Shown one piece after another: positions 1 through 64,000 of a stretch of 64,000 nucleotides of DNA. Numbering within the stretch: the first letter of the stretch is position 1; every line of letters starts with the position of its first letter. The notes below the pieces were generated by a model. The model saw only the letters and a program-made list of their open reading frames with translations, searched no databases and was not told where the DNA came from. The DNA lies in NCBI GenBank assembly GCA_965267575.1, contig OZ254086.1, positions 1,056,001-1,120,000 of the forward strand, written 5' to 3'. The DNA comes from Calditrichales bacterium (GTDB lineage: Bacteria; Calditrichota; Calditrichia; Calditrichales; J004). The translations under genes and the position numbers were made by a program.

Positions 1-1011
1 TCCCAGCACAATGCGCGTCTTGGGTACGCCGACCATCTCCGGCCGCATGATCTCATAAGTGTCGCGGCTTTTTAGCATGCCGTCCTGGTGAATGCCCGCT
101 TCATGCGCAAAGGCGTTGGCGCCCACGATTGCCTTGTTGGGCTGAACCACCATTCCGGTGTAAGCGGAAACCATGCGGCTTGTGTTGTGAATCTGTGTTG
201 TGTCGATGCCCGTGAGACAGCCCATTTTATCTTGACGAACCGCCAGGGCCATCACAATCTCCTCCAGCGCGGCGTTTCCGGCACGCTCACCGATACCGTT
301 GACCGTGCATTCGATCTGGCGCGCGCCGGCTACAATGGCGCTGAGCGAATTGGCCACCGCCAGACCCAGATCATTATGGCAATGCACGCTTAAAACAGTA
401 TTGGCGATACCGGGCACATTTTTTCGCAGCCGGCTGATGATGTCGTGGAACTCGCCGGGCAGCACGTAACCGGTCGTATCGGGTATGTTGATCGTCGTGG
501 CGCCAGCCTCCACCGCCGCAGCCACCACCTCGCAGAGATAACCGATGTCGGTGCGCCCGGCATCCTCGGCGGAAAATTCCACGTCATCGCAGAGGCTGCG
601 CGCGTATTGCACGGCGTCATACGACATTTTCAGCACATAGGCGCGCTTATCCTTCAGCGTGGCGCCGTAACGATCTGCCGAAAACTTACCGCGGATCTGA
701 AAATCCGATGTGGACGAAAAAGTATGAATGCGTTTTTTTGGCGCTTCCTTGAGTGCATCAAAGGCAATTTTGATATCCTTTTTATTGGCCCGTGCCAGCG
801 CGGCGATCGTTGTGTTGACACCGGCCGCGATGCGCTGCACCGCCTCATACTGCCGCGGTGATGAAACGGGGAAGCCGGCCTCAATCACATCCACCCCAAG
901 GCGTTGCAGTTGGTGGGCGATCTCCACTTTTTCGCTAACACTCAGCGAGGCACCGGGGGATTGCTCGCCGTCGCGCAAAGTGGTGTCAAAAATGATGATT
1001 CGTGTATCCAT
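1..1011 (-). CDS. leuA: 2-isopropylmalate synthase (3' end runs off the window)
   Basis: Not in the ORF track. Translated by hand from ATG at 1011 (GGAG upstream): [48 protein letters not shown], the DRE-TIM signature. Follows leuB. Confidence 0.95.
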
Positions 1012-1025
1012 GAAAGCTCCTGGTT

Positions 1026-2123
1026 TTACAGAGTAAATACGCCGACTGCGTCTTCGTTGTAGATTTCTTCGCAGTAAAACAGGATGAGCGACGTCATCTC
1101 ATCGCAGCCGACCAAACGGCTGTCCGGCCCGGCAATATCAACGGTGCGGTAGCCTTTGGCCAGTACGGCTTCGATGGCGTCACGGATGATCTGCGCGGCG
1201 CGCGTCATCTGCAGCTGCTGCTCCAGCATCATTGCCACGGAAGCGATGGCCGCCACAGGGTTGGCCTTATCCTGTCCGGCGATGTCCGGGGCGCTGCCGT
1301 GTACCGGCTCATAAAGAGCGTTGTCTCCGCCCAGGCTGGCCGAGGGCAACATGCCGAGGCTGCCGGTGATCATTCCGGAAATATCGCTTAGGATATCCCC
1401 GAAAAGGTTGGATGTAAGCAGTACGTCAAACTGCCGTGGCTCGCGCACGATCTGCATGGCGGCGTTGTCCACGTACATGTGGCGCAATTCCACATCGGGA
1501 TAGTCCTCGTGAACGTCGTTTACCACATCACGCCAGAACTGCGAACATTCCAGCACGTTGGCTTTGTCCACGGAGGTCACCTGGCCGCGTCGCTGACGGG
1601 CCAGCCGGAATGCCGTCCGGGCAATACGCTCCACATCCGGCCGGCTGTAGCGCATCGTGTTCCAGCCTTCCGACGGGTTGTGGCCGCGCGGCTCGCCAAA
1701 ATAGATGCCGCCGGTCAGTTCACGTACCACCACAAAATCCGTGTCGCGCAATACCTCTTCCTTCAGCGAGGAGGCATTCAGAAAAGAAGAATAAACGGTT
1801 GCCGGGCGCAGATTGGCGTACAGGCCAAGCTCTTTGCGCAGACCCAGCAACGCCGCCTCCGGTTTTAAATTTTGCGGCAACTCTTCCCATTGCGGACCGC
1901 CCACCGCGCCCAGGAAAACAGCGTCGGCATCGCGGCAGGCCTGCAGTGTCTCTTCCGTGAGCGGCTTGCCATATTTCTCGTAAGACGCGCCGCCAATCAG
2001 CTTTTGCTCAAATTCCAGCGAGAGAAAATTACGCTCCGCGGCATGTTCCAAAACCTTCACGGCCGCGGCCGTCACCTCCGGCCCGATGCCGTCACCGGGC
2101 AACAATGTCACCTTGAAATTCAC
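1026..2123 (-). CDS. leuB: 3-isopropylmalate dehydrogenase
   Basis: [19 protein letters not shown] and [12 protein letters not shown] motifs; ilv/leu operon context. Confidence 0.97.
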
Positions 2124-3136
2124 GCCTGCACCTCCTGTTTTTTGCGTTTGCCCGTTAACCAGGACATCATGTCGCGCAGTTTGGAGCCCACGCTTTCGAT
2201 GCCGTGCTCGGTGTTGTCTTTGCGCAGCTCTTTCAGCAAGGGCTGACCTTTTTCATTTTCCGCGATCCACTCTTTGGCAAAGCGTCCGTCCTGCACTTCA
2301 TCAAGGATGCGGCGCATCTCTTTCTTTGTCTCCGACGTGATCAGCCGGCTGCCGCGCGTCATGCCGCCATATTCCGCGGTGTCGCTCACCGAGTAATTCA
2401 TGCGCGAAAGACCGCCTTCGTAGTAGAGATCGACGATCAGCTTCATCTCGTGCATACATTCAAAGTAGGCAAGCTCCGGCGGATAGCCTGCTTCCACCAA
2501 TGTTTCATACCCGGCCTTGATCAATGCCGCTGAACCGCCGCACAAGACAGCCTGTTCGCCAAACAGGTCGGTTTCGGTTTCGTCCTTAAAGTTGGTTTCG
2601 ATAACGCCGGCGCGGGTACCGCCGATACCCTGGGCCCAGGCCAGCGCCAGGTTGCGGGCGTTGCCGGAAGGGTCCTGGTGCAGCGCGATCAGGCAGGGCA
2701 CGCCGCTGCCTTCGGTAAATGTGCGTCGTACCAGATGCCCCGGCCCCTTTGGCGCGATCATGATCACGTTAACCTCAGCCGGCGGATGGATCTGACCATA
2801 ATGAATGTTAAAGCCATGGGCGAAAGCAAGCGTATCGCCGGCCTGCAGGTAGGGCGCCACTTCATTTTCATAGACAGATTTCTGATGCTGGTCGGGCAAA
2901 AGCATCATCACGACCTGCGCTTTTTTTGCAGCTTCAGCCACCGGCAGCACCTCCAGTCCGGCCGCTTCGGCTTTCTCCCACGATTTGCTTGTTTTGCGCA
3001 AACCGACGCACACATCAAAACCGCTGTCTTTCAAATTCAAAGCATGGGCATGACCTTGGCTGCCAAATCCCAGCACGGCGATTTTCTGCCCGCGTAAATA
3101 CTCTGCCGATGCGTCTCCGTCATAATAAACCTTCAT
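2120..3136 (-). CDS. ilvC: ketol-acid reductoisomerase
   Basis: [20 protein letters not shown] and [16 protein letters not shown] motifs. Confidence 0.98.
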
Positions 3137-3247
3137 CTGATATTCCTTTTATTTGATTGTTTTTTGATTGCTTCATTTGTCTGTTTTGTCCGGTTTTCTC
3201 TGCCGCAACGAGAACTCCCTCCACCGAACCGCAAACACCAGCTTGGC

Positions 3248-3277
3248 CTGGATTCCCCATCGGAGTCGGGAATGACA
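3248..3277. repeat. REP-like palindrome, GTCATTCC family
   Basis: CTGGATTCCCCATCGGAGTCGGGAATGACA hairpin between ilvN and ilvC; related to the copy at 31038-31064. Confidence 0.7.
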
Positions 3278-3306
3278 TTTAAGTTCGTTGGAGGGGTTGT
3301 CTTTCT

Positions 3307-3816
3307 TCATGCCGCATTCTCCTCGGTCCATTCCGCCATCTGCTTGCCGCGGCGTAGCGCTACGGTTCCGCTGCGTGCCATTTCACGGATGCCAAACGGC
3401 CTCAGCACGTTCACGATGGCATTGATCTTGGCCGGCGGACCGGTTACTTCCAGCGTCAGCGTGTTGGTGTTGATGTCCACTACTTTGCCACGGAAGATGT
3501 CATTTATATTTTTGATCTCTTCCAGGGCTCCTTTTGAAAAGGCCACTGTGATCAGCGCCAGTTCGCGCTCCACGCAGTCATGCGGGGTAAGGTCAACCAC
3601 TTTGACCGTATCCACGAGGCGGTTGAGCTGCTTTACCACCTGATCGATGATCTTATCGTTGCCGGAGGTAACGATGGTCATGCGCGAGAGATCGCGTATC
3701 TCGGTTTTGCCGATGGTGATGCTGTGCAGGTTAAAGCCCTTGCCGCTGAACATGGTCGCCACGCGATCAAAAGCGCCGAATTTGTTTTCCACCAGAAGTG
3801 ATATCGTGTGTTTCAT
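3307..3816 (-). CDS. ilvN: acetolactate synthase small (regulatory) subunit
   Basis: N-terminal ACT domain (MKHTISLLVENKFG...KQLNRLVD), ERELALI and EMARSG motifs. Confidence 0.96.
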   Translation of the reverse strand: MKHTISLLVENKFGAFDRVATMFSGKGFNLHSITIGKTEIRDLSRMTIVTSGNDKIIDQVVKQLNRLVDTVKVVDLTPHDCVERELALITVAFSKGALEEIKNINDIFRGKVVDINTNTLTLEVTGPPAKINAIVNVLRPFGIREMARSGTVALRRGKQMAEWTEENAA

Positions 3817-3820
3817 AGGC

Positions 3821-5545
3821 TCAAGTCATCCTTTGCGGGTTAAGTCTGTTAACGATCATATCCGAGATGGACGCGCCGGAAGGCACCATGGGGAAAACCA
3901 TGTCCTCCTTCACCACGCGGAATTCCAGCAAGGTCGGTCTGTCGGCGTAGCCAAAGGCCTTTTCCAGCAGACTGTCCACCTCTTCCGGCGAGTCGGTGCG
4001 GAAGGAAGGCAGGCCGAACGCTTCGCCCACTTTCACAAAATCAGGATTGCTGTCGGAGAGATCGGTAAAGCTGTACTTCTCTTCGTAGAACAGTTCCTGC
4101 CATTGGCGCACCATGCCCAGAAAGCTGTTGTTGATAATAATAAAGGTGATGGGCAGCTTGTGGTAAGCGGCTGTTACCAGTTCCTGGATATTCATCTGGA
4201 AACCGCCATCGCCGTTTACGGAAATAACGCGCTTGCCGGGCATGGCAAAAGCAGCACCGATGGCCGCCGGAACGGAAAAGCCCATGGTGCCCAGGCCGCC
4301 GCTGGTAACATTTGTGCGCGGGTGGTTGAACTTGTAATACTGCGCCGTCCACATCTGATGCTGGCCTACGTCGGTAACAACCACCGCGTTGCCGCCGGTC
4401 TTTTCAGAGATGCGCTCCAGCACCAGTTCCGTGCGCAGCTTGCCGTCGTATCTTTCATAGTCCAACGGACAATCCTCACGCCAGCCGTTTATCTGTTCAT
4501 GCCAGGCCGAGGTGTCCGGCAGTTGATGTGTGCGCAGCTCAGCCAGCAGCTCGCTCATCACCTGGCGCACATCGCCCACAACCGGCAGATCCACCACCAC
4601 ATTTTTATCAATAGCCGAAGGGTCAATATCCACGTGGATTTTGTAGGCATCCGGCGCGAATGTTTCGATCTTGCCGGTCACACGGTCGTCGAAGCGGGCG
4701 CCCAATGCCACCAGCACATCGCATTGATTGACGGCCTGGTTGGCCCAATAGGTGCCATGCATACCCAGCATACCCAGCGATTGCGGATCCGTGCCGGGAA
4801 AAGCGCCAAGGCCCTGCAATGTCATCGTTACAGGAAAATTGCCGTGCCGCGCCAGGGCCCGCAGTTCTTCCGCGCCGCCGGACATGATGACGCCACCGCC
4901 CACATAAAACAGGGGCCGCTGCGCGTTGGCCAGAACCTCGGCCGCCTTTTTGATCTGCACACGGTGACCATTGTAGGTCGGACGGTAGCCGCGGATATCC
5001 ACAAGGTTGGGGTATTCGAATGGGCAGCTGTCCATGGTCACGTCCTTAGGCAGGTCCACAACCACGGGTCCGGGCCGTCCGCTGGCCGCGATGTAAAAAG
5101 CTTCGCGGATCGTTCGTGCCAGATCGCGCACATCACGCACGAGGTAATTGTGCTTGGTGATCGGACGGGTAATGCCGACAATATCCGCTTCCTGGAAGGC
5201 ATCGTTGCCGATCAGGTGCGTGGGTACCTGGCCGGTAAATACAACCACCGGCACGGAATCCATATAGGCGTCAGCAATACCGGTCACCGTGTTGGTGGCG
5301 CCGGGCCCGGAAGTAACCAGGACCACGCCCACTTTGCCGGTTACCTTGGCGTAGCCCTCGGCCATGTGTACCGCGCCCTGCTCGTGGCGGCACAACACAT
5401 GCTGCAGAAAATCCACGTCGTACAACTTTTCATAAATCTTGAGATTGGCCCCTCCGGGGTAGCCAAAGATATGCTCCACGCCTTCGCGTTTGAGGCATTC
5501 AAAAAATATTTCCGCTCCTGTATAGGTCCGGTTTTTATCACTCAT
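3821..5545 (-). CDS. ilvB: acetolactate synthase large subunit
   Basis: [29 protein letters not shown] and the TPP-binding GDGGFQMN motif. Confidence 0.98.
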
Positions 5546-7254
5546 GGCAGCTCCTTTTGCAGTTGTTCGATTGCAGGGTTGCGCAGCACGGCGCCCGTGC
5601 TGGCCGAGGTTACCAGGTGCGTGTAGCGCGCCAGGTAGCCGCGTTTTATTTTGGGTTGAAAGGGTTGCAGCTTTTGCAGGCGAAAAGCGATTTCCTCATC
5701 GCTGAGACGCACATTGAGGCTGCAATTGGGAATGTCGATATCGATAATGTCGCCCTCTTCCAGTGCGGCAATCGGGCCACGGGCGGCTGCCTCGGGGGAC
5801 ACGTGGCCGATGCAGGCGCCGCGCGTGCCGCCGGAAAAACGGCCGTCGGTAATCAGGGCAACTTTGCTGCCCAGGCCGCGACCCATAATGGCCGATGTGG
5901 GGGCCAGCATTTCGGGCATGCCCGGTCCGCCGCGCGGTCCTTCATAGCGGATCACCACCACATCGCCAGGCCGTATCTCATCGCCAGCGATGGCGGCTAA
6001 AGCCTCATCCTGGGAGTCAAAAAGACGTACCGGGCCGCTGTGTACCATCATCTCCGGATCCACGGCTCCGGTTTTTACCACCGAGCCTTGCGGCGCCAGG
6101 TTGCCAAACAAAACGGCCAGGCCACCGCGCCCGGAATAGGGTGCGCTCACGGGACGGATCACATCGGCGTTTTTTATGGCAGCGCCGGCGATATTTTCAC
6201 CGAGCGTTTTGCCTGTTACCGTCAAAGCAGATGTATCCAGTACGCCGTCCAGCTTGCTCAATTCATTAAGGATTGCTGAAATGCCGCCGGCGGCATCCAC
6301 GTCTTCCATATGCACAAAGGGCGTGGCGGGACTGACTTTGCAGATATAGGGTACCTGTTCGGCCACTTCGTTCAACATGGCCAGGTCAATTTCGATGCCG
6401 GCTTCGCGGGCAATCGCCAGCGTGTGCAAAATGGTGTTGGTGCTGCCGCCCATAGCCATATCCAGGGCGAAGGCGTTTTTAAAAACAGCCGGCGAAAGTA
6501 TGTCCGATGGTTTGATATCTTTTTCGACGAGGTAAAGCAGTTGCCTCGACGCCTGGCGGGCAAGCTCTTCACGTTTGGGATCTACCGCCAAAACCGAACC
6601 GTTGCCGGGAAGGGCGAGACCCAGAGCCTCCATCAGGCAGTTCATCGAGTTGGCCGTAAACATCCCGGAGCAGGAGCCGCAGGTTGGGCAGCCGTTATCT
6701 TCGAGAAGCTTCAACTCCTCATCACCGATTTCCCCGCGCTGGTGTTTGCTGACGCCTTCAAACACGGAGATAAGGTCGACCTTGTTGCCGTCGGGCAGAC
6801 GCCCGGCCTTCATCGGCCCGCCGGAGACAAAGATGACGGGCACATCGAGACGCACCGCGGCCATCAGCATGCCGGGCACAATTTTATCGCAGTTGGTCAG
6901 GCAAATGATGCCATCGAGCCGGTGCGCTTCCACCACGGTTTCCACGCTGTCGGCGATCAGCTCTCGGCTGGCCAGTGAATAGCGCATGCCGATGTGGCCC
7001 ATGGCAATGCCGTCATCCACGCCGATGGTATTAAATTCAAAGGGAATGCCCCCGGCTTCGCGGATGGCTTCTTTCACAATCCTGCCAAAACCCTGCAGGT
7101 GCACGTGGCCGGGAATCAGATCGATGTAGGAATTGCAGACGCCAACAAAGGGGCGCTGAAAATCGTCATCACTGCGGATTACACCGGTGGCCTTTAACAG
7201 GCTGCGGTGCGGGGAGCGTTCAAAGCCCTTTTTAATAAGATCGGATCGCAACAT
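5542..7254 (-). CDS. ilvD: dihydroxy-acid dehydratase
   Basis: [33 protein letters not shown] and ITDGRFSG motifs. Confidence 0.98.
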
Positions 7255-7373
7255 CCACCTCCAAAAAGGACCTTCAGATATAGCGCTTCCATCGGGGTCA
7301 ACCCCGATTCCGTTCTATTTTGCTTGTGATGTAGTTATTAGAAAAGTATGTAGTTCGGGATTGACCAGTATTT

Positions 7374-7514
7374 TTAGCCCACAATAATTAGGCTAATAAT
7401 AATAATCCCGACGAGAAGGAGAATATCTAAAGGAAGGTTAATCAGACGCACAGCAAGGCCGTTCACAGCGATAGCTGTGTTGGGAAGAATATTTATGTAG
7501 TTGGCCGTGTGCAT
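7374..7514 (-). CDS. putative ilv-leu operon leader (attenuator) peptide, 46 aa
   Basis: Hand translation MHTANYINILPNTAIAVNGLAVRLINLPLDILLLVGIIIISLIIVG*. 24 of 46 residues are I/L/V. It ends about 120 nt upstream of ilvD on the same strand. Confidence 0.8.
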   Translation of the reverse strand: MHTANYINILPNTAIAVNGLAVRLINLPLDILLLVGIIIISLIIVG

Positions 7515-7706
7515 CGTTAAAAAGTTTGCTTGTTTATTTGTTGACGGAAACGTTACCGCATTATTTTAACAATGTCAAATATTTTTATCAAAAAACTTAA
7601 TAATTAAATATTTGAAGCAAAACGCTTTATGATAATGGAATAACCAAAGTAGTTTATCAACAAAACGGCTTTGTGTCAACGGCAGTTTTCAGACAGAAGA
7701 ATCGAT

Positions 7707-9170
7707 TTAGCGGGAGGTCTTTTTTCCGGTTAAAAGGCTGACGACTACAGTCAGAATAAAGCTTAAAATAAACGCCGGCACCAGCTCGTACATCTGGCTT
7801 TTCAGGGCGGGGATATTGTACCACAAAAGCGTAACGACCGTGCCGCTGATAACTCCGGCAAAGACCCCGGCGCGTGTAGTCTTTTTCCAGAATAAGGCGA
7901 GAATGGAGGTTGGCCCCAGCGCTGCGCCCAAACCGGCCCAGGCAAACAGCACCAGCCAAAGCACCAGTTCGCTGGCACCCAGAGCAAGAACAATTGAAAT
8001 CAATACAAGGATCAACACGGCAATGCGACTGTAGAGGACCAGCTTTTTTTCGGGCAAGGGCTTGTCTTTGCGAACGACCTTTTCGTAGATGTCGCGGATA
8101 ACGCTTGAGGCAGCCACAAGTAGCTGGGAATCGGCAGTGGACATGATGGCCGCGAAGACCGAGGCGATAACAACGCCAAAAATAGCGGGATGTAAATGGT
8201 CACGTGCCAAAAGAGGAAATAGTTGCTCGGGATCGGAACCGGGCAGCATGGATATATCACCGTAATAGCTGCGCCCGACCCAACCGATGGCCAGCGCACC
8301 GACTCCCATCAGCACATTCCAGGTTGTCCCGACGATACCGGCAAAGCGCAATTTTTCGGCGCTGTCTATGGACATATAGCGGGAAATAATATGCGGGTTA
8401 CCGGGTGATCCGAAACCAATGCCGAGATAACCGATGATGCCCCCCGCCGCAAAGGCAAAAGGATCCATAAAGGATGGGTCGTAAGTCTGCAAAACAACAC
8501 CGACTACGCTGAAACCACCGGCATCAAACAAAGCGATCAGCGGCAGGAACAGGAGGGCAAAAATCATAAATACAGCCTGTACCACGTCAGTGAGGCTTAC
8601 GGCGAGAAAACCACCCACAACAGTATACACAAGAATAATTGCAGCAGTGATCAGAACGCCGTTATCTTGCTGCACACCGAAGCTGCCGGCAAAGGCCTTT
8701 CCACCGCCTACAAGCTGCGCGCCCACATAACTCACCATAAAAATCAGGATGACGATGGCCAGCGTTACGCGCAAAGCTCCGGAGCGGTCTGTGAAACGTT
8801 CAGCAAAAAAATCCGGCACGGTTATGCAGTCATGCTCTTCGCTGAAACGGCGCAATCGGGGAGCATAATAAAAAAAGAGCCATAGCTCGACTACCGTATA
8901 GCCGAGTACGGCCCATAATGCGGGCGCACCGATTTTCCAGGCCAGGCCGGTAACACCCAGCAAAAGCCAGCTGCTACGGCCGGAAACAACGGCGGAAAGG
9001 GCAACCACAAAACGGTTCATTTTGCGGCCGCCGATAAAAAAGTGGCCGATGCCCTGAGATGAAAAGCGCGCGGCATACACGCCCAAGCCGCTTATCAGCA
9101 GCAGATAGCCGACAAATGCCGCGATCGCCCATCTGTTAAATTCAAGTTCTGTAAGTGCGCCCGTCTCCAT
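7707..9170 (-). CDS. sodium:solute symporter, PutP-like (Na+/proline)
   Basis: About 13 TM segments; FFIGGR, SGRSSWLLLG, GGFLAVSLTD and AAIMSTADSQLL SSS-family motifs. Confidence 0.88.
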   Translation of the reverse strand: METGALTELEFNRWAIAAFVGYLLLISGLGVYAARFSSQGIGHFFIGGRKMNRFVVALSAVVSGRSSWLLLGVTGLAWKIGAPALWAVLGYTVVELWLFFYYAPRLRRFSEEHDCITVPDFFAERFTDRSGALRVTLAIVILIFMVSYVGAQLVGGGKAFAGSFGVQQDNGVLITAAIILVYTVVGGFLAVSLTDVVQAVFMIFALLFLPLIALFDAGGFSVVGVVLQTYDPSFMDPFAFAAGGIIGYLGIGFGSPGNPHIISRYMSIDSAEKLRFAGIVGTTWNVLMGVGALAIGWVGRSYYGDISMLPGSDPEQLFPLLARDHLHPAIFGVVIASVFAAIMSTADSQLLVAASSVIRDIYEKVVRKDKPLPEKKLVLYSRIAVLILVLISIVLALGASELVLWLVLFAWAGLGAALGPTSILALFWKKTTRAGVFAGVISGTVVTLLWYNIPALKSQMYELVPAFILSFILTVVVSLLTGKKTSR

Positions 9171-9184
9171 ACGTCAGAATTAAA

Positions 9185-9469
9185 TCAGAACTTTTTGGAG
9201 GCCTTGTCCAGCGCTTTCTTCATCTGTACCCAGCTCTTGTCCAGCCCCTTACTGATCTCCTTCCAGGCCGCGTCGCTGGATTTGCGCAATTCATCGAGCC
9301 TCTTGCCCAGTGTATCGCGCTGCTTGCGCAAGTCCTTGATCTGGGTTTGTAACTCCTTGCCCCAGCTCTCGCGCGATTTGGAAGCTTTATCGCGCAGGAC
9401 ATCAAGCTCTTTGTCCCACTCTTTGAGCTGCTCGGAAAGCTTGTTTAAATATGTACTTTTGTCTGCCAT
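9185..9469 (-). CDS. small coiled-coil protein of unknown function
   Basis: Likely start ATG 9469 (MADKSTYLNKLSEQLKEWD...) after a purine-rich RBS; K/E-rich amphipathic helices. Confidence 0.75.
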   Translation of the reverse strand: MADKSTYLNKLSEQLKEWDKELDVLRDKASKSRESWGKELQTQIKDLRKQRDTLGKRLDELRKSSDAAWKEISKGLDKSWVQMKKALDKASKKF

Positions 9470-9485
9470 ATCTCTTCTCCTTTGG

Positions 9486-10106
9486 TTACTCCGCCTTGAT
9501 GTCATCACTGTCAATTATGTGACAGCCTTTTTCTTTCATTTCTTCGATTGCTTTTTCGGCATCACCTTCATTCATGTTAACGGCCCGCACACCATCCTTA
9601 ACGATGTAAGTTTCAAAGCCCAGTTCGCGGGCATCCAGTGCACTGAATTTTATACAATAATCCGTCGCCAGTCCACACATGTAAACGCGATCAACGCCTT
9701 TTTCTTTCAGATAGTCTCCAAGGCCGGTCGCCTTGCGGTGGCCGTTATCAAAAAAACCGCTGTAGCTGTCTATGTTTTTCTCCGTTCCTTTATAGAAAAC
9801 TTTATCAATTTTTTCTGTATTCAGATCTTCATGAAATTCCGCACCGTGCGTTCCTTCAACGCAATGCACCGGCCAGAGAATCTGATCCAGTCCGTCCAGA
9901 TCAATCACTTCTCCAACATCCTTGCCGGGATGGTTGGCCGCGAAACTGCCGTGATCCTCCGGGTGCGTGTCACGCGTGGCAACGATCAGGTCAAATTTAT
10001 CCTGCAGTTTGTTGGCCACGGGCACGACTTTGTCGCCGTCTTTGGCGGCCAGCGCGCCTCCAGGCATAAAATCATATTGAATGTCAATTAGTAACAGGGC
10101 TCTCAT
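9486..10106 (-). CDS. pncA: nicotinamidase/pyrazinamidase
   Basis: Start at MRALLLIDIQYDFMPGGAL; DTHPEDHGSF, LWPVHCV and GLATDYC motifs; adjacent to pncB. Confidence 0.95.
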   Translation of the reverse strand: MRALLLIDIQYDFMPGGALAAKDGDKVVPVANKLQDKFDLIVATRDTHPEDHGSFAANHPGKDVGEVIDLDGLDQILWPVHCVEGTHGAEFHEDLNTEKIDKVFYKGTEKNIDSYSGFFDNGHRKATGLGDYLKEKGVDRVYMCGLATDYCIKFSALDARELGFETYIVKDGVRAVNMNEGDAEKAIEEMKEKGCHIIDSDDIKAE

Positions 10107-11592
10107 TCTTTTCACCTTTCTCTTTTGAAGCATGGCCGCGCGCCTCCAGCACAAGACGCGTTTTCAACTCGTGCAGCTTTTCTTCCAGACCCACGGGGTA
10201 TTGATGGGGATTTACAAATCGCTTTATTCCCCGGTGAAATTTCTTTAAGACAGCACTGCGCTTTTTGCGGATCTCCTCCAGCGAAGGTTTTTTATAAACG
10301 CATTTACCGCTACGAAAAACCGGCTGCAGTAAATCTCTTCTTTCATAGCCGTCAGAAAATGTTTTGCGTCGTGTCGCATCGACGGGATCCACTATTGTAC
10401 AACTCTCCTCGACACCGAGGCGTTCATCGTAAATGGCATCACCCTTGTATTCGCCGTCCTTTTCAAAACGGCGGATTTGCATAATGCCGGGGTTTGAAAT
10501 TTTGATTGCCTGTTCGGACAACTTGAGCTTGTATTGCCACTCACCGTTCTCGTTAAGCGCCGTCAGCTTGTACACACCGCCCAGCGCCGGCTGATCGTAA
10601 GCTGTGGCCAGTTTTGTACCCACGCCCCACACATCGATTTTGGCGTCCTGGTCATTAAGACTTAAAATAATGTGTTCATCAAGGTCGTTGCTGGCAAAAA
10701 TCTTTGCATCCTTAAAGCCCGCTTCATCCATAATGCGTCTTGCCTCAATACTCAGGTATGCCAGGTCGCCGGAGTCGAGCCGGACACCAACCATTTCGTG
10801 GCCTTTTTCGCGCAGCACTTTGCCCATTTCAACAGCGTTTTTAACACCCTGGATCGTGTCATACGTATCTACCAGGAAAATGCAGTTGTTGGGCTGTGCT
10901 TCGGCATAGGCGCGGAATGATTCCATTTCATTGTCAAAGGTCATCACCCAGCTGTGGGCATGCGTACCTTTTACCGGAATGTTATACAGCTTGCCGGCCA
11001 GCACATTGGACGTGGCCGCGCAACCGCCAATATACGCGGCCCGGCTTACGGACAATCCGCCGTCTATGCCGTGGGCGCGGCGCAAACCGAATTCCAGCAC
11101 AGGCTGATCTTTTGCCGCCTGACAAACGCGCGCTGCCTTTGTCGCAATCAGGGACTGAAAATTAAGGATTGTAAGCAGCGGCGTTTCCAGAAGCTGGCAT
11201 TGGATTATCGGGCCCTTGACCCGTATCAGCGATTCGTGCGGGAAAACCACGTCGCCCTCTTCAACGGCATCGATATCACAGCTCAACTGCAGCGCGGCCA
11301 GGTAGTCCAGGAACGCCTGATCAAAGATAGGCTTATCGTCGCTGCCCTTTAGCCCGGCAAGATATTCCAGGTCTTCATCGTTAAAGGAAAAGCGCTCCAG
11401 AAAATCGATAGCCTGCTCCAAACCGGCGGCGATGGTATACCCACCCTCAAAAGGGTTTTCCCTGAAAAAAAGACTAAAAACGGCTCGCGCGTTCCTTTTT
11501 TCAGTCTTCCAGTAACCGTAGGCCATGCTTAACTGGTAAAAGTCGGTCAGCAGAGCCAGGGAATCACGATAAAGTGTTTTCAAAATATTCAT
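10084..11592 (-). CDS. pncB: nicotinate phosphoribosyltransferase
   Basis: LLTDFYQLSM, EFGLRRAH, GTHAHSWV, GVRLDSGDL and GGVYKL motifs. Confidence 0.96.
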   Translation of the reverse strand: MNILKTLYRDSLALLTDFYQLSMAYGYWKTEKRNARAVFSLFFRENPFEGGYTIAAGLEQAIDFLERFSFNDEDLEYLAGLKGSDDKPIFDQAFLDYLAALQLSCDIDAVEEGDVVFPHESLIRVKGPIIQCQLLETPLLTILNFQSLIATKAARVCQAAKDQPVLEFGLRRAHGIDGGLSVSRAAYIGGCAATSNVLAGKLYNIPVKGTHAHSWVMTFDNEMESFRAYAEAQPNNCIFLVDTYDTIQGVKNAVEMGKVLREKGHEMVGVRLDSGDLAYLSIEARRIMDEAGFKDAKIFASNDLDEHIILSLNDQDAKIDVWGVGTKLATAYDQPALGGVYKLTALNENGEWQYKLKLSEQAIKISNPGIMQIRRFEKDGEYKGDAIYDERLGVEESCTIVDPVDATRRKTFSDGYERRDLLQPVFRSGKCVYKKPSLEEIRKKRSAVLKKFHRGIKRFVNPHQYPVGLEEKLHELKTRLVLEARGHASKEKGEKNESPVTN

Positions 11593-11757
11593 GTTTTAGA
11601 TGGTGCACGTGTTTTAAGATAATAAACTTTAAGTCCGCTAAAAACAGTCCCTTAATTAACATTATCAAGATAGCTGCAAGGGGTTGGTCTAATAAGTAAA
11701 GTGATTAACACAAAGACGGGTGGGGGTGGCCTTATCCAGATGAAAACAACTAAAGTA

Positions 11758-12303
11758 TCAGTCTTTGGGGTAGCCCGGCCATTGCGCAAGCTGCTCTGCC
11801 TGCCACATATGGCGGCGGCTGTGGGCGGCCAGAAAAACGGCAGCGTCGCACACGCTCATTTTAACCAGCCTTGTTATGGGTGAACTGATTATAATTTTTG
11901 TGAGGTCATGCTGCTTTGAGGAATCTTCAATAGTCTTCATAAAGCGGCGGAAATCACGCACGAAACGTTCACGAACATAAGCCTGGCGCAATTCGGTTTG
12001 TGGATGAAAATTGCGGAATGTTTTCATTTTAAAGGCATAGGGTGGTTCCATGGAATAGGCAAAAACCCGTCCGCGCCAGCCGGGTGCGCATTTTTCGATA
12101 CCGCTGCCGGGAGAGGCAATGGCCAGAGCCTTGTCTATTTTTTCCTGGTAAGACACCAGCGTTTCCCGGGCATGATCAACACATTCCAGAACGGACCACT
12201 GATCCGGGCCGGGTTTCCAGCGGGCCTGTTTTTCCGTGCAGCCGTTTAGAATAGCCAGCCCCCTGTTAAGTACACTCTGATAGTCTTCGAGTAAGCGCCG
12301 CAA
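11758..12303 (-). CDS. DinB-family protein
   Basis: Probable TTG start at 12303 behind GGGGAGGA; WKPGPDQWSVLECVDH and HSRRHMWQA motifs. Confidence 0.8.
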   Translation of the reverse strand: MRRLLEDYQSVLNRGLAILNGCTEKQARWKPGPDQWSVLECVDHARETLVSYQEKIDKALAIASPGSGIEKCAPGWRGRVFAYSMEPPYAFKMKTFRNFHPQTELRQAYVRERFVRDFRRFMKTIEDSSKQHDLTKIIISSPITRLVKMSVCDAAVFLAAHSRRHMWQAEQLAQWPGYPKD

Positions 12304-12430
12304 AGTTGTTCCTCCCCTTTGGCGCACAAAATACAGCAATACCGTTTTTCTGACAACTTTCAGGATAAGCTTGGTATCACGTGCAGAATGTAAGATATTG
12401 GCCGCATGCCTTTTGCAAACAGGAGTAAAA

Positions 12431-12787
12431 ATGTACATCGCCTCTGTTATCCTTACTGCTTTTGTCGCTTTGTTACATCTCTATTTTTTGATCCTGGAAA
12501 TGTTTTTGTGGGACAAACCCGCCGGGCTTAAGGCCTTCCGCCAGACACCGGAGCAGGCCCGCGCAAGCAAAACATTGGCCGCCAATATGGGGTTGTACAA
12601 CGGTTTTCTGTCGGCCGGGCTGGTGTGGGGTATTCTAAGAGGACCTGACCAATCCGGCATTACAATCTTCTTTTTGTGCTGCGTTATTATTGCCGGCGTC
12701 TATGGCGCGCTGACCGTACACCGCAAAATACTATTCATCCAGGCATTGCCGGCGGCTATCGCGCTGCTATTTCTGCTTCTGGCTTAA
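12431..12787 (+). CDS. DUF1304-like membrane protein
   Basis: HLYFLILEMFLW, ANMGLYNGFL and ILFIQALPA motifs; four TM segments. Confidence 0.85.
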   Translation: MYIASVILTAFVALLHLYFLILEMFLWDKPAGLKAFRQTPEQARASKTLAANMGLYNGFLSAGLVWGILRGPDQSGITIFFLCCVIIAGVYGALTVHRKILFIQALPAAIALLFLLLA

Positions 12788-12922
12788 GACGCTAGAAAAC
12801 ATTATTTACTTCGCCGATTGAAGTTGAATAAATCGCTTTTGGTCACCTATGACGAAAGTCTGTTTTTTTTTGTTTAAACAGTTATTTTTATTCTCATAAT
12901 GTGAAAGGATGGATTTCTTTAG

Positions 12923-14692
12923 GTGGAAGAAAAGGCAAAGTTACAAGCCCTTAAAAATCTGACAGAGACCGAAAAGCGCATACTCTCTTATATCGCCCAA
13001 AATAAAACCAGCAGGGAAATCGCCAAAGCGCTTTTTGTAAGTGTGCGTACGGTGCAGAACCACCGCTACAACATCGCCCGCAAGCTGGGGTTAAAAGGGG
13101 CCAACAAACTGCTGGAGTTTGCCATCGAACAGCGCGTGGCGCTGGCGGATTTGTACGAATCCGACAAAGAGCTTAGCCCTCCCGCAGCGGCACAACACTC
13201 CGGCAGCAGAAGCGGCTGGATCTACCCGCTGGCCTTACTGCTGGTATTGATCATAATTGTGGGTGGCTTTTTTTTGCTGGAAAGTTCCGATTCCCCGGCG
13301 GCTGATCCCTTGCGAATTGCCGTTATGCCGCTGCGCATGATCGGCCCTGACAGCAGTAATGCCTACCTTGCCGACGGTTTCACCGAAGAGCTGATTACGC
13401 AGATTTCCCGTAATCCCGATTTGCGTGTCATTGCCCGAAGCTCTGTTATGCGCTATAAAAATAAACCAAGCAATATTTCTGAAATCGTAGAGCGACTGGG
13501 CGTCGGGTCCATCCTGGAAGGCAGCCTGCAAAAAGAGGGCGACCTTTTGCGTATTAACCTGCAACTGGTGGATGCGTCGAGCCGTGCCAACCTGTGGAGC
13601 CAGACCTTTGACCGCCGGCTCTCTGATATTCTTTCCGTTCAGCGCGAGATTGCCTGGCAGGTGGCCATGGCGCTGGATGTAAAGCTGTTCCTGGAAGGGC
13701 TGGAAGGCGCGGGCACAGTAGACAGGGTAAACGAAGAAACACAGACCGCCTACCTTAAGGGACGCTATTTTCTGAGCCGCAATACCGCTGCCGGTTTTGA
13801 GCAGGCCGGCTTGTTTTTTAAGCAGGCTCTTGCTATCGATTCCACGTTTGCCCGGGCCTGGGCCGGCTTGGCAGAGATGTACGCCTGGCAATCCAACTTT
13901 GGATTTATGGCTCCCGATGAAGCGTATCCGCAGTCACGCCGGGCGGCGCAAAAAGCGCTGAAGTATAATCCCGCGCTGGCCGAAGCACACAACTCGATGG
14001 CGGCCATTGCCCTGTTGTACGACTGGGATTTTGAGCGTGCCGAGGTCGCATTCCAAAAGGCGCTGGCTTTGAATCCCAGCCTGGCAGCGGCGCATCGTCT
14101 CTATGCCCTTTTGCATATCACGCGTGGGCACACGGAGAAGGCCGTACAGCACACCGAACGCGCCTTAAAACTGGACCCGCTTTCCTTGCTGAGTAACTCA
14201 TTTCACGGGCGGGCGCTCTATTTTGCCCGCCGTTACGGCGATGCCGTCAGCCAATATAAAAACACGCTGCAACTCGATGCCGGTTACTGGCTGGTGCACG
14301 CTTACCTTGGGGAAGCCTATCTGGAAAAAGGCGCACAGGACAGCGCGCTGGCCGCGCTCGAACAGGCCGTAAAGCTGGCGCCGCAGAATTACTCCGCGCT
14401 TGGCCGGCTTGGCTATGGCTACGCCCGTAGCGGCCGCACCGAAGAAGCCCGGCAAATCGTTAAAACACTCAAAGAACAATCGCATAAAGGCGAGCCTTTT
14501 TCTTTCCAGCTGGTGCTTATCTACGCGGCACTGGGTGAAACAGAGCAGGCCTTTGTATGGATGCAAAAAGCCTTTGAAGAGCGCCACGATTTTATGCTGG
14601 ACCTGCAAAGCGATCCCAAACTCGATCCCCTGCGTGATGATCCGCGCTATAAAGATTTCCTTTTAAAAATGGGCTTGTTCCAACCTTCCTGA
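12923..14692 (+). CDS. membrane-anchored regulator: LuxR-type HTH, TM helix, TolB-like domain, TPR repeats
   Basis: LTETEKRIL...SREIAKALFVSVRTVQNHRYNIARKL (LuxR HTH), one hydrophobic helix, IAVMPL...ADGFTEELITQIS...LRVIARSS (TolB-like), then several TPRs. Confidence 0.85.
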   Translation: MEEKAKLQALKNLTETEKRILSYIAQNKTSREIAKALFVSVRTVQNHRYNIARKLGLKGANKLLEFAIEQRVALADLYESDKELSPPAAAQHSGSRSGWIYPLALLLVLIIIVGGFFLLESSDSPAADPLRIAVMPLRMIGPDSSNAYLADGFTEELITQISRNPDLRVIARSSVMRYKNKPSNISEIVERLGVGSILEGSLQKEGDLLRINLQLVDASSRANLWSQTFDRRLSDILSVQREIAWQVAMALDVKLFLEGLEGAGTVDRVNEETQTAYLKGRYFLSRNTAAGFEQAGLFFKQALAIDSTFARAWAGLAEMYAWQSNFGFMAPDEAYPQSRRAAQKALKYNPALAEAHNSMAAIALLYDWDFERAEVAFQKALALNPSLAAAHRLYALLHITRGHTEKAVQHTERALKLDPLSLLSNSFHGRALYFARRYGDAVSQYKNTLQLDAGYWLVHAYLGEAYLEKGAQDSALAALEQAVKLAPQNYSALGRLGYGYARSGRTEEARQIVKTLKEQSHKGEPFSFQLVLIYAALGETEQAFVWMQKAFEERHDFMLDLQSDPKLDPLRDDPRYKDFLLKMGLFQPS

Positions 14693-14709
14693 CGCCTAAA
14701 CCCGCCATT

Positions 14710-14750
14710 TGAGTAGATCTACTCAGGCTCAATTTGAGTAGTTTGCTCTA
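14710..14750. promoter_or_regulatory. candidate operator: perfect palindrome TGAGTAGATCTACTCA plus a degenerate second copy
   Basis: Perfect 16-bp inverted repeat at 14710-14725 and TGAGTAGTTTGCTCTA at 14735-14750, between the LuxR-type gene and the next operon. Confidence 0.6.
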
Positions 14751-14809
14751 TTTTATTGACCCCTTCTCCTTCTTTAATTGCAAGCGGCATCAACAGAAAG
14801 GAGAAAGGT

Positions 14810-15220
14810 ATGATCCCAAAAACAATCTTATTGCTCTGCCTGGCGCTGGCTCTGTCCTGTATGAGCAGGCAGCCCGCCAATCCGGCGCCGGAATCCATTA
14901 TTGGCGTGTGGGAGTACGTGGAAGATGACGTCCTGCAGGATGTGCGCGGTATGTCCTTTTTTACGGAAAAGCATTTTGCCTTCGTGGTGAATTTTAGCCG
15001 CGGGGACAGTGCAGGCGCTGCCGAAATATTAGCCCACTCCGGCACCTACAGCATGCAGGGTTCTATTGTTACCGCGCAGATAAAATATTCACACAACCCG
15101 GCGTTGATCGGCCAGAATATCCGCTGGGTTCATGGTGTGGATAATAACCGCGCCACATATAAAGTACTGGACAAAAACGGTACCGTCGTAGAAAGCGGCA
15201 GCGTACGACGCCTGGAATAA
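14810..15220 (+). CDS. putative lipoprotein, lipocalin-like beta-barrel
   Basis: Start ATG 14810 after GAAAGG; lipobox LALSC; IIGVWEY motif. Confidence 0.65.
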   Translation: MIPKTILLLCLALALSCMSRQPANPAPESIIGVWEYVEDDVLQDVRGMSFFTEKHFAFVVNFSRGDSAGAAEILAHSGTYSMQGSIVTAQIKYSHNPALIGQNIRWVHGVDNNRATYKVLDKNGTVVESGSVRRLE

Positions 15221-15230
15221 GGAGGAGATC

Positions 15231-17288
15231 ATGAAAAAGGTAATCTTTTATATTTTAGCACTTATGTTAATGCCGATTTGTTTATCGGCGCAGCAAACCT
15301 ACAGCTTTCAAAGCGGCAATGACGGCAACTGGTCCAACGGAGCACAGTGGACACCAACCGGCGTACCGGGTCCGGCCGACACCGCTATTGTGATAGATGG
15401 CGAAGTCTTTATTGATTCAGCATTCACCGTGGCCCGCCTCGTTTTACAGGGAACGGCTGATCTCTCAGGCAGCGATACATTGACTATCACCAGTTCCTTT
15501 GACTGGGAGCGCGCCATCCTGGATGGCTCCGCGGCGATCGTGGTCGAAGAAGGTGCTGCGCTGACCATTGACAGCCCCGACTTCAAACAGTTGAAAGGCG
15601 ATTTTACACTGATCAACAAAGGCGTTGGTTTGTGGAAAAACGGTCGTTTGTCCAACTCCGGCAGCAGTTGTGCCTTCATAAACAAAGGGACACTCACCTT
15701 GTCGAATTTTTCCAACAGCCGTGTGTTCAACAACGGCCATTTCCTGAACGAAGGCACCTTTATCTATGATGTGGATAAGGAAGGGACTTTTTTCGGAGAC
15801 ATCCAAAACAACGGTGAAATAACTGTAAAAAGGGGTCTTCTTGAGGTGGGACAGGCAAGCGGGAGTGTGGTTGATGACGGCGACTATACGGTTGAGTCCG
15901 GCGCCCGTTTGGCTTTTGGCTTTGGCAGCGGCGAGCGAATTTTGTCCGGCCTTTCTAATGTGGATGCCACCAATGGATCATTGGAATTTAATCGCGGGAC
16001 AATTTCCATAAACGGCGCCTTTTCTGCCGATTCCGTTTTTATGACAGGAACAGGAGCCAACGTTGATTTTGACAACGACATTGACGTGAACTACATGGAG
16101 TTGAGCAGCGGAAGCATCCGCGGAAGCGGGACAGTCACTGTTACCGGGCAAATGGACTGGAGCGCCGGTACCATGCGCGAAGCGGGCACTACACATATTG
16201 CGCAAGGCGCGGTTATGAATTTTGTAAACAACGGTTTGATTAACATGGCCGAAGAACGCATCCTGATGTTGGAAGGAGAGACCAATTGGAATGGCGGCGG
16301 TAGTCTGAGCGGCGTGGGCAATATTTATAATTACGGCGCGTTTAGTTTCAATTCCGGTGCAGATTTTGAACCCACGACATTTATCAATCACGGGCATGTT
16401 AAAGTAACCAGTGACGGCATAGAGGCTTTTACAAGAGCCGTCAACCACGGGTTAGTCGAAGTTCAATCCGGCTATTTAAACTGGCACAACAAAAGCCAGA
16501 CAAGCGTTGTAGATTCCGGAGAATTTAATGTGCATGCCGGGGCGCAGCTTCATTTCGCAGACGGCAGCCGTGTTTTGGCCCGCTCCTCCATCCTCTCCGG
16601 AAACGGTGTGACAGGAAAAACAGGCACCGGTGAATTTGCCTTTCACGGCTCTGTCCGTCCTGACTCCGCGCTGGTAGCCGCCAGCAGCGGTGAGCTGACC
16701 TTTGCCGGTGACCTGGCACTTGATGACAGCAGCGTGACGCTGATTGAGATTGGCGGCTATACGCCTGCCGGCGAGTACGATGTATTCCGGACGAACGGTC
16801 TTTTAAACATCGCCGGCACACTGGAATTAAGTTTTATAGCGAATTTTATACCGGCACTCAACGATACGTTTAGCGTACTTCGCGCCGATTCACTCGCCGG
16901 CATATTTGCGGAGATCAGGACCCCACCGGGCTATGAGGCCGAGGCAGAATACCTGAACGACCGTGTCCGTGTATCCATAACACAAATCGCCACGGATATG
17001 GAGAGCCCAACGGTGATCGTCCCGCAAAAACCCGCGCTGCTGCCGGCTTATCCTAATCCTTTCAACCCGCGCACAACGATTGCTTTGCAGGTAGCACAAA
17101 CCGCTGATGTTACGGTGCAGGTTGTGGACCAACTGGGCCGACGGGTGGCTGTGCTTTACAATGGTCGCATGGAAGCCGGACAGCATAATTTATATTTCGA
17201 TGGCACACGGCTGGCCAGCGGTGTCTACTTTGTCCAAATGAAGGCAGGCCCGTTTTTACAAACGCGTAAAATTGTTCTTTTAAAATAA
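15231..17288 (+). CDS. secreted Gly/Asn-rich beta-helix-like protein with C-terminal sorting-type domain
   Basis: Signal peptide; GNWSNGAQW; repetitive G/N/T beta strands; C-terminal YPNPFNP...ASGVYF...RKIVLLK. Confidence 0.75.
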   Translation: MKKVIFYILALMLMPICLSAQQTYSFQSGNDGNWSNGAQWTPTGVPGPADTAIVIDGEVFIDSAFTVARLVLQGTADLSGSDTLTITSSFDWERAILDGSAAIVVEEGAALTIDSPDFKQLKGDFTLINKGVGLWKNGRLSNSGSSCAFINKGTLTLSNFSNSRVFNNGHFLNEGTFIYDVDKEGTFFGDIQNNGEITVKRGLLEVGQASGSVVDDGDYTVESGARLAFGFGSGERILSGLSNVDATNGSLEFNRGTISINGAFSADSVFMTGTGANVDFDNDIDVNYMELSSGSIRGSGTVTVTGQMDWSAGTMREAGTTHIAQGAVMNFVNNGLINMAEERILMLEGETNWNGGGSLSGVGNIYNYGAFSFNSGADFEPTTFINHGHVKVTSDGIEAFTRAVNHGLVEVQSGYLNWHNKSQTSVVDSGEFNVHAGAQLHFADGSRVLARSSILSGNGVTGKTGTGEFAFHGSVRPDSALVAASSGELTFAGDLALDDSSVTLIEIGGYTPAGEYDVFRTNGLLNIAGTLELSFIANFIPALNDTFSVLRADSLAGIFAEIRTPPGYEAEAEYLNDRVRVSITQIATDMESPTVIVPQKPALLPAYPNPFNPRTTIALQVAQTADVTVQVVDQLGRRVAVLYNGRMEAGQHNLYFDGTRLASGVYFVQMKAGPFLQTRKIVLLK

Positions 17289-17300
17289 CCCCTTGTCTCG

Positions 17301-17328
17301 AAGCCCGGCGCGGTCCGGGCTTTTTTTT
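17301..17328 (+). terminator. intrinsic terminator
   Basis: AAGCCCGG-loop-CCGGGCTT followed by a T run, just after the stop codon. Confidence 0.85.
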
Positions 17329-17412
17329 GTCTAGAAACCTGCGGTTTTCTACAAAACGTCTATCTTTGTCCGTATATTACCCTGAACTATTAATTTTGTA
17401 AGGCGGTAATGT

Positions 17413-20235
17413 ATGCGACGTTTTTATGGTAATACAGCACGAATGCTGTTATTTGGATTTCTTGTTTTTCTCATTTCCATGTCCGGCACAGCGCTGGGCC
17501 AAACCTACCTGGACAGCACGGCGGCGATAGATGCGCGCGTGGAAGATCTGCTTTCACGGATGACGCTACAGGAGAAAATTGGTCAGATGACGCAGGCTGA
17601 ACGGAACGCGTTGTCTTTAAACAGTGACATAAAGGATTTCTTTTTGGGATCGCTGTTAAGTGGCGGCGGTTCTGCACCGGCCAATAATTCGGCATCGGGT
17701 TGGGCCGATATGTACGATACCTACCAGGCCGAAGCACTTAAAACGCGGCTGGGCATTCCGCTTATTTACGGTATAGACGCCGTGCACGGTCATAACAACG
17801 TTAAAGGCGCAGTTATTTTCCCGCACAATATCGGTTTGGGCGCCACGCGAAATCCGGAGCTGGTTAAGGAAGTATCGCGCATAACCGCGTTGGAGGTGGC
17901 GGCCACCGGCATCGACTGGACTTTTGCGCCCTGTATTGCCGTGCCACGTAATATCCGCTGGGGTCGAACCTACGAAGGATTCGGCGAAACACCTGAACTG
18001 CAAAGTATGATGGCCGGGCCCGCCGTCACAGGTTTACAGGGCGACAGCCTCAACCATCCCCGCTCCGTTCTGGCCTGCGCCAAGCACTTTATTGCCGATG
18101 GCGGCACCACCGACGGTATCGACCAGGGCAATACGCAAATCGATGAAGAAACGTTACGCAGCATACACCTGCCCGGCTATATCGACGCTATTGAAGCGGG
18201 CGTTGGCACCATCATGGCCTCTTACAGCAGCTGGAATGGCCAAAAGTTGCACGGACATAAATACCTGCTAACCGACCTGCTTAAAGATGAGCTTGGATTT
18301 AAGGGGTTTGTTATCTCCGACTGGGCTGGCATTGACCAGTTGCCCGGTGATTACCGTAGCGATGTCAAGCAATCCATTAACGCCGGCGTGGACATGGTAA
18401 TGACACCCTACAATTATGAGGAATTTATCAGCACCCTAACCTCGCTGGTCAATTCCGGCGAAGTGACACAGGAGCGCATTGATGATGCCGTTCGCCGTAT
18501 CCTGTACCAGAAATTTGCGCTGGGGCTTTTTGAACAACCCTACACCGACCGCAGCCTCACCAGCTACCTTGGTATCGCGCCGCACCGCGAAGTGGGCCGC
18601 CAGGCCGTGCGTGAATCGATGGTGTTGTTAGCCAAAAAAGACGGTGCTCTGCCGCTGGAGAAAGACGGCCGGAAAATATTGGTCGCAGGACGCCACGCCG
18701 ATAACCTCGGTTTTCAATGTGGAGGTTGGAGCATCTTTTGGCAGGGTGGCAGCGGAAATATTACAACCGGAACAACAATTCTTAAAGCTATTGAAAACGG
18801 CGCGGGCAGCTCGCAGGTAGTGTTTAGCGAAGATGGCAGCGAAGGCACAGATGCCGATGTTGCCGTTGTCGTAATCGGCGAAGAGCCTTATGCGGAAGGA
18901 GCAGGCGACAGGGACGATCTGTCGCTTAATAAAAACGATGTGAATCTGGTGCAGGAGCTTTACGGTTATGGCATGAAGGTAGTGGTTGTGCTTATCTCCG
19001 GGCGCCCGATGCTTATCGACAATATTTTGCCCTACAGCGATGCTGTTTTAGCGGCCTGGTTGCCGGGCACGGAAGGTCAGGGTGTGGCCGATATCCTGTT
19101 TGGCGATTTTCAGCCTACCGGGAAGCTGGGCCATACATGGCCGCGCTCCATGGAGCAGGTGCCGCTCAATCTTGGTGATACAGACTACGATCCGCTTTTT
19201 GCGTATGATCATGGTCTGCAATCAGCAGAGGATGATCCCGAGGGCACGGCCCCTCAATTCTACGCCGGCGCCGTATCGCAAACGGCTACTTTTATCACCG
19301 TCGCCTTTACGCGTGCCATTGACATATCCCAATCCAATACATCGCAATTCGTTATCACGGTTAACGGTAGCGCCGCGAACGTCACATCCCTTGCATTATA
19401 CGACGATCTGACATTGCGTCTCGATTTATCTGCGTCTCTGTCCGCCGGCGATATCATTAAGCTGGAATATAACGGAAGCGGACTTAAGTCTGCCGATGGA
19501 GCCACGGTTGCCCCGTTTGGCCCCGTTGATATCTATAACCTTCTCGATGAAAACGCTGCCGCAACTCTGCCTGGAAAAATTGAGGCGGAAGACTGGCTGG
19601 ATATGGAAGGCGTGGCCACGGAAAACTGCACTGATATCGGCGGCGGTTTGAATGTAGGCTGGATAGATGCCGGCGACTGGATGACCTATCGTGTTTCTGC
19701 TTCAGCAGCCGGTGAGTACACGATGAAATACCGCGTAGCCAGCCTGAGCAATAGTGGTAGTGCGGCGGCTTATGCCGACGATGCCTTTTTAGCAACCACC
19801 TCTTTCCCTATTACGGGAGGATGGCAAACATGGACCACCGTGGAGCAAAACGTAACACTGGCGGCCGGTGAGCAAATCTTAAAAATAGTATGCATTGATG
19901 GCGGCTTTAATATTAACTGGATTGAATTTGAAGCGCTCTCGACCACAATCAGTGATCCGGAAATAGTGCCTCTATCGACGGCATTAATGCAAAACTACCC
20001 CAACCCGTTTAACCCGGTCACGGAAATACCTTTGCAGCTAAGCCAAAGCCAGGTTGTGGAAGTGCTTGTATTTGACCAGCTTGGGAACCGGGTTGCTACA
20101 GTTTTCAAGGGACATTTAAACGCGGGATCGCATACGTTAAGATTTGACGCTTCTGAACTGGCAAGCGGCATTTACTACTACCGCCTCAAGGCGGGTGCAA
20201 AGCTCCAGACGCGAAAAATGGTTCTGTTGAAATAG
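17413..20235 (+). CDS. secreted GH3 beta-glucosidase with CBM6-like module and C-terminal sorting-type domain
   Basis: [27 protein letters not shown] and VISDW (GH3 nucleophile); GKIEAED...[10 protein letters not shown] (CBM6-like); NYPNPFNP tail. Confidence 0.92.
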
Positions 20236-20251
20236 ATTGCGTTTGTCAATC

Positions 20252-20282
20252 GAAAAGCCGGGCGGGTCAGCGCGGCTTTTTT
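20252..20282. terminator. probable bidirectional terminator
   Basis: AAAAGCCG...CGGCTTTT between convergent genes. Confidence 0.55.
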
Positions 20283-21927
20283 AACTCTTCTCCTCCACCC
20301 GTTTAACCACGCTCATGTACCAGCGGCGGGGATCAACCTCGGGCATGCTTTCCGTCTTAAAAAAGATCGCTTCTTTGCCAAGCTGATATCTTTTTGTGAT
20401 CCCGCTTGCTTCAATTTCATAGGGCAGCTCAAAATCGAGATTGGTCAGACGAACCGTGTAGCCATCCTGAACTTTCTTTACTTCGATGACCGGCACATCC
20501 GTTGAATAGACATAGAGGTCAAACAGGTTGCTTAAATCCATGCCCGATGCGGCGTTGATCAGCCTTAGAAAATCTTGCGTGTTCACAGTGTTGGGGTAGC
20601 TGTAGTCCGGGTCCGTTGCAAAAGTGTAGAGCGCGTCAAAAAAGGCGCTGTCTCCGGTTACAAAACGCAGCACGTGTAAAACGGCCGAGCCCTTATAATA
20701 GATATCGCTGTTGTAGGCTTGCTCCGTGGTCATATTTTCGCCCGGCACAAGCGCGTTCCTGTGACGGATCATGCGTTTTTGCTGGCTCAGCCTGGCGTGA
20801 TACGCTTCCTCCCCGCCAATGTCGCGCAGGTAGAGTGCCTCCGCGTAACTGGCAAATCCCTCGTGCAGCCAGAAATCTGCCCAGTCGCCCACGGTGACTT
20901 TATTGCCCCACCACTCATGGGCTAACTCGTGCAGCAGCAGATCATCGTATACGATTCCGGCGGTGGTTTTTTGCTGGTATTCATTACCGTATGCAATCAA
21001 CGTTTGATGCTCCATGCCCAGGAAAGGCGTGTACAACAACCCCGATTTTTCCTTTGCCCAGGGATACGGTCCAAAATAGCGGGAAAGAGATCGCAGTATT
21101 TCTGCCGCTTCATCCAGCAAAGCAGGGGCGCCGGGCATACCTTCGGGCAAAACGTAAAAAACGATCGGGTAATCCGGGCCTTCTTCGGATACGAATTCCC
21201 GTTCAAGTTTTTTGTACATGCCCATGGACCAGTTGATGTTATAATTATTTACGGAATAGCGGGTTTTCCAACGGTAGGTGAGTTTTGAGCTGCTGCTGTC
21301 CACGCCCTGCAACAGACCGGTGGCCGCCACAAAATACGGTTCCGGGACAGTAATATTGAGAGCCACGCTGTCCGGTTCATCAGACGGGTGGTCTTTGCAG
21401 GGAAACCAGATTTTGGCACCTTCACCCTGGCAGCTTATGGCCACCCAATGACTGCCACTGCTGTCTTTTTCCCAGGAAAAGCCGCCTTGCCACGGCGGAA
21501 AACGGGCCTCCGGGGGCTCGCCGCTGTAATAAACCGTCACATCAAACATTTTGCCGCCATCCAGCTCCTCATCCGGCTCAACGGAAAGCACCATATCGCC
21601 ATGGGCAAAAGCAGCCGCGCTGCCGTTCACTTCCACACGCTCAACTTTCAGCTCATCCACAAGGTTCAGGCGGATTGTTTCCAAGTCACTCAACGCTTTG
21701 GCCCGCATGCGGCTGTTACCGGCGATTGTTTTATTTTCGGCTTCAACGTCTAGGGTAATATCATAATAGCTTACATCGTAAACAGCCTGCAATGGATGAA
21801 GCTCCCCGCCGGAGGGAAAGCGTTCGCCAAAACCAAAAAAATACCAATAAGCGCCAAAGGCAGCGACAACAATCAAACCAAAGAGAGCGGCCAGTGCGAT
21901 CAGCGTGCGTTTAATCCATGTTTTCAT
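20281..21927 (-). CDS. M1-family zinc aminopeptidase with N-terminal anchor
   Basis: WFPCKDHPSD, GMEH, HELAHEWWG...WLHEGFASY and YYKG motifs. Confidence 0.92.
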   Translation of the reverse strand: MKTWIKRTLIALAALFGLIVVAAFGAYWYFFGFGERFPSGGELHPLQAVYDVSYYDITLDVEAENKTIAGNSRMRAKALSDLETIRLNLVDELKVERVEVNGSAAAFAHGDMVLSVEPDEELDGGKMFDVTVYYSGEPPEARFPPWQGGFSWEKDSSGSHWVAISCQGEGAKIWFPCKDHPSDEPDSVALNITVPEPYFVAATGLLQGVDSSSSKLTYRWKTRYSVNNYNINWSMGMYKKLEREFVSEEGPDYPIVFYVLPEGMPGAPALLDEAAEILRSLSRYFGPYPWAKEKSGLLYTPFLGMEHQTLIAYGNEYQQKTTAGIVYDDLLLHELAHEWWGNKVTVGDWADFWLHEGFASYAEALYLRDIGGEEAYHARLSQQKRMIRHRNALVPGENMTTEQAYNSDIYYKGSAVLHVLRFVTGDSAFFDALYTFATDPDYSYPNTVNTQDFLRLINAASGMDLSNLFDLYVYSTDVPVIEVKKVQDGYTVRLTNLDFELPYEIEASGITKRYQLGKEAIFFKTESMPEVDPRRWYMSVVKRVEEKS

Positions 21928-21975
21928 AAAAGCTCCGCTATGTTGAGCTGCAAAACGAAAAAGGGCGGAAAAAGT

Positions 21976-22365
21976 TTAGGCGGCAGGGCTGGTCGGTGTA
22001 ATTACGCGCATCAGGTCTTCTTTTTTTATCGGCTTGGTCAGGTAGTCCCGCACGCCCATATGCACAACGCGCTGCTTTAGCTCTTCCTCATCGTAGGCGC
22101 TCATCACCACCACGTAAGGTTTCTGGCGGTGGGCAACGATGGTTTCCAGATCGTCAAGATTGCAGCGTTTGGGATTAGAGAGATTAAAAAATACAATGCC
22201 AAACAGCAATGTATCGAGGTAGGTAAAAGCCGACTCGCAGGAATCGGCGGCAAAGACCTGGTAACCCTGGCGTGACAATAGCCGTGTCAGCGAAATGCTG
22301 AATTCGAGGTCCCGTTCAATGATGAGCACGCGGCGGCTGGAGCGTGCCTTACCTTTTTGGCGCAT
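21976..22365 (-). CDS. single-domain response regulator, atypical receiver
   Basis: Receiver fold with VVVMSAY and DYLTKP. The acidic pocket looks degenerate (IIERD; FFN where the phospho-Asp is expected). Confidence 0.75.
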   Translation of the reverse strand: MRQKGKARSSRRVLIIERDLEFSISLTRLLSRQGYQVFAADSCESAFTYLDTLLFGIVFFNLSNPKRCNLDDLETIVAHRQKPYVVVMSAYDEEELKQRVVHMGVRDYLTKPIKKEDLMRVITPTSPAA

Positions 22366-22400
22366 AATTATCCGTATAAATGTTCAGCAACCGCGCTTAT

Positions 22401-22415
22401 TCAATTTTAATGCCA
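22401..22415 (-). promoter_or_regulatory. candidate sigma54 -24/-12 promoter for the receiver gene
   Basis: TGGCATTAAAATTGA on the minus strand (GG-N10-GA), about 36 nt upstream of the ATG. Confidence 0.45.
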
Positions 22416-22479
22416 CATGGATAAAAAGTAGCCTTTTGCGCCTGTTTTAGCCTGTTTATTGTCCGGAGAGCACAATTTT

Positions 22480-22634
22480 TTCTAAAAATCAAGAAAATAC
22501 ACCAAAACTATTCCCATATATGAGAAACGCAGAGAATCAAAATTCTCTAAAGTCATATTTTACAATTACTTAGATTTTATTTCTCTTCCAGGATCACGGT
22601 CCTGTCAACACAACGCCTTTCTCAATTTTGGGAA
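22480..22634. promoter_or_regulatory. three TTCYCA-N4-TGRGAA-like palindromes (candidate enhancer sites)
   Basis: TTCCCA-TATA-TGAGAA (22511-22526), TTCTCA-ATTT-TGGGAA (22619-22634) and a degenerate TTCTAA-AAAT-CAAGAA (22480-22495). Confidence 0.5.
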
Positions 22635-22711
22635 TAGCGTCTGTTAAGGGCAACCCGGGGCTTTGACATAAACTCAAAATTAACAGTTACTTACAGCAGT
22701 ATACGTATTCT

Positions 22712-22726
22712 TGGCACGCTTTTGGT
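22712..22726 (+). promoter_or_regulatory. candidate sigma54 promoter of the cco operon
   Basis: TGGCACGCTTTTGGT: perfect -24 element, imperfect -12 element, about 37 nt upstream of the ccoI ATG. Confidence 0.45.
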
Positions 22727-22762
22727 AATTAACGACGGCGGATTCAAAAACAAGTTGGAAAA

Positions 22763-25180
22763 ATGTTCGAAGCTGCCGTTGAACAAAAACAACTCTGCTA
22801 CCATTGCGGGGAACTCTGCCGGGATGAATGCATCGAGGCCGGGGGCAAACACTTCTGCTGCCCCGGGTGCAAGATGGTTTATGAGATCCTGGAAGAAAAC
22901 AATCTCTGCACTTACTACGACCTGGAACAGACACCGGGCAAAACCGCCACTCCTTTGGCGCGTGATAAATTTGCCTGGCTGGATGATCCCGGCACTGTCG
23001 ACCGCCTGCTGGATTTTCGTGAAGGCAGCATTTGCAAGGTCACTTTTTTCATTCCATCCATACATTGCAGTTCCTGTATCTGGCTGCTGGAGAAGCTGTA
23101 CAAGCTCAATCCCGGCGTTCAGCAATCGCAGGTAAATTTTCTGAAAAAGCAGGTCAGCATCACCTATGACAGTGCGCAGGTTTCGCTGCGCCGGATTGTG
23201 GAGCTGCTGGCGTCGATCGCTTATGAGCCACAGATCAATCTGGGCGATCTCGAAAAAAACATTCAAAAAGACCGCCGCCGTATTTTATGGTTTAAGATCG
23301 GCCTGGCGGGATTCGCTTTCGGCAATTCGATGTTGCTGAGCTTTCCGGAGTACCTGGACGGTGCCGGAGCACTGACGCCGACGATGCGTGTGTGGTTTGG
23401 TTACCTGAACATCGCTTTAAGCATTCCGGTTCTTTTCTTCAGCGCCGCGGAATTTTACCAATCGGCCTGGGGCGGACTAAAAAAACGCATGCTGAACATT
23501 GATGTACCCATAGCGCTTGGTATTTCGGTTCTGCTGGTGCGTAGCATTTTCGACATCGTTACAGGTATGGGCGCCGGTTACCTGGACAGTTTTAACGGCC
23601 TGGTGTTCTTTTTGCTGATTGGCCGCCTGTTCCAGGAAAAGACCTATGCCACGCTCTCCTTCGAGCGCAATTACAAATCTTATTTCCCGGTATCGGTCAG
23701 CGTGGAGCGAGAAAGCAAAACGGAAGTGATTCCGCTCTCCAAGCTTCAGATAGGGGACGTGCTTGTGCTGCGCAACCAGGAGTTGATCCCGGCGGACAGC
23801 ATCCTGCTTTCCGATAACAGCGCCATTGATTACAGCTTTGTGACCGGCGAAAGTGATCCGGTAAGCAAGACACAAAATGAACTGCTCTATGCCGGGGGAC
23901 GGGTAACCGGGTCCAGCATTCGCGTGCGTACGGTAAAGAAGGTATCGCAAAGCTATTTAACACAACTGTGGAACAGCGACGCCTCCGGTGAAGATGAGGC
24001 CGGCCGCCTGGGTCGCCTTTCCGATGCGGTTGGCCGCTGGTTTACCTGGGCCATTCTGAGCATTGCCGCTGTTGCCGCCATGTACTGGCTGCCACAGGAT
24101 TGGCACATGGCTATCGATGTGGTATCGGCCATCCTGATCGTGGCCTGCCCCTGTGCGCTGGCCCTGGCCATACCATTCACGTTCGGCAACGCCATGCGGG
24201 TGCTGGGCCGCAATGATTTTTACCTAAAAAATATAACTGTTATTGAAAAACTGCATTCCATCACGCACATCGTGTTCGATAAAACCGGCACGCTTACCTG
24301 GCAAAAGGAACCGGAAATTCGTTTTACAGGGACGTTAAGCAGGGAAGAAGAAAGCCTGGTACGCAGCTTGGTTTATCATTCTATTCATCCGCTAAGCCGT
24401 ATGCTTGCGGCACATCTGGAACAAGCAGCTTTGCATGATGTGCGTGATTTTTCTGAAATCCCGGGGCTGGGCCTGGAGGGCACGGTCCGCGGTACACGCG
24501 TGCGGGTGGGCAGCGCCGTCTGGTGCAGCGCCTCCCACAGGGATGAACAGGAAGACAGCGGAAGTCATATTCAGATTAACGGTCAATACAAAGGATGTTT
24601 TGTCATCCGTAACCGTTACCGTGAGGGATTAAATGAAGTTCTGCGTCAGCTGGCCCGGCGATTTACCCTGGCTCTGCTTTCGGGAGATACGGATCGCGAG
24701 AAAGGGTATTTACGGCAGCTCTTTCGTCGGGCCGGCAGCGACGCAGAAATATTGTTCAACCAAAGTCCACACAACAAACAAGATTTTATATTGCGTCATC
24801 AGCAGGCTGGTGCCAGAACGCTAATGATTGGGGATGGCCTGAATGATGCGGGCGCTCTGAAAAAGAGCAATTTAGGCATCTCCATTGCGGAGGACGTCAA
24901 CGCGTTTTCACCGGCCTGTGACGCAATATTAAAAGCTAAAAGTTTTCGATTTCTCCCCCGCTTTATCCGTTACGCGGATTACAGCTATATCATCGTTTGG
25001 GCCGCTTTTGTGCTCTCGTTTCTTTACAACATCGTCGGCCTCAGTTTTGCCGTGCGCGGTGATCTTTCGCCGATCATTGCGGCGATTCTGATGCCGCTGA
25101 GCAGTATTTCCGTTGTGCTTTTCGCCACGCTGGGCACGCGTGCCGTCGCCTGGAAAATGGGGCTGCATTCGTGGAAGTAA
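22763..25180 (+). CDS. ccoI: CcoI/FixI-type Cu-translocating P1B ATPase
   Basis: CYHCG...FCCPGC metal-binding N-terminus, CSSC HMA domain, TGES, CPC, DKTGT and GDGLND; first gene of the cco cluster. Confidence 0.92.
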   Translation: MFEAAVEQKQLCYHCGELCRDECIEAGGKHFCCPGCKMVYEILEENNLCTYYDLEQTPGKTATPLARDKFAWLDDPGTVDRLLDFREGSICKVTFFIPSIHCSSCIWLLEKLYKLNPGVQQSQVNFLKKQVSITYDSAQVSLRRIVELLASIAYEPQINLGDLEKNIQKDRRRILWFKIGLAGFAFGNSMLLSFPEYLDGAGALTPTMRVWFGYLNIALSIPVLFFSAAEFYQSAWGGLKKRMLNIDVPIALGISVLLVRSIFDIVTGMGAGYLDSFNGLVFFLLIGRLFQEKTYATLSFERNYKSYFPVSVSVERESKTEVIPLSKLQIGDVLVLRNQELIPADSILLSDNSAIDYSFVTGESDPVSKTQNELLYAGGRVTGSSIRVRTVKKVSQSYLTQLWNSDASGEDEAGRLGRLSDAVGRWFTWAILSIAAVAAMYWLPQDWHMAIDVVSAILIVACPCALALAIPFTFGNAMRVLGRNDFYLKNITVIEKLHSITHIVFDKTGTLTWQKEPEIRFTGTLSREEESLVRSLVYHSIHPLSRMLAAHLEQAALHDVRDFSEIPGLGLEGTVRGTRVRVGSAVWCSASHRDEQEDSGSHIQINGQYKGCFVIRNRYREGLNEVLRQLARRFTLALLSGDTDREKGYLRQLFRRAGSDAEILFNQSPHNKQDFILRHQQAGARTLMIGDGLNDAGALKKSNLGISIAEDVNAFSPACDAILKAKSFRFLPRFIRYADYSYIIVWAAFVLSFLYNIVGLSFAVRGDLSPIIAAILMPLSSISVVLFATLGTRAVAWKMGLHSWK

Positions 25181-25335
25181 TCATCGTTTTAATTATTGCC
25201 AGTCTGCTGGTTGCCGGGGGCTTCCTGATAGCCTTTTTCCTGTCCGTGAAGAACGGGCAATATGACGATACCGTCACGCCATCGATGCGTGTTCTTTTTG
25301 ATGACAACATTAACAATGACAAAAACAAGGAGTAA
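25171..25335 (+). CDS. ccoS: cbb3 oxidase maturation protein CcoS
   Basis: Hand translation MEVIIVLIIASLLVAGGFLIAFFLSVKNGQYDDTVTPSMRVLFDD... with the GQYDD motif; below the ORF-track cutoff. Confidence 0.9.
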   Translation: MEVIIVLIIASLLVAGGFLIAFFLSVKNGQYDDTVTPSMRVLFDDNINNDKNKE

Positions 25336-27471
25336 GTGAGTATGGCGGTAGAGACCTTCTACTACGATAACCGCATCGTCCGCAACTTCTCGCTGGCCAC
25401 CCTGGTTTGGGGTGTCGTCGGCATGCTTGTCGGACTGATCGCGGCCATTCAGCTATACCTGCCGGATCTGAACCTGGGACTGCCTTATACCACGTTCGGC
25501 CGGCTGCGTCCGTTGCACACAAACGCCGTTATCTTCGCGTTTGCGGGTAACGCCATTTTTACAGGGATTTACTATTCACTGCAGCGCCTGTGCCGCGCGC
25601 GCATGTACAGCGATTTGCTCAGCAAGATCCATTTCTGGGGCTGGCAGTTTATCATCGTGCTGGCGGCGGTAACGCTGGTACTTGGCTTTACCACAAGCAA
25701 GGAATACGCCGAGCTGGAATGGCCGATCGACATCCTGATCACGCTGGTCTGGGTTGTTTTCGCCATCAATATGTTTGGTACGATCGTTAAACGCCGCGAG
25801 CGCCATATGTACGTTGCCATCTGGTTTTATATCGCCACGGTAGTTACGGTGGCCGTGCTGCACATCGTTAACTCCTTTGAAATTCCCGTCTCTTTCTGGA
25901 AGAGCTACCCGATTTACGCCGGTGTACAGGACGCGCTGGTGCAGTGGTGGTACGGTCACAATGCCGTGGCTTTCTTTCTGACCACGCCGTTCCTGGGCAT
26001 GATGTATTACTTCCTGCCCAAGGCTGCCAATCGTCCGGTGTTTTCCTACCGTCTCTCCATCGTACACTTCTGGTCGCTCATTTTCATTTATATCTGGGCC
26101 GGTCCGCACCATCTTATCTACACCGCTTTGCCGGATTGGGCGCAGACGCTGGGAACGGTCTTTTCCATTATGCTGATTGCGCCATCCTGGGGTGGCATGC
26201 TTAACGGGCTGCTCACCCTGCGCGGCGCCTGGGACAAGGTGCGCGAAGAGCCGATGCTTAAATTTATGGTGGTGGCGGTTACCGCTTACGGTATGGCCAC
26301 CTTCGAAGGACCGATGCTTTCCATCAAAAGCATCAACGCGCTTACACACTACACGGACTGGACCATTGCCCACGTTCATATCGGCGCTTTGGGCTGGAAC
26401 GGTTTTCTGACCTTTGGTATGCTTTACTGGCTGGTCCCCAAAATTTTCCAAACAAACCTTTATTCCAAAAAGCTGGCCAACGTCCATTTCTGGATGGGCA
26501 CGCTGGGTATCGTTTTTTACGCCCTGCCGATGTACTGGGCCGGTTTAACCGAAGGCCTGATGTGGAAGCAGTTTACTTCCGAAGGCATTCTACAGTACCC
26601 CAACTTCCTGGAAACGGTTCTGCAGGTGGTACCGATGTACATTGTGCGCTCCATCGGCGGTTTACTCTATCTCAGCAGTGTGATCCTTGGCGGCTATGTG
26701 CTGCTTAAGACGGCCAAAACCGGCAGCCTGCTGGCCCAGGAAAAAGCCGAAGCGCCGGCGCTGGAACGCGAACACGATCCCAAAGCGGAACGCGCCTACT
26801 GGCACCGCTGGATTGAAAGCCGCCCCACACAATTCGTCGCTGCAACAACGGTTCTCATCCTGATTGGCGGCGTTGTTGAAATGGTGCCCACTTACCTGGT
26901 GAAATCCAATGTGCCGACTATTGCCAGTGTTAAGCCCTACACACCTCTGGAACTGGAAGGCCGCGATATTTACATCCGTGAAGGCTGCAACAACTGCCAC
27001 TCACAGATGGTGCGTCCTTTCCGCTCGGAGACGGAGCGCTACGGCGAATACTCCAAGGCCGGTGAATTTGTATATGACCATCCCTTCCTGTGGGGCTCCA
27101 AACGTACCGGGCCGGATCTGCATCGCGTAGGCGGCAAATACCCCGACGCCTGGCATTACAACCACATGCTCGATCCGACATCCATGTCGCCGGGCTCGCT
27201 GATGCCGCCCTATCCATGGTTGATCGAAGACGAACTGGATACATCGGACCTGCTGGCGAAGATCGACGCCATGCGCAGCCTGGGTGTGCCCTACTCCGAT
27301 AATTTCAATGCCATTGCCATGGCCGACCTGCAAAACCAGGCACAGCAAATTGCCAATGGCCTTAAAGATGCCGGCATCAACAGCGCCCCGGACAAAGAGA
27401 TAATCGCTTTGATTGCCTACCTGCAGAGACTGGGCACGGACATCAAGGCCGGTAAAATGGCGGGACAATAG
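25336..27471 (+). CDS. ccoN: cbb3-type cytochrome c oxidase subunits I/II, fused CcoNO
   Basis: FGRLRPLHTN, QWWYGHNAV, WAGPHH and AHVH motifs, then the CcoO motif EGCNNCHSQMVRP...GSKRTGPDL. Alternative start ATG 25342. Confidence 0.97.
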   Translation: MSMAVETFYYDNRIVRNFSLATLVWGVVGMLVGLIAAIQLYLPDLNLGLPYTTFGRLRPLHTNAVIFAFAGNAIFTGIYYSLQRLCRARMYSDLLSKIHFWGWQFIIVLAAVTLVLGFTTSKEYAELEWPIDILITLVWVVFAINMFGTIVKRRERHMYVAIWFYIATVVTVAVLHIVNSFEIPVSFWKSYPIYAGVQDALVQWWYGHNAVAFFLTTPFLGMMYYFLPKAANRPVFSYRLSIVHFWSLIFIYIWAGPHHLIYTALPDWAQTLGTVFSIMLIAPSWGGMLNGLLTLRGAWDKVREEPMLKFMVVAVTAYGMATFEGPMLSIKSINALTHYTDWTIAHVHIGALGWNGFLTFGMLYWLVPKIFQTNLYSKKLANVHFWMGTLGIVFYALPMYWAGLTEGLMWKQFTSEGILQYPNFLETVLQVVPMYIVRSIGGLLYLSSVILGGYVLLKTAKTGSLLAQEKAEAPALEREHDPKAERAYWHRWIESRPTQFVAATTVLILIGGVVEMVPTYLVKSNVPTIASVKPYTPLELEGRDIYIREGCNNCHSQMVRPFRSETERYGEYSKAGEFVYDHPFLWGSKRTGPDLHRVGGKYPDAWHYNHMLDPTSMSPGSLMPPYPWLIEDELDTSDLLAKIDAMRSLGVPYSDNFNAIAMADLQNQAQQIANGLKDAGINSAPDKEIIALIAYLQRLGTDIKAGKMAGQ

Positions 27472-27479
27472 GAGGTGCT

Positions 27480-27656
27480 ATGTTCCGAAACATTCTGGAA
27501 ACCATTCAAGGTATCGAGGTTTTTCCTATGATTTCACTTATGATTTTTACGGTCGTGTTTGGGTCGGTTCTGATCTGGATATTCAGCATGGACAAGAGCC
27601 GTCTGCAGCACATGGAAAATATGCCGCTTAATGATGACATATCCGGAGAAAATTAA
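27480..27656 (+). CDS. ccoQ: cbb3 oxidase small subunit, CcoQ-like
   Basis: Hand translation MFRNILETIQGIEVFPMISLMIFTVVFGSVLIWIFSMDKSRLQHMENMPLNDD...; GGAGG RBS; lies between ccoO and ccoP. Confidence 0.85.
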   Translation: MFRNILETIQGIEVFPMISLMIFTVVFGSVLIWIFSMDKSRLQHMENMPLNDDISGEN

Positions 27657-27658
27657 TT

Positions 27659-28354
27659 ATGGCTGATGAAAAAAAATACGAAGAAGAAGATAAGCTGCTC
27701 GATCACGAGTACGACGGCATCCGCGAGCTGGACAACAATCTGCCGCCGTGGTGGCTGAATCTGTTCTATATAACAATCGTCTGGAGCGTACTGTATGTTC
27801 TTTATTACCATGTCTTCTCCATTGGCGATCTTTCGGCCACGGAATATTTGCGTGAGATGAATCCGAACTACGTGGAACAGAAAGAAGATGTTATTTTGGA
27901 AGGCTACCGTTCGCCGTGGGTAAGCGATAAAGCGGAGATCACGCCTTACAAGCGGGCCAATGATCCGCAACTGGCAGATTTGTATGAAGCTGCCGAAACG
28001 GAGGAAGCCGCTATGGCCGAAGCGGAGGAAGATGTGACCTACGAACCGACCTCCGACGCGGCACGCCTGGCTAACGGCGCGCAGCTCTATCAGGTCAACT
28101 GCGCCAGCTGCCATGGCCAGCAGGGCGGCGGCGGCATCGGACCAAATCTTACAGATAGCTACTGGGTCAATGGCGACGGCAGCTTTACGGAAATCGTAAA
28201 AGTTGTACAAAACGGCGTACCCGTAAAGGGGATGATCGCATGGAAAGGCCTCCTGTCGCAGAAAGAGATCATCGACGTTTCGAGTCATGTGGAAACGCTG
28301 CAGGGAACCAATCCGCCCAACGCCAAAGCGCCACAGGGTACGCAATACGAGTGA
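27659..28354 (+). CDS. ccoP: cbb3 oxidase subunit III, monoheme CcoP
   Basis: DHEYDGIRELDNNLPPWW N-terminus, a single CASCH, GPNLTD and GMIAW. Confidence 0.93.
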   Translation: MADEKKYEEEDKLLDHEYDGIRELDNNLPPWWLNLFYITIVWSVLYVLYYHVFSIGDLSATEYLREMNPNYVEQKEDVILEGYRSPWVSDKAEITPYKRANDPQLADLYEAAETEEAAMAEAEEDVTYEPTSDAARLANGAQLYQVNCASCHGQQGGGGIGPNLTDSYWVNGDGSFTEIVKVVQNGVPVKGMIAWKGLLSQKEIIDVSSHVETLQGTNPPNAKAPQGTQYE

Positions 28355-28365
28355 GGTGACGGATA

Positions 28366-29814
28366 ATGTCCGCTGAAACAGGAACAAAGCAGAATAAAAA
28401 CGGCAACGACCAGAGCTTTCGCGACTCCATCGCCACGGTGGATAAGGGAGGCAAGCGCGTTTGGATTTATCCCAAAAAACCAAAGGGGAGATTCTATAAT
28501 GCACGCACATGGGTCAGCCTGTTCCTGCTGGCGATCTTCTTTGCCGGACCGTTTATAGATGTGAACGGCCAGCCGCTGCTGCTGCTCAATTTCCTTGAGC
28601 GCAAGTTCATAATCTTCGGGCTGGCCTTCTGGCCGCAGGATTTTCATCTGTTTCTGCTGGCGACGATAACCTTTGTTGTATTTGTGGTATTGTTCACCGC
28701 CGTTTTCGGGCGCGTCTGGTGCGGCTGGGCCTGCCCGCAAACCGTCTTTATGGAGATGGTTTTCCGTAAAATTGAATACTGGATAGAAGGCGACGCCCGC
28801 CAGCAGCGCAAGCTGAACGCCCAACCATGGAATGCCGAAAAGGTTTTCAAAAAAAGCAGTAAGCAAATCATATTTTTTACGATTGCTTTTCTGATCGGCA
28901 ATATGTTTATGGCTTACGTGGTGGGTGATGAACGGTTGATCGAGATCATCACGGCTCCGCCAACGGAGAACCTGGCCGGCTTTATCGCCGTGATGGTGTT
29001 CAGCGGCATTTTCTACTTCATCTTTTCCTGGTTCCGTGAGCAGGCCTGCGTTATCGTTTGTCCCTATGGCCGCTTTCAATCCGTTCTTCTGGATAAAAAC
29101 AGCGTGGTTGTTTCCTACGATTTTGTTCGTGGTGAAAAGCGAGGCAAACTGAGCAAGGGGCTGCCAACCATCCCCGACCAGGGCGATTGTATTGATTGCC
29201 ACCAGTGCGTCGATGTCTGCCCCACCGGCATCGACATCCGCAATGGCACGCAGCTTGAGTGCGTTAACTGCACCGCCTGCATTGATGCCTGCGACAACAT
29301 TATGGACAAGATCAATAAGCCGCGCGGGCTGATCCGTTTCGCTTCCTACAACCAGATCACCACGGATGACAAACGCGTTTTCACGCCACGGGTGATCGCT
29401 TATTCGGTTGTTTTGGTGGCCTTGCTGGGTATTTTGACCAGCCTGCTGCTTACCCGCAGCCCCATAGAAACAACTATTCTTCGCGCGCCGGGATCGCTTT
29501 ACACAACGCTGCCCAATGGCAATCTCAGCAATCTCTATTCCGTAAAGATCGTTAACAAGACTTTTGATGAAATGCCGCTCGAGCTGCGTCTGAAAAACCG
29601 CGAGGGCAAATTAACACTGGCCGGTTCGTCGCTGGTGATCCCGCCGGATGACCTGGTGGAATCGGCGCTGATCGTAGAGCTGCAGCCGCAGGATTTGTCG
29701 GCAGGCAAAAACCCGCTGGTCATTGAAATTATGTCCGGCGGAGAAATAATAGACGAAGTAAAAACGGGCTTTCTGGCCCCGGGAGGAACCAACAATGCCA
29801 ACAGCATCCAATAA
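28366..29814 (+). CDS. ccoG: cbb3 accessory 4Fe-4S membrane protein CcoG/FixG
   Basis: GRVWCGWACPQT, CPYGRFQ and CIDCHQCVDVCPTGIDIRNGTQLECVNCTACIDAC. Confidence 0.96.
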   Translation: MSAETGTKQNKNGNDQSFRDSIATVDKGGKRVWIYPKKPKGRFYNARTWVSLFLLAIFFAGPFIDVNGQPLLLLNFLERKFIIFGLAFWPQDFHLFLLATITFVVFVVLFTAVFGRVWCGWACPQTVFMEMVFRKIEYWIEGDARQQRKLNAQPWNAEKVFKKSSKQIIFFTIAFLIGNMFMAYVVGDERLIEIITAPPTENLAGFIAVMVFSGIFYFIFSWFREQACVIVCPYGRFQSVLLDKNSVVVSYDFVRGEKRGKLSKGLPTIPDQGDCIDCHQCVDVCPTGIDIRNGTQLECVNCTACIDACDNIMDKINKPRGLIRFASYNQITTDDKRVFTPRVIAYSVVLVALLGILTSLLLTRSPIETTILRAPGSLYTTLPNGNLSNLYSVKIVNKTFDEMPLELRLKNREGKLTLAGSSLVIPPDDLVESALIVELQPQDLSAGKNPLVIEIMSGGEIIDEVKTGFLAPGGTNNANSIQ

Positions 29815-30256
29815 AAGCGGCCGCAGATGGCCGTGGGTCATCGGCGGTATTTACGTTCTTTTTATGATTGCCATGCTGGTTGTTCTGGCCTGGTCCACCA
29901 CGCAACGCGTCGATTTGGTTACACCCGACTACTATGCCAAAACACTGACCTACGAGCAGCAGATTGAGCGCATGAACAATGCCGCCGCTCTGAGCAGCGT
30001 TCCGACAATAGAAATAAGACAATCCATGCTTACGCTGACCATGCCCGACGAGGCACGTGACGGTAAGGCAAAAGGAAACGTTACCCTGTTCCGTCCTTCC
30101 AACGCGCAAATTGATGTGACTGTGCCGCTTTCCTGTGACGCGCAGGGCCGCCAATACTTGCCCGTGGAGGGCTTGCCTCGAGGATTATGGCGCATAAAAA
30201 TAGCCTGGCAGGACGCCGAAAAAGAGTACTATTTTGAGGAGGCTGTGAATCTCTGA
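29795..30256 (+). CDS. ccoH: FixH/CcoH-family protein
   Basis: One TM segment, DLVTPDYY, LFRPS...D and GLWRIKIAW; follows ccoG. Confidence 0.85.
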   Translation: MPTASNKSGRRWPWVIGGIYVLFMIAMLVVLAWSTTQRVDLVTPDYYAKTLTYEQQIERMNNAAALSSVPTIEIRQSMLTLTMPDEARDGKAKGNVTLFRPSNAQIDVTVPLSCDAQGRQYLPVEGLPRGLWRIKIAWQDAEKEYYFEEAVNL

Positions 30257-30954
30257 TGGAAGTGGCCGCTTTGATGCTTGGATTTGTGGGTGGCCTGCAC
30301 TGCGTAGGCATGTGCGGACCGCTGGTGCTCGCCCTGCCTAAAAACGCCGCGCACAACCGCTGGCAATACTGGCTTGGTCGTCTAACCTACAACAGCGGGC
30401 GCGTTGTCACCTATGCCCTGATGGGTGCCGTGGCCGGCGCCGTGGGTCAGGTTGTTTCGCTGGCCGGCTACCAGACGGTGTTGAGCCTGGTTCTGGGCAC
30501 GCTGCTTATTCTCTCCTTTTTTCTGCCTTTCAGCCGTATAGGTTTGGGCATCAGCAATTCAACGATCTGGAAAAAATCCCTGGGCGCGTTATTCCGTAAA
30601 AAATCATTTTCGGCGCTGGCCGGCATTGGCCTGCTGAACGGCTTTTTGCCCTGCGGACTAGTTTACGCCGCCCTGGCCGGTGCCGCCGGAACGGGCACAA
30701 TCCTAAACGGCGTAATTTTTATGAGTCTCTTTGGCATCGCGACAGCACCGGCGCTGCTGGCCGTGGCCATGGTTAACAGAATTAAACGTTTTGACCACAC
30801 GCGCCTTGTGCGTAAAGCCTTGCCCGCCGCGGCCCTGATCCTCGGTTTTCTGCTCATCCTGCGTGGCCTCAATCTGGGCATTCCCTATATCAGCCCGGAC
30901 CTGGAGGCCATGCCGATGATGAACAGCGGCGAGACGGAAATGCAATGTCACTAA
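30256..30954 (+). CDS. DsbD_2/TauE-like membrane protein of cco clusters
   Basis: HCVGMCGP, YNSGRVVTY and LNGFLPCGLVY motifs. Confidence 0.88.
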   Translation: MEVAALMLGFVGGLHCVGMCGPLVLALPKNAAHNRWQYWLGRLTYNSGRVVTYALMGAVAGAVGQVVSLAGYQTVLSLVLGTLLILSFFLPFSRIGLGISNSTIWKKSLGALFRKKSFSALAGIGLLNGFLPCGLVYAALAGAAGTGTILNGVIFMSLFGIATAPALLAVAMVNRIKRFDHTRLVRKALPAAALILGFLLILRGLNLGIPYISPDLEAMPMMNSGETEMQCH

Positions 30955-30986
30955 GCTTGCCCTCATGCAGGGTTGGATGGAAGCAG

Positions 30987-31017
30987 AAGGCGCCCGCGTG
31001 GCGCCTTTTGTGTTTTT
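30987..31017 (+). terminator. intrinsic terminator of the cco operon
   Basis: AAGGCGCC-loop-GGCGCCTT followed by a T-rich tail. Confidence 0.7.
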
Positions 31018-31037
31018 GGGAGAGGTCTTCCCAAAGG

Positions 31038-31064
31038 TGTCATTCCCGCGGATGCGTGAATCCA
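31038..31064. repeat. REP-like palindrome, GTCATTCC family
   Basis: TGTCATTCCCGCGGATGCGTGAATCCA. Confidence 0.7.
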
Positions 31065-31150
31065 TACTGACGGCAAATATGCTCTCATAATGAATGTGAA
31101 TTTTTTTGACGGGGATTTTGGGAGATCAACGCGGCAAGCTTCCGGACATG

Positions 31151-32518
31151 TTAGCCCTTAATGTCCAGCTCGCTCATTTTGCGGTAAAGCGAGGAGAGAC
31201 CCAGACCCAGCGCGGAAGCGGCCTCTTTTTTATCTCCGCCGTGCGCCTCCAGCACATTTAAAATATGGCGTCTTTCGAAATCATCCAGCGCCTGGCGCAG
31301 GTTTTGGGGCGTTTTCCTATCGCGGTTACGGGTCAGTTCCGGTGGCAGGTGGTGGCTTTCGATGTGTTCATCATCGCAAAAGATCATGGCCCGCTCTATG
31401 ACGTTTTCCAACTCACGAACGTTGCCCGGCCAGTCATGGTTTAAGAGATACTCCTGCGCCGCCGTGGTAACGGCTTTCACCTTTTTGTTAAGCTCCTTAT
31501 TCATGCGCTCTATAAACCAGGCCGCCAGCAGCAAAATATCGTCGCGCCGTTCCCGCAGCGGCGGTATGCGCAGCTCGATGACATTCAGCCGGAAATAGAG
31601 ATCTTCGCGGAAACGGTTTTCCTGCACTTCGCGCTGCAAGTCGCGGTTGGTGGCCGCCAGAATGCGTGCCTTAACCGGCAGCGTTTTTGTTGAACCCACC
31701 GGCATGATCTCCTGCTCCTCCAGCACGCGCAGCAATTTCACCTGCAGGTTAACCGGAATCGTCGAAATCTCATCCAGGAAAAGCGTGCCCGAGCCGGCGG
31801 CATGAAACAATCCTTCCTTATCTTTCACCGCTCCCGTAAAAGAGCCTTTTACGTGGCCAAACAGCTCACTCTCAATGAGGTTGTCGGGAATGGCGCCGCA
31901 GTTTACTGCCATAAAAGGATTTCGCGCGCGTTCGCTGTTTTCATGTATCAGGCGGGCAACAACCTCTTTGCCGGTGCCGCTTTCCCCGCTGATAAGCACG
32001 TTGGAAGGCGTGGGCGCAATGCGTCCGATAAGCGCCCGTATTTCCTGGGCGCTGCGGCTGTTGCCTACAAAATTGTGCCGTTCGCTCTGCAGCTCTTTAA
32101 GTTGCTTTTTAAGACTGCGGTTTTCCATGGCCAGCTGGTGGCGCTCCAGCGCTTTGTCCACCACATGCAGAATATCCATTCTTTTAAACGGCTTGGTGAT
32201 AAAATCATAGGCGCCGATGCGCATGGCCTCCACTGCTTTTTCGATCGTACCGTGGCCGGTGATCATGATGAATTCACTTTCGGGGTGCGACGTCCGGAGT
32301 GAGCGCAACAGTTCCATGCCGTTCATTTCCGGCATATTCATATCGCTGATCACGAGTGCGATTTCGGTGCTGTCCAGGCAACGGCGGGCGGCTTTGCCAT
32401 TAGCCGCTTCCAGTACATTATGCCCTTCGCGCTGCAAAACTTTTTTTAACGATTGTCTTACGGAATTCTCATCATCCACGACAAGTATGTTGTGGCCGGT
32501 TAGGTCAGGCATTCTCAT
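31151..32518 (-). CDS. sigma54-dependent NtrC-family response regulator (REC-AAA-Fis HTH)
   Basis: ILVVDDE receiver, GESGTGKE, ESELFGHVKGSFTGA, RFREDLYFRLNV, WPGNVREL and a C-terminal HTH. Confidence 0.96.
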   Translation of the reverse strand: MRMPDLTGHNILVVDDENSVRQSLKKVLQREGHNVLEAANGKAARRCLDSTEIALVISDMNMPEMNGMELLRSLRTSHPESEFIMITGHGTIEKAVEAMRIGAYDFITKPFKRMDILHVVDKALERHQLAMENRSLKKQLKELQSERHNFVGNSRSAQEIRALIGRIAPTPSNVLISGESGTGKEVVARLIHENSERARNPFMAVNCGAIPDNLIESELFGHVKGSFTGAVKDKEGLFHAAGSGTLFLDEISTIPVNLQVKLLRVLEEQEIMPVGSTKTLPVKARILAATNRDLQREVQENRFREDLYFRLNVIELRIPPLRERRDDILLLAAWFIERMNKELNKKVKAVTTAAQEYLLNHDWPGNVRELENVIERAMIFCDDEHIESHHLPPELTRNRDRKTPQNLRQALDDFERRHILNVLEAHGGDKKEAASALGLGLSSLYRKMSELDIKG

Positions 32519-33596
32519 CCCCGCTTTTGCCGTTGGTGGGCAGGGTGATCACAAAATGCGCCCCTTCCGTGCTGTCATTCAGAATAATATCGCCACCGTG
32601 TTCGCGCACCACCTGGCGCGTAATGGCCAGCCCCAGCCCCGTGCCCATGTCCTTGCTGGTAAAAAAGGGCTGGAAAACTTTGTCGCGAAAATTTTTGGGT
32701 ATGCCTTTTCCACTGTCACGCACGTGGATATAAGCGTAGGGTGGGTGGTGTTCCAGTTTGACGTCAATGCGTCCTCCATCTGGTAAAGCTTCGATGCCAT
32801 TGCGCAGCAGGTTGAGCATAACGCGGTGCATCTGACTGTGATCAAAGCTGGCGGAAATTTTGCTTTCCGGCTTTTCCAGGTGAATTCGCACTTCGTGGTT
32901 TTCGGCTTCGTGGATCATAAAATGACAAACCTCGTGTAACAGGCTGCCAAGGTCATTAGCCTCCCTGCGTGATCGGGGCAGGCGCGAAAATTGAAGATAT
33001 TCGTTGGTCAGTTCGGCCAGCCGGTCCACCTCACGGATGATGGAGCGCAGCAGGGAAACGGCCTCGGCATGATCCATTTTTCGCGGATCGCTCAATTCAT
33101 CTTCAAGCAGTTCGGCATTCAGGCTGATGGAGGAAAGCGGATTGCGCACTTCGTGGGCTACTTTAGAAGCCATTTGGCCGATGGTCGCCAAACGTTCGGA
33201 ATGCGCCATTTGCTCCTGCTTTTTGAGCTTTTCCGTCAGGTCAATTTCGATGCCCATGTAGCCAATGCGTTCCCTCTCATGTACAATCGGCGTAATAGAT
33301 AACAGCACGGGTACCAGGTTGCCGTCTTTGCGCTTGTTGATGATCTCACCCTGCCAGTGTCCTTCTTTTTCTATGGATTCCCACATCTTTTTATAGAAAA
33401 GGTCGCTGGTGGCATCGGAGCGCAGAACGTTGGTCGTTTTCCCGATAAGCTCATCACGCTGCCAGCCAAAAATTTCCACGAAGGCGTCATTCACATCGGT
33501 GATGAGACCACGCAGGTCGGTTAGGATGATAGCGTCCGTGGAATGCTTGAAGGCACTGTAAACAAGGTGTTTTTTATCTTCTGACATATTTCTCAT
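32505..33596 (-). CDS. cytoplasmic PAS-domain histidine kinase
   Basis: PAS/PAC domain (VNDAF...WQGEIINKRKDG), AHEVRNPL, NLLRNG, DSGKGI and GTGLGL; no TM segment; overlaps the regulator gene. Confidence 0.95.
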   Translation of the reverse strand: MRNMSEDKKHLVYSAFKHSTDAIILTDLRGLITDVNDAFVEIFGWQRDELIGKTTNVLRSDATSDLFYKKMWESIEKEGHWQGEIINKRKDGNLVPVLLSITPIVHERERIGYMGIEIDLTEKLKKQEQMAHSERLATIGQMASKVAHEVRNPLSSISLNAELLEDELSDPRKMDHAEAVSLLRSIIREVDRLAELTNEYLQFSRLPRSRREANDLGSLLHEVCHFMIHEAENHEVRIHLEKPESKISASFDHSQMHRVMLNLLRNGIEALPDGGRIDVKLEHHPPYAYIHVRDSGKGIPKNFRDKVFQPFFTSKDMGTGLGLAITRQVVREHGGDIILNDSTEGAHFVITLPTNGKSGDENA

Positions 33597-33665
33597 GATC
33601 TAAAACAAAGATTGTGATATTACTAAATAGATAATGTTAAAACAAAACTTCCGACGCATCTCTTC

Positions 33666-34364
33666 CTATCCGTAAACAATCCCGGGAAAAAGAAAATTTA
33701 TAAAAAGTGTGTGCACGGGATCGAACACCCAATCGAAAACATACCAGGCAATAAAGATGCTGATAAACGGTGATGCCGGGTTGGAAATATAATCGAAAAT
33801 CTCATCGATATAAGAGCGGCTGAGAAAGAGGAAAAGCACATAACTGCCGTCAAAGCCGGGCATGGGCAGAAGATTGAACAGGAACAGGATCAGGTTTAGC
33901 GAAAACAGGATGCTTAAAAAGGACGTGGCGAAAGCCAGTTCCGGGGAAGCCGGATCGGCGATATGCGAAAAACCGATACTGTCCGGAGCATAAAACCAGC
34001 CGGCATAAAACCCGATGCGGATAATGACAATCGCCAAAATAACCAGCAGCAGGTTGGAGAGCGGTCCGGCCAGCGCCACCAGCGCGCTTTTGCGTGGATT
34101 GCTTCGTGCCCAGTTCACATTGTAGGGTGCAGAGGCCCAGCCGATCATCCAGCCCATCAGGAAATAGGCGGCAATGGGTACTACAACCGTTCCCACGGGT
34201 TCACGCTTTATGTGTGGAAGCGGGTTCAGCGTAACCTGTCCTCCGGCATATGCCGTGCTGTCGCCAAGACGCAATCCGCTCCAGGCGTGGGCCGCTTCGT
34301 GCAATACAATCGAAAAAATAAAAACGATATACCATATCACGGCCATGTGTAAATCGATTGACAT
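33666..34364 (-). CDS. site-2 protease (M50 family)
   Basis: Start MSIDLH; HEAAH, VALAGPLSN and FNLLPMPGFDG motifs. Confidence 0.92.
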   Translation of the reverse strand: MSIDLHMAVIWYIVFIFSIVLHEAAHAWSGLRLGDSTAYAGGQVTLNPLPHIKREPVGTVVVPIAAYFLMGWMIGWASAPYNVNWARSNPRKSALVALAGPLSNLLLVILAIVIIRIGFYAGWFYAPDSIGFSHIADPASPELAFATSFLSILFSLNLILFLFNLLPMPGFDGSYVLFLFLSRSYIDEIFDYISNPASPFISIFIAWYVFDWVFDPVHTLFINFLFPGIVYG

Positions 34365-34458
34365 GTTCAATCTCCGGATTTTAGGAAGGCTTAATTTCTG
34401 AAAATGTGCAAACAGAATCAAAGCACCGCAGGATTTATTAATCGGGAAGGGCGATGAC

Positions 34459-34491
34459 AAAAAAAAGCCGGGACACATTCTGCGCCCCGGC
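34459..34491 (-). terminator. intrinsic terminator after gdhA
   Basis: Minus strand GCCGGG...CCCGGC followed by T8. Confidence 0.8.
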
Positions 34492-34519
34492 CTTGATAAA
34501 ATACTCGTCAGTTAAGATA

Positions 34520-35935
34520 TCACGGGAAAATACCCAGCTGCTCGTAGGATTTAGCCACCTTTTCCAGGGAACAAATAAACGCCGCAATGCGCATATCGAT
34601 GTTCTCTTTGGCGTGCTTGCGCTTAATTTCGTCAATCTGCAGGTAGGCATTTACCATCGTTTCTTCCAGGCCGGAAAAAACAAGCTCCTTTTCATCCGCC
34701 CCGACGGCGATTTCGCTGAAAACTTTCTGGTCCAGTTTTTTGCCGGTAAGCTTTTCCATAGCCTGCAGAATCTTCTTGTTACTATCCTCTTCAAAACGAC
34801 GGCTCATGCGGCCAAAACGCACGTGGGACAAATTTTTCAGCCATTCAAAATAAGAGACTGTCACACCGCCGGCATTTAAGTAAAGGTCGGGGATCACCAG
34901 CACGTTCTTCTCAGCCAGGTAGTTACTGGCATCGGCCGTTATGGGACCGTTCGCTGCCTCGCCGATAATCTTTGCTTTTATATTTTTCACATTGTCCATG
35001 GTAATCTGGTTTTCCAGCGCCGCCGGTATCAGGATATCACATTCCATCTCCAGGGCGTTTTTGGAAGGCTCTATATTCCTGGCTCCGGGAAAATTCAATA
35101 TTGATTCATTTTCCCTGCGGTGCTCCATCACCTCATCCACATCCAGGCCCTTCTCGCTATAGATGGCCCCTTCGTATTCAGCCAGGCAAACGATTTTAGC
35201 GCCACCTTCCTGGCAATATTTTGCGGCATGATAGCCCACGTTCCCGAGGCCCTGCACGATAACACGCTTGCCTTCCATGCCGGGCTTAAGGCCCAATTTT
35301 TTCATTTCGTCTTTTTGATTGCATGCCTCGCGGATGCCGAAAAATACCCCCTTACCGGTTGCTTCGGTGCGGCCGCGCACACCGCCCTGAGACAACGGTT
35401 TGGCCGTCACGCAAGCCAGGGCGTCCAGCGAATCATTGGTCAGCGACATATAGGTGTCGGCGATCCAGGCCATCTCGCGGGAGCTTGTACCGAAGTCAGG
35501 CGCCGGCACATCCACGCCCGGTCCGATGAAGTTTTTTTTGACCAGCTCAAAGGTGAACCGGCGCGTCAGGCGTTCCAGCTCGGCGTCTGAGTATTTCCAT
35601 TTTTGAATTTTTACGCCCCCTTTGGCTCCGCCGAAAGGTACATCGACAATCGCGCACTTATAGGTCATCAGCGAGGAGAGCGCCTTCACTTCGTCTTCGG
35701 TAACATTACCGGCGTAGCGGATACCTCCTTTGCCGGGCAGCTTGTGGTGCGAATGTTCCGCACGCCAGGCTTCTACCACTTCAATGCTGCCGTCATCTTT
35801 TTTAAGGGGAAAAGAAAAGTGGCAAACCGTATTAACCATCTTGATCTGCTTAAGAAGACCGGCGGGATACTTTGTGAAGCTGCTGGCCCTATCAAACGAT
35901 TTGTTTACTTCCTTAAAAAAACTGATCTTAGACAT
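34520..35935 (-). CDS. gdhA: Glu/Leu/Phe/Val dehydrogenase, probably glutamate dehydrogenase
   Basis: [33 protein letters not shown] and [12 protein letters not shown] motifs. Confidence 0.93.
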
Positions 35936-36063
35936 AATCGGGGACCTTTCTGTTGGTGGGACGATCTAATTCGAAAATAATCAGGCGACGTGCCACAAAA
36001 AATGCGTTTTTTTACACTCAATTGCAAAATCGAAATCAAAAAGCGTTCAGGTGAAAACAGAAA

Positions 36064-36390
36064 ATGGTGTTTAAGCGCGATTGGATGAAAGCGGTATGGG
36101 CCATCGCCGGAATGATTCCGCCGGGCAAGGTGATGACCTATGGCTCGATATCGGCTTTGCTGCCCGGTGTTACGGCGCGTATGGTGGGCGCGGCCATGGC
36201 TGCCTGTCCGGAGGATGGGGACATTCCCTGGTGGCGGGTAATCAACAGCCAGGGCAAGATCAGCCCAAGGCCGTCCGGACACCAGCACCTGCAGCGCAAC
36301 CTGCTGGAGGAAGAAGGATTGATCTTTTCTGCCGGAGGCCGGGTTGGCCTGCAGCGCTACCTGTTCAGGCCGCCAGACACACCAGCGTAA
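36064..36390 (+). CDS. alkyltransferase-like (ATL/MGMT family) protein
   Basis: IPPGKVMTYG, ARMVG and PWWRV (Trp in place of the catalytic Cys). Confidence 0.88.
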   Translation: MVFKRDWMKAVWAIAGMIPPGKVMTYGSISALLPGVTARMVGAAMAACPEDGDIPWWRVINSQGKISPRPSGHQHLQRNLLEEEGLIFSAGGRVGLQRYLFRPPDTPA

Positions 36391-37270
36391 AGACTATATA
36401 TTCAATAAAGAAAAGCTTCCAGACAAACTGGTAAAAGGCCGTCATTTCTTTAGGATTTTCGGCTTGCAAACTTTTGCCGCGCAGCCAGAACCACAGTGCC
36501 AGCAGCAGATGGGCGATCGCCATGCTCCAGGGTTCCACGCCCGGCAGACCCGCCACCGCAAAAACCGCCAATAAAAGATATCCGCCGATTATAATCGTTT
36601 TGCCCCAGCTGAAAACCCGCTCCGCGCCAACCCGCAACGACAACGATCCGATTGAAAAGCGCTTGTCTCCGCGCATATCCGGGATATCCTTGAACCAGGC
36701 GATAACAACGCTTTGGCCAAACATAAAAACGGTCAGCAAAATAATTTTTAAAGGCAGGCCCTGCGTTGTTCCGTAGATGTGCTGGAAATGCAAAAACAGA
36801 AAAATGTTGACCAGCAGGCCGCGCACAGCAAGGATGCAAAAGGCTGCCCAAAAATGGAATCGTTTTAGGCGCACCGGAGGCAGCGAGTAAAGCGTGCCCA
36901 GAAGCAGGCTGCCAAACACCGTAATCATCAACCAGGCGCTTTGCAGCAGTGCCGTAATGATGGAAACGGCCAGCGCGCTGAAAATGATGATCCAGCCGCC
37001 GCGAATGGTGATGGCACCCGAAGCCAGCGGCAACCCGGGTTTGTTTATTTTATCGATTTCCACATCCGAAAGCTGGTTTAGGCCAACGATATAAATGTTT
37101 GCCCCCCAGCAGGAAACCAACGCCAGCAATAGCCCGCTAATGGCTTGCAGCGGATTTGCTGTAAACTGCGTATGGTCCCAGGCAATCACAGCCAGCGCGC
37201 TGACGCTGAGCGTGGTGCCAATAATCGTATGGGGGCGCGAAAAGGCCCACAGGTGACGCAGAAAGGTCAT
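36365..37270 (-). CDS. homogentisate phytyl/prenyltransferase (HPT/VTE2, UbiA superfamily)
   Basis: Start MTFLRHLWAFSRPHTIIGT; NIYIVGLNQLSDVEIDKINKPGLPLASG, YSLPPVRLKRF, KDIPDMRGD and FYQFVWKLFFIEY match the HPT motifs recalled from plants and cyanobacteria. Confidence 0.93.
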   Translation of the reverse strand: MTFLRHLWAFSRPHTIIGTTLSVSALAVIAWDHTQFTANPLQAISGLLLALVSCWGANIYIVGLNQLSDVEIDKINKPGLPLASGAITIRGGWIIIFSALAVSIITALLQSAWLMITVFGSLLLGTLYSLPPVRLKRFHFWAAFCILAVRGLLVNIFLFLHFQHIYGTTQGLPLKIILLTVFMFGQSVVIAWFKDIPDMRGDKRFSIGSLSLRVGAERVFSWGKTIIIGGYLLLAVFAVAGLPGVEPWSMAIAHLLLALWFWLRGKSLQAENPKEMTAFYQFVWKLFFIEYIVFTLVCLAA

Positions 37271-38106
37271 GGTTTTTGCCCGCTTAGTACGACAAATCGA
37301 ATCAATCCCTGCTTGTAGCCTTTTATCATGCGTCGCACTGTAAGCGCGGCGAACAGCGCTTCCCTGCCGGCGGCAAGCGTGGCAACGATGCTTTTGGGCT
37401 TGAGGATAATACGCCATAACTGCTTCCAGAAAGGGGCTACGAACTCTGTCCAGTCGGCGTGTTTCAGATTAACAAAACCGGCCCTTTCGGCAGCGGCGGC
37501 CAGCATGCTTCCGCTGACCCATCGTGGCAGGTGGAAATGACGGTTGATTTTCTCAAGCAGCTTTTTTTCATCGCCGCTCAGCGTATCGCTGGTTTCTTTA
37601 TGGCACCAGGTGGCGCAGGCAAAGTGTCCGCCGGGCTGAAGCAGGTTGAAAAAAGTGCTGAACAGCGCGTCCTTATCGGGAGCATGCTCTGCGCTTTCCA
37701 TGGACCAGATAAAATCGAAACTGTTGTCTGGAAGCGGTGGCCGGGTCATGTCGGCCCGGAGAAATCGGCATGACTTTTCTACCTTGTTCTGTCGCGCCAG
37801 CTGTCCGGCGCGCCGGGCCTGCCGGGGGCTGAGTGTTAACCCAATGGTTCGCACCGACGGCCATTTTTCTTTGAGATAAAAGCTGCTGCCGCCGATACCA
37901 CATCCGGCATCAAGAATATGCTTCGGGCTGTTTTCGATTCCGGCAAAGGTCAGCAACTCTTCGATCATGCGCACCTGTGCGAGGATGGGATCTTTGTGCT
38001 GCCCGTTATAATAACCGTGATGCATATGTATGCCCCACTGGCTCTCCCACAAGGCCGAGGAACGATCGTAAAAGCGGGCGATATTACTGTTTAGCGAAGA
38101 AGCCAT
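37267..38106 (-). CDS. gamma-tocopherol methyltransferase-like (VTE4/Slr0089 type)
   Basis: IARFYDRSSALWESQWGIHMHHGYY, AQVRMIEELL, ILDAGCGIGGSS, FDFIWSMESAEH, ATWCH and DWTEFVAPFW motifs. Confidence 0.9.
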   Translation of the reverse strand: MASSLNSNIARFYDRSSALWESQWGIHMHHGYYNGQHKDPILAQVRMIEELLTFAGIENSPKHILDAGCGIGGSSFYLKEKWPSVRTIGLTLSPRQARRAGQLARQNKVEKSCRFLRADMTRPPLPDNSFDFIWSMESAEHAPDKDALFSTFFNLLQPGGHFACATWCHKETSDTLSGDEKKLLEKINRHFHLPRWVSGSMLAAAAERAGFVNLKHADWTEFVAPFWKQLWRIILKPKSIVATLAAGREALFAALTVRRMIKGYKQGLIRFVVLSGQKP

Positions 38107-38972
38107 AGACCTGCCGAGATGAGCAAGATGATCAGTGCGGAGAGAAATACGATCTGCTTGCGGTTGAACAGCTTAACACCGCGCAGTTCGGGACGCGTGA
38201 AACGCGCCCACACAGAGTAAACTACTGCTGCCGGTATAAACAATCCACCAAAAAGCGAACCAATAAAGAAGCGCAACCAGCCGGAAACACCCAGCTTGCT
38301 TGGCATCTCAGCAGGCGCTTTGGGGACAGTGGTTGATGCCGGTTTTCGGCCGCTAAGGGCAATGCCATATTTCTCATGGCGTATCCAGGGCGGGGCCACA
38401 TATTTTTTCTCGATGGATTCAAAGCCGGCCTCGCGGAACCACTGCTCGTACTCGTCTTCGGCGGGGAACAGCATCCAGACGCGGGCCACAAAACGGGCCA
38501 GCTTTTGGCGCGGCTCCAGCGGACCTATCATCAGCGCGGTGCCACCGGGTTTTACTACGCGCAGGGATTCACGGATGCCACGGGCCGGGTCGGGCCAGTA
38601 TTCGATGCTGCCCGCGGAAACGTAGCAATCAAAGGTGTTATCGGGGAAGGGCAGGTTTTCAGCATCACCGCGGGTGAAAGCCACGTTTTTCAGTTGCGGC
38701 TTTTTGATTGCTTTAGACATCTGGTGCGGGCTCTGGTCCATCCCGAAAACGCGTGCCGCCGGCAGCTTTTCGACGACGCCGCCGGTGGTAAAACCGGTGC
38801 CACAGCCCACATCAACAATCCGGGCCTCATCGGCATTCGGCGGATTAAGCAGGCTCAGGGCCTGGCTACGCATCTCCTCCGTCCAGAAAAAGGGATTGAC
38901 GTAATTATCATAAAAGCGCGAAAGGAAGCTGTAAAACCAAAAGGCCGCTTTTTTGTTTTGCACGTATCGCAT
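38091..38972 (-). CDS. MPBQ/MSBQ methyltransferase, plant VTE3/APG1 type
   Basis: QNKKAAFWFYSFLS..YD..VNP..WTEEMR, DVGCGTGFTT, DQSPHQ, YVSAGSIEYWPDP.RGIRE, VWMLFP and a C-terminal hydrophobic anchor, all colinear with plant VTE3 as recalled. Confidence 0.9.
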   Translation of the reverse strand: MRYVQNKKAAFWFYSFLSRFYDNYVNPFFWTEEMRSQALSLLNPPNADEARIVDVGCGTGFTTGGVVEKLPAARVFGMDQSPHQMSKAIKKPQLKNVAFTRGDAENLPFPDNTFDCYVSAGSIEYWPDPARGIRESLRVVKPGGTALMIGPLEPRQKLARFVARVWMLFPAEDEYEQWFREAGFESIEKKYVAPPWIRHEKYGIALSGRKPASTTVPKAPAEMPSKLGVSGWLRFFIGSLFGGLFIPAAVVYSVWARFTRPELRGVKLFNRKQIVFLSALIILLISAGLWLLR

Positions 38973-39026
38973 GGGGGTCTACCTGCCAGTTTAAGAATGA
39001 TTGATCAGCTTAACGCATGCTTTAGG

Positions 39027-39160
39027 AACCCATCCCCAAATCCCTTCCCTAAATTTTAGGGAAGGGACTTTTTCCGGTTGTCGTTATTCTGGTATTTATC
39101 AACAAAACGCCGTTTTTCTCCCCTTCCATTGGAACAAGGGAAGGGGCCGGGGGATGGGTT
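39027..39160. repeat. REPIN/MITE-like element with terminal inverted repeats
   Basis: AACCCATCCCC...GGGGATGGGTT ends, each arm with an internal CCCTTCC...GGAAGGG hairpin; lies inside the tocopherol cluster. Confidence 0.75.
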
Positions 39161-39169
39161 CAATATTTC

Positions 39170-40153
39170 TCAAATCACTTCCAAACCTTTATAATCCCCA
39201 ACGATCTCCGCGCCGCCGTGGCTGCTTTTATCTTTGAGTACGAGCCGGTCGTTTTTCCACAGGTGGATGGAAATATATCCATTAAGACACTCATCAATCT
39301 CCCGCAACATGCCTTTTTCCGTGGGTGCTTTCAGGATCGCGCTCTTGCCCGTTTCGGCGCGGAGCTGTAAACGATAGTGCTCGTTGATCAATTCCATCTC
39401 GATGACAGGCGGGTTCGTCACAAGCCGTTGGATGCGCGATTTGTTGTAGGTGGTGAATTGGATCAGCCCGTCGTCGGGTGTAAGCAGTCCGGCAATAAAG
39501 CCGTTAAAGTCGCCGCGTATCCAGGGCACATGGGCCACGGAGACAAACAGGCTAAGCGGCTGCACGCTGAAGTGATTGGCCTGCAGCCAGATCCAGTTGC
39601 GCGGGAAGGCTTTGCCCCAGTCTTTCTCGATGTAGCCGCGGCCTTTTTCAAAGTTCAGGGTTTTGCCGTTTTCAACCAGTTCGCCGTCCACAACATGATC
39701 CATGCTGACCACACCGTGATAGCACTGCATAAAGGGCATCCAGGCATACCAGCCCATGCAGCCGGGTGAACGCACACTGGACGGCCAGCGCTTGTTGCCG
39801 GAAAAGGTAAGCGAACCGTTCATGCTCCAGTCATCATCCTGCAGGTCCAGGTAGATAAAACCTTCAGTGAAACGATTGGGTCCGATGCTGATATCCAGCG
39901 ACGTGCCGTAGGAGCGGAAGTCGCCCGCGTCAAAGCGGATATAGCGGCTTTTGTTTTTTGCACCATCCAGGATTTGGATAAACGCTTCGCTGTACTCTTC
40001 GGCTGGACTTTTATAAATACCGGGGATTATAGCCAGGCTGTGACCGTTTTGGGCATCGACGCATTTGTAATACCAACCTTCAAAAAAGGGGCCGCTCTCC
40101 TTTTTACCGTGGTAGCCTGCGGGCTTAAGGATACCTTTTATGTGTTGCAGCAT
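39170..40153 (-). CDS. tocopherol cyclase family protein (VTE1-like)
   Basis: GYHG...FFEGWYYK, GRGYIEKDWGKAFPRNWIWLQAN and a C-terminal GGAEIVG. Confidence 0.88.
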   Translation of the reverse strand: MLQHIKGILKPAGYHGKKESGPFFEGWYYKCVDAQNGHSLAIIPGIYKSPAEEYSEAFIQILDGAKNKSRYIRFDAGDFRSYGTSLDISIGPNRFTEGFIYLDLQDDDWSMNGSLTFSGNKRWPSSVRSPGCMGWYAWMPFMQCYHGVVSMDHVVDGELVENGKTLNFEKGRGYIEKDWGKAFPRNWIWLQANHFSVQPLSLFVSVAHVPWIRGDFNGFIAGLLTPDDGLIQFTTYNKSRIQRLVTNPPVIEMELINEHYRLQLRAETGKSAILKAPTEKGMLREIDECLNGYISIHLWKNDRLVLKDKSSHGGAEIVGDYKGLEVI

Positions 40154-40183
40154 GGATGAAATATAGGGAAAAAATTCCGCAAT

Positions 40184-40636
40184 TTAGCCTGCGGGAATCT
40201 TGTTTACCAAAACCTTTTCTTTTGATATTTGAATATTAAACCGGTGGCCTTGTATCTCGAAATCGAACGAATGATCTTTCTGCCACTTAATGAATTTAAG
40301 TCCCGATAACTCTCCTTCAAGTGAAAACTCTTTTGCAAACTGCATCATGTCAAACTGCTTGATATATTCAATTTTTTTGCAGCATCCCTCTTGCCCATAA
40401 GTAACTTTCTCAAAATACATCGAGTCATAGATTTCGGAAGTAGTTACAATAACTCTAAATGCAAATGATGTAACTTCCTCCTTTGTTTGCATTTTGAGCC
40501 AAATAGGCTCGCTTTCGCTAAGAAATGTTATCCATGGATAAATATCAGGTTGTGAAACGTCTTTAGTGTCTATCCATATCGATTGAGAATAGCAATTTAT
40601 TGTTAATATAGTGATAAATAGAAAAATTCTTTTCAT
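40184..40636 (-). CDS. hypothetical secreted protein, AT-rich
   Basis: 150-aa ORF with a signal peptide (MKRIFLFITILTINCYSQ); family not recognised. Confidence 0.6.
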   Translation of the reverse strand: MKRIFLFITILTINCYSQSIWIDTKDVSQPDIYPWITFLSESEPIWLKMQTKEEVTSFAFRVIVTTSEIYDSMYFEKVTYGQEGCCKKIEYIKQFDMMQFAKEFSLEGELSGLKFIKWQKDHSFDFEIQGHRFNIQISKEKVLVNKIPAG

Positions 40637-40788
40637 AATATTTAGTGAGAATAAGGTTAATATTTAGCCACACATTTAAACCATTGCTAAGTAGAAAATT
40701 CATTTAACACGCCTTGCTGAGGCTTACGTGATTTACTATTTAATCCACTTTTTAGCTAAATAAAATTTAGTGGCAAAAAAAGCAAACG

Positions 40789-41271
40789 TTATTTTACTTT
40801 TAGCTCCACTTTATAAAGAGGCAAAAAGCGACCCTTGATACTTTCCGATTCCCTTTCACCCGCGGGAGTTGCGCCCATGGCAATGTAAAACGGTCCCGCA
40901 TAGGGATCGGATTGAATCAGCATTGTTTTCGCCTCCATGTGCCGGGCCAGAGTTACGGCGTGGTCAAACAACATCCTGCCAATGCCCTTTCCAAAATGGG
41001 CGGGCTCTACAAATAACGCCTCCAGTTCCACGGTGCTGCTGTCAACCCGCTTCAGCGCGTAAAAGCCCACAATATCTGACGACCCCTCTTCCGCAAGATG
41101 GTAAGAAAAGGCCATGTTTTTAAGCTTTGCTTCGGTCACTTCCAGCTCGGCGCGGCAACGCTCCATAAAATCATCCGGATAGCCCCAGGATGCTTTTGAG
41201 CGCATAGCCAGGCCAGAGATTGTGGCCAGGTCACTCGGCTTAACCTGCCTTATAAAGATATTGCTCTTCAT
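40789..41271 (-). CDS. GNAT acetyltransferase
   Basis: LFVEPAHFGKGIGRML and SDPYAGPFY motifs. Confidence 0.9.
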   Translation of the reverse strand: MKSNIFIRQVKPSDLATISGLAMRSKASWGYPDDFMERCRAELEVTEAKLKNMAFSYHLAEEGSSDIVGFYALKRVDSSTVELEALFVEPAHFGKGIGRMLFDHAVTLARHMEAKTMLIQSDPYAGPFYIAMGATPAGERESESIKGRFLPLYKVELKVK

Positions 41272-41298
41272 ATTTGGATTTGCTGCTCTTACAATAAT

Positions 41299-42102
41299 CT
41301 AAAACCGCAAAACAAAATGCACACCCGTTGGCGTTATGAAAAACTGTGATTGCTGCTTACTCGTTTCGCCGTCCGCCAGGTTTTTAAAACTTTGGCCGAC
41401 GCTCTTTCCGATGGAGTAGCCTAACAAAGCCCCGGCCACGAAATCCGAAAACCAGTGGATATTTGTGGAAATACTTAATCCTACAAAAGCGGCATAGGCC
41501 GCAGACGACGCCTTGATGGTACTGTTCTCCGGGTACATCTGCCACATAACCGTAGCCATGGCAAAAGCATTTGTGGTGTGTCCGCTTGGCCAGCCGTCAA
41601 AAATGCCGCGACGCATAAAGCCAAAGTTGAAATCATCACTGTAATCCACGTCTGTTCCGTATTCATCTTCCGGTGGCTTGCGCCCGGTGATGGCCTTGTA
41701 GGTAGAAGAGACCAGCAGACTTGTCATCACCGATTGTCCCAATGCCAGCCCGGTGTACATCAACCTGGCATCTTCATCTGCCTTTCCTGAAAAATAAAGG
41801 ATAATGGGTACCGTCAAAGGTACAAGCCCGCCGACGCTTACACCGGCAAAACCCGCATCGGATATGGCCTTATTCTCCTGCATGTAGAGCCAGTAATCCC
41901 AATCTGCCCCGCTTTCGATGATGGCATAGGACAAGCCAATTGCCGAGGCGTGATACAAACCGTAACCATTGCTGAAAGAGCTCAGCAGGTTTTTATCAAA
42001 TTCATGGAACAGGTCACCGGCTGTGGGTAAGTTTTTGTCGTTTTCGGATGCAACCAGGGTGATGTTTGCAGCAAGAAATAGAAGTATTGTGAGTGAACGC
42101 AT
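41299..42102 (-). CDS. PAP2-family phosphatase-like membrane protein
   Basis: K..TGRKPP, PSGH and HWFSD motifs. The third motif reads ISTNIH, without the usual SR. Confidence 0.8.
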   Translation of the reverse strand: MRSLTILLFLAANITLVASENDKNLPTAGDLFHEFDKNLLSSFSNGYGLYHASAIGLSYAIIESGADWDYWLYMQENKAISDAGFAGVSVGGLVPLTVPIILYFSGKADEDARLMYTGLALGQSVMTSLLVSSTYKAITGRKPPEDEYGTDVDYSDDFNFGFMRRGIFDGWPSGHTTNAFAMATVMWQMYPENSTIKASSAAYAAFVGLSISTNIHWFSDFVAGALLGYSIGKSVGQSFKNLADGETSKQQSQFFITPTGVHFVLRF

Positions 42103-42179
42103 AATGATTTGGACCGTAATGGGATCGTTTGTTCTAATAAAGAACTAAAACCTATTGTTATTTCATTTGGCTTCCAAAT

Positions 42180-42300
42180 CGCGTTCGCTATCGGAATCGA
42201 TTATTAAACGCCCTATTGGATAGACAGCCCTTCGTGAATAAAAGTCTCCTTTTTGCCGATCCCGATTACGATAACGATTTCAATCGGATTACGATTCGTA
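42180..42300. repeat. degenerate hexamer (CGATHAC-like) repeat tract
   Basis: CGATCCCGATTACGATAACGATTT at about 42257-42280; similar tracts occur at 49425-49441 and 59198-59226. Confidence 0.5.
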
Positions 42301-42365
42301 TGCAGATTAAATATGATATAGTCATTTCGTTAAAAGTACAATCGTAATAAAGAAAATGTTGGGGC

Positions 42366-42396
42366 AAAAAAAATGGCGGCCAATTCGACCGCCATT
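42366..42396 (-). terminator. intrinsic terminator
   Basis: Minus strand AATGGCGG-loop-CCGCCATT followed by a T run. Confidence 0.8.
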
Positions 42397-42415
42397 GTTC
42401 AAAGTGGGATTATTT

Positions 42416-42928
42416 TTAAAGATTTATCTTGGCTTCGAAAGAGCCGTTTGTAACGTCCTTTACATCACTCTGGTCGGAGCCATTTAACGGCGCGTCAAAC
42501 GCAACGGTACCCTTCACGCTCGATTCGGAAAGCTCCGTAATCGTCACCGTGCCGCTTGTGGCCAGGTAGGTTTTTATATCCAGCGGGTCGCTTGCGCTGT
42601 TGGTTGTGTAGCGCCCGGTTGCTTGTCCGCCGATCAACGCAATGTTAAACGTACCGACGGCCGCGCCCTGCATAATGACTACCTGCATCTGCTGAGACAA
42701 ACCGCTGTTATCCGTATACTGGCCGGTAACCGTAAGCACGCCGCTGTTGCTGGTGGCTACAACGGCCGTATTGGCACTCCAGGACGTGCCGTTAATGTCG
42801 GCAGTAAAAGAGCCGTCTGTGTTGTTATTGTTGTTGCCTTCTTCATTGGAGCTGCTGCTGTCTTCCGAGCAGGCGGCCACAAATAAAAAGCTCAACATCA
42901 AAAAAAGTGAAAAGATACGCTTGAACAT
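42416..42928 (-). CDS. lipoprotein of unknown function
   Basis: Lipobox VAAC, S/N-rich linker, beta-rich domain (GTVTITE...VKGTVAF...VTNGSF). Confidence 0.75.
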   Translation of the reverse strand: MFKRIFSLFLMLSFLFVAACSEDSSSSNEEGNNNNNTDGSFTADINGTSWSANTAVVATSNSGVLTVTGQYTDNSGLSQQMQVVIMQGAAVGTFNIALIGGQATGRYTTNSASDPLDIKTYLATSGTVTITELSESSVKGTVAFDAPLNGSDQSDVKDVTNGSFEAKINL

Positions 42929-43074
42929 AGTTCCTCCTAAGGGTTATCGTAAAACATGTCTGCTCCTTAGAAGGCAACTGGCGGGCCAAAACGGATTTTA
43001 GCCGCCTCAGCCCCTTTTCTGTTTCATTGGCGCGACAATTTGTATGGATAGGAGCGTCGCGCGTATGCGACAGA

Positions 43075-44835
43075 TCATCCTGCGCCGCCACCACCGCCGC
43101 CGGCGGCTCCGGCTGCACCGGCACCCGCGGCACTGCCCGCGCTGCTCACGGCAACCGTGTTTGAAGTACTGGCTATAATGGCACCCATAAAGACAGCATA
43201 ATCCATATCGGCAATCTCACCCTGTTTGGTGGCCGGCAGCCAGCCAAGGTATTTTTCGCGCTCCGTTTGGGGGATCGCTTCGATAATGTTACGCATATTT
43301 TTTTCGCCCAGGCCCAAGGCCACAGCCCACACAAGATAACGGTCATAGGAGTCATAAATAACCGGATTAGTGGGATTGATCTTCTTGACGAAAGCTTTGA
43401 GCTGCTGCGCCCGCTTAAACATTTCCTTGCTTTCCGGCGTCATCCGCAAAACTGTAAAGGAGAGCGCGAACAGCACAAAACCACCGATAATCACAAAAGC
43501 GAGCGCTTTTCCGGCCATTACGGCAAACACAATGCCCAGCGCGGCGATGGCCAGCCCCACGACCGCCATCAATACGGTGCCTGTAATGCTGGCCCTGTCA
43601 TAAAAGGGCTGTTTCTTCAAAATTTCCTTAACCGATTTGTACCATTTCTCGTACCATTTGCGCACATCGCTTTTGCGCTTTTTCAGTGCGTCGCTGTGCA
43701 ACTCATCTCCGCCGGCAAGCTCATCGAAGAGGAAAGTAATCATCTGATTTTCAAAATCATGCAGGGTGCTTTGCGTGCTTTTCCAGTTGTCGCGCCGCAA
43801 ACGTAAAATAAACTTTTTAGGCTTGCGCGACTGCTCCCCGGCATCAATGCGGATGATTCCACGACGGGCCAGCTCCAGCAGGGTGGCCGCCACCGACCGG
43901 CCGCTGACCTGGTTCTGATTGGCGTGTCCGGCAAACAGCGCCGGATGCATATCAGGAAGCATCCCCTGCTGAGAGTGATCCACCCTTACTTCGAAGCCGC
44001 GGCCCAGACGGCCGTAAATAAACACGAGTGCCACAACTCCGGTAGCGAGGATCAGCCAACCCCAAGGGGTGAGTTCTTCCGCCAGTTGCTGTTTTTCTTC
44101 CTGCTCGCGGAAATAGGTTTCACGGCGCTGCTCACGTTCCATGGCCAGTTGCAGCTCCTCTCTGCTGATCGCATCACGGACGGCGTTGGGGCTTTGGGCA
44201 ACACCGGTCAGCATGTATTCCGGGAAAAGCAGGCGCATTAAGAACGGCGTCCTGCGGTCCAGGTTCGTGGTCTCGGCAATCACGCGATCATCCCGTGTTT
44301 CAATCGCGCCAAAAAGCGGCTGACGCAACCAGGCCTGCACCGTGCTGCGGCTTGGGGCTTCCTGTGGCAAAAAGACAGTCACACGCATAAAGCCGGTATC
44401 CTTGGGCCGGCTCTCTCCGGCAAAAGCAAAAAAGAGCTCACCCGCATCCTGGTGCCGTTTCACCACATCGTTCAGGGTAAAGGCCAGCGTGAAACGGCGG
44501 CTTTCTTTGCGCGCGCTGTAGTGCCATTTGATGTACAGTTCATCTTCGCTGATTTCGACCTGATAGGTGCCGTCGTCTTCGGAATCGTTTTGCAGATATG
44601 CCCGGCCGCCTTCACGAACGGCCACACCGGAAACATCGCCAATATCGCGCAGGGGAAGACTGTAATCGGCCCAGCTGAACGATCCTTTTTTGAAACGGAT
44701 TACGCGCGTATGCTTTATTTGCAGGGCACCATCCTCCGTTATCCGCGCCTGCACCAGGACGGAATCGATGCTGTAGCTTTTGGCTTGCAGGGAAAGGGGA
44801 AGGGCGATCAACATCGCCAGCAAGAGCTTTTTCAT
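43075..44835 (-). CDS. DUF2207-like membrane protein
   Basis: Signal peptide, KSYSID start, ATLLELARRG, YLVWAVALG and a Gly-rich C-terminus. Confidence 0.85.
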   Translation of the reverse strand: MKKLLLAMLIALPLSLQAKSYSIDSVLVQARITEDGALQIKHTRVIRFKKGSFSWADYSLPLRDIGDVSGVAVREGGRAYLQNDSEDDGTYQVEISEDELYIKWHYSARKESRRFTLAFTLNDVVKRHQDAGELFFAFAGESRPKDTGFMRVTVFLPQEAPSRSTVQAWLRQPLFGAIETRDDRVIAETTNLDRRTPFLMRLLFPEYMLTGVAQSPNAVRDAISREELQLAMEREQRRETYFREQEEKQQLAEELTPWGWLILATGVVALVFIYGRLGRGFEVRVDHSQQGMLPDMHPALFAGHANQNQVSGRSVAATLLELARRGIIRIDAGEQSRKPKKFILRLRRDNWKSTQSTLHDFENQMITFLFDELAGGDELHSDALKKRKSDVRKWYEKWYKSVKEILKKQPFYDRASITGTVLMAVVGLAIAALGIVFAVMAGKALAFVIIGGFVLFALSFTVLRMTPESKEMFKRAQQLKAFVKKINPTNPVIYDSYDRYLVWAVALGLGEKNMRNIIEAIPQTEREKYLGWLPATKQGEIADMDYAVFMGAIIASTSNTVAVSSAGSAAGAGAAGAAGGGGGGAG

Positions 44836-44848
44836 GATGGCTCCTTAT

Positions 44849-45229
44849 TTAACAGGTGGAATGGATCAACGCGCCTGTGGGTTTTCCGGCGCACAGCCGG
44901 TTGTAAATTTCCACAGCCCGTGCAGTGTTGGTCTGCTGATATGGTATAGCTTCTTTTTCCAGCCACTGTCGCGCGTCATCACTTAGTTGCAGGCGATCGT
45001 AAAAACCCTGTGAAAGGACCATGACCTGCGCGCCCTGCTCCCTGAGAAACTGCAGGTCGGCGATGAGGATACCCGGCTGGTGATGCGTGCCGCTGACTGT
45101 CCAGTCCCACTCTTTAGCGCCACCGGGAAAAAGCATAACATCTTTGAAGCGGTCGGTTTGATTTTCCACCCGCACAACACCCCATTCACAGGAAACTATA
45201 CGGGGAGAATTTGTCTTATTTTTAAACAT
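44849..45229 (-). CDS. Mth938/AAMDC-like protein
   Basis: KDVMLFPGGAKEWDW..GTHHQPGI and a C-terminal GALIHSTC. Confidence 0.88.
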   Translation of the reverse strand: MFKNKTNSPRIVSCEWGVVRVENQTDRFKDVMLFPGGAKEWDWTVSGTHHQPGILIADLQFLREQGAQVMVLSQGFYDRLQLSDDARQWLEKEAIPYQQTNTARAVEIYNRLCAGKPTGALIHSTC

Positions 45230-45326
45230 CTCGGTCTGTGGCTGAAGTTATTTAAAGCTGTTAATAAAATAAGCAGTAGAGCGCTATTTTAAAAGCCAGG
45301 AGAAGATTAGCGGCTCAACCGCCTAC

Positions 45327-47465
45327 CTATTTGACAAGGAGCATTTTGCGTGTTTGAGAATAGCTTTGGGCCGATAGCCTGTAGAAGTATACGCCGGATG
45401 AAAGCCTGCTTCCGTCAAAAACAGCCAGATGTCTGCCGGTGGGACGCTGTTCATCCAGCAGGGTTGTAATGTGGCGGCCGGCCGCGTCAAATATTTCGAG
45501 CTTTATGTGACCTGGCCGCGGCAGTTCAAAGGGGATACTGGTGAGCGGGTTAAAAGGGTTTGGATAATTAGCTCCCAGCGCTGGACGGGTTGGCAGCGCG
45601 TTTTCCGGGTTGCCCAGGGCCGTTAACAGGGTGTCAGTGCTTTTCCAGATGCCCTCGTTGGTGCCCAAATAGATATAGCCTTGCCGGTCATAAGCAATCG
45701 ATGCATATTCCAGCCTGGCCAGCTGATCGCCGATGTACGTCCAGTTGTTGCCCAGATCATCGGATAACCAGAACTCGCCCTCGCTGTAGCCGGCGGCAAT
45801 AAGCTCAAGCTGCGGTGTGGATGAGACTTTTAAAATGGCATCTTCAGTCAGGCCGGTGTTGGCCTCCTGCCACACATCGCCTTTATTGAAAGAGCGGTAG
45901 ACTCCGCCCCCGGCCAGCGAGCAATACAACATGCCATCGTCAGAAGCTTCGATAGATGTGATGCGGTGGTTTCGGGCCAGCCCGGTCGTAATCTCTTCCC
46001 AGGAATCGCCTTTATTCTTGGAGCGGAAAACCAGTCCGTTCTCCGTACCCATAAAAAGCGTACCCTGATCGTCTGACTCAAAACTGGAGATTGCGTTACT
46101 GCCCGATATTTTTGTCCAGGTTTGGGCATTGTCAGAAGACCGGAATAATTCACGCGTGGAAAGCCTGCAATAAAGGGTACCCTCAACATCTTCTTTTATA
46201 TCGAGTACAGGCGCGTCGCCAAACTCGCCCCACTTTGTCCAGCATAAGCTGTCCGTATTCCATTTAAACAATCCGCGTTGTATGGGGACTTGCAGCAGGT
46301 CCGGGCGTGCGATGCCCACAAACAATTCTCCGGATTGGGTGACCAGAATGGAGTGGATATCGGCCGTGCTTATGCCATTGCTCATGTTTAGCCAATCCGA
46401 GTCGTTTTCGCTTTTGTACACACCTGCCCGCCAAACAGCAGCGTAAATTGCACCGGACGCATCTATCGCCATGCCATTTATCTGGCTGTTAAAAATTCCG
46501 GCGCTCCATTCATGCCAGGAATGACCGTCGTCAAGCGAGCGCCACACAGCGCCGCCGCAGGTTGTAAGATACAGTATATTGCTTGAATCCAATAACAGGT
46601 TCGAGAAACAACCGTCCTCCGCCGGCCAGGGTATTTCGGAAAATGTGTAACTATAATCTTGAGACTTCAAAAGGCCACGGTAATAGGTTGTAACAAATAT
46701 TGTAGAATCATTTAAAACAACCATGTCATTGGCGAAGGAGTTACGAAGGTCATCCGTGAAGTCCGTTTCGATCCAGCTTTGACCAAAGTCGTTTGAAAGA
46801 AATGTCCCGACGTTTTCCGTCAAAGCATAAAAAGTGCTATCTTTATTGCGAACATACTTTACAGCATAATCATCTTTTAAGTAGCCTTTATCTACCCAGG
46901 TATTTCCACCGTTATCACTATAATACAATCCACTGTTTCCCGAAACAAAAAGTCGACCAATATTCGAGAAATATATGTCATTAATGGCCCCCAACTGGTT
47001 AGTTAATATTCGCGCCCATGTACTACCTTGGTTGACACTTCTAAAGACCTCTTCAGGGCTTTGCGCTGTCCCAACATATACTGTATTCATGTTATCTGTT
47101 TCAAGGCACCAATCTTTTTCTCCTGCCAAAAACCGCTCTTCAACCCAACTCATACCGTTATCACGAGAGACATAGGTACCCTCGGAAAAAACGGCGGCCC
47201 ATAGACCGCCGTCATAATTGTAAGCCAAATCTTCCACCCTATCTTCAAATATGTGTGGGCTGAGCAACCATGTGGAGCCGTTGTCAAAGCTGTAATAAAC
47301 CCGGCCATCTATTGTCCCAAGAGCCATTCGTCCATCCCCGTTCTTTGAAGTGGCCATAGAACGTACTACACCTCCTGGTGGACCAGGCAGCTTTTGCCAG
47401 ACTTCCTGGGCGCTTAATACCAAAGTTAATAAAAGTATAAACACATGAATGAGACGATAACGCAT
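45327..47465 (-). CDS. secreted Asp-box (BNR) beta-propeller protein with C-terminal sorting-type domain
   Basis: Many SxDxGxTW repeats; NYPNPFNP...RKMLLVK tail. Confidence 0.85.
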   Translation of the reverse strand: MRYRLIHVFILLLTLVLSAQEVWQKLPGPPGGVVRSMATSKNGDGRMALGTIDGRVYYSFDNGSTWLLSPHIFEDRVEDLAYNYDGGLWAAVFSEGTYVSRDNGMSWVEERFLAGEKDWCLETDNMNTVYVGTAQSPEEVFRSVNQGSTWARILTNQLGAINDIYFSNIGRLFVSGNSGLYYSDNGGNTWVDKGYLKDDYAVKYVRNKDSTFYALTENVGTFLSNDFGQSWIETDFTDDLRNSFANDMVVLNDSTIFVTTYYRGLLKSQDYSYTFSEIPWPAEDGCFSNLLLDSSNILYLTTCGGAVWRSLDDGHSWHEWSAGIFNSQINGMAIDASGAIYAAVWRAGVYKSENDSDWLNMSNGISTADIHSILVTQSGELFVGIARPDLLQVPIQRGLFKWNTDSLCWTKWGEFGDAPVLDIKEDVEGTLYCRLSTRELFRSSDNAQTWTKISGSNAISSFESDDQGTLFMGTENGLVFRSKNKGDSWEEITTGLARNHRITSIEASDDGMLYCSLAGGGVYRSFNKGDVWQEANTGLTEDAILKVSSTPQLELIAAGYSEGEFWLSDDLGNNWTYIGDQLARLEYASIAYDRQGYIYLGTNEGIWKSTDTLLTALGNPENALPTRPALGANYPNPFNPLTSIPFELPRPGHIKLEIFDAAGRHITTLLDEQRPTGRHLAVFDGSRLSSGVYFYRLSAQSYSQTRKMLLVK

Positions 47466-47607
47466 TTGCTTTCTGAGCTCGGATTTTGGGAAAAGACTTC
47501 AAAAAAATATAAACAGGCCTTCAGCAATTCAATGACGAAGTACTAAAAGGCTGTTATATAAGATTTAATTGCTTATACCGCCCGAATCGCCAAAAACCGG
47601 ATTAATA

Positions 47608-49305
47608 CTATTTTTTATATTTCACCTTCCCACCCACAATCGTATACAGCACCTGCGTCTCGCGGATCTGCTCTTCGGAAACGGTGAGCAGGTCATGCGA
47701 CAGCACGGTCAGGTCGGCCAGTTTGCCGGGACTGATGGTGCCTTTGATATCTTCCTCAAAAGCGGCATAGGCGTTGTAAATGGTCAGCGAGCGCAGGGCC
47801 TGTTCGCGGGTCATCGCCTCCTGCGGATAAAACTCCACATCGGGAGCCGTTTTGCGCGTGACCGACGCGTAAAAATTGGCAATGGGATCGATCGCTTCTA
47901 CCGGGGCATCTGTGCCGTTGGCCAGCCGGGCGCCGCTGTTCAGCAGGCTTTGCCAGGGATAGGCACCTTCACCGGCGCGCTCTTCGCCGATGCGTTTTAC
48001 CACCCACGGTCCATCCGAGGTGCAATGCACCGCCTGCACCGAAGCGATCACACCGTTTTGCACAAAGCGCGGCAAATCCACGGGATCAATATGCTGGGCA
48101 TGCTCGACGCGCCAGCGATGATCCTCGGTTACGTCGCGGCCCAAAACATCGCTGTAAATCTGCAGCACCTCGCGGTTGGCGCGGTCACCGATTGCGTGCG
48201 TGCAGAACTGGTAGCCGTGTTCTTTGGCAAGAGCAGCACGGGCGCGAATAGTGTCCAGCGGGGTAACAAGCTGCCCGCTGGTTGAAGGCATGTCGTTATA
48301 AGGCTCCAGCATCCAGGCCCCGCGGGCGCCCAGGGCGCCGTCGGCATACTCTTTTATGGCGCGCACGGTCAAATGGTTGTTGCCGTAGCCGACCATGTAA
48401 TATTTTTCCAACAGCGGACCTGTCAGCGTGTCATCGGCGGAAAGCATCACGTAGAGACGCACATCCAGTGTGGCGCTATCGGCCATGGCCTTAAACAGGT
48501 CAACGTCTTCCGTGCTGGAGCCGGCATTGTGGATCGAAGTAATACCGTTTTCCAGGCAATGCTCCATGGCGCTTTGCAGCTTGCGCCGCTCAATGGCCAG
48601 GCGCTGTTCATGGCTTAAACTTTTAAGGTGCCGATCGTATGCTTCCTCGATGAAATTCTCAGCGTTTTCCAGCAATACTCCTGTTGCCCGTCCACGATTG
48701 TCGCGCACAATGATACCGCCGTCGGGGTCCGGCGTATTGCGGTCGATGCCGCTCAGTTGCAGCGCCCTGGCATTGGCAAAAACGGCGTGGCCGCTGGCAT
48801 GATCCAGATAGACCGGGTTATTTGGCGAAATGGCCGAAAGAGCGTCGTGAACGGGGTAGCCCTGAACTTCCGGAGCCGGAACCGCGTCCCATTTTTCCTG
48901 GTGCCAGCCGCGACCCAGAATCCACTCGCCGGGTTCGGCCTTCTCCACCGCCTGCTCTACCTTGACAATTACTTCATCCCAGTTTTTGGCTGTTGTAAGA
49001 TCAAGGTTATTGAGAAATTTACCCAGCGTCATGATGTGAATGTGAGCGTCCGTCAACCCCGGTACCACGGTGGTGCTGTCCAGGTCTATCATTTCGGTGC
49101 GATCGCCCTGGTGGTCCATGATCGTTTCATTGCTGCCCACGGCAATAATAGAATCACCGGCAACTGCAACCGCCGACGCCCGGTCGATGCGATCATCCAG
49201 CGTGATGACCTTGCCGTTGTAAAGGATAAGATCGGCCTCCTGCTTTTGGGAACAGCCTGCGAGAATAAGAAGCAAAACCGAAAATGTCAGCAATCGGAAA
49301 AACAT
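47608..49305 (-). CDS. amidohydrolase family 3 (YtcJ-like) lipoprotein
   Basis: Lipobox LAGC; PGLTDAHIH, HAIGDRAN, RVEHAQ, GTDAP and GKLADL motifs. Confidence 0.9.
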   Translation of the reverse strand: MFFRLLTFSVLLLILAGCSQKQEADLILYNGKVITLDDRIDRASAVAVAGDSIIAVGSNETIMDHQGDRTEMIDLDSTTVVPGLTDAHIHIMTLGKFLNNLDLTTAKNWDEVIVKVEQAVEKAEPGEWILGRGWHQEKWDAVPAPEVQGYPVHDALSAISPNNPVYLDHASGHAVFANARALQLSGIDRNTPDPDGGIIVRDNRGRATGVLLENAENFIEEAYDRHLKSLSHEQRLAIERRKLQSAMEHCLENGITSIHNAGSSTEDVDLFKAMADSATLDVRLYVMLSADDTLTGPLLEKYYMVGYGNNHLTVRAIKEYADGALGARGAWMLEPYNDMPSTSGQLVTPLDTIRARAALAKEHGYQFCTHAIGDRANREVLQIYSDVLGRDVTEDHRWRVEHAQHIDPVDLPRFVQNGVIASVQAVHCTSDGPWVVKRIGEERAGEGAYPWQSLLNSGARLANGTDAPVEAIDPIANFYASVTRKTAPDVEFYPQEAMTREQALRSLTIYNAYAAFEEDIKGTISPGKLADLTVLSHDLLTVSEEQIRETQVLYTIVGGKVKYKK

Positions 49306-49505
49306 AATTCACCCCGGGGTTTAGTTGACGTGTAAGGGAAAATATAGCAGTTGTGAAGCTTTGATGCACCCCCTCGATGTCTTGAAGTCAGGAGGTCCTT
49401 TGTCGTGGGGTCAGGAAGTCTTCTTGATCCTGATCGTGATCTTTAGCGGGCGAATGCGGATAAAGAGAAAGATTATGAGAATGAAAAGGATTAATTTTGC
49501 TGCCC

Positions 49506-49574
49506 CTGTGGGGATCCCGGCGTGGCGTGGGAGGCCAGCCCCGAATAATGGCACCGGGGCAGCCGGGATCACAG
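49506..49574. repeat. branched GC-rich hairpin (REP-like, possibly a terminator between genes)
   Basis: CTGTG..GATCCCGGC pairs with GCCGGGATCACAG and encloses GCCCCG-loop-CGGGGC. Confidence 0.5.
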
Positions 49575-49589
49575 AGTTCCGTGCAGATG

Positions 49590-52500
49590 CTATTTCACAA
49601 GCAGCATTTTGCGGCTTTGGATAAAATCACCGGCCGTGAGCCTGTAGTAATAAACACCGCTGGATAAGGCCCGACCGTCCACAAGAGCGGTATGTGCCCC
49701 GGCCTCCAAGCGCCGGTTCAGGATGGTGGCCACCCTGCGGCCAAGCACATCATAGAGTTCCAGCCTAACCTGAGCCGCGCGGGCCAATTCAAAAGGCACC
49801 GTGGTTTGCGGGTTAAACGGATTGGGGTAGTTGGCCCCCAGCGCGAATCGCCGTGCCTGTTGCGGTTTCTCGTCTTCAATTGAAGTGGGGAACGTATAGA
49901 TAACATAGGCGCTGTCGGGGCCGGGCCAGTCACTCAACGGACTCAGGTTTGTAACAACGCTTTGCGTCAGGCCGCTGCCCCCTGCGGCAATATCATAAAA
50001 ATGGTAATCGCCGCCAACGTGGTCTTTCAGGCCAATCATGGCGCCTATATCGCCACCGCCGAATGTACCCTGCTGCACCGGACCGTAGACAAATTCTATA
50101 TGCGAATCGCTTTCATGAATGTGCACCTGGAAGTTGAGACGTGTTGTCGTTTGGTTGGCATCAAAATAGGCGCGGACATTGTTGTATTCGATAACAAAAA
50201 CCCGGTTTGGCTCACTGCCCAGGGTTTGGTGCCCGACAAAACCGGCGCCAGCTCCCGTATCGGTATTCAGGTCTTCCCACCAGGGACCCAGCGTTTTTGT
50301 GGGCCGGCTGGTTGAGGCCAATGAGCCGTTCTGGTTAGCGCCGATACTGCCAATCTGCGAAGAGGTTGAAAGCCCGTAGGTCGTACCGTCCCCACCGCGG
50401 CCAAACTCCACCCAGCCATTCGTGCTGATCTGCACTTTATTATAGGTCTCATTATCAAAGGTCACCGAGAAGGGCAAATTCACATTGCTCTGCACATCGT
50501 CTCCACGCGGCAAAATAGTCGGATTGTCGAGGCTTGTATAGGCGCGGTAAATCTTGGATACCTGCGTCTGCGTAATCGTCGGCGGTGCAATGACGCTGGT
50601 AAGCAGGGTCACATCACGCTGCCCGTCGTTAAACACAATCCGGTAAGTGCCGGCATCTTCCACGCTGAACGGCTCATCCATCTGCCAGGGCAGGCTGCCT
50701 TGCGGATCGGCGCAGCACACCTGTTTTTCTTCCGCGTAAACCAGGTTATCCTGATCATCATACACATTTACGGAAAGCAGGGCTGCTGTTTGCTGATTGC
50801 CTCCTCCCGGATTTTGCAACGTTCCCGAAAAACGCAAATCGCTGCTGCCGGTGATGATCGTGGCCGGCAAGGGATCGAATGTAGCGACGTAATGCTCATC
50901 CGGCGTGTGGTATAATGGCCGCTCCCAAAAACCGTTGCCATGCGTGGCCAGACGCAGCTTACGGTTGGCGTTGGAAATATTCAGATCCATGGCGATCACC
51001 GCTTCCGGCAGATCGCGGCTGTAAATGTACCAGCTGTCGCCGCCATCGGGAGTGAGATAGACGCCCAGATCATTACCGGCATACACATGCTGCGGCTGCA
51101 ACGGATCAATAGCCAAAGCAAGCGTCGGTACATCGGGCAGGCTGCCTGTTATATCGGTCCAGCTTTGTCCGCCGTTGGTCGTTTTATAAACGTGGCCGCT
51201 GCCATAGCCGCCAATCGCAATATAAGCGGTTTGATTGTCCTGCGGGTGGATGGCGATATCCATCAAATAGCGGTCGGGCAGAATGCCGGTAATATCCGTC
51301 CAGGAATCGCCGCCGTCCTCGCTGCGGTAAACGTGGGCCCTTGAAGAGATAGGCGAAGTCGCTCCCATGATCACGTCGGCGTCATCGGCGGCCACATCCA
51401 TGGCCAGGAAAGGATTGTTGTCGAAGCTGGCGCCGGATGCTTTCAGCTGCCACAGATTTCCCAGGTTCTCCGTGCGGTAAATGCCCTGACGCCCCGAATA
51501 AAGCACATTAGGCTGCTCGCTGGCGACAACATAGGGCGCGATAAAGGCCCGCCGCTCCGACGACATGCCATTTGTTGCCGTTACAAAATTCTGTCCGCCG
51601 TCTTCCGAGCGCAGAATATTGTTGTATTGCCAGGAACCCCACATGATGTTGTGGTAAAGCGGATGGATTGCCGCCCAGGAGCCGTCACCGCCGATGACAC
51701 GGCGCCAGTTTTTACTGCCCTCGTAGATAACCGTGTTGTTATCCTGCAAGCCGCCGATGGCCAGAGTGGAGTCGGTCCAGGCGCTGGCGGTGCCGTTGTA
51801 AAACTGGCTGGTCACCAGTCCCTGTCCTATGTCCTTGTAAACGCGCCCGAAGTTGGCGCTGCGGTAAACGCCGCCGTCATTGGCAATGTACAGCACGTTG
51901 GGATTATTGGGATCTTTGGCGTAGTTGTGGTGGTCCACGTGTGGCCCGCTGATCTGGTCGAGACTCTGGCCGCCGTCACTGGAGGCATAAATCTGCACCC
52001 CGGCATGAACCACCTTTTGCTCATCAGTGGGGTGGACGGCAACAAAATGGGCAAAAAAGCCCTGGTACTGCGGCACGTCTACGCTATGAACAAGGCTCCA
52101 GCTTGTGCCAAAATCATTACTGCGGTAAAGGCCCTTGCCGTTGAGACTGTCGGCCACACTGGCAAACACCGTATCGGGACCGCTGTCAAAATAGTCGATC
52201 AGGGTTTTGCCGTGGAAAGAGGGTATTCCGTTTACTTTGGAAAAATTCTTGCCGCCATCGAGGCTGCGGTAAATGCCACTGTTGCTGCTGCCGAGGTTGC
52301 CGCAGGAGACCAGCACCTTCAGCGTATCATCGGGGTTAACGATGATGTCCTGCGCCATGGGAACATCCAGAACGGTGTTCCAGCTTGCGCCGCCGTTTGT
52401 GCTTTTAACCAGTCCTTCCGTTGTGGCGGCATAGACGCTGCTGCTGTTCTGGGGATTAATGACAATATCCTGTATACCGCGCTGTTGCGACTGTGTCCAG

Positions 52501-53102
52501 TCCAGCGCTTTGTTCCAGGTCTGGCCGCCATCGCTGCTTTTTAAAATGCCCACGCCATAGCTGCCACGGGTGGTGCGGATAACAAAGCCGCCGATCGATT
52601 TCTGGTAACCGTAAACTTCACCGCTGCCAATGTAAACGGTATTGCTGTCGGCCGGATCGATGGCAATAGCCATAACGCCCAGCACAGGATAGCCGGTTTC
52701 GATCTTGTGCCAGCCTGCGCCGGTGGATGCCTCATGGGTACGCCATAACCCCCCGCTGGCTGATCCGGCATAAAGCGTCTGGCTGTTTTGCGGGTTTACG
52801 GCCAGGGCGATCATCCGTCCGGGCACATTGTCCGGCCCCATGCTGCGCCAGCCGGCTCTTTCAAAATCAGGCTCCAAGCCGGTTTTGGAAAGGGATTGCC
52901 GTTTCTCCTTTTCAAAAGCGTCGAAGTAGGCTTTTTGCGGAATGTCGCGTCCCGGGTAAGCGCGCGATTCGGTCCACAGACGCAGGGCTTTGTAAGCGCC
53001 GGACAAGCGCTTTTCCTTTTGGGCAGGCTGTTCGGGTAGCAGCAAAAACACAACGCTGGCAATTAAGGCAATCGATAAAAGAGCAAAAAACAGACGGCGC
53101 AT
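49590..53102 (-). CDS. large secreted VPS10/BNR beta-propeller protein with a nidogen-like region and C-terminal sorting-type domain
   Basis: WRSMGP..GR, repeated S.DGG.TW, HVDHH, GGLQDN and GGDG motifs; LPFSVTF...ISTNG...PWWEDL region; NYPNPFNP tail. Confidence 0.85.
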   Translation of the reverse strand: MRRLFFALLSIALIASVVFLLLPEQPAQKEKRLSGAYKALRLWTESRAYPGRDIPQKAYFDAFEKEKRQSLSKTGLEPDFERAGWRSMGPDNVPGRMIALAVNPQNSQTLYAGSASGGLWRTHEASTGAGWHKIETGYPVLGVMAIAIDPADSNTVYIGSGEVYGYQKSIGGFVIRTTRGSYGVGILKSSDGGQTWNKALDWTQSQQRGIQDIVINPQNSSSVYAATTEGLVKSTNGGASWNTVLDVPMAQDIIVNPDDTLKVLVSCGNLGSSNSGIYRSLDGGKNFSKVNGIPSFHGKTLIDYFDSGPDTVFASVADSLNGKGLYRSNDFGTSWSLVHSVDVPQYQGFFAHFVAVHPTDEQKVVHAGVQIYASSDGGQSLDQISGPHVDHHNYAKDPNNPNVLYIANDGGVYRSANFGRVYKDIGQGLVTSQFYNGTASAWTDSTLAIGGLQDNNTVIYEGSKNWRRVIGGDGSWAAIHPLYHNIMWGSWQYNNILRSEDGGQNFVTATNGMSSERRAFIAPYVVASEQPNVLYSGRQGIYRTENLGNLWQLKASGASFDNNPFLAMDVAADDADVIMGATSPISSRAHVYRSEDGGDSWTDITGILPDRYLMDIAIHPQDNQTAYIAIGGYGSGHVYKTTNGGQSWTDITGSLPDVPTLALAIDPLQPQHVYAGNDLGVYLTPDGGDSWYIYSRDLPEAVIAMDLNISNANRKLRLATHGNGFWERPLYHTPDEHYVATFDPLPATIITGSSDLRFSGTLQNPGGGNQQTAALLSVNVYDDQDNLVYAEEKQVCCADPQGSLPWQMDEPFSVEDAGTYRIVFNDGQRDVTLLTSVIAPPTITQTQVSKIYRAYTSLDNPTILPRGDDVQSNVNLPFSVTFDNETYNKVQISTNGWVEFGRGGDGTTYGLSTSSQIGSIGANQNGSLASTSRPTKTLGPWWEDLNTDTGAGAGFVGHQTLGSEPNRVFVIEYNNVRAYFDANQTTTRLNFQVHIHESDSHIEFVYGPVQQGTFGGGDIGAMIGLKDHVGGDYHFYDIAAGGSGLTQSVVTNLSPLSDWPGPDSAYVIYTFPTSIEDEKPQQARRFALGANYPNPFNPQTTVPFELARAAQVRLELYDVLGRRVATILNRRLEAGAHTALVDGRALSSGVYYYRLTAGDFIQSRKMLLVK

Positions 53103-53214
53103 GGCTCCCCCAGGTGAAAAAATGGAATGGGCCTATAATAACGGTTTTTTTGAAAAATGAAGGTGATAATGAGTAAAACGCAGATGCGCAAAATAAGCGG
53201 CAGGCATCGCGTTG

Positions 53215-53847
53215 TTAATCGCAAACGGCTATCGCACGGACGGGAGCGCCGTCTGCCCGGACTGTCTTGAGCGGCAGGCAGCTAAAGGTGAATATTTGGC
53301 GAGGTAGCGCGTCAAGATTGGTCAGGTTTTCAATAATTAAAATGTCGCGCTGCAACAAAAGATGGTGGTTTTGCAGATCGGAAGAATCCAGGGCATCGGG
53401 GGAGATAGTGTCAAAGCCAACGCCCTTTATTGGGATGCCGCATAACCAGCGCGCGGCTTCAGCAGTCAAAACGGGATAACCGTTGAAGTAAGCCGCTGTT
53501 TTCCATTTTGGCGCCCAGCCGCAGTTGAAAATGATGAAATCCAACGCCTCGGGCTTTTCGATCGCCTCCTGCAGGAAGGCTTTTTCTACGGCTTTCTTTC
53601 CGCGGCAATCCACAACGCGCGCCCGGCCGATAAATTTTTCCACAGGAAAATCACCCAGCGTTTTGCCACCCTCGAGGATGTGGCACGGCGCATCGATGTG
53701 CGTAGCGTGATGGCTGAACAGCGTGAGACGCTTTTCGGCATAACCGTTTTCTGCAATGGAGGCCACATCTTCAAACAAAGGCCGGTCGCTGCCGGGATAA
53801 ACGGAAATGTCTTCTTCAATGGTGTGGGAGAGATCGATGATGCGCAT
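53215..53847 (-). CDS. cyclase family metal-dependent hydrolase (kynurenine formamidase-like)
   Basis: HHATHIDAPCH, VGFDTISPD, IIENL and DGAPVRAIA motifs. Confidence 0.9.
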   Translation of the reverse strand: MRIIDLSHTIEEDISVYPGSDRPLFEDVASIAENGYAEKRLTLFSHHATHIDAPCHILEGGKTLGDFPVEKFIGRARVVDCRGKKAVEKAFLQEAIEKPEALDFIIFNCGWAPKWKTAAYFNGYPVLTAEAARWLCGIPIKGVGFDTISPDALDSSDLQNHHLLLQRDILIIENLTNLDALPRQIFTFSCLPLKTVRADGAPVRAIAVCD

Positions 53848-53907
53848 GGCTGAATTTAAGAAATCTCAAATAGCAAAAAACAAATCCGAAACAATAATAC
53901 CCTGTTT

Positions 53908-54333
53908 TCATTTGGCTTCAATGCCCATGGCACGCGCAATAAGTTCGAAATCGTGGTGATTAATCTCGAACAGGGAGCGGCGAAATCTTACGCCCCAATA
54001 ACGCTTGTCCTTAATGAAAGAAAGGTCATCCAGCAGCGGCTGTATTTTGGCGGGGCGCACCTTGGCGTAAGCCACATTCCGGCGCCAGGGCGCAAAGCCA
54101 CCGGGAAGCTCGACCTGATAGGGCTGCCCGGCCCGAATCTGGCCGAGAGCCACAAAGGCCTGCACTTTTTCGCCGTTCTTCAGCGTCGTGCGCGGCGCAT
54201 AATAGATCAGCCAGTCGCCGCTGTTAAGCCGCCTGATGTGCGTGAGCCGGCCGTGGCCCAGCTGGCAAAATTTACCACGCACGCCAAGCATAATATGCTC
54301 TTTGGCTGCTACTCCTATCCAATACTTTGACAT
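53908..54333 (-). CDS. EVE domain protein
   Basis: YWIGVA..H, QLGHG, GDWLIYYAP and LSFIKDK..WG..FR motifs. Confidence 0.85.
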   Translation of the reverse strand: MSKYWIGVAAKEHIMLGVRGKFCQLGHGRLTHIRRLNSGDWLIYYAPRTTLKNGEKVQAFVALGQIRAGQPYQVELPGGFAPWRRNVAYAKVRPAKIQPLLDDLSFIKDKRYWGVRFRRSLFEINHHDFELIARAMGIEAK

Positions 54334-54368
54334 AAAACGGGGTTTGTTTTTATTACTGGTTTTGGGTT

Positions 54369-54590
54369 AACCACAGAGAGCACGGAGCGGTTCACAGAAG
54401 GCATGGAGAAAATCTTTTAATGGAGTTTGGCGCAAAAATTCGTTCCCCCTTAAAAAAGGGGGCCAGTGGGTTGTCCTTTGCAAAAAAAGGCAAAGGCTGC
54501 ATACACAACCCCTTAATCCCCTTTGTTAAGGGGAAATCAACCTTTTTAACCACAGAGAGCACGGAGGGCTTCACATAGTACGCTGAGGAT
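54369..54590. repeat. compound REP cluster
   Basis: Two direct AACCACAGAGAGCACGGAG copies (54369, 54548) bracket an inverted pair of CCCCTT...AAGGGG hairpins (54443-54535). Confidence 0.7.
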
Positions 54591-54625
54591 TTTCTATAAA
54601 ATTATCCGCGCCGCGGTGATTAACG

Positions 54626-54996
54626 CTATTGGTTGACCTCTTTTTGAATACTGATAACCGCCCTTTTTAGTCCGAGGATTTTCTCATCACAAATATTGAA
54701 AACCACTTCTGCATCCAGATCAAAATAATGGTGGCTCAAAAAATCCCGGACGCCTTTTGCACCCTTCCAGTCAATTTCCGGATGTTCGTCGAAAAATTTT
54801 TTGCCACCTTTTTTTCAAAATTTTTAAGGCTCTCACCAATCGCTATCAGCATCATGCCTATCGCGTCAAGACGATCTAAGCCATCATCCGCTAAAAAGTC
54901 TTCTGGTGAATTAATACCGGAGAAACGTCGCTCTATCTTGGAAATGCCTTCCAAAATCTGGCTTATTATTTCTGCAAGCAGAGCTCTATCAGACAT
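54626..54996 (-). pseudogene. HepT/DUF86 HEPN toxin split by a -1 frameshift
   Basis: Frame 0 gives ...LDAIGMMLIAIGESLKNFEKK. The -1 frame after the A7 run (54809-54815) continues GGKKFFDEHPEIDWKGAKGVRDFLSHHYFDLD...* and carries the RxxxxH motif. Confidence 0.85.
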
Positions 54997-55276
54997 AGAT
55001 GGCTTCGGAATCGATGCGTTTTTTTAGAAAGGCATTCATGTGTTTACGGTATCGTATCAGATCAACAGAGGAGTGGAGTTCCTTTTCAAGTTTTTCCTTG
55101 ATATGAACCATCGCGTACAAATCGGGTGGCATTTCCACAACGATATCAACATCATTGTTAGTAACGCCTTTTCCGCCCGCGGCAGAACCAAAAAGCCCCA
55201 GGCGCTGAACACCGTACTTGCTGCGCAGTTCAGGAACCAGTGTTTTTAATTTTGCCAATATTTCTTCTTTGCTCAT
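54989..55276 (-). CDS. MNT (minimal nucleotidyltransferase) antitoxin
   Basis: LGLFGSAA, DVDIVVE and VDLI motifs; overlaps the start of the HEPN gene. Confidence 0.9.
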   Translation of the reverse strand: MSKEEILAKLKTLVPELRSKYGVQRLGLFGSAAGGKGVTNNDVDIVVEMPPDLYAMVHIKEKLEKELHSSVDLIRYRKHMNAFLKKRIDSEAIYV

Positions 55277-55338
55277 GATCTCTTTCTCAAACCTTACCTA
55301 AAATCGACAGGCAAATACGGGTTTGTCAAACTTTTCTA

Positions 55339-55447
55339 AACCACAGAGAGCACAGAGCAGGTTCACGGAGAACACAGAGAAATGTTCTTTTGATATTTAA
55401 AATAAAACTTTGTGGCCTCTGTGAGAGCCTCTGCACCCTCTGTGGTT
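55339..55447. repeat. AACCACAGAG-family inverted REP pair
   Basis: AACCACAGAGAGCACAGAG...CTCTGCACCCTCTGTGGTT. Confidence 0.75.
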
Positions 55448-55453
55448 ATCCTC

Positions 55454-57736
55454 CTACTTCAGTAAAAGCATTTTGCGGGCACGGGTTTCGCCATTGGCGC
55501 GCAGCACGTAAAAATAACTGCCGCTGGCCAGGTTGCGGGCATCCCATAAAACGCGGTAGCTGCCCGGCTGCTTTTTGCCATCCACCAGCGTGGCCACCTT
55601 CTGTCCCAAAACATTGAAAATATCCAGCCGTACCTGCCCCGCTTTTTCCAGCCGGTAGCGGATGGTAGTCGTGGGGTTAAACGGGTTGGGATAGTTGGGT
55701 AAAAGCTCCATGCTTAGCGGAGCGTTCAGTTTTTCCTGAGCGATATCGGAGACGAAATCGCCGCTGGTGTTAAAAGCGAAAACATCTTCGGATGTCACCG
55801 GGCGACGCGTGTAGACGAAGTTGGTATCACCGGGTTGGGGGTAAAGCACATCGCCGTCCGGGGCCAGGGCGATAATCTGCGCGTGTGTGTTGTTGCTGGA
55901 TTCGCGGTACTGCTCAGGCGTCAGCATGACCACATCTTCGGTGGGCTCCCAGCGTGTGTTTTGCAGCTTGTTGTCTTCGGCCACAAACAGCTCCAAGCGT
56001 TCACCGTCGGTGAGGTTCCATGCATAAAAAGGCACCGGCACATCACCGAAATAGCCCTGGGCGGTGTCGCTGGGCTGTGCAAACGTACCATCGGAAAGTG
56101 TGTCGGTGTTGCCCCAGATAATGGCCACATCGATCGGCGCCAGCAGGTACGTACCCAACGTCGGTTCGCCGATTTCAAAGGCCAGGTTGCTGCCGCTGTT
56201 GTTCTCGAAATAGCTGTTGGCGTAATCGAGGTCAAAATCAAAAACGGGCTTCATCTCCACGGCGATGCCTTCAAACACCTCACTGATGTAGAACATATTT
56301 TCGCCCCCGTTCAACGGCAGCGACTCCACAACCACGGCATCATCTGTCAGGTTTCTTATCTGGGCCGTGGCTTCGCTTTCGCCGGCCTGCGGAAAGCTGA
56401 TTTCGTAATTGGCGTCTTTCACATCATCGGGATTGACCACGTGTACGGTAAAGCGAAACGACGAATTGCCTGCCGTTTGCTGCTGTTTGGAATCGGCAAA
56501 ATAACCCACCGGCGCGATGGGCGTCAGGCGGCGGCCGATCACCTCGTAGTCGGCGTCAAACTGGCCCCAACTGGACCAGGCAAAGAGCCACTCGCCGTCA
56601 TTGTCCGTGGGCAGCAGATCCGGTTCCCACTGAAAATTATCGGTGTAAAGGTTCAGCGGTGTTTCAAAAGCATGCTTGCGGATTTCGGTTTCGCCGCGGC
56701 GAAAAACCTGGGCCACCACCCCTTCACGGCTGCCATCCTGCTCAAAGCTGCCCCAGGCCACGGCAAAGGTGCTGTCGTTGCTTTTTTGGATGCGCGGCAG
56801 CCACTGGTAGTGATGCGTTGTCTCGTTGACCTGCAGTTCGTTGCCCAACTTGCTGCCGGCGTTGTCAAACTGCTGCAGGTAGATGCCACCCTTGTCGCCG
56901 TCCTGCTGCCAGGAGCACCACACGGCCACCCAGTTGCCGTCGCTAAAAGTCTCCACATCGCCCAGCCACTGGTAGTCGTTGGTGTAGCTGTTGATGCCGG
57001 TCTCGGCGGTCAGTGCTTCGCCGCTGGCGCTGAAAACGCGACCCAGTTGGCCGTAGCCCGAAGGCGTCGCCACATCCTGCTTGAACGATTCCCAAACCAC
57101 CACAAAACTGCCATCGTCAAAATAGCGCAGCGCGGGATGGGCCTGGCTGTAGGCGGTGCGATTGTTCACACGGAATTCATCCGTGGCTGCTGTGCCGTCG
57201 CTGTTGAACATACGCGCGTAAACGCCGCGATCGCTGCCATCCTGGTACCACGATTCCCAGGCAATGGTAAAACTGCCGTCGCTGTGCATTGCCACGGCCG
57301 GGTTGGTCTGGCTTTCGGCGGTGACCTGGTTGACCAGGAATTCATCACCCCAGTTTGCACCATCGTAGAGGCGCGCTTTCACATCAAAAATAGATTCCAT
57401 GCCGTTGTGCGTCACCCAGGTGACAATCAACCGGCCTTCGCCGTCGCCGGCGATGCGCGCTTTTTCCTGCTCACCATCTGTGATTTGGTTGACGACAATG
57501 GGATCGCCGTTTTTATTGTCATTACTTATACTGAGATACTGCAGCATAATATCGCCACTGTCGAAATCATGACTGTTATTCCAGGCAACAACGTACTCCG
57601 TGCTGTTTATACGAGCCAGCTGTGGGTCGCGCTGGACGCCGATAATTTCCGTGTTGACCCGGAATTCTTCGCCGGCCCATGCGGCAATCGCCACAAAAAG
57701 AAAGAGTGTAATTTTAAAAAAGGTTTTCATGGCCAC
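55454..57736 (-). CDS. secreted repeat (beta-propeller-like) protein with C-terminal sorting-type domain
   Basis: Tandem EFxVN...Q..P...F.V.W.S..QDG repeats; NYPNPFNP...RKMLLLK tail. The start may be 57730. Confidence 0.8.
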   Translation of the reverse strand: MAMKTFFKITLFLFVAIAAWAGEEFRVNTEIIGVQRDPQLARINSTEYVVAWNNSHDFDSGDIMLQYLSISNDNKNGDPIVVNQITDGEQEKARIAGDGEGRLIVTWVTHNGMESIFDVKARLYDGANWGDEFLVNQVTAESQTNPAVAMHSDGSFTIAWESWYQDGSDRGVYARMFNSDGTAATDEFRVNNRTAYSQAHPALRYFDDGSFVVVWESFKQDVATPSGYGQLGRVFSASGEALTAETGINSYTNDYQWLGDVETFSDGNWVAVWCSWQQDGDKGGIYLQQFDNAGSKLGNELQVNETTHHYQWLPRIQKSNDSTFAVAWGSFEQDGSREGVVAQVFRRGETEIRKHAFETPLNLYTDNFQWEPDLLPTDNDGEWLFAWSSWGQFDADYEVIGRRLTPIAPVGYFADSKQQQTAGNSSFRFTVHVVNPDDVKDANYEISFPQAGESEATAQIRNLTDDAVVVESLPLNGGENMFYISEVFEGIAVEMKPVFDFDLDYANSYFENNSGSNLAFEIGEPTLGTYLLAPIDVAIIWGNTDTLSDGTFAQPSDTAQGYFGDVPVPFYAWNLTDGERLELFVAEDNKLQNTRWEPTEDVVMLTPEQYRESSNNTHAQIIALAPDGDVLYPQPGDTNFVYTRRPVTSEDVFAFNTSGDFVSDIAQEKLNAPLSMELLPNYPNPFNPTTTIRYRLEKAGQVRLDIFNVLGQKVATLVDGKKQPGSYRVLWDARNLASGSYFYVLRANGETRARKMLLLK

Positions 57737-57743
57737 GTCCTTG

Positions 57744-58370
57744 TTATTTCATCTGGAAGTCGAGCAGCGGGTAGCTTTTGGCCGGCACGTAGGAGTAGTG
57801 CCACCACTCGACGGAGTAGAGTTCGAAGTTGTATTTCAGCATCAGGTTTTTAAGCAGCGCGCGGTTGCTGTTGACCTCGTCACTGTGGCCGGTGTAATTG
57901 TGTCCGGCTTCGGGTCCGAAGAAATCGAAATCGGTGCCCATGTCAAGCTCCTCGCCGGTGGCTTTATCGATGATGGTGAGATCGACCGCGGAGCCTTTGT
58001 TGTGGTTGGAGCCGTTTGCCGGATTGGCCACGTAGGGCGGCCCGACGATGTCGTACATCAGGTATTGCACCGTGTGCGGGCGGTAGGCGTCGAAGATCTT
58101 CAGCCCCAGCCCCTCGGGACGCTGGATGCCGTTGTGCTCGCTGATACCGGCCAGCTCATCCTGGATTTTTTGCAGCTGTTTGATGCCGCCGATGGAGTAG
58201 AAACATTCATCGGTGCTGTAGAGCTTTTGATCGGTAAAATTGTTGGTGCCGTTGTAGCGGATATCGATGGCGATGTCGGGGATCAGGTCTTTGACGTTGA
58301 CCAGCTCGTCGTTGGCGCTTTGGGCCATCAGCCCGCCGGCCAGCAGCAGAAAAAGAACAAAACGATGCAT
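57744..58370 (-). CDS. D-Ala-D-Ala dipeptidase (VanX/M15) with signal peptide
   Basis: DAYRP, SNHNKGSAVDLT, LDMGTDFDFF and EWWHY motifs. Confidence 0.9.
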   Translation of the reverse strand: MHRFVLFLLLAGGLMAQSANDELVNVKDLIPDIAIDIRYNGTNNFTDQKLYSTDECFYSIGGIKQLQKIQDELAGISEHNGIQRPEGLGLKIFDAYRPHTVQYLMYDIVGPPYVANPANGSNHNKGSAVDLTIIDKATGEELDMGTDFDFFGPEAGHNYTGHSDEVNSNRALLKNLMLKYNFELYSVEWWHYSYVPAKSYPLLDFQMK

Positions 58371-58455
58371 AACACATTTTCCTGTTTATTAATGGTGTTT
58401 TAGAAATATAAGGGATTGCGGGGAGAAGTGCAGGGGAATATAAGAATGAATTTTT

Positions 58456-59189
58456 TGCGTCTCTACGTTGGTGCTGCCATAAAATTAACAAGCTTATAGC
58501 GTTTTATACAATTCATCCTCTTCCCATCGCGCCGGGTTATTGACGATATATTGACTAATTTTATCGTAATCCCTTTGGTCGCGAATAATATGATCCCAAT
58601 AACGGGCCTGCCAGCCAAAAGGTATGTCCTTTTCTCGCGCGTATTTTGTTACACCTATTTTAAATCCGCGGATAATAGATGCCAGGTTTTGGGATTGTGG
58701 ACCGAAGCGGTTTTGAGGTTTGGAGGTGTTTTTAGACGCAACATTTTGCGTCTCTACATTTTGTGGTTTGTCAATTATGAGTATCCCATGAATATGATTA
58801 GGCATGATGATATATTCGCCAGGAATTACAAAAGGGAAATGTACAGGAATTTCCTGCCAGCAGCGCTTGGCCCATGCGCCTAAATCCGATAATTGCATTT
58901 TTGCGGATACTATTTCTCCAAAACAACACATCCTGTCCTTTGTACAGATCGTGACGTAATATGGCGCGTTTTCACCGTAATCCCAGGATGTCAGCCTGGC
59001 GGAAGGAATGCGGTATTTGTTTTTGTAAAGGTTCATGGCAAACCCCAAACGTAGAGACGAAAGATTTTGCGTATCGGATTGCGATTGACCAAAAATACGT
59101 TAATTGGCGACAAATGAAAGCAGGTGGCGGGGTGAAGATTTTATTTTTTTTTCACGTGTTTCGGAAGACGCAAGATGTTGCGTCTCTAC
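58456..59189. repeat. GTAG-type REP sequences around and inside the RAYT gene
   Basis: GTAGAGACGCA...TGCGTCT-type copies at 58456-58466, 58733-58757, 59051-59075 and 59166-59189. Confidence 0.8.
58494..59036 (-). mobile_element. REP-associated tyrosine transposase (RAYT, HUH/Y1 family)
   Basis: SARLTSWDY...YYVTICT, MPNHIHGIL (HUH), IIRGFK, WQARYWDHIIR and YIVNNP motifs. Confidence 0.9.
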
Positions 59190-59319
59190 GTTTTTTTGAT
59201 CACGATCAGGAGCACGATCATGATCAAGATTGTAAAACCTGAATACATGAACACTTGAACACGCATTAACACACTCTCTTCTTTTTGCACCCATACTTTG
59301 CAAGCACTAACTTCCCAGC

Positions 59320-59922
59320 ATGAATAAAAATCCCGATACGTACCAGGTGCCGACGGAGAGCTATAGCGCCGAGATCAAGGTCAAGGGCTCGCGTTTTCTG
59401 GCGACGGTTGTGGCGGTTGCTTCGGTGAAAGACGCGGAGCAGCGCTATGCCGAAATCGCCAAAAAGTATTACGACGCCACGCACAACTGCTACGCCTGGC
59501 GCGTCGCTGCGGATACCTTTCGCATTTCCGATGACGGCGAACCATCGGGTACGGCGGGACGGCCCATTCTGCAGGCGATTGAAGGCAGCGAACTTTTGGA
59601 AATACTGGTGGTGGTAACGCGCTACTTTGGCGGCACAAAGCTGGGCACAGGCGGACTGCTGCGCGCTTACGGTGATGCCGCGGCCCTGGCGCTGAAAGAT
59701 GTGCCGCGCAAAACGAAGATCCGCGTGCAACAGATTGCCCTGCGTTTTGACTACGCGCTGGAAAAGACCGTGCGCCACCTGCTGGACAATTTTGGCGGAC
59801 GCATCGCCGCCAGCGATTACAGCGCCGGGGTAAAAATGGAAGTGCTTGTGCCGCAAAGCCGGATTGACGATTTTAAGGATCGGCTTTTGGAAATGACCCA
59901 CTCGGCGGTGGAACTGGAGTAA
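59320..59922 (+). CDS. YigZ/IMPACT family protein
   Basis: KGSRF, ATHNCYA, DDGEPSGTAGRP and VTRYFGGTKLGTGGL motifs. Confidence 0.93.
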   Translation: MNKNPDTYQVPTESYSAEIKVKGSRFLATVVAVASVKDAEQRYAEIAKKYYDATHNCYAWRVAADTFRISDDGEPSGTAGRPILQAIEGSELLEILVVVTRYFGGTKLGTGGLLRAYGDAAALALKDVPRKTKIRVQQIALRFDYALEKTVRHLLDNFGGRIAASDYSAGVKMEVLVPQSRIDDFKDRLLEMTHSAVELE

Positions 59923-59924
59923 GC

Positions 59925-60890
59925 ATGGCGGACAAAAAAGAGAAAAAACCTGCAGGCGCCAAAGACAAAGCGCTGGAAGTTAAGAACGTCTCCAAGGCGC
60001 TGGCCGACAGCATGGTGATCGATGACCTCTCCTTTACCGTGCGCGGCGGCGAAACATTCGGATTGCTGGGCCCCAATGGCGCCGGCAAAACCACGATGAT
60101 GCGCATGATCATGAATATCATCCGGCCGGATGAAGGCGAGATTGTTTTTGACGGCAATGAACGCGGCAAGATTAAAGCGATCCATTTTGGCTACCTGCCG
60201 GAAGAGCGCGGCCTCTACCCCTACGCCACCGTGCTGGATACCTTGATCTACTTCGGCACACTTAACAATCTCAGTAAGCGCAAAGCAGAGGTAGAAGCGA
60301 TCCGCTACCTGGACCGCCTTGGTCTGGTGGATTTTACCGATAGTAAGATCAACACGCTTTCCAAGGGCATGCAGCAAAAAATCCAGTTTATCAGCGCCTT
60401 CCTGCACGATCCCGATGTACTGATCCTCGATGAGCCCTTCTCCGGCCTGGACCCGATCAACCAGATCGTGCTGCGCGACATCCTGCGCGAGTACAAGGAA
60501 AAACGCAAGATCCTGATCATCTCAACGCACATGATGGACGTGGCCGAAAAAATGTGCGACCACATCTGCCTGATGAACCGCGGGCGCACGGTACTGGATG
60601 GACGCATCGCGGACATAAAAAAGAAATACCGCGAAGACGCCTACTTTCTCGATGCCGACGACACGCTGGCTTTTCTGCAGAGTCACAGCGGCGTGGAGGT
60701 GCTCGAAGAGTACAACACGGCCTACAAATTCCGCTTTATCGATCCCAAAATAGACGTGGCCGATTTTCTGAAAAACGCCGGCTCTAAAATCCGTATCCGC
60801 CGCTTTGAGGTCGTCGAACCGTCGCTGCATGATATTTTCCTGGACATCATTCACAATTCCGGCGGCGCCGAAAACAGTGTACAGAAATAG
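59925..60890 (+). CDS. ABC transporter ATP-binding protein (ABC-2, YhaQ/NatA-like)
   Basis: GPNGAGKTT, YLPEERGLY, LSKGMQQK and LDEPFSGLDP motifs. Confidence 0.93.
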   Translation: MADKKEKKPAGAKDKALEVKNVSKALADSMVIDDLSFTVRGGETFGLLGPNGAGKTTMMRMIMNIIRPDEGEIVFDGNERGKIKAIHFGYLPEERGLYPYATVLDTLIYFGTLNNLSKRKAEVEAIRYLDRLGLVDFTDSKINTLSKGMQQKIQFISAFLHDPDVLILDEPFSGLDPINQIVLRDILREYKEKRKILIISTHMMDVAEKMCDHICLMNRGRTVLDGRIADIKKKYREDAYFLDADDTLAFLQSHSGVEVLEEYNTAYKFRFIDPKIDVADFLKNAGSKIRIRRFEVVEPSLHDIFLDIIHNSGGAENSVQK

Positions 60891-60922
60891 GCAATCAGGC
60901 ATGAGGCAAAATGACAGACCGG

Positions 60923-61024
60923 GAGATCCTTCGTGGAGCTCAGGATGACAGGAGCGCATACTGTCATCCCGGCCTGTCCCGATGCCATTTATCGGGGTTT
61001 GGCGCAGCCAACACCGGGATCTCC
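60923..61024. repeat. GTCATCC-family REP pair with a nested mini-hairpin
   Basis: GAGATCC...CAGGATGACA followed by TGTCATCCCGG...CCGGGATCTCC, which encloses CCCGATGCCATTTATCGGG. Confidence 0.7.
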
Positions 61025-61065
61025 AGACGCACCCATGCTTCTCATGGTGAAAAAAAGGAAATAAA

Positions 61066-62568
61066 ATGAAAAACATTCTACGAATCGCCCGCTGGGAATT
61101 TATCAGCCGTCTGCGTTCCCGCGCCTTCATTTTCAATACCTTTATCTCGCCGCTGATCTTTGCGCTGATCCTGCTCCTGCCGGTCTATTTTATCGCCTAC
61201 GATGAGGATGTCTCCGTCAAACTTGTCGGCGTCGTCGATCTCTCCGATAAAAACATGGGCGTGGAACTGCAAAACGCCCTCAGCCGCGAATACCGTCTGG
61301 ACAACCGCCTGGCCGAATACGAAGTATTCAACATCAACGTCAACAACTCGCCCATTTACCGCTCAATGAATTTCGAATACCAGGATATCAACAATCAGGT
61401 CGATTCGATCAGCGCCTTGCTGAATCAGATCAAGGAAGAGCGCGAGGGCATCTATAAAAACCAGTCCACGCCCAACCGCCAGTTCCGGCTGGATCAATCC
61501 TACGAACGGCTGGTCGAGGTACGCGACGAGAAGCAGCTCCTGGAAATTGAAAAACAGCGTTACAAGGTGGCGCTGGACAGCGTTTACCTACAGCAGGCGC
61601 GCATCATGGCCGATTCGATGATTGCCAGGGGCGTGCTAAGCTCCTATCTCGTTTTTCCGCAGGATTTTGTCCGCACCGGCGAGGTGGAGTACCATTCGCG
61701 CACACCGGGAGACCTGCTGGATACGGAGCGTCTGGAAAAGGCATTGCAGAATATTGTGCTGCGTAAACGGTTAGCAGATATTCGCATAGACCGCCGCGAC
61801 ATGCGTGACCTGTTGCGGCCGGTGGAGCTGGAGAAATACACCATGAGCGGCGGCATGGCCGAGGAATGGAATCTTTATGCCCAGTTTTACGGCCCGCTGA
61901 TCGCCGTATTCCTTTTGTTTGTGGCCATCTTTACCACCGGCGGCCACCTGTTCAGCGGCGTTCTCAACGAAAAGACCAACCGCGTTATGGAAGTGCTGAT
62001 GTCCTACGCCAGTGGCACGCAGATCATGGGCGGAAAAATTCTGGGCATGGGCAGCCTGGGCCTGTTCCAGATCTTCTGCTGGTTCCTGCTCACCATTATC
62101 CTGCTGGGTCTGGGCGTCATCAGCGGCAGCGGACTGAGTTACCTTAATGCCACCAACGCTTTTTACTTTATCTTCTACTTCGCGCTGGGCTTTCTTTTTT
62201 ACGGTTCGATTTTTATCACGGTGGCGTCTGTATTTTCCAGTGAATACGACGCCCAGCAGGTGAATCAGGTATTGCGCACGCTGGCCATTATGCCGGCCCT
62301 GTTATCGCTGCTTGTACTCAACGATCCCAATGGGACGCTGGTGCGCGTGCTCAGCTACATTCCCTTTCTCACGCCTTCGTTCATGATCCTGCGTATCCCG
62401 CTCAGCAGCGAACCCCTGCAGACGGACATCGCCATCACCGCCATCATCATGCTGATATCGATCCTGTTTATGATTGTTATTGCCGGCAGGCTCTTCCGCG
62501 TCAACACGCTGATGATGGGCAAAAAACCCACCTGGAAAGAGATCCTGCGCTGGCTGCAGCAAGCCTGA
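61066..62568 (+). CDS. ABC-2 permease (YhaP/NatB-like)
   Basis: IARWEF...AF, EKTNRVMEVLMS, MGGKILG, LSYIPF and GRLFR motifs. Confidence 0.9.
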   Translation: MKNILRIARWEFISRLRSRAFIFNTFISPLIFALILLLPVYFIAYDEDVSVKLVGVVDLSDKNMGVELQNALSREYRLDNRLAEYEVFNINVNNSPIYRSMNFEYQDINNQVDSISALLNQIKEEREGIYKNQSTPNRQFRLDQSYERLVEVRDEKQLLEIEKQRYKVALDSVYLQQARIMADSMIARGVLSSYLVFPQDFVRTGEVEYHSRTPGDLLDTERLEKALQNIVLRKRLADIRIDRRDMRDLLRPVELEKYTMSGGMAEEWNLYAQFYGPLIAVFLLFVAIFTTGGHLFSGVLNEKTNRVMEVLMSYASGTQIMGGKILGMGSLGLFQIFCWFLLTIILLGLGVISGSGLSYLNATNAFYFIFYFALGFLFYGSIFITVASVFSSEYDAQQVNQVLRTLAIMPALLSLLVLNDPNGTLVRVLSYIPFLTPSFMILRIPLSSEPLQTDIAITAIIMLISILFMIVIAGRLFRVNTLMMGKKPTWKEILRWLQQA

Positions 62569-62644
62569 TGCTGAAATGCTGCAAATACCAAAAAATCATA
62601 CCAAACTTCACGCAGGTATAATTTGGAATCCGCCGGATTTGCGT

Positions 62645-62803
62645 TAACCCACGACTTCAGTCGTGGGACTTTGGCAAACGCAATACTTTCCAGTAACGGA
62701 TTCATCGGTTTCAAAGCAGCCCAGTCTCAAAAAACCGATAATGAATCGGTTTGCCGCAGTATAATTTCCCGAAGCAACGTCCCATGACTGAAGTCATGGG
62801 TAA
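62645..62803. repeat. nested REPIN-like inverted repeat
   Basis: AACCCACGACTTCAGTCGTGGG and CCCATGACTGAAGTCATGGGT flank an inner AACGGATTCATCGGTTT / AAACCGATAATGAATCGGTT pair; lies between convergent genes. Confidence 0.75.
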
Positions 62804-62905
62804 ATGTAACAGGCTTATTCACGGGTTAACAACCTCGTTGCTGGCTTTAGACTTGATCTTTAGAGTTTATTTGAGATTTGGGATTTGTATTTTGGAATTT
62901 TCTTC

Positions 62906-64000
62906 TTAGAAGTTCCAGGCCAGTTGGGCGCGCAACTCACGGTCCAGGTCATAGCCCGGTCTGCCGTATCGTCCTGTTTCTTCCCGCGCCTGGTAGCGCC
63001 ACTTCAACCACACATCGATATTTTCATACAGCTTCTGGCGCAGCCGGATGTAGAATTTGTAGCCGTTGCCGTAAAGCGCGCGGTTGGCAAAACTGCCCGG
63101 CAAGTCATGCTCATACTCATAAATGCGGCTGGTGTAGGAATCGGTCTTAAACAGCGTCAGCCGCGTACTGATCTCCGTGTTTCGCGCCGCCTGGAAACGC
63201 ACATCCTGGAAAAGCAGCGTGCCCTTTTCGCGGTAATGGCTGATTTGCGTATGCTGCCAGCGGCTGCGCAGCTGCACGTCACGCGAAAGCACAAAACGCC
63301 CCTCCACGCGCCATTCGTTTTGCAGCGGCTGCACCCGTTGTTGCGGCCCATCTTGTTCAATAAATATTTGCGATTGTTTTTGCCGCCAGCGCGCGCTCAG
63401 TTCATTTTTATTCAGCTTCCAGTCCACCTGCACCAGGCCGTCACTCTGCTGCATCGGCAGCTCATCAAAAAAGCTGCGCCAGATCTCCTTTTCCAGCAGG
63501 CGGTAGCCGCTCAAGGTCACTTGCCGGACAGGCCGGAAGCGTAGCGTGGCATAGAGAGCCTGCGCGCCCTGCGGGGCGTCACTGCTGCTGTCGAACAGGT
63601 TGCCGTCAACGGCCTGCCATTTCTTGTCCAGATGGGTAAAAAGCAAACCCGCCTGCCAATCATCCTTCCTCAGCAACAACGACTGAAAAAGCGCCGGGCT
63701 GCTGTTGTGATCGATGGCCGCTTCACCGGTCCATTGCAGCGGACCCAATCCGGCACTGTAAAAAAAGCTGATGTGCTGTGCCCTGCTTCCGCTGAAGGCA
63801 AAACGCTGCCGGCGCCACTCGTTTTCGCTAATAACCGGGGGCCGCGCTTCAAAGGATTTGTTATAGCTGTAATTGTCCCACAGCAGACCAACGTCAACTT
63901 TTCCCAACCGTGCCGTGGCTGCCATACCCAGCAGAGTCTCGTCAATTCCCCGGTAGCCGTTGATCTCATTGGCGCTGCGGTGGTAGCCGTCGTTGCGCAG
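62906..64000 (-). CDS. C-terminal part of a probable outer-membrane beta-barrel protein (ComEA/helix-hairpin-helix-associated type); 5' end outside the window
   Basis: The frame is open to the window edge (LRNDGYHRSANE...); FKTDSYTSRIYEYEHDL motif; ends in the aromatic barrel signal QLAWNF. Confidence 0.7.
   Translation of the reverse strand: MRNDGYHRSANEINGYRGIDETLLGMAATARLGKVDVGLLWDNYSYNKSFEARPPVISENEWRRQRFAFSGSRAQHISFFYSAGLGPLQWTGEAAIDHNSSPALFQSLLLRKDDWQAGLLFTHLDKKWQAVDGNLFDSSSDAPQGAQALYATLRFRPVRQVTLSGYRLLEKEIWRSFFDELPMQQSDGLVQVDWKLNKNELSARWRQKQSQIFIEQDGPQQRVQPLQNEWRVEGRFVLSRDVQLRSRWQHTQISHYREKGTLLFQDVRFQAARNTEISTRLTLFKTDSYTSRIYEYEHDLPGSFANRALYGNGYKFYIRLRQKLYENIDVWLKWRYQAREETGRYGRPGYDLDRELRAQLAWNF

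Follow-up and report, generated by a model that had tools for sequence, protein, structure and literature searches.

Among the closest described systems is the tocopherol pathway of cyanobacteria and plants, whose four enzymes we take to correspond as follows: homogentisate prenyl(phytyl)transferase (HPT), VTE2 or Slr1736; MPBQ methyltransferase, VTE3 or Sll0418; tocopherol cyclase, VTE1 or Slr1737; and gamma-tocopherol methyltransferase (gamma-TMT), VTE4 or Slr0089. VTE4 acts on the chromanol. The plant plastoquinone route consists of homogentisate solanesyltransferase and VTE3, and, among enzymes of other pathways, kievitone hydratase acts on a double bond in the prenyl group of a phenolic. 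Proteins of the tocopherol-cyclase family (PF14249) in heterotrophic bacteria have been remarked on as being of unknown function in the available part of an earlier study, which proposes YxEKNWG / FP+xWxW+QxNxF as the catalytic motif of tocopherol cyclases (PLoS One 2016, PMC4963081); that part of the text does not report the gene context of the heterotroph proteins. Here we describe a gene cluster in a window of 64,000 nucleotides (the whole stretch of DNA analysed) from a sediment-type bacterium placed by inference in the phylum Calditrichota; in this cluster a cyclase-family gene lies next to genes for HPT and two methyltransferases.

Organization and integrity of the locus

As originally predicted, four intact, co-oriented genes occupy positions 36365–40153, all on the minus strand. 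They encode, in order, a cyclase-like protein of the tocopherol-cyclase family proposed to close the chromanol ring (39170–40153, 327 aa, PF14249), a plant VTE3-type MPBQ/MSBQ C-methyltransferase (MT-A; 38091–38972, 293 aa), a gamma-TMT-type C-methyltransferase (MT-B; 37267–38106, 279 aa) and an HPT of the UbiA family (36365–37270, 301 aa, NF009525), the length of the latter assuming translation from the ATGA-coupled ATG (the longest open reading frame reaches 37417; homologues have about 298 aa). Direct reading of the sequence confirmed the predicted 16-nt overlap between MT-A (stop codon TAA, 38093–38091) and MT-B (ATG, 38106–38104), as well as the 4-nt overlap ATGA (37270–37267), which holds the stop codon of MT-B and the start codon of HPT; both overlaps bear out translational coupling. 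The cyclase and MT-A genes are separated by a 197-nt spacer (38973–39169) carrying two copies of a dispersed palindromic, REP-like repeat of ~45–50 nt (at about 39026–39071 and 39111–39162); it contains a palindrome with a 12-bp stem (39041–39067), and parts of it recur at no fewer than 10 other sites in the genome (blastn-short). A terminator-like hairpin followed by a T-run on the minus strand (40177–40194), just upstream of the cyclase start and found by consensus scan only, is likely the 5′ boundary of the transcription unit, albeit on weak evidence, the region as a whole having 11 terminator-like sites against a shuffled expectation of 9.3, i.e. not above it. Within the explanation that we favor, at slightly better than even probability, the four genes make up a single operon, which may be subdivided at the repeat-bearing spacer that follows the cyclase gene.

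We regard it as very improbable that the cluster is an artefact, cyanobacterial or algal contamination, or a functionless, decaying remnant of horizontal transfer. Suspicion might arise from the GC content of the cluster (53.4% vs. 49.6% for the genome), from the lack of an HPT match over the cut-off in all 9 other genomes of the host family and throughout the rest of the host order, and from the fact that no single short-read contig bridges the cyclase/MT-A spacer. However, the host genome is a single contig of 4.73 Mb (completeness 98.2%, contamination 0.1%), and short-read contigs from four runs of one sample span 33500–43000 at 100% identity, breaking only at 39133–39162, within the spacer repeat, with similar depth on either side. 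The host is not a cyanobacterium, and the region is not chimeric. The same gene order exists in other Calditrichota; every open reading frame and motif is intact; and a metagenomic relative has a cyclase and an HPT that are 91% and 95% identical, respectively, each from a 30,304-nt contig. Further, since the proteins are 43–54% identical to their nearest relatives, the cluster is no recent import from cyanobacteria. The host also proved to be a non-phototroph, as predicted: a search of the whole 98.2%-complete, single-contig genome yielded no match to PF00124 or PF00223 (reaction-centre genes) and nothing above the cut-off for chlorophyll synthase, while HPPD, MenA and cbb3 oxidase are encoded.

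Families of the four proteins

Both methyltransferases are of the class-I SAM type. MT-A matches Pfam Methyltransf_11 and UbiE, shares 50–53% identity with a protein of Trifolium pratense (over residues 2–217), and has two C-terminal hydrophobic segments (hydropathy windows >1.6 starting at residues 233–237 and 268–275); the Atlas lead for it was a Streptophyta MPBQ/MBSQ cluster, and its bacterial relatives (48–57% identity) carry the JGI name 'MPBQ/MSBQ methyltransferase'. The original assignment to the MPBQ methyltransferases was therefore right as to family, but the protein is of the plant VTE3 type and not of the cyanobacterial Sll0418 type. MT-B belongs to the gamma-TMT family as named, sharing 43–45% identity with the cyanobacterial paralogue known at JGI as 'tocopherol O-methyltransferase' and 31–33% with a second one called 'MPBQ/MSBQ methyltransferase'. 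The call of homogentisate prenyltransferase also held: the protein scores 356 bits against the NCBIfam equivalog NF009525, homogentisate phytyltransferase (cut-off 226), keeps both Asp-rich motifs invariant (N65 Q66 D69 D73; K194 D195 D198 G201 D202), is 43–49% identical to cyanobacterial HPT, and falls in a clade of Calditrichota, Rhodothermota and Bacteroidota proteins that is sister to cyanobacterial HPT. In the trees, all four window proteins have long terminal branches (1.3–1.9 changes per site), which could reflect altered specificity.

The cyclase-family protein scores 97.7 bits against PF14249 (cut-off 26.6), aligning with profile positions 142–335 only, the C-terminal 58% of the profile. 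Cyanobacterial cyclases score 534–550 bits on this profile, as opposed to 79–98 bits for window-type cyclases, and are 20–24% identical to the window protein. On these grounds, and given that the broad bacterial family occurs mostly without HPT, orthology with VTE1/Slr1737 was rejected, so that of the predicted tocopherol cyclase the family stands and the orthology does not. Nonetheless, 25 columns are invariant with three cyanobacterial VTE1 sequences, including FEGW (24–27), Y174xEKxWG180, FP (183–184), W189, N193 and F195, and every residue of the motif proposed in the available part of PMC4963081 is conserved. The AlphaFold model (pLDDT 91.2) is a double barrel resembling AttH and kievitone hydratase, and Foldseek hits had E values of 3e-11 to 8e-9 (kievitone hydratase, 3e-10), TM scores of 0.49–0.58 and 9–14% identity. 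The predicted fold matches that of enzymes protonating the C=C bonds of isoprenoids or prenyl groups, e.g. kievitone hydratase. In the cyclase tree the window protein lies in a 16-row subclade (support 94/90) that contains every HPT-linked cyclase. Among 80 metagenomic homologues (36–47% identity), the fetched DNA contained neither HPT nor MT-A nor MT-B in any case, and a MenA-like UbiA gene in only 6; for 40 of the 80, each flank extended over at least 1.3 kb, and this UbiA gene was present in 5 of these 40.

Distribution and precursor supply

The trait is not confined to this genome but occurs widely in heterotrophic bacteria of the FCB group. The complete order CYC-MTA-MTB-HPT was found in at least 8 Calditrichota genomes, the host included, and on a Saprospiraceae contig, and this recurrence excludes chance. 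The MTA-MTB-HPT trio was present in 19 of the 32 non-cyanobacterial loci fetched; in Calditrichota, Saprospiraceae/Lewinellaceae and Rhodothermales such a trio is often joined by a geranylgeranyl reductase and sometimes by a cyclase. A dedicated GGR_cat reductase, consistent with a phytyl chain, lies inside the cluster at 15 loci of Bacteroidota and 3 of Calditrichota. Within Calditrichota, the cyclase family occurred in 14 of 18 HPT-positive genomes (absent from 4) and 12 of 68 HPT-negative ones, and HPPD in 16 of 18 and 21 of 68, respectively; in the order of a Saprospiraceae genome (G090), the cyclase family occurred in 19 of 23 HPT-positive genomes (again absent from 4) and 43 of 378 HPT-negative genomes. 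As related genomes are not independent, these ratios overstate the support. Because HPT is found in no other genome of the host order, the probable origin of the cluster is either acquisition from other Calditrichota or retention of a gene set shared with them. Annotation pipelines already give these genes their names, and no published account of such a cluster was found in the literature searched. Cultured bacteria are among the carriers.

Homogentisate can be supplied by HPPD (448 bits, cut-off 277), the gene for which has an hmgA-like gene 2 kb away and is shared by 8 of the 9 HPT-less family mates, so that it is catabolic rather than dedicated. Four genes of the geranylgeranyl-reductase family exceed the cut-off in the host genome, where a close copy of the cluster-type reductase is missing (best paralogues 25–28% identical); the product could therefore be a tocopherol, a tocotrienol or a non-cyclised quinol. 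The host also encodes MenA (230 bits, cut-off 102), so the main respiratory quinone is not made by this operon.

Proposed pathway and comparison with known systems

We propose, from family membership of the encoded proteins, that the operon would yield a fully methylated tocochromanol from homogentisate and a C20 prenyl diphosphate, its host being a non-phototroph that uses menaquinone and lives aerobically or microaerobically. Homogentisate from HPPD, encoded elsewhere in the genome, would be prenylated and decarboxylated by HPT to 2-methyl-6-prenyl-benzoquinol, which MT-A would methylate at C3; the cyclase-family barrel enzyme may then protonate the first side-chain double bond so that ring closure to the chromanol occurs through the phenolic oxygen, and C5 methylation by MT-B would yield the alpha form, a putative scavenger of membrane lipid-peroxyl radicals. 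A tocopherol- or tocotrienol-type chromanol is the most likely product, favored by a little over even chances, and its side chain could be either phytyl or geranylgeranyl. An operon in a heterotroph for all four steps from homogentisate to a vitamin E-like chromanol would challenge the textbook view of a trait restricted to photosynthetic organisms.

A possible but rather doubtful alternative is that the product is a methylated prenyl-benzoquinol or -benzoquinone (like plastoquinone, methyl-plastoquinone or alpha-tocopherolquinone) that lacks the chromanol ring and serves as a redox lipid or an antioxidant, the cyclase-family protein modifying the isoprenoid chain in another way, e.g. by hydrating a double bond. 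Many carriers indeed keep just MTA-MTB-HPT, with or without the reductase, clustered, the cyclase being elsewhere or not found; most members of the cyclase family occur without HPT, and the solved structures closest in fold belong to hydratases, lyases and pericyclases rather than to a known chromanol cyclase. The chromanol reading is favored, however, by the conservation of the whole proposed catalytic motif, by the strong enrichment of the cyclase family in HPT-positive genomes of two phyla, by a gamma-TMT-type enzyme whose expected substrate, as for VTE4, is a chromanol, and by MenA, which leaves a second respiratory quinone unneeded. It is unlikely that the prenyltransferase and methyltransferases make a different meroterpenoid from another aromatic acceptor or chain length, e.g. 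solanesyl as in HST. The long branches of HPT, MT-B and the cyclase would fit such a product, the sequence tools applied do not separate HPT, HGGT and HST, and the MenA-like UbiA plus cyclase modules of HPT-less relatives show the cyclase family at work with prenylated aromatics of other kinds; against it stand an HPT score that exceeds the equivalog cut-off by 130 bits, the grouping of the protein with HPTs, the company of HPPD in nearly all HPT-positive Calditrichota, and the C20-specific reductase family embedded in the clusters of relatives.

The window cluster shares with the cyanobacterial and plant tocopherol pathway its four reaction types and enzyme families, HPT and MT-B being 43–49% and 43–45% identical, respectively, to their cyanobacterial counterparts; of the 48 cyanobacterial-clade loci fetched, 10 likewise have the MT-B gene immediately upstream of HPT. 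In contrast, the host is a non-phototroph whose four genes share one operon; its MPBQ methyltransferase is of the plant VTE3 type, which adjoins HPT in 0 of those 48 loci, and its cyclase is related to VTE1 only remotely, at the level of a paralogue. The plant plastoquinone route likewise proceeds by homogentisate prenylation and then VTE3-type methylation, as proposed here, whereas the window adds gamma-TMT-type and cyclase-family enzymes and its relatives embed a C20 reductase. With AttH/CrtC-type proteins (kievitone hydratase 7a0t, putative AttH 2ich, and the decalin-forming pericyclases Fsa2, Phm7 and CghA) the cyclase shares a predicted double β-barrel, at 9–14% sequence identity; the solved members include no chromanol cyclase, and likeness in fold does not by itself speak for a common reaction. 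Finally, the cyclase is a member of the heterotroph tocopherol-cyclase-like proteins and has their YxEKxWG and FPxxWxWxxxNxF region, as given in the available part of PMC4963081; compared with the proteins described there, its gene sits in a full operon with HPT and two methyltransferases, and this embedding suggests a candidate substrate for it.

Gene cluster, host and precursor supply

The minus strand of the window carries four ORFs one after another: a tocopherol-cyclase-family gene (39170-40153, 327 aa), two methyltransferase genes, MT-A (38091-38972, 293 aa) and MT-B (37267-38106, 279 aa), and a gene for a UbiA prenyltransferase, HPT (36365-37270, 301 aa with the start taken at the ATG shared with the stop codon of MT-B). 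When the sequence was read directly, both overlaps named in the original prediction, 16 nt between MT-A and MT-B and an ATGA between MT-B and HPT, were borne out. The cyclase and MT-A genes are separated by a 197-nt spacer with two copies (39026-39071 and 39111-39162) of a 45-50-nt dispersed palindromic, REP-like repeat, relatives of which occur at at least 10 other sites of the genome (e.g. near C1:154761, 157558, 2262710, 3175483 and 4680845). Promoter and terminator scans returned counts no different from shuffled expectation. The neighbouring genes are unrelated (a MGMT-type DNA-binding protein, glutamate dehydrogenase, a 150-aa unknown protein, a GNAT and a PAP2 phosphatase), and no orthologue of the flanking glutamate dehydrogenase was found in nine family mates (E <= 1e-100).

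The host genome (G000), inferred to belong to Calditrichota, is a single contig (C1) of 4,732,520 bp, 98.2% complete with 0.1% contamination. That the host is not a phototroph, as originally proposed, stood up to a genome-wide search for type-I and type-II reaction-centre genes and chlorophyll synthase: PF00124 and PF00223 had no matches in G000, with a Synechococcus control positive for both in the same searches, and no chlorophyll synthase scored over cut-off. The fused ccoNO was likewise recovered, as a ccoN-ccoO cbb3 oxidase subunit (25336-27471) with COX1 and FixO in one 711-aa ORF; the window also holds a Cu-transporting P-type ATPase (22763-25180), a FixG-like ferredoxin (28366-29814) and several proteins with T9SS tails. 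MenA is present in the genome. A link to polyunsaturated lipids was not found, as PfaA (TIGR02813) had no match over cut-off in G000 and PKS-like partial matches only. Among the latter, ORFs of 4018 and 1486 aa at G000:C1:4123051-4135200 resemble PfaA in its KS/AT part, at scores far under cut-off, and the region looks like a large PKS-type locus rather than a PUFA synthase.

Homogentisate would be supplied by an HPPD encoded elsewhere in the genome (G000:C1:667103-668167), which scores 448 bits on TIGR01263 against a cut-off of 277. At a distance of 2 kb lies a divergent gene resembling homogentisate dioxygenase, hmgA (G000:C1:664490-665263; 58.5 bits vs a cut-off of 510.75), and HPPD is also present in eight of the nine family mates, all of which are devoid of HPT. 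Based on this neighbour and on the HPT-less relatives, HPPD looks like an older tyrosine-catabolic gene that was tapped by an acquired cluster. HPPD as a member of the cluster itself was considered and rejected, as it was found near the cluster in one of the 115 loci searched (L025).

The prenyl donor raises the matter of a geranylgeranyl reductase (GGR). Such a gene, with GGR_cat and FAD_binding_3 domains, is embedded in the cluster at 15 loci of Bacteroidota and 3 of Calditrichota, in the order GGR-MTA-MTB-HPT or CYC-GGR-MTA-MTB-HPT, where CYC stands for the cyclase-family gene; examples are L068:2622-3791 (plus strand) and L094:1093-2253 (minus strand), with further cases in L010/L103 and L102. 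G000 encodes four TIGR02032-family (geranylgeranyl-reductase) proteins over cut-off, the best of them only 25-28% identical to the cluster-type enzyme. Because the cluster-type reductase is missing, tocopherol and tocotrienol are both possible products for G000.

Family assignment of the four proteins

The prenyltransferase reached 356 bits on the NF009525 equivalog against a cut-off of 226, with residues 2-300 of 301 covered (359.9 bits in the genome-wide NF009525 search). Both Asp-rich motifs, NQxxDxxxD (N65, Q66, D69, D73) and KDxxDxxGD (K194, D195, D198, G201, D202), are kept, with invariance judged in a 33-sequence alignment. These features place the protein in the homogentisate phytyltransferase family (NF009525; VTE2/Slr1736), from which homogentisate is its predicted acceptor and phytyl-PP a candidate prenyl donor beside GGPP and solanesyl-PP. 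In a quick maximum-likelihood tree of 88 rows, with a distant outgroup and without plant or Synechocystis sequences, the HPTs of Calditrichota, Rhodothermota and Bacteroidota (here the FCB group) group together (SH-aLRT 84) as the sister of a cyanobacterial clade that includes Gloeobacteraceae (support 93), and are not nested within crown cyanobacteria; the other UbiA paralogues of G000 fall far from HPT.

MT-A matches Methyltransf_11 and Methyltransf_25 over residues 52-147, a class-I SAM-binding fold, and ends in two hydrophobic segments; plant VTE3 carries a C-terminal membrane anchor. Bacterial relatives at 48-57% identity bear the JGI label "MPBQ/MSBQ methyltransferase", the Atlas lead was a Streptophyta MPBQ/MBSQ cluster, and a Trifolium pratense protein, whose record carries no name, aligns at 50% identity over 207 aa and 53% over 120 aa (E 5e-66). 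Named relatives, identity to a plant protein, and the fold with its hydrophobic C-terminal segments together point to a VTE3-type MPBQ/MSBQ methyltransferase, for which the family predicts methylation of MPBQ at C3. The clover protein (P0248, 446 aa) is aligned twice by MT-A, along residues 68-186 and 188-393, and seems to be a gene model in which two tandem copies of a VTE3-like gene, one partial and one full, have been fused. In a PDB sequence search, both MT-A and MT-B retrieved generic SAM methyltransferases only.

For MT-B, the two cyanobacterial paralogues labelled by JGI as "tocopherol O-methyltransferase" and "MPBQ/MSBQ methyltransferase" offer a direct comparison. In four of the five cyanobacterial genomes searched, MT-B was 43-45% identical to the former (213-236 bits) vs 31-33% to the latter (107-120 bits); in the fifth (G091), the best-hit paralogue alone was visible at the E-value limit used. 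In a quick tree with MT-A as far outgroup, the cyanobacterial MPBQ-type clade, itself long-branched, stood next to the long branch of the window protein, a placement that we judged to be a long-branch effect. A careful tree built with the outgroup removed took its place; there the MPBQ-type clade is set off by a stem longer than 4 changes per site, and monophyly of the FCB MT-B proteins was not rejected by the AU test (p 0.115). By sequence, then, MT-B is closer to gamma-TMT (VTE4/Slr0089) than to the Sll0418-type MPBQ methyltransferase paralogue, and methylation of the chromanol at C5 is predicted for it by family.

The first gene had been called a tocopherol cyclase, and this identification survived in part. 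Membership of the PF14249 superfamily and the motif stood; placement in the VTE1/Slr1737 orthologous group did not. The window protein scores 97.7 bits on PF14249 (cut-off 26.6) over profile positions 142-335 only, the C-terminal part, vs 534-550 bits over positions 1-335 for three cyanobacterial cyclases, to which it is 20-24% identical across a very long inter-clade branch; it thus lies outside that group. Nevertheless, 25 columns are invariant among the window protein, 26 bacterial homologues and the three cyanobacterial cyclases, including an N-terminal FEGW and Y174-x-E176-K177-x-W179-G180, F183, P184, W189, N193 and F195. The Y-x-E-K-x-W-G ... F-P ... W ... N-x-F block is described as the proposed catalytic region in the available text of PMC4963081. 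Superfamily and motif suggest a putative role in closing the chromanol ring on a dimethyl-prenyl-benzoquinol. Nothing meaningful was retrieved with the cyclase in the PDB sequence search (best E 0.6); its AlphaFold model (pLDDT 91.2) found its best structural matches in an AttH-like protein, kievitone hydratase, decalin-forming pericyclases and phosphosteroid lyase, which are barrel enzymes for lipophilic, often isoprenoid, substrates.

Distribution of the cluster and of the wider cyclase family

A pattern scan of species-representative genomes yielded 80 loci, of which 47 are cyanobacterial, one groups with cyanobacteria, 23 are from Bacteroidota (mostly Saprospiraceae and Lewinellaceae), seven from Calditrichota, and one each from Rhodothermales and Chloroflexota. 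MT-A, MT-B and HPT genes follow one another in the order seen in the window at 19 of the 32 non-cyanobacterial loci, four of which have the cyclase as well. Among the 48 loci of the cyanobacterial clade, an MT-B-type gene precedes HPT in 10, and an MT-A-type or cyclase gene beside HPT was found in none. Variants were also seen: two loci from Saprospiraceae/Bacteroidetes (L024, L027) have a reductase and MT-B directly before HPT and no MT-A within the fetched flank, and another (L062) has MT-A and no MT-B, so that their carriers may make differently methylated products.

Within Calditrichota (86 species genomes), HPT scored over cut-off in 18 and the cyclase family was detected in 26, with both in 14; the full CYC-MTA-MTB-HPT arrangement is present in eight genomes of the phylum. 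HPT scored over cut-off in none of the nine family mates of the window organism and, within its order, in that organism alone. HPPD accompanies HPT in 16 of the 18 HPT-positive genomes, the two exceptions being 84-88% complete, vs 21 of the 68 HPT-negative ones. Similarly, in the order that contains the Saprospiraceae genome G090, HPT scored over cut-off in 23 of 401 sampled genomes, and a cyclase-family gene is carried by 19 of these 23 vs 43 of the 378 without HPT. An HPT in the Saprospiraceae-containing order (G207:C3:1280024-1280923) has an in-frame TGA and may be a pseudogene or reflect a sequencing error. Among cultured bacteria, Flavilitoribacter nigricans has an HPT, and MT-A homologues are present in Lewinella sp. 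W8 and in Phaeodactylibacter luteus.

The Calditrichota cyclases divide into two subclades. One (16 rows, support 94/90) holds the window protein, every HPT-linked cyclase and three sequences from genomes in which HPT was not found; the other (11 rows, support 93/95) holds nine sequences from HPT-less genomes and two from genomes with an unlinked HPT. At 9 of 10 loci of HPT-less Calditrichota examined by Pfam, a UbiA-family gene for a protein of about 310 aa adjoins the cyclase-family gene, among them L110:5585-6523 and L106:5488-6516 (minus strand) and L115:8027-8971, L118:2156-3094 and L107:5681-6610 (plus strand); the cyclase family is thus regularly partnered with an aromatic prenyltransferase in this phylum. 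Five of six such neighbours examined by NCBIfam were MenA-like, at 77-107 bits and below cut-offs of 225-264, and the pair is possibly a two-gene module for a cyclised prenyl-(naphtho)quinol. A cyclase and UbiA module universal for the family was ruled out, as a UbiA neighbour occurs at 6 of 80 metagenomic loci (L146, L157, L161, L168, L174, L210) among otherwise heterogeneous neighbours; HPT was beside none of the 80. Five metagenomic loci (L173, L181, L194, L205, L219), probably close kin, share a TauE-like exporter, the cyclase-like gene and a YaaA peroxide-stress protein, and OsmC (L187) and DJ-1/PfpI (L182) are neighbours elsewhere, giving the surroundings of cyclase-like genes a loose flavour of oxidative stress.

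Interpretation and relation to known pathways

Cumulatively, a complete tocochromanol pathway is the most economical reading of the cluster, and one that we favour at slightly better than even confidence. HPPD would provide homogentisate, HPT would prenylate it, the two ring methyl groups would come from MT-A (VTE3 type) and from MT-B (gamma-TMT type), and the barrel enzyme would close the chromanol ring; these steps are assigned from the families of the proteins, their conserved motifs, the operon structure and the patterns of co-occurrence. The main rival, which we regard as unlikely, supposes a methylated prenyl-quinol or quinone in which no chromanol ring is closed; in its favour are the structural matches to hydratase, lyase and pericyclase folds and the many cyclase-family genes away from HPT, and it has set against it the shared catalytic block and the frequent company of cyclase-family and HPT genes. 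Less likely still, and distinctly improbable, is a different acceptor or chain length: the equivalog match, the concurrence of HPPD with HPT and the C20 reductase family embedded in the clusters of relatives speak against it. An artefact or a decaying remnant is the most improbable of these readings. All four cluster proteins have long terminal branches in the trees. The contigs assembled from short reads (four runs of one sample) are 100% identical to the window across 33500-43000 at similar depth, with breaks confined to the repeat inside the spacer between the cyclase and MT-A genes.

Beyond the pathway reading, we tentatively propose, at somewhat less than even confidence, that FCB heterotrophs (Calditrichota, Saprospiraceae/Lewinellaceae and Rhodothermales) make genuine vitamin E by means of a dedicated operon that combines a cyanobacterial-like HPT and gamma-TMT, a plant-type VTE3 and a bacterial-type cyclase that is not orthologous to VTE1. 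Since cultured bacteria carry parts of the gene set, the idea is directly testable. If true, tocochromanol synthesis would not be confined to oxygenic phototrophs, against the textbook generalisation, and a conserved operon in non-phototrophs would revise the sources of vitamin E to be considered in sediments and soils, in activated sludge and on marine particles. Because the VTE3 step of plants is not cyanobacterial in type, the question of its origin would be reopened: plant VTE3 may derive from an FCB lineage, or transfer may have run the opposite way. Part of the large "tocopherol-cyclase-like" family, an orphan since 2016, would gain a candidate function, and its wider members, beside MenA-like prenyltransferases in HPT-less Calditrichota, may make other chromanol-type lipids such as naphthochromanols. 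Compact bacterial operons would also be provided for vitamin E engineering.

Parts of the annotation exist already. The name "homogentisate phytyltransferase" is given by PGAP in Flavilitoribacter nigricans as well as in MAGs of Saprospiraceae, Rhodothermales and Calditrichaeota, and JGI applies "tocopherol cyclase" and "MPBQ/MSBQ methyltransferase" to these genes. A description of a tocopherol cluster in bacteria that are not photosynthetic did not turn up in our full-text literature search, which covered sources other than subscription journals and the supplements of bioRxiv preprints. Tocochromanols are ascribed to photosynthetic organisms; there is reportedly an older account of tocopherolquinone in microorganisms. 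A review (PMC6832408, available text) locates tocochromanols mainly in the thylakoids of chloroplasts and treats Plasmodium and Leishmania as odd exceptions. The nearest precedent that we found dates from 2016, when cyclase-like proteins were noted in heterotrophs and given as of unknown function (PMC4963081, available text). Compared with the known vitamin E pathway, the outline proposed here is the same, and its HPT, VTE3-type and gamma-TMT-type proteins group by sequence with the corresponding families; the difference lies in the cyclase, which does not group with the VTE1 orthologues.

Follow-up and report, generated by a model that had tools for sequence, protein, structure and literature searches.

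The gene at positions 38091 to 38972 (minus strand) of the analysed window, a stretch of 64,000 nucleotides from a Calditrichales bacterium, probably codes for a C-methyltransferase of the VTE3 family, dependent on SAM and anchored in the membrane, that would methylate a prenyl-benzoquinol. It would act in a tocopherol-type pathway, as the second gene of an operon with the order cyclase - VTE3 - gamma-TMT-like - HPT. Taking this explanation together with the history of the gene, we consider it likely that the gene stems from an ancient bacterial line of VTE3 genes and not from crown plants or algae.

The open reading frame is translated into 293 amino acids. The five motifs that the initial annotation had described as colinear with plant VTE3/APG1 (QNKKAAFWFYSFLS, WTEEMR, DQSPHQ, YVSAGSIEYWPDP and VWMLFP) are all found in the translation in the order claimed, and their colinearity holds in an alignment of 11 sequences, which included the VTE3 of Musa, Oryza and Riccia, one sequence each from green, red and glaucophyte algae, three bacterial sequences and one of haloarchaeal type. 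In this alignment 59 columns are invariant and 17 nearly so, with the motifs colinear along the catalytic domain. The residues D54, G56, G58, T59 and G60, which form the glycine-rich SAM-binding motif, are invariant, and the conserved motifs outside the SAM-binding core are FWFY..LS..YD, W.(T)..MR, DQS..Q, S.GSIEYWP.P and (W)MLF(P). A class I SAM-binding fold is recognised by PF08241 (E 2e-22) and PF13649 (E 6e-21). When 1.84 billion representatives were searched, named plant VTE3 proteins were among the top matches. Identity to the VTE3 of Musa, Adiantum and Riccia was 49-53% over the matched stretches, and BLASTP gave 45.0-49.8% over 217-258 residues for named plant VTE3.

With a mean Kyte-Doolittle value above 1.6 over 19 residues as the criterion, two hydrophobic segments were detected at the C-terminus (residues 233-255 and 272-293). 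The first aligns with the C-terminal hydrophobic segment of the plant proteins, in the same place, in line with the membrane anchor that had been proposed. The second is a difference from plant VTE3, and in the alignment it is common only to the Bacteroidota-type rows Lewinella W8 and Rhodothermales MAG. The window protein further differs from plant VTE3 in that it lacks an N-terminal transit peptide and begins at the conserved domain, and in that its gene lies in an operon of a non-phototroph and its activity is predicted from sequence.

Pfam-A and NCBIfam returned no VTE3-specific model, and the protein therefore passed no curated threshold. Every NCBIfam score was below its cut-off, including that of the MpqE (methyl-plastoquinone methyltransferase) model NF052510 (37.3 bits, cut-off 335). 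Among solved structures no VTE3 or gamma-TMT was found, and the window protein matched generic methyltransferases only, at E 1e-13 or weaker. The UniRef titles of relatives refer to an "MPBQ/MBSQ family SAM-binding methyltransferase profile".

The gene is part of a tight operon of four genes on a single strand (minus), as expected from the bacterial tocopherol cluster that had been reported at this site: cyclase, gamma-TMT-like and HPT genes, the same partners as in the plant pathway, flank the VTE3 gene, with PF14249 and NF009525 above their cut-offs. The first gene (39170..40153) encodes a tocopherol-cyclase-family protein of 327 amino acids and is separated from the VTE3 gene by a spacer of 197 bases (38973..39169). 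It is followed, after VTE3, by a gene for a gamma-tocopherol-methyltransferase-like protein of 279 amino acids (37267..38106) and by a gene for a homogentisate phytyltransferase (HPT) of the UbiA family (36365..37270). The start of the gamma-TMT-like gene overlaps the stop of VTE3 by 16 bases, and the start of HPT and the stop of the gamma-TMT-like gene share an ATGA overlap, as read from the sequence. The HPT start is likely the ATG at 37270; the longest open reading frame extends to 37417.

The spacer contains a palindrome with a perfect 12-bp stem at 39041-39067, which might at most be a putative attenuator, terminator or operator, the terminator-like sites between 36000 and 41500 being as frequent as in shuffled sequences (8 found, 8.5 expected). 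A promoter scan of the same region gave 7 sites versus 5.1 in shuffles, which is no excess. The GC content of the operon region is 0.536-0.541 and that of the whole window ranges from 0.44 to 0.58, so that the idea of a compositional island was rejected. A search for sequencing runs that contain this DNA gave four, all from one study and perhaps the source of the assembly, with no RNA run among them. A glutamate dehydrogenase gene neighbours the operon; its homologues in genomes of the same family are merely 38-40% identical, and the insertion site can thus not be defined in this way.

The cyclase, whose gene is single-copy in the genome, matches PF14249 with E 9.3e-28 (97.7 bits, cut-off 26.6), a match that covers part of the model only, the better of two stretches spanning positions 142-335 of 335. 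It contains YIEKDWG and FPRNWIWLQANHF, which are close to the cyclase motif YxEKNWG and its neighbouring motif as given in PMC4963081. It also resembles the bacterial cyclase-family proteins that the same paper presents as widespread and without known function. In the Atlas it lies closest to clusters of bacterial tocopherol-cyclase-family proteins, which we take as a lead only. For the gamma-TMT-like protein, Pfam matches are limited to generic methyltransferase domains; the fused protein P0127, whose cluster includes a member named "tocopherol O-methyltransferase" by JGI, has a C-terminal half that is colinear with residues 5-279 (34% identity, E 7e-48). HPT matches the "homogentisate phytyltransferase" equivalog NF009525 (E 1.3e-107, 359.7 bits, cut-off 226) over residues 45-349 of the long open reading frame, and also PF01040 (E 2e-37).

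Elsewhere in the genome, HPPD is encoded (448 bits, cut-off 277), and four geranylgeranyl-reductase-like genes score above the cut-off; none of them is linked to the operon, and they may serve other lipids. With HPT, a ring methyltransferase, the cyclase, the gamma-TMT-like gene, a source of homogentisate and reductase-like genes, the tocopherol pathway set looks complete at the gene level. The genome is a single contig and 98% complete, and in it no chlorophyll synthase above the cut-off, no Photo_RC and no PsaA/PsaB match was found; the host is a non-phototroph. In the proposed pathway, HPPD would supply homogentisate, which HPT would combine with phytyl diphosphate (or geranylgeranyl diphosphate) to yield 2-methyl-6-prenyl-benzoquinol. 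The VTE3-type enzyme would add the second ring methyl, the cyclase would close the chromanol ring, and the gamma-TMT-like enzyme would add the last methyl, the two methylations being assigned to the two enzymes as in plants. The predicted product is a lipid antioxidant of the alpha-tocopherol type, in an aerobe that does not photosynthesise.

We consider it unlikely, but worth keeping in mind, that the operon makes another homogentisate-derived prenyl lipid, such as a tocotrienol, a plastochromanol-like compound or a methylated prenyl-benzoquinone redox quinone, and that the VTE3-type enzyme methylates the corresponding intermediate instead of MPBQ. Plant VTE3 also acts on the solanesyl intermediate of plastoquinone, as stated in PMC5745509, and PMC11528492 infers tocotrienols in an alga that does not photosynthesise and that likewise has these three enzymes but lacks the reductase. 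No geranylgeranyl reductase lies beside the window operon, unlike in a Saprospiraceae MAG, and the role of the widespread bacterial cyclase-family proteins is not known according to PMC4963081. However, HPT passes the curated equivalog cut-off for homogentisate phytyltransferase, the genome does contain four geranylgeranyl-reductase-like genes, and the combination of a cyclase and a gamma-TMT-like gene in one operon points to a chromanol as the end product rather than a quinone. A tocopherol-type product is thus the reading that we prefer.

Homologues of the window VTE3 are widely distributed in bacteria. The initial annotation took the prokaryotic relatives to be mostly archaeal, a view that no longer holds, as 2273 of the 4460 scored candidates reached E<=1e-10 and the named members are bacterial (Saprospiraceae, Lewinella, Phaeodactylibacter, Chitinophagales, Rhodothermales and Solirubrobacter). 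Many of them already carry the JGI name "MPBQ/MSBQ methyltransferase", a label that annotation pipelines already give to these proteins. A related-locus search with the single protein yielded three true relatives among 80 loci, the others being generic methyltransferases. Within the window's phylum, an orthologue is present in 12 of the 16 genomes of another family (designated f8), and outside f8 in one of the 70 genomes searched, which is the window's own. This gene could have been inherited within the phylum and lost many times there, or have arrived by an old transfer. For the fused CcoN/CcoO protein of this genome, most of the nearest Atlas clusters belong to Bacteroidota.

The order VTE3 - gamma-TMT - HPT is found in 11 of the 12 f8 loci (the twelfth ends after VTE3), and in six of the twelve the cyclase gene immediately precedes VTE3. 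The window cyclase is 43-44% identical to the cyclases of these six loci, and the gamma-TMT-like gene 43-48% to the gene at the same position in the 11 loci. In the Saprospiraceae MAG, a geranylgeranyl reductase is followed by VTE3 - gamma-TMT - HPT and the cyclase is located elsewhere in the genome; in a high-GC relative, VTE3 and HPT are fused in one open reading frame. The operon thus recurs across bacterial families and phyla.

The VTE3-type proteins of Bacteroidota and f8 are 45-58% identical to the window protein and share its length class and its C-terminus with two segments. Their genes likewise stand in the order VTE3 - gamma-TMT - HPT, in many cases preceded by the cyclase gene, but the window protein branches outside all of them (100/90). 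The Solirubrobacter-type proteins of Actinomycetota (about 266 amino acids) fall into the same clade and are 46-49% identical to it, and in one relative or more a single open reading frame encodes both VTE3 and HPT. They differ in that the C-terminus has a single hydrophobic segment and the indel is in an intermediate state, and they are the weakly supported sister group of the eukaryotes (82/91). Haloarchaeal VTE3-like proteins (Haloferacaceae MAG, archaeon A07HR60; about 205-230 amino acids) are 47-49% identical over the catalytic domain, but they lie outside the VTE3 clade and lack the C-terminal membrane segment. Their JGI names are those of demethylmenaquinone/ubiquinone-type methylases. 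No match to tocopherol cyclase was found in these two genomes, and no pathway neighbours were recognised at the one haloarchaeal locus examined. The reaction proposed here is reportedly catalysed in cyanobacteria by the Sll0418-type MPBQ/MSBQ methyltransferase (Cheng et al. 2003). That enzyme is a gamma-TMT paralogue from a different methyltransferase lineage, and in the window operon the gamma-TMT-type fold is found in the neighbouring gene, whose product matches the VTE3-type protein in the SAM-binding core only (31% over residues 24-144).

A maximum-likelihood phylogeny with plant, algal, archaeal and bacterial homologues, as had been suggested, was calculated from 64 rows and 246 columns (28 bacterial rows including the window, 26 eukaryotic rows and 10 outgroup rows; the outgroups that could be labelled are archaeal). 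The window protein, the 27 other bacterial rows and the 26 eukaryotic rows, named plant VTE3 among them, form a VTE3 clade with a support of 100/98. Haloarchaeal and other methyltransferases fall outside this clade, and quick trees agree. Judged from these trees, plant VTE3 has its closest relatives among bacteria, with the haloarchaeal proteins further out. The window protein is the first branch of the clade, outside the other bacterial types of Bacteroidota and f8. Its end branch is long (0.65), so its basal place may reflect attraction towards the long outgroup branches, and a clade of the window protein and f8 is not rejected (p-AU 0.167). The gene is not a rare bridge to plants but one of a large bacterial group, and the bacterial sequences nearest to the eukaryotes are, with weak support (82/91), those of the Solirubrobacter group.

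The initial annotation had left the choice between a relative of the donor of the plant gene and a product of eukaryote-to-bacterium transfer. Eukaryotic VTE3 forms a single clade (100/91), and a four-residue insertion, GLIM, located after a conserved R-x-H, occurs in 24 of the 26 eukaryotic rows, in none of the 28 bacterial rows, the window protein included, and in none of the 10 outgroup rows. A transfer of VTE3 from crown algae or plants to bacteria is therefore unlikely. In the best tree the bacteria are paraphyletic around the eukaryotes. The donor reading is tentative: a constrained tree that unites all 28 bacterial rows loses just 1.37 lnL units (p-AU 0.433), and because it is not rejected, the branching order does not fix the direction of transfer.

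This unrejected tree, with the bacteria as sister group of the eukaryotes, also bears on the improbable case that bacterial VTE3, including that of the window, came from an early (stem) plastid-bearing eukaryote and that the bacterial operon is secondary. The enzyme mix of the operon, VTE3-type plus gamma-TMT-type, is indeed that of plants, whereas cyanobacteria reportedly use two gamma-TMT-type enzymes (again Cheng et al. 2003). Yet the bacteria are paraphyletic in the best tree, the labelled outgroups are archaeal, all 28 bacterial rows are short at the GLIM indel like the outgroups, and an operon conserved in two or three phyla would be hard to assemble from dispersed eukaryotic genes. An old bacterial lineage thus remains the preferred explanation.

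It is hardly credible that the protein is an ordinary UbiE/MenG-type quinone methyltransferase that shares only the class I fold with VTE3: although the best NCBIfam match is TIGR01934 MenG_MenH_UbiE (E 3.8e-19) and PF01209 also matches, TIGR01934 reaches only 68.9 bits (cut-off 158.35) and covers just the SAM-binding core (residues 45-162), NF001244 reaches 58.9 bits (cut-off 216), the similarity to plant VTE3 runs from residue 1 to beyond 225 and includes the N- and C-terminal family motifs, the best hit in 40 related genomes reaches 32% identity (E 1.6e-15) and the most similar other protein of its own genome 35%, and the tree places the window protein inside the VTE3 clade and not with generic UbiE/MenG proteins, the grouping that had been named as evidence against the annotation. 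These comparisons support its assignment as a VTE3-type methyltransferase.

More tentatively, tocopherols may be made via cyclase - VTE3 - gamma-TMT - HPT by aerobic bacteria that do not photosynthesise, in at least two or three phyla: that of the window, Bacteroidota and, to some extent, Actinomycetota. It may then have been such a bacterium, and neither the cyanobacterial endosymbiont nor an archaeon, that gave VTE3 to the ancestor of plants and algae, where it would have replaced the Sll0418-type enzyme. We put this forward as a possible scenario, and a somewhat doubtful one. It bears on the old puzzle that the methyltransferase of plants is unrelated to the cyanobacterial one.

No published description of such bacterial operons was found in the full-text literature searched, whose coverage leaves out most subscription journals, so that an earlier description is possible. 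Reviews regard tocochromanols as products of photosynthetic organisms only (abstract of PMC5745509). Here, the complete-looking operon and the precursor genes occur in a genome without photosynthesis genes. If the product is confirmed, vitamin E would be a bacterial as well as a plant antioxidant, the compact operons would be usable for engineering, and cultured genera with named homologues (Lewinella, Phaeodactylibacter and Solirubrobacter) would be available for testing.

The open reading frame at 38091-38972 on the minus strand encodes a VTE3-type methyltransferase of 293 amino acids. Pfam and NCBIfam profile searches place the protein among the class I SAM-dependent methyltransferases (PF08241, E 2e-22), and it passes no curated model; its top NCBIfam match, the UbiE/MenG subfamily, reached 68.9 bits where the cut-off is 158. 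All five motifs quoted in the initial annotation are present in the translation in the stated order, and their colinearity with plant VTE3 holds in an alignment of 11 sequences with 59 invariant columns, in which the window's protein stands beside three plant and three bacterial sequences, one each from a green alga, a red alga and a glaucophyte, and one of haloarchaeal type. The proposed C-terminal membrane anchor corresponds to hydrophobic residues 233-255, which align with the C-terminal hydrophobic segment of the plant proteins. A second hydrophobic segment (residues 272-293) is otherwise found only in two Bacteroidota-type rows of this alignment. At E<=1e-30 a search of 1.84 billion representatives yielded 65 proteins, whose strongest matches include those of Riccia (53% identity), Adiantum (51%) and Musa (49%), the last in a cluster named [quoted passage not shown].

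For a first tree, nine of the 106 collected sequences were removed (sequences that were fragmentary or seemed frameshifted, a long plant gene model and a fusion). For a careful tree, calculated with IQ-TREE (LG+C20+F+G4 PMSF), 33 more were taken out: near-duplicates, the very long PLEGL pair (P0142 and P0165), two outgroups from among the longest, and a number of redundant eukaryotes. This left 64 rows of 246 columns. The maximum-likelihood phylogeny, which the initial annotation had asked for, puts the window's protein inside the VTE3 clade (support 100/98), with haloarchaea and the other outgroups outside. On phylogeny, motifs and architecture we assign it to the VTE3 family; the original observation is confirmed as real and the identification as correct. 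Within the clade the protein is the first branch, the other 53 rows grouping together at 100/90. This basal place may be an artefact of long outgroup branches, about which the program issued a warning. The Bacteroidota form a clade at 97/99, as do seven of the nine rows from f8, a different family of the same phylum (97/83), with rows L096 and L101 standing apart. A single clade of the window's protein and all nine f8 rows was 14.1 lnL units worse and not rejected in the AU test (p 0.167). Four divergent VTE3-like metagenome proteins (P0142, P0165, P0230 and P0231; start ...PLEGLCSQTEA...) are 34-41% identical to the window's protein. The quick tree had P0142 and P0165 next to one f8 row at the end of a very long branch (3.8), a placement that is probably artefactual.

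The gene is the second of four consecutive minus-strand genes, which bears out the tocopherol cluster of the initial annotation. It is preceded by a tocopherol-cyclase-family gene (39170-40153; PF14249, E 9e-28) and followed by genes for a gamma-tocopherol methyltransferase (gamma-TMT)-like protein (37267-38106) and homogentisate phytyltransferase (HPT; 36365-37270; NF009525 equivalog, 359.7 bits vs cut-off 226). The cyclase-VTE3 spacer is 197 bases long, VTE3 and the gamma-TMT-like gene overlap by 16 bases, and the stop of the latter shares an ATGA with the start of the phytyltransferase. In the spacer, the two arms of a 12-bp stem (TCCCTTCCCTAAA/TTTAGGGAAGGGA) make up a perfect palindrome at 39041-39067, which could be a terminator, attenuator or operator. 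Residues 5-279 of the gamma-TMT-like protein are colinear with the C-terminal half of P0127, a fused VTE3 and tocopherol-O-methyltransferase protein (34% identity, E 7e-48).

Fused long proteins with an N-terminal VTE3-type domain are P0127 (680 aa, metagenome), P0130 (750 aa, eukprot) and P0134 (1197 aa), which make up a well-supported branch (100/100) within the eukaryote clade. The C-terminal half of P0127 is of gamma-TMT type, and members of its cluster are separately annotated as MPBQ/MSBQ methyltransferase and tocopherol O-methyltransferase. Upstream of the cyclase by 30 bases, on the same strand, lies an ORF of 150 aa (40184-40636) with a hydrophobic N-terminus and no match in Pfam or NCBIfam; since a terminator-like hairpin (40177-40194) overlaps its end, this ORF may be transcribed separately. 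Adjoining the operon is a glutamate dehydrogenase gene (34520-35935, minus strand), whose top NCBIfam matches are archaeal/haloarchaeal-type models (361 bits, below cut-offs). Homologues occur in three of five same-family genomes at just 38-40% identity, and the other two have none at E<=1e-50.

Bacterial VTE3 proteins are widespread and apparently unstudied. Of 4460 candidates scored in a word-indexed search, 2273 proteins reached E<=1e-10, so the window's gene is one member of a large bacterial group and not a unique link to plants. In the best 120 of these the top matches had 47-57% identity and were mostly unnamed metagenome proteins, many with the JGI label "MPBQ/MSBQ methyltransferase"; the named sources among them were Phaeodactylibacter, Lewinella, Lewinellaceae, Chitinophagales, Rhodothermales and Bacteroidota MAGs. 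Among 86 genomes of the phylum that were searched, orthologues (E<=1e-40) were detected in the window's genome and 12 of 16 f8 genomes, and in none of the 69 others. No orthologue turned up in 40 relatives drawn from the window's own family, order and class (best match E 1.6e-15, 32% identity). The order VTE3 - gamma-TMT - HPT recurs in 11 of the 12 f8 loci, the twelfth stopping after VTE3; the cyclase is directly upstream in six, not adjacent in four, and two have too little upstream sequence. A Saprospiraceae MAG has geranylgeranyl reductase followed by the same three genes, with the cyclase on a different contig. A second bacterial group contains Solirubrobacter species (about 266 aa). Here P0486 (585 aa, metagenome, high-GC, Solirubrobacter-like) joins in one ORF a VTE3-type N-terminus and part of HPT, the latter spanning profile positions 140-308 and exceeding the equivalog cut-off (233 bits vs 226). 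Whether P0486 is a genuine fusion or a pair of adjoining genes run together by a frameshift, VTE3 and HPT are neighbours in this group too. Haloarchaeal homologues, 47-49% identical to the window's protein, differ in being shorter (205-230 aa) and lacking the C-terminal segment, and two haloarchaeal genomes that have them gave no tocopherol cyclase match. Cheng et al. 2003 is reportedly the source of the statements on archaeal relatives of VTE3 and on Sll0418, the gamma-TMT-like enzyme of Synechocystis.

All 26 eukaryote rows form one clade (100/91), comprising greens and plants, reds with the glaucophyte, and the fused proteins; its sister is the Solirubrobacter group (82/91). An insertion of four residues (GLIM) after a conserved R-x-H, a character independent of the tree, is present in 24 of the 26, the remaining two being broken there, and in none of the 28 bacterial and 10 outgroup rows. 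As to the two origins proposed initially, the best tree has a bacterial source of eukaryote VTE3, and eukaryotes may have acquired it from such a bacterium, but on some 246 columns the AU test does not reject a single clade of all 28 bacterial rows (1.37 lnL units worse, p 0.433). The opposite transfer, from crown plants or algae into bacteria, appears unlikely, as the eukaryotes form a single clade and alone show the insertion.

Between the window and f8, the cyclases share 43% identity and the gamma-TMT-like proteins 44-48%, with higher values in HPT (53-61%) and the VTE3 core (55-62%). Ordinary proteins of the same genomes have a similar range (nicotinate phosphoribosyltransferase 42-43%, IlvD 66-67%, CcoN/O 74%), so the operon's history fits ancient shared descent followed by many losses as well as it fits an old transfer. 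The product of ilvD (dihydroxy-acid dehydratase; 5542-7254, minus strand) shows its 66-67% identity to the enzymes of three f8 genomes; the sole match in the same-family genome G003 is just 44% identical and is interrupted by a TAG. As expected, and unlike IlvD, two further proteins of the window are nearer to the same family than to f8. A different paralogue, a G003 pseudogene or a transfer are possible explanations.

The genome is a single contig of 4.73 Mb (98% complete). It encodes HPPD elsewhere (448 bits vs cut-off 277) and four geranylgeranyl-reductase-like genes; a second tocopherol cyclase was not found, and the next-best methyltransferase match to VTE3 is 35% identical. No chlorophyll or bacteriochlorophyll synthase exceeded its cut-off in the genome and neither type II nor type I reaction centres were matched; together with CcoG and a cbb3 oxidase with fused subunits I/II in the window, these are signs of an aerobe without phototrophy. 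Otherwise the window carries ordinary chromosomal genes (leuB, ilvC, ilvD, putP and others), and its GC shows no compositional island at the operon.

Given the operon partners and precursor genes, the most likely function of the window's VTE3 is methylation of a prenyl-benzoquinol en route to a tocopherol-type chromanol; we infer the substrates and the product, and likewise which methyltransferase does which step. The cyclase is of a widespread bacterial type; heterotrophic bacteria have cyclase-like proteins of unknown function (PMC4963081). According to PMC5745509 only photosynthetic organisms make tocochromanols, and tocotrienol synthesis has been inferred in a non-photosynthetic alga (PMC11528492). 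Dinoflagellate VTE3 likely came "from bacteria", as a remark in PMC11014865 has it, so bacterial homologues are already in published trees. Full-text searches of a collection lacking most subscription journals turned up no account of a tocopherol operon in bacteria. The main interest of the finding is as a handle on whether bacteria make vitamin E and on the source of plant VTE3.
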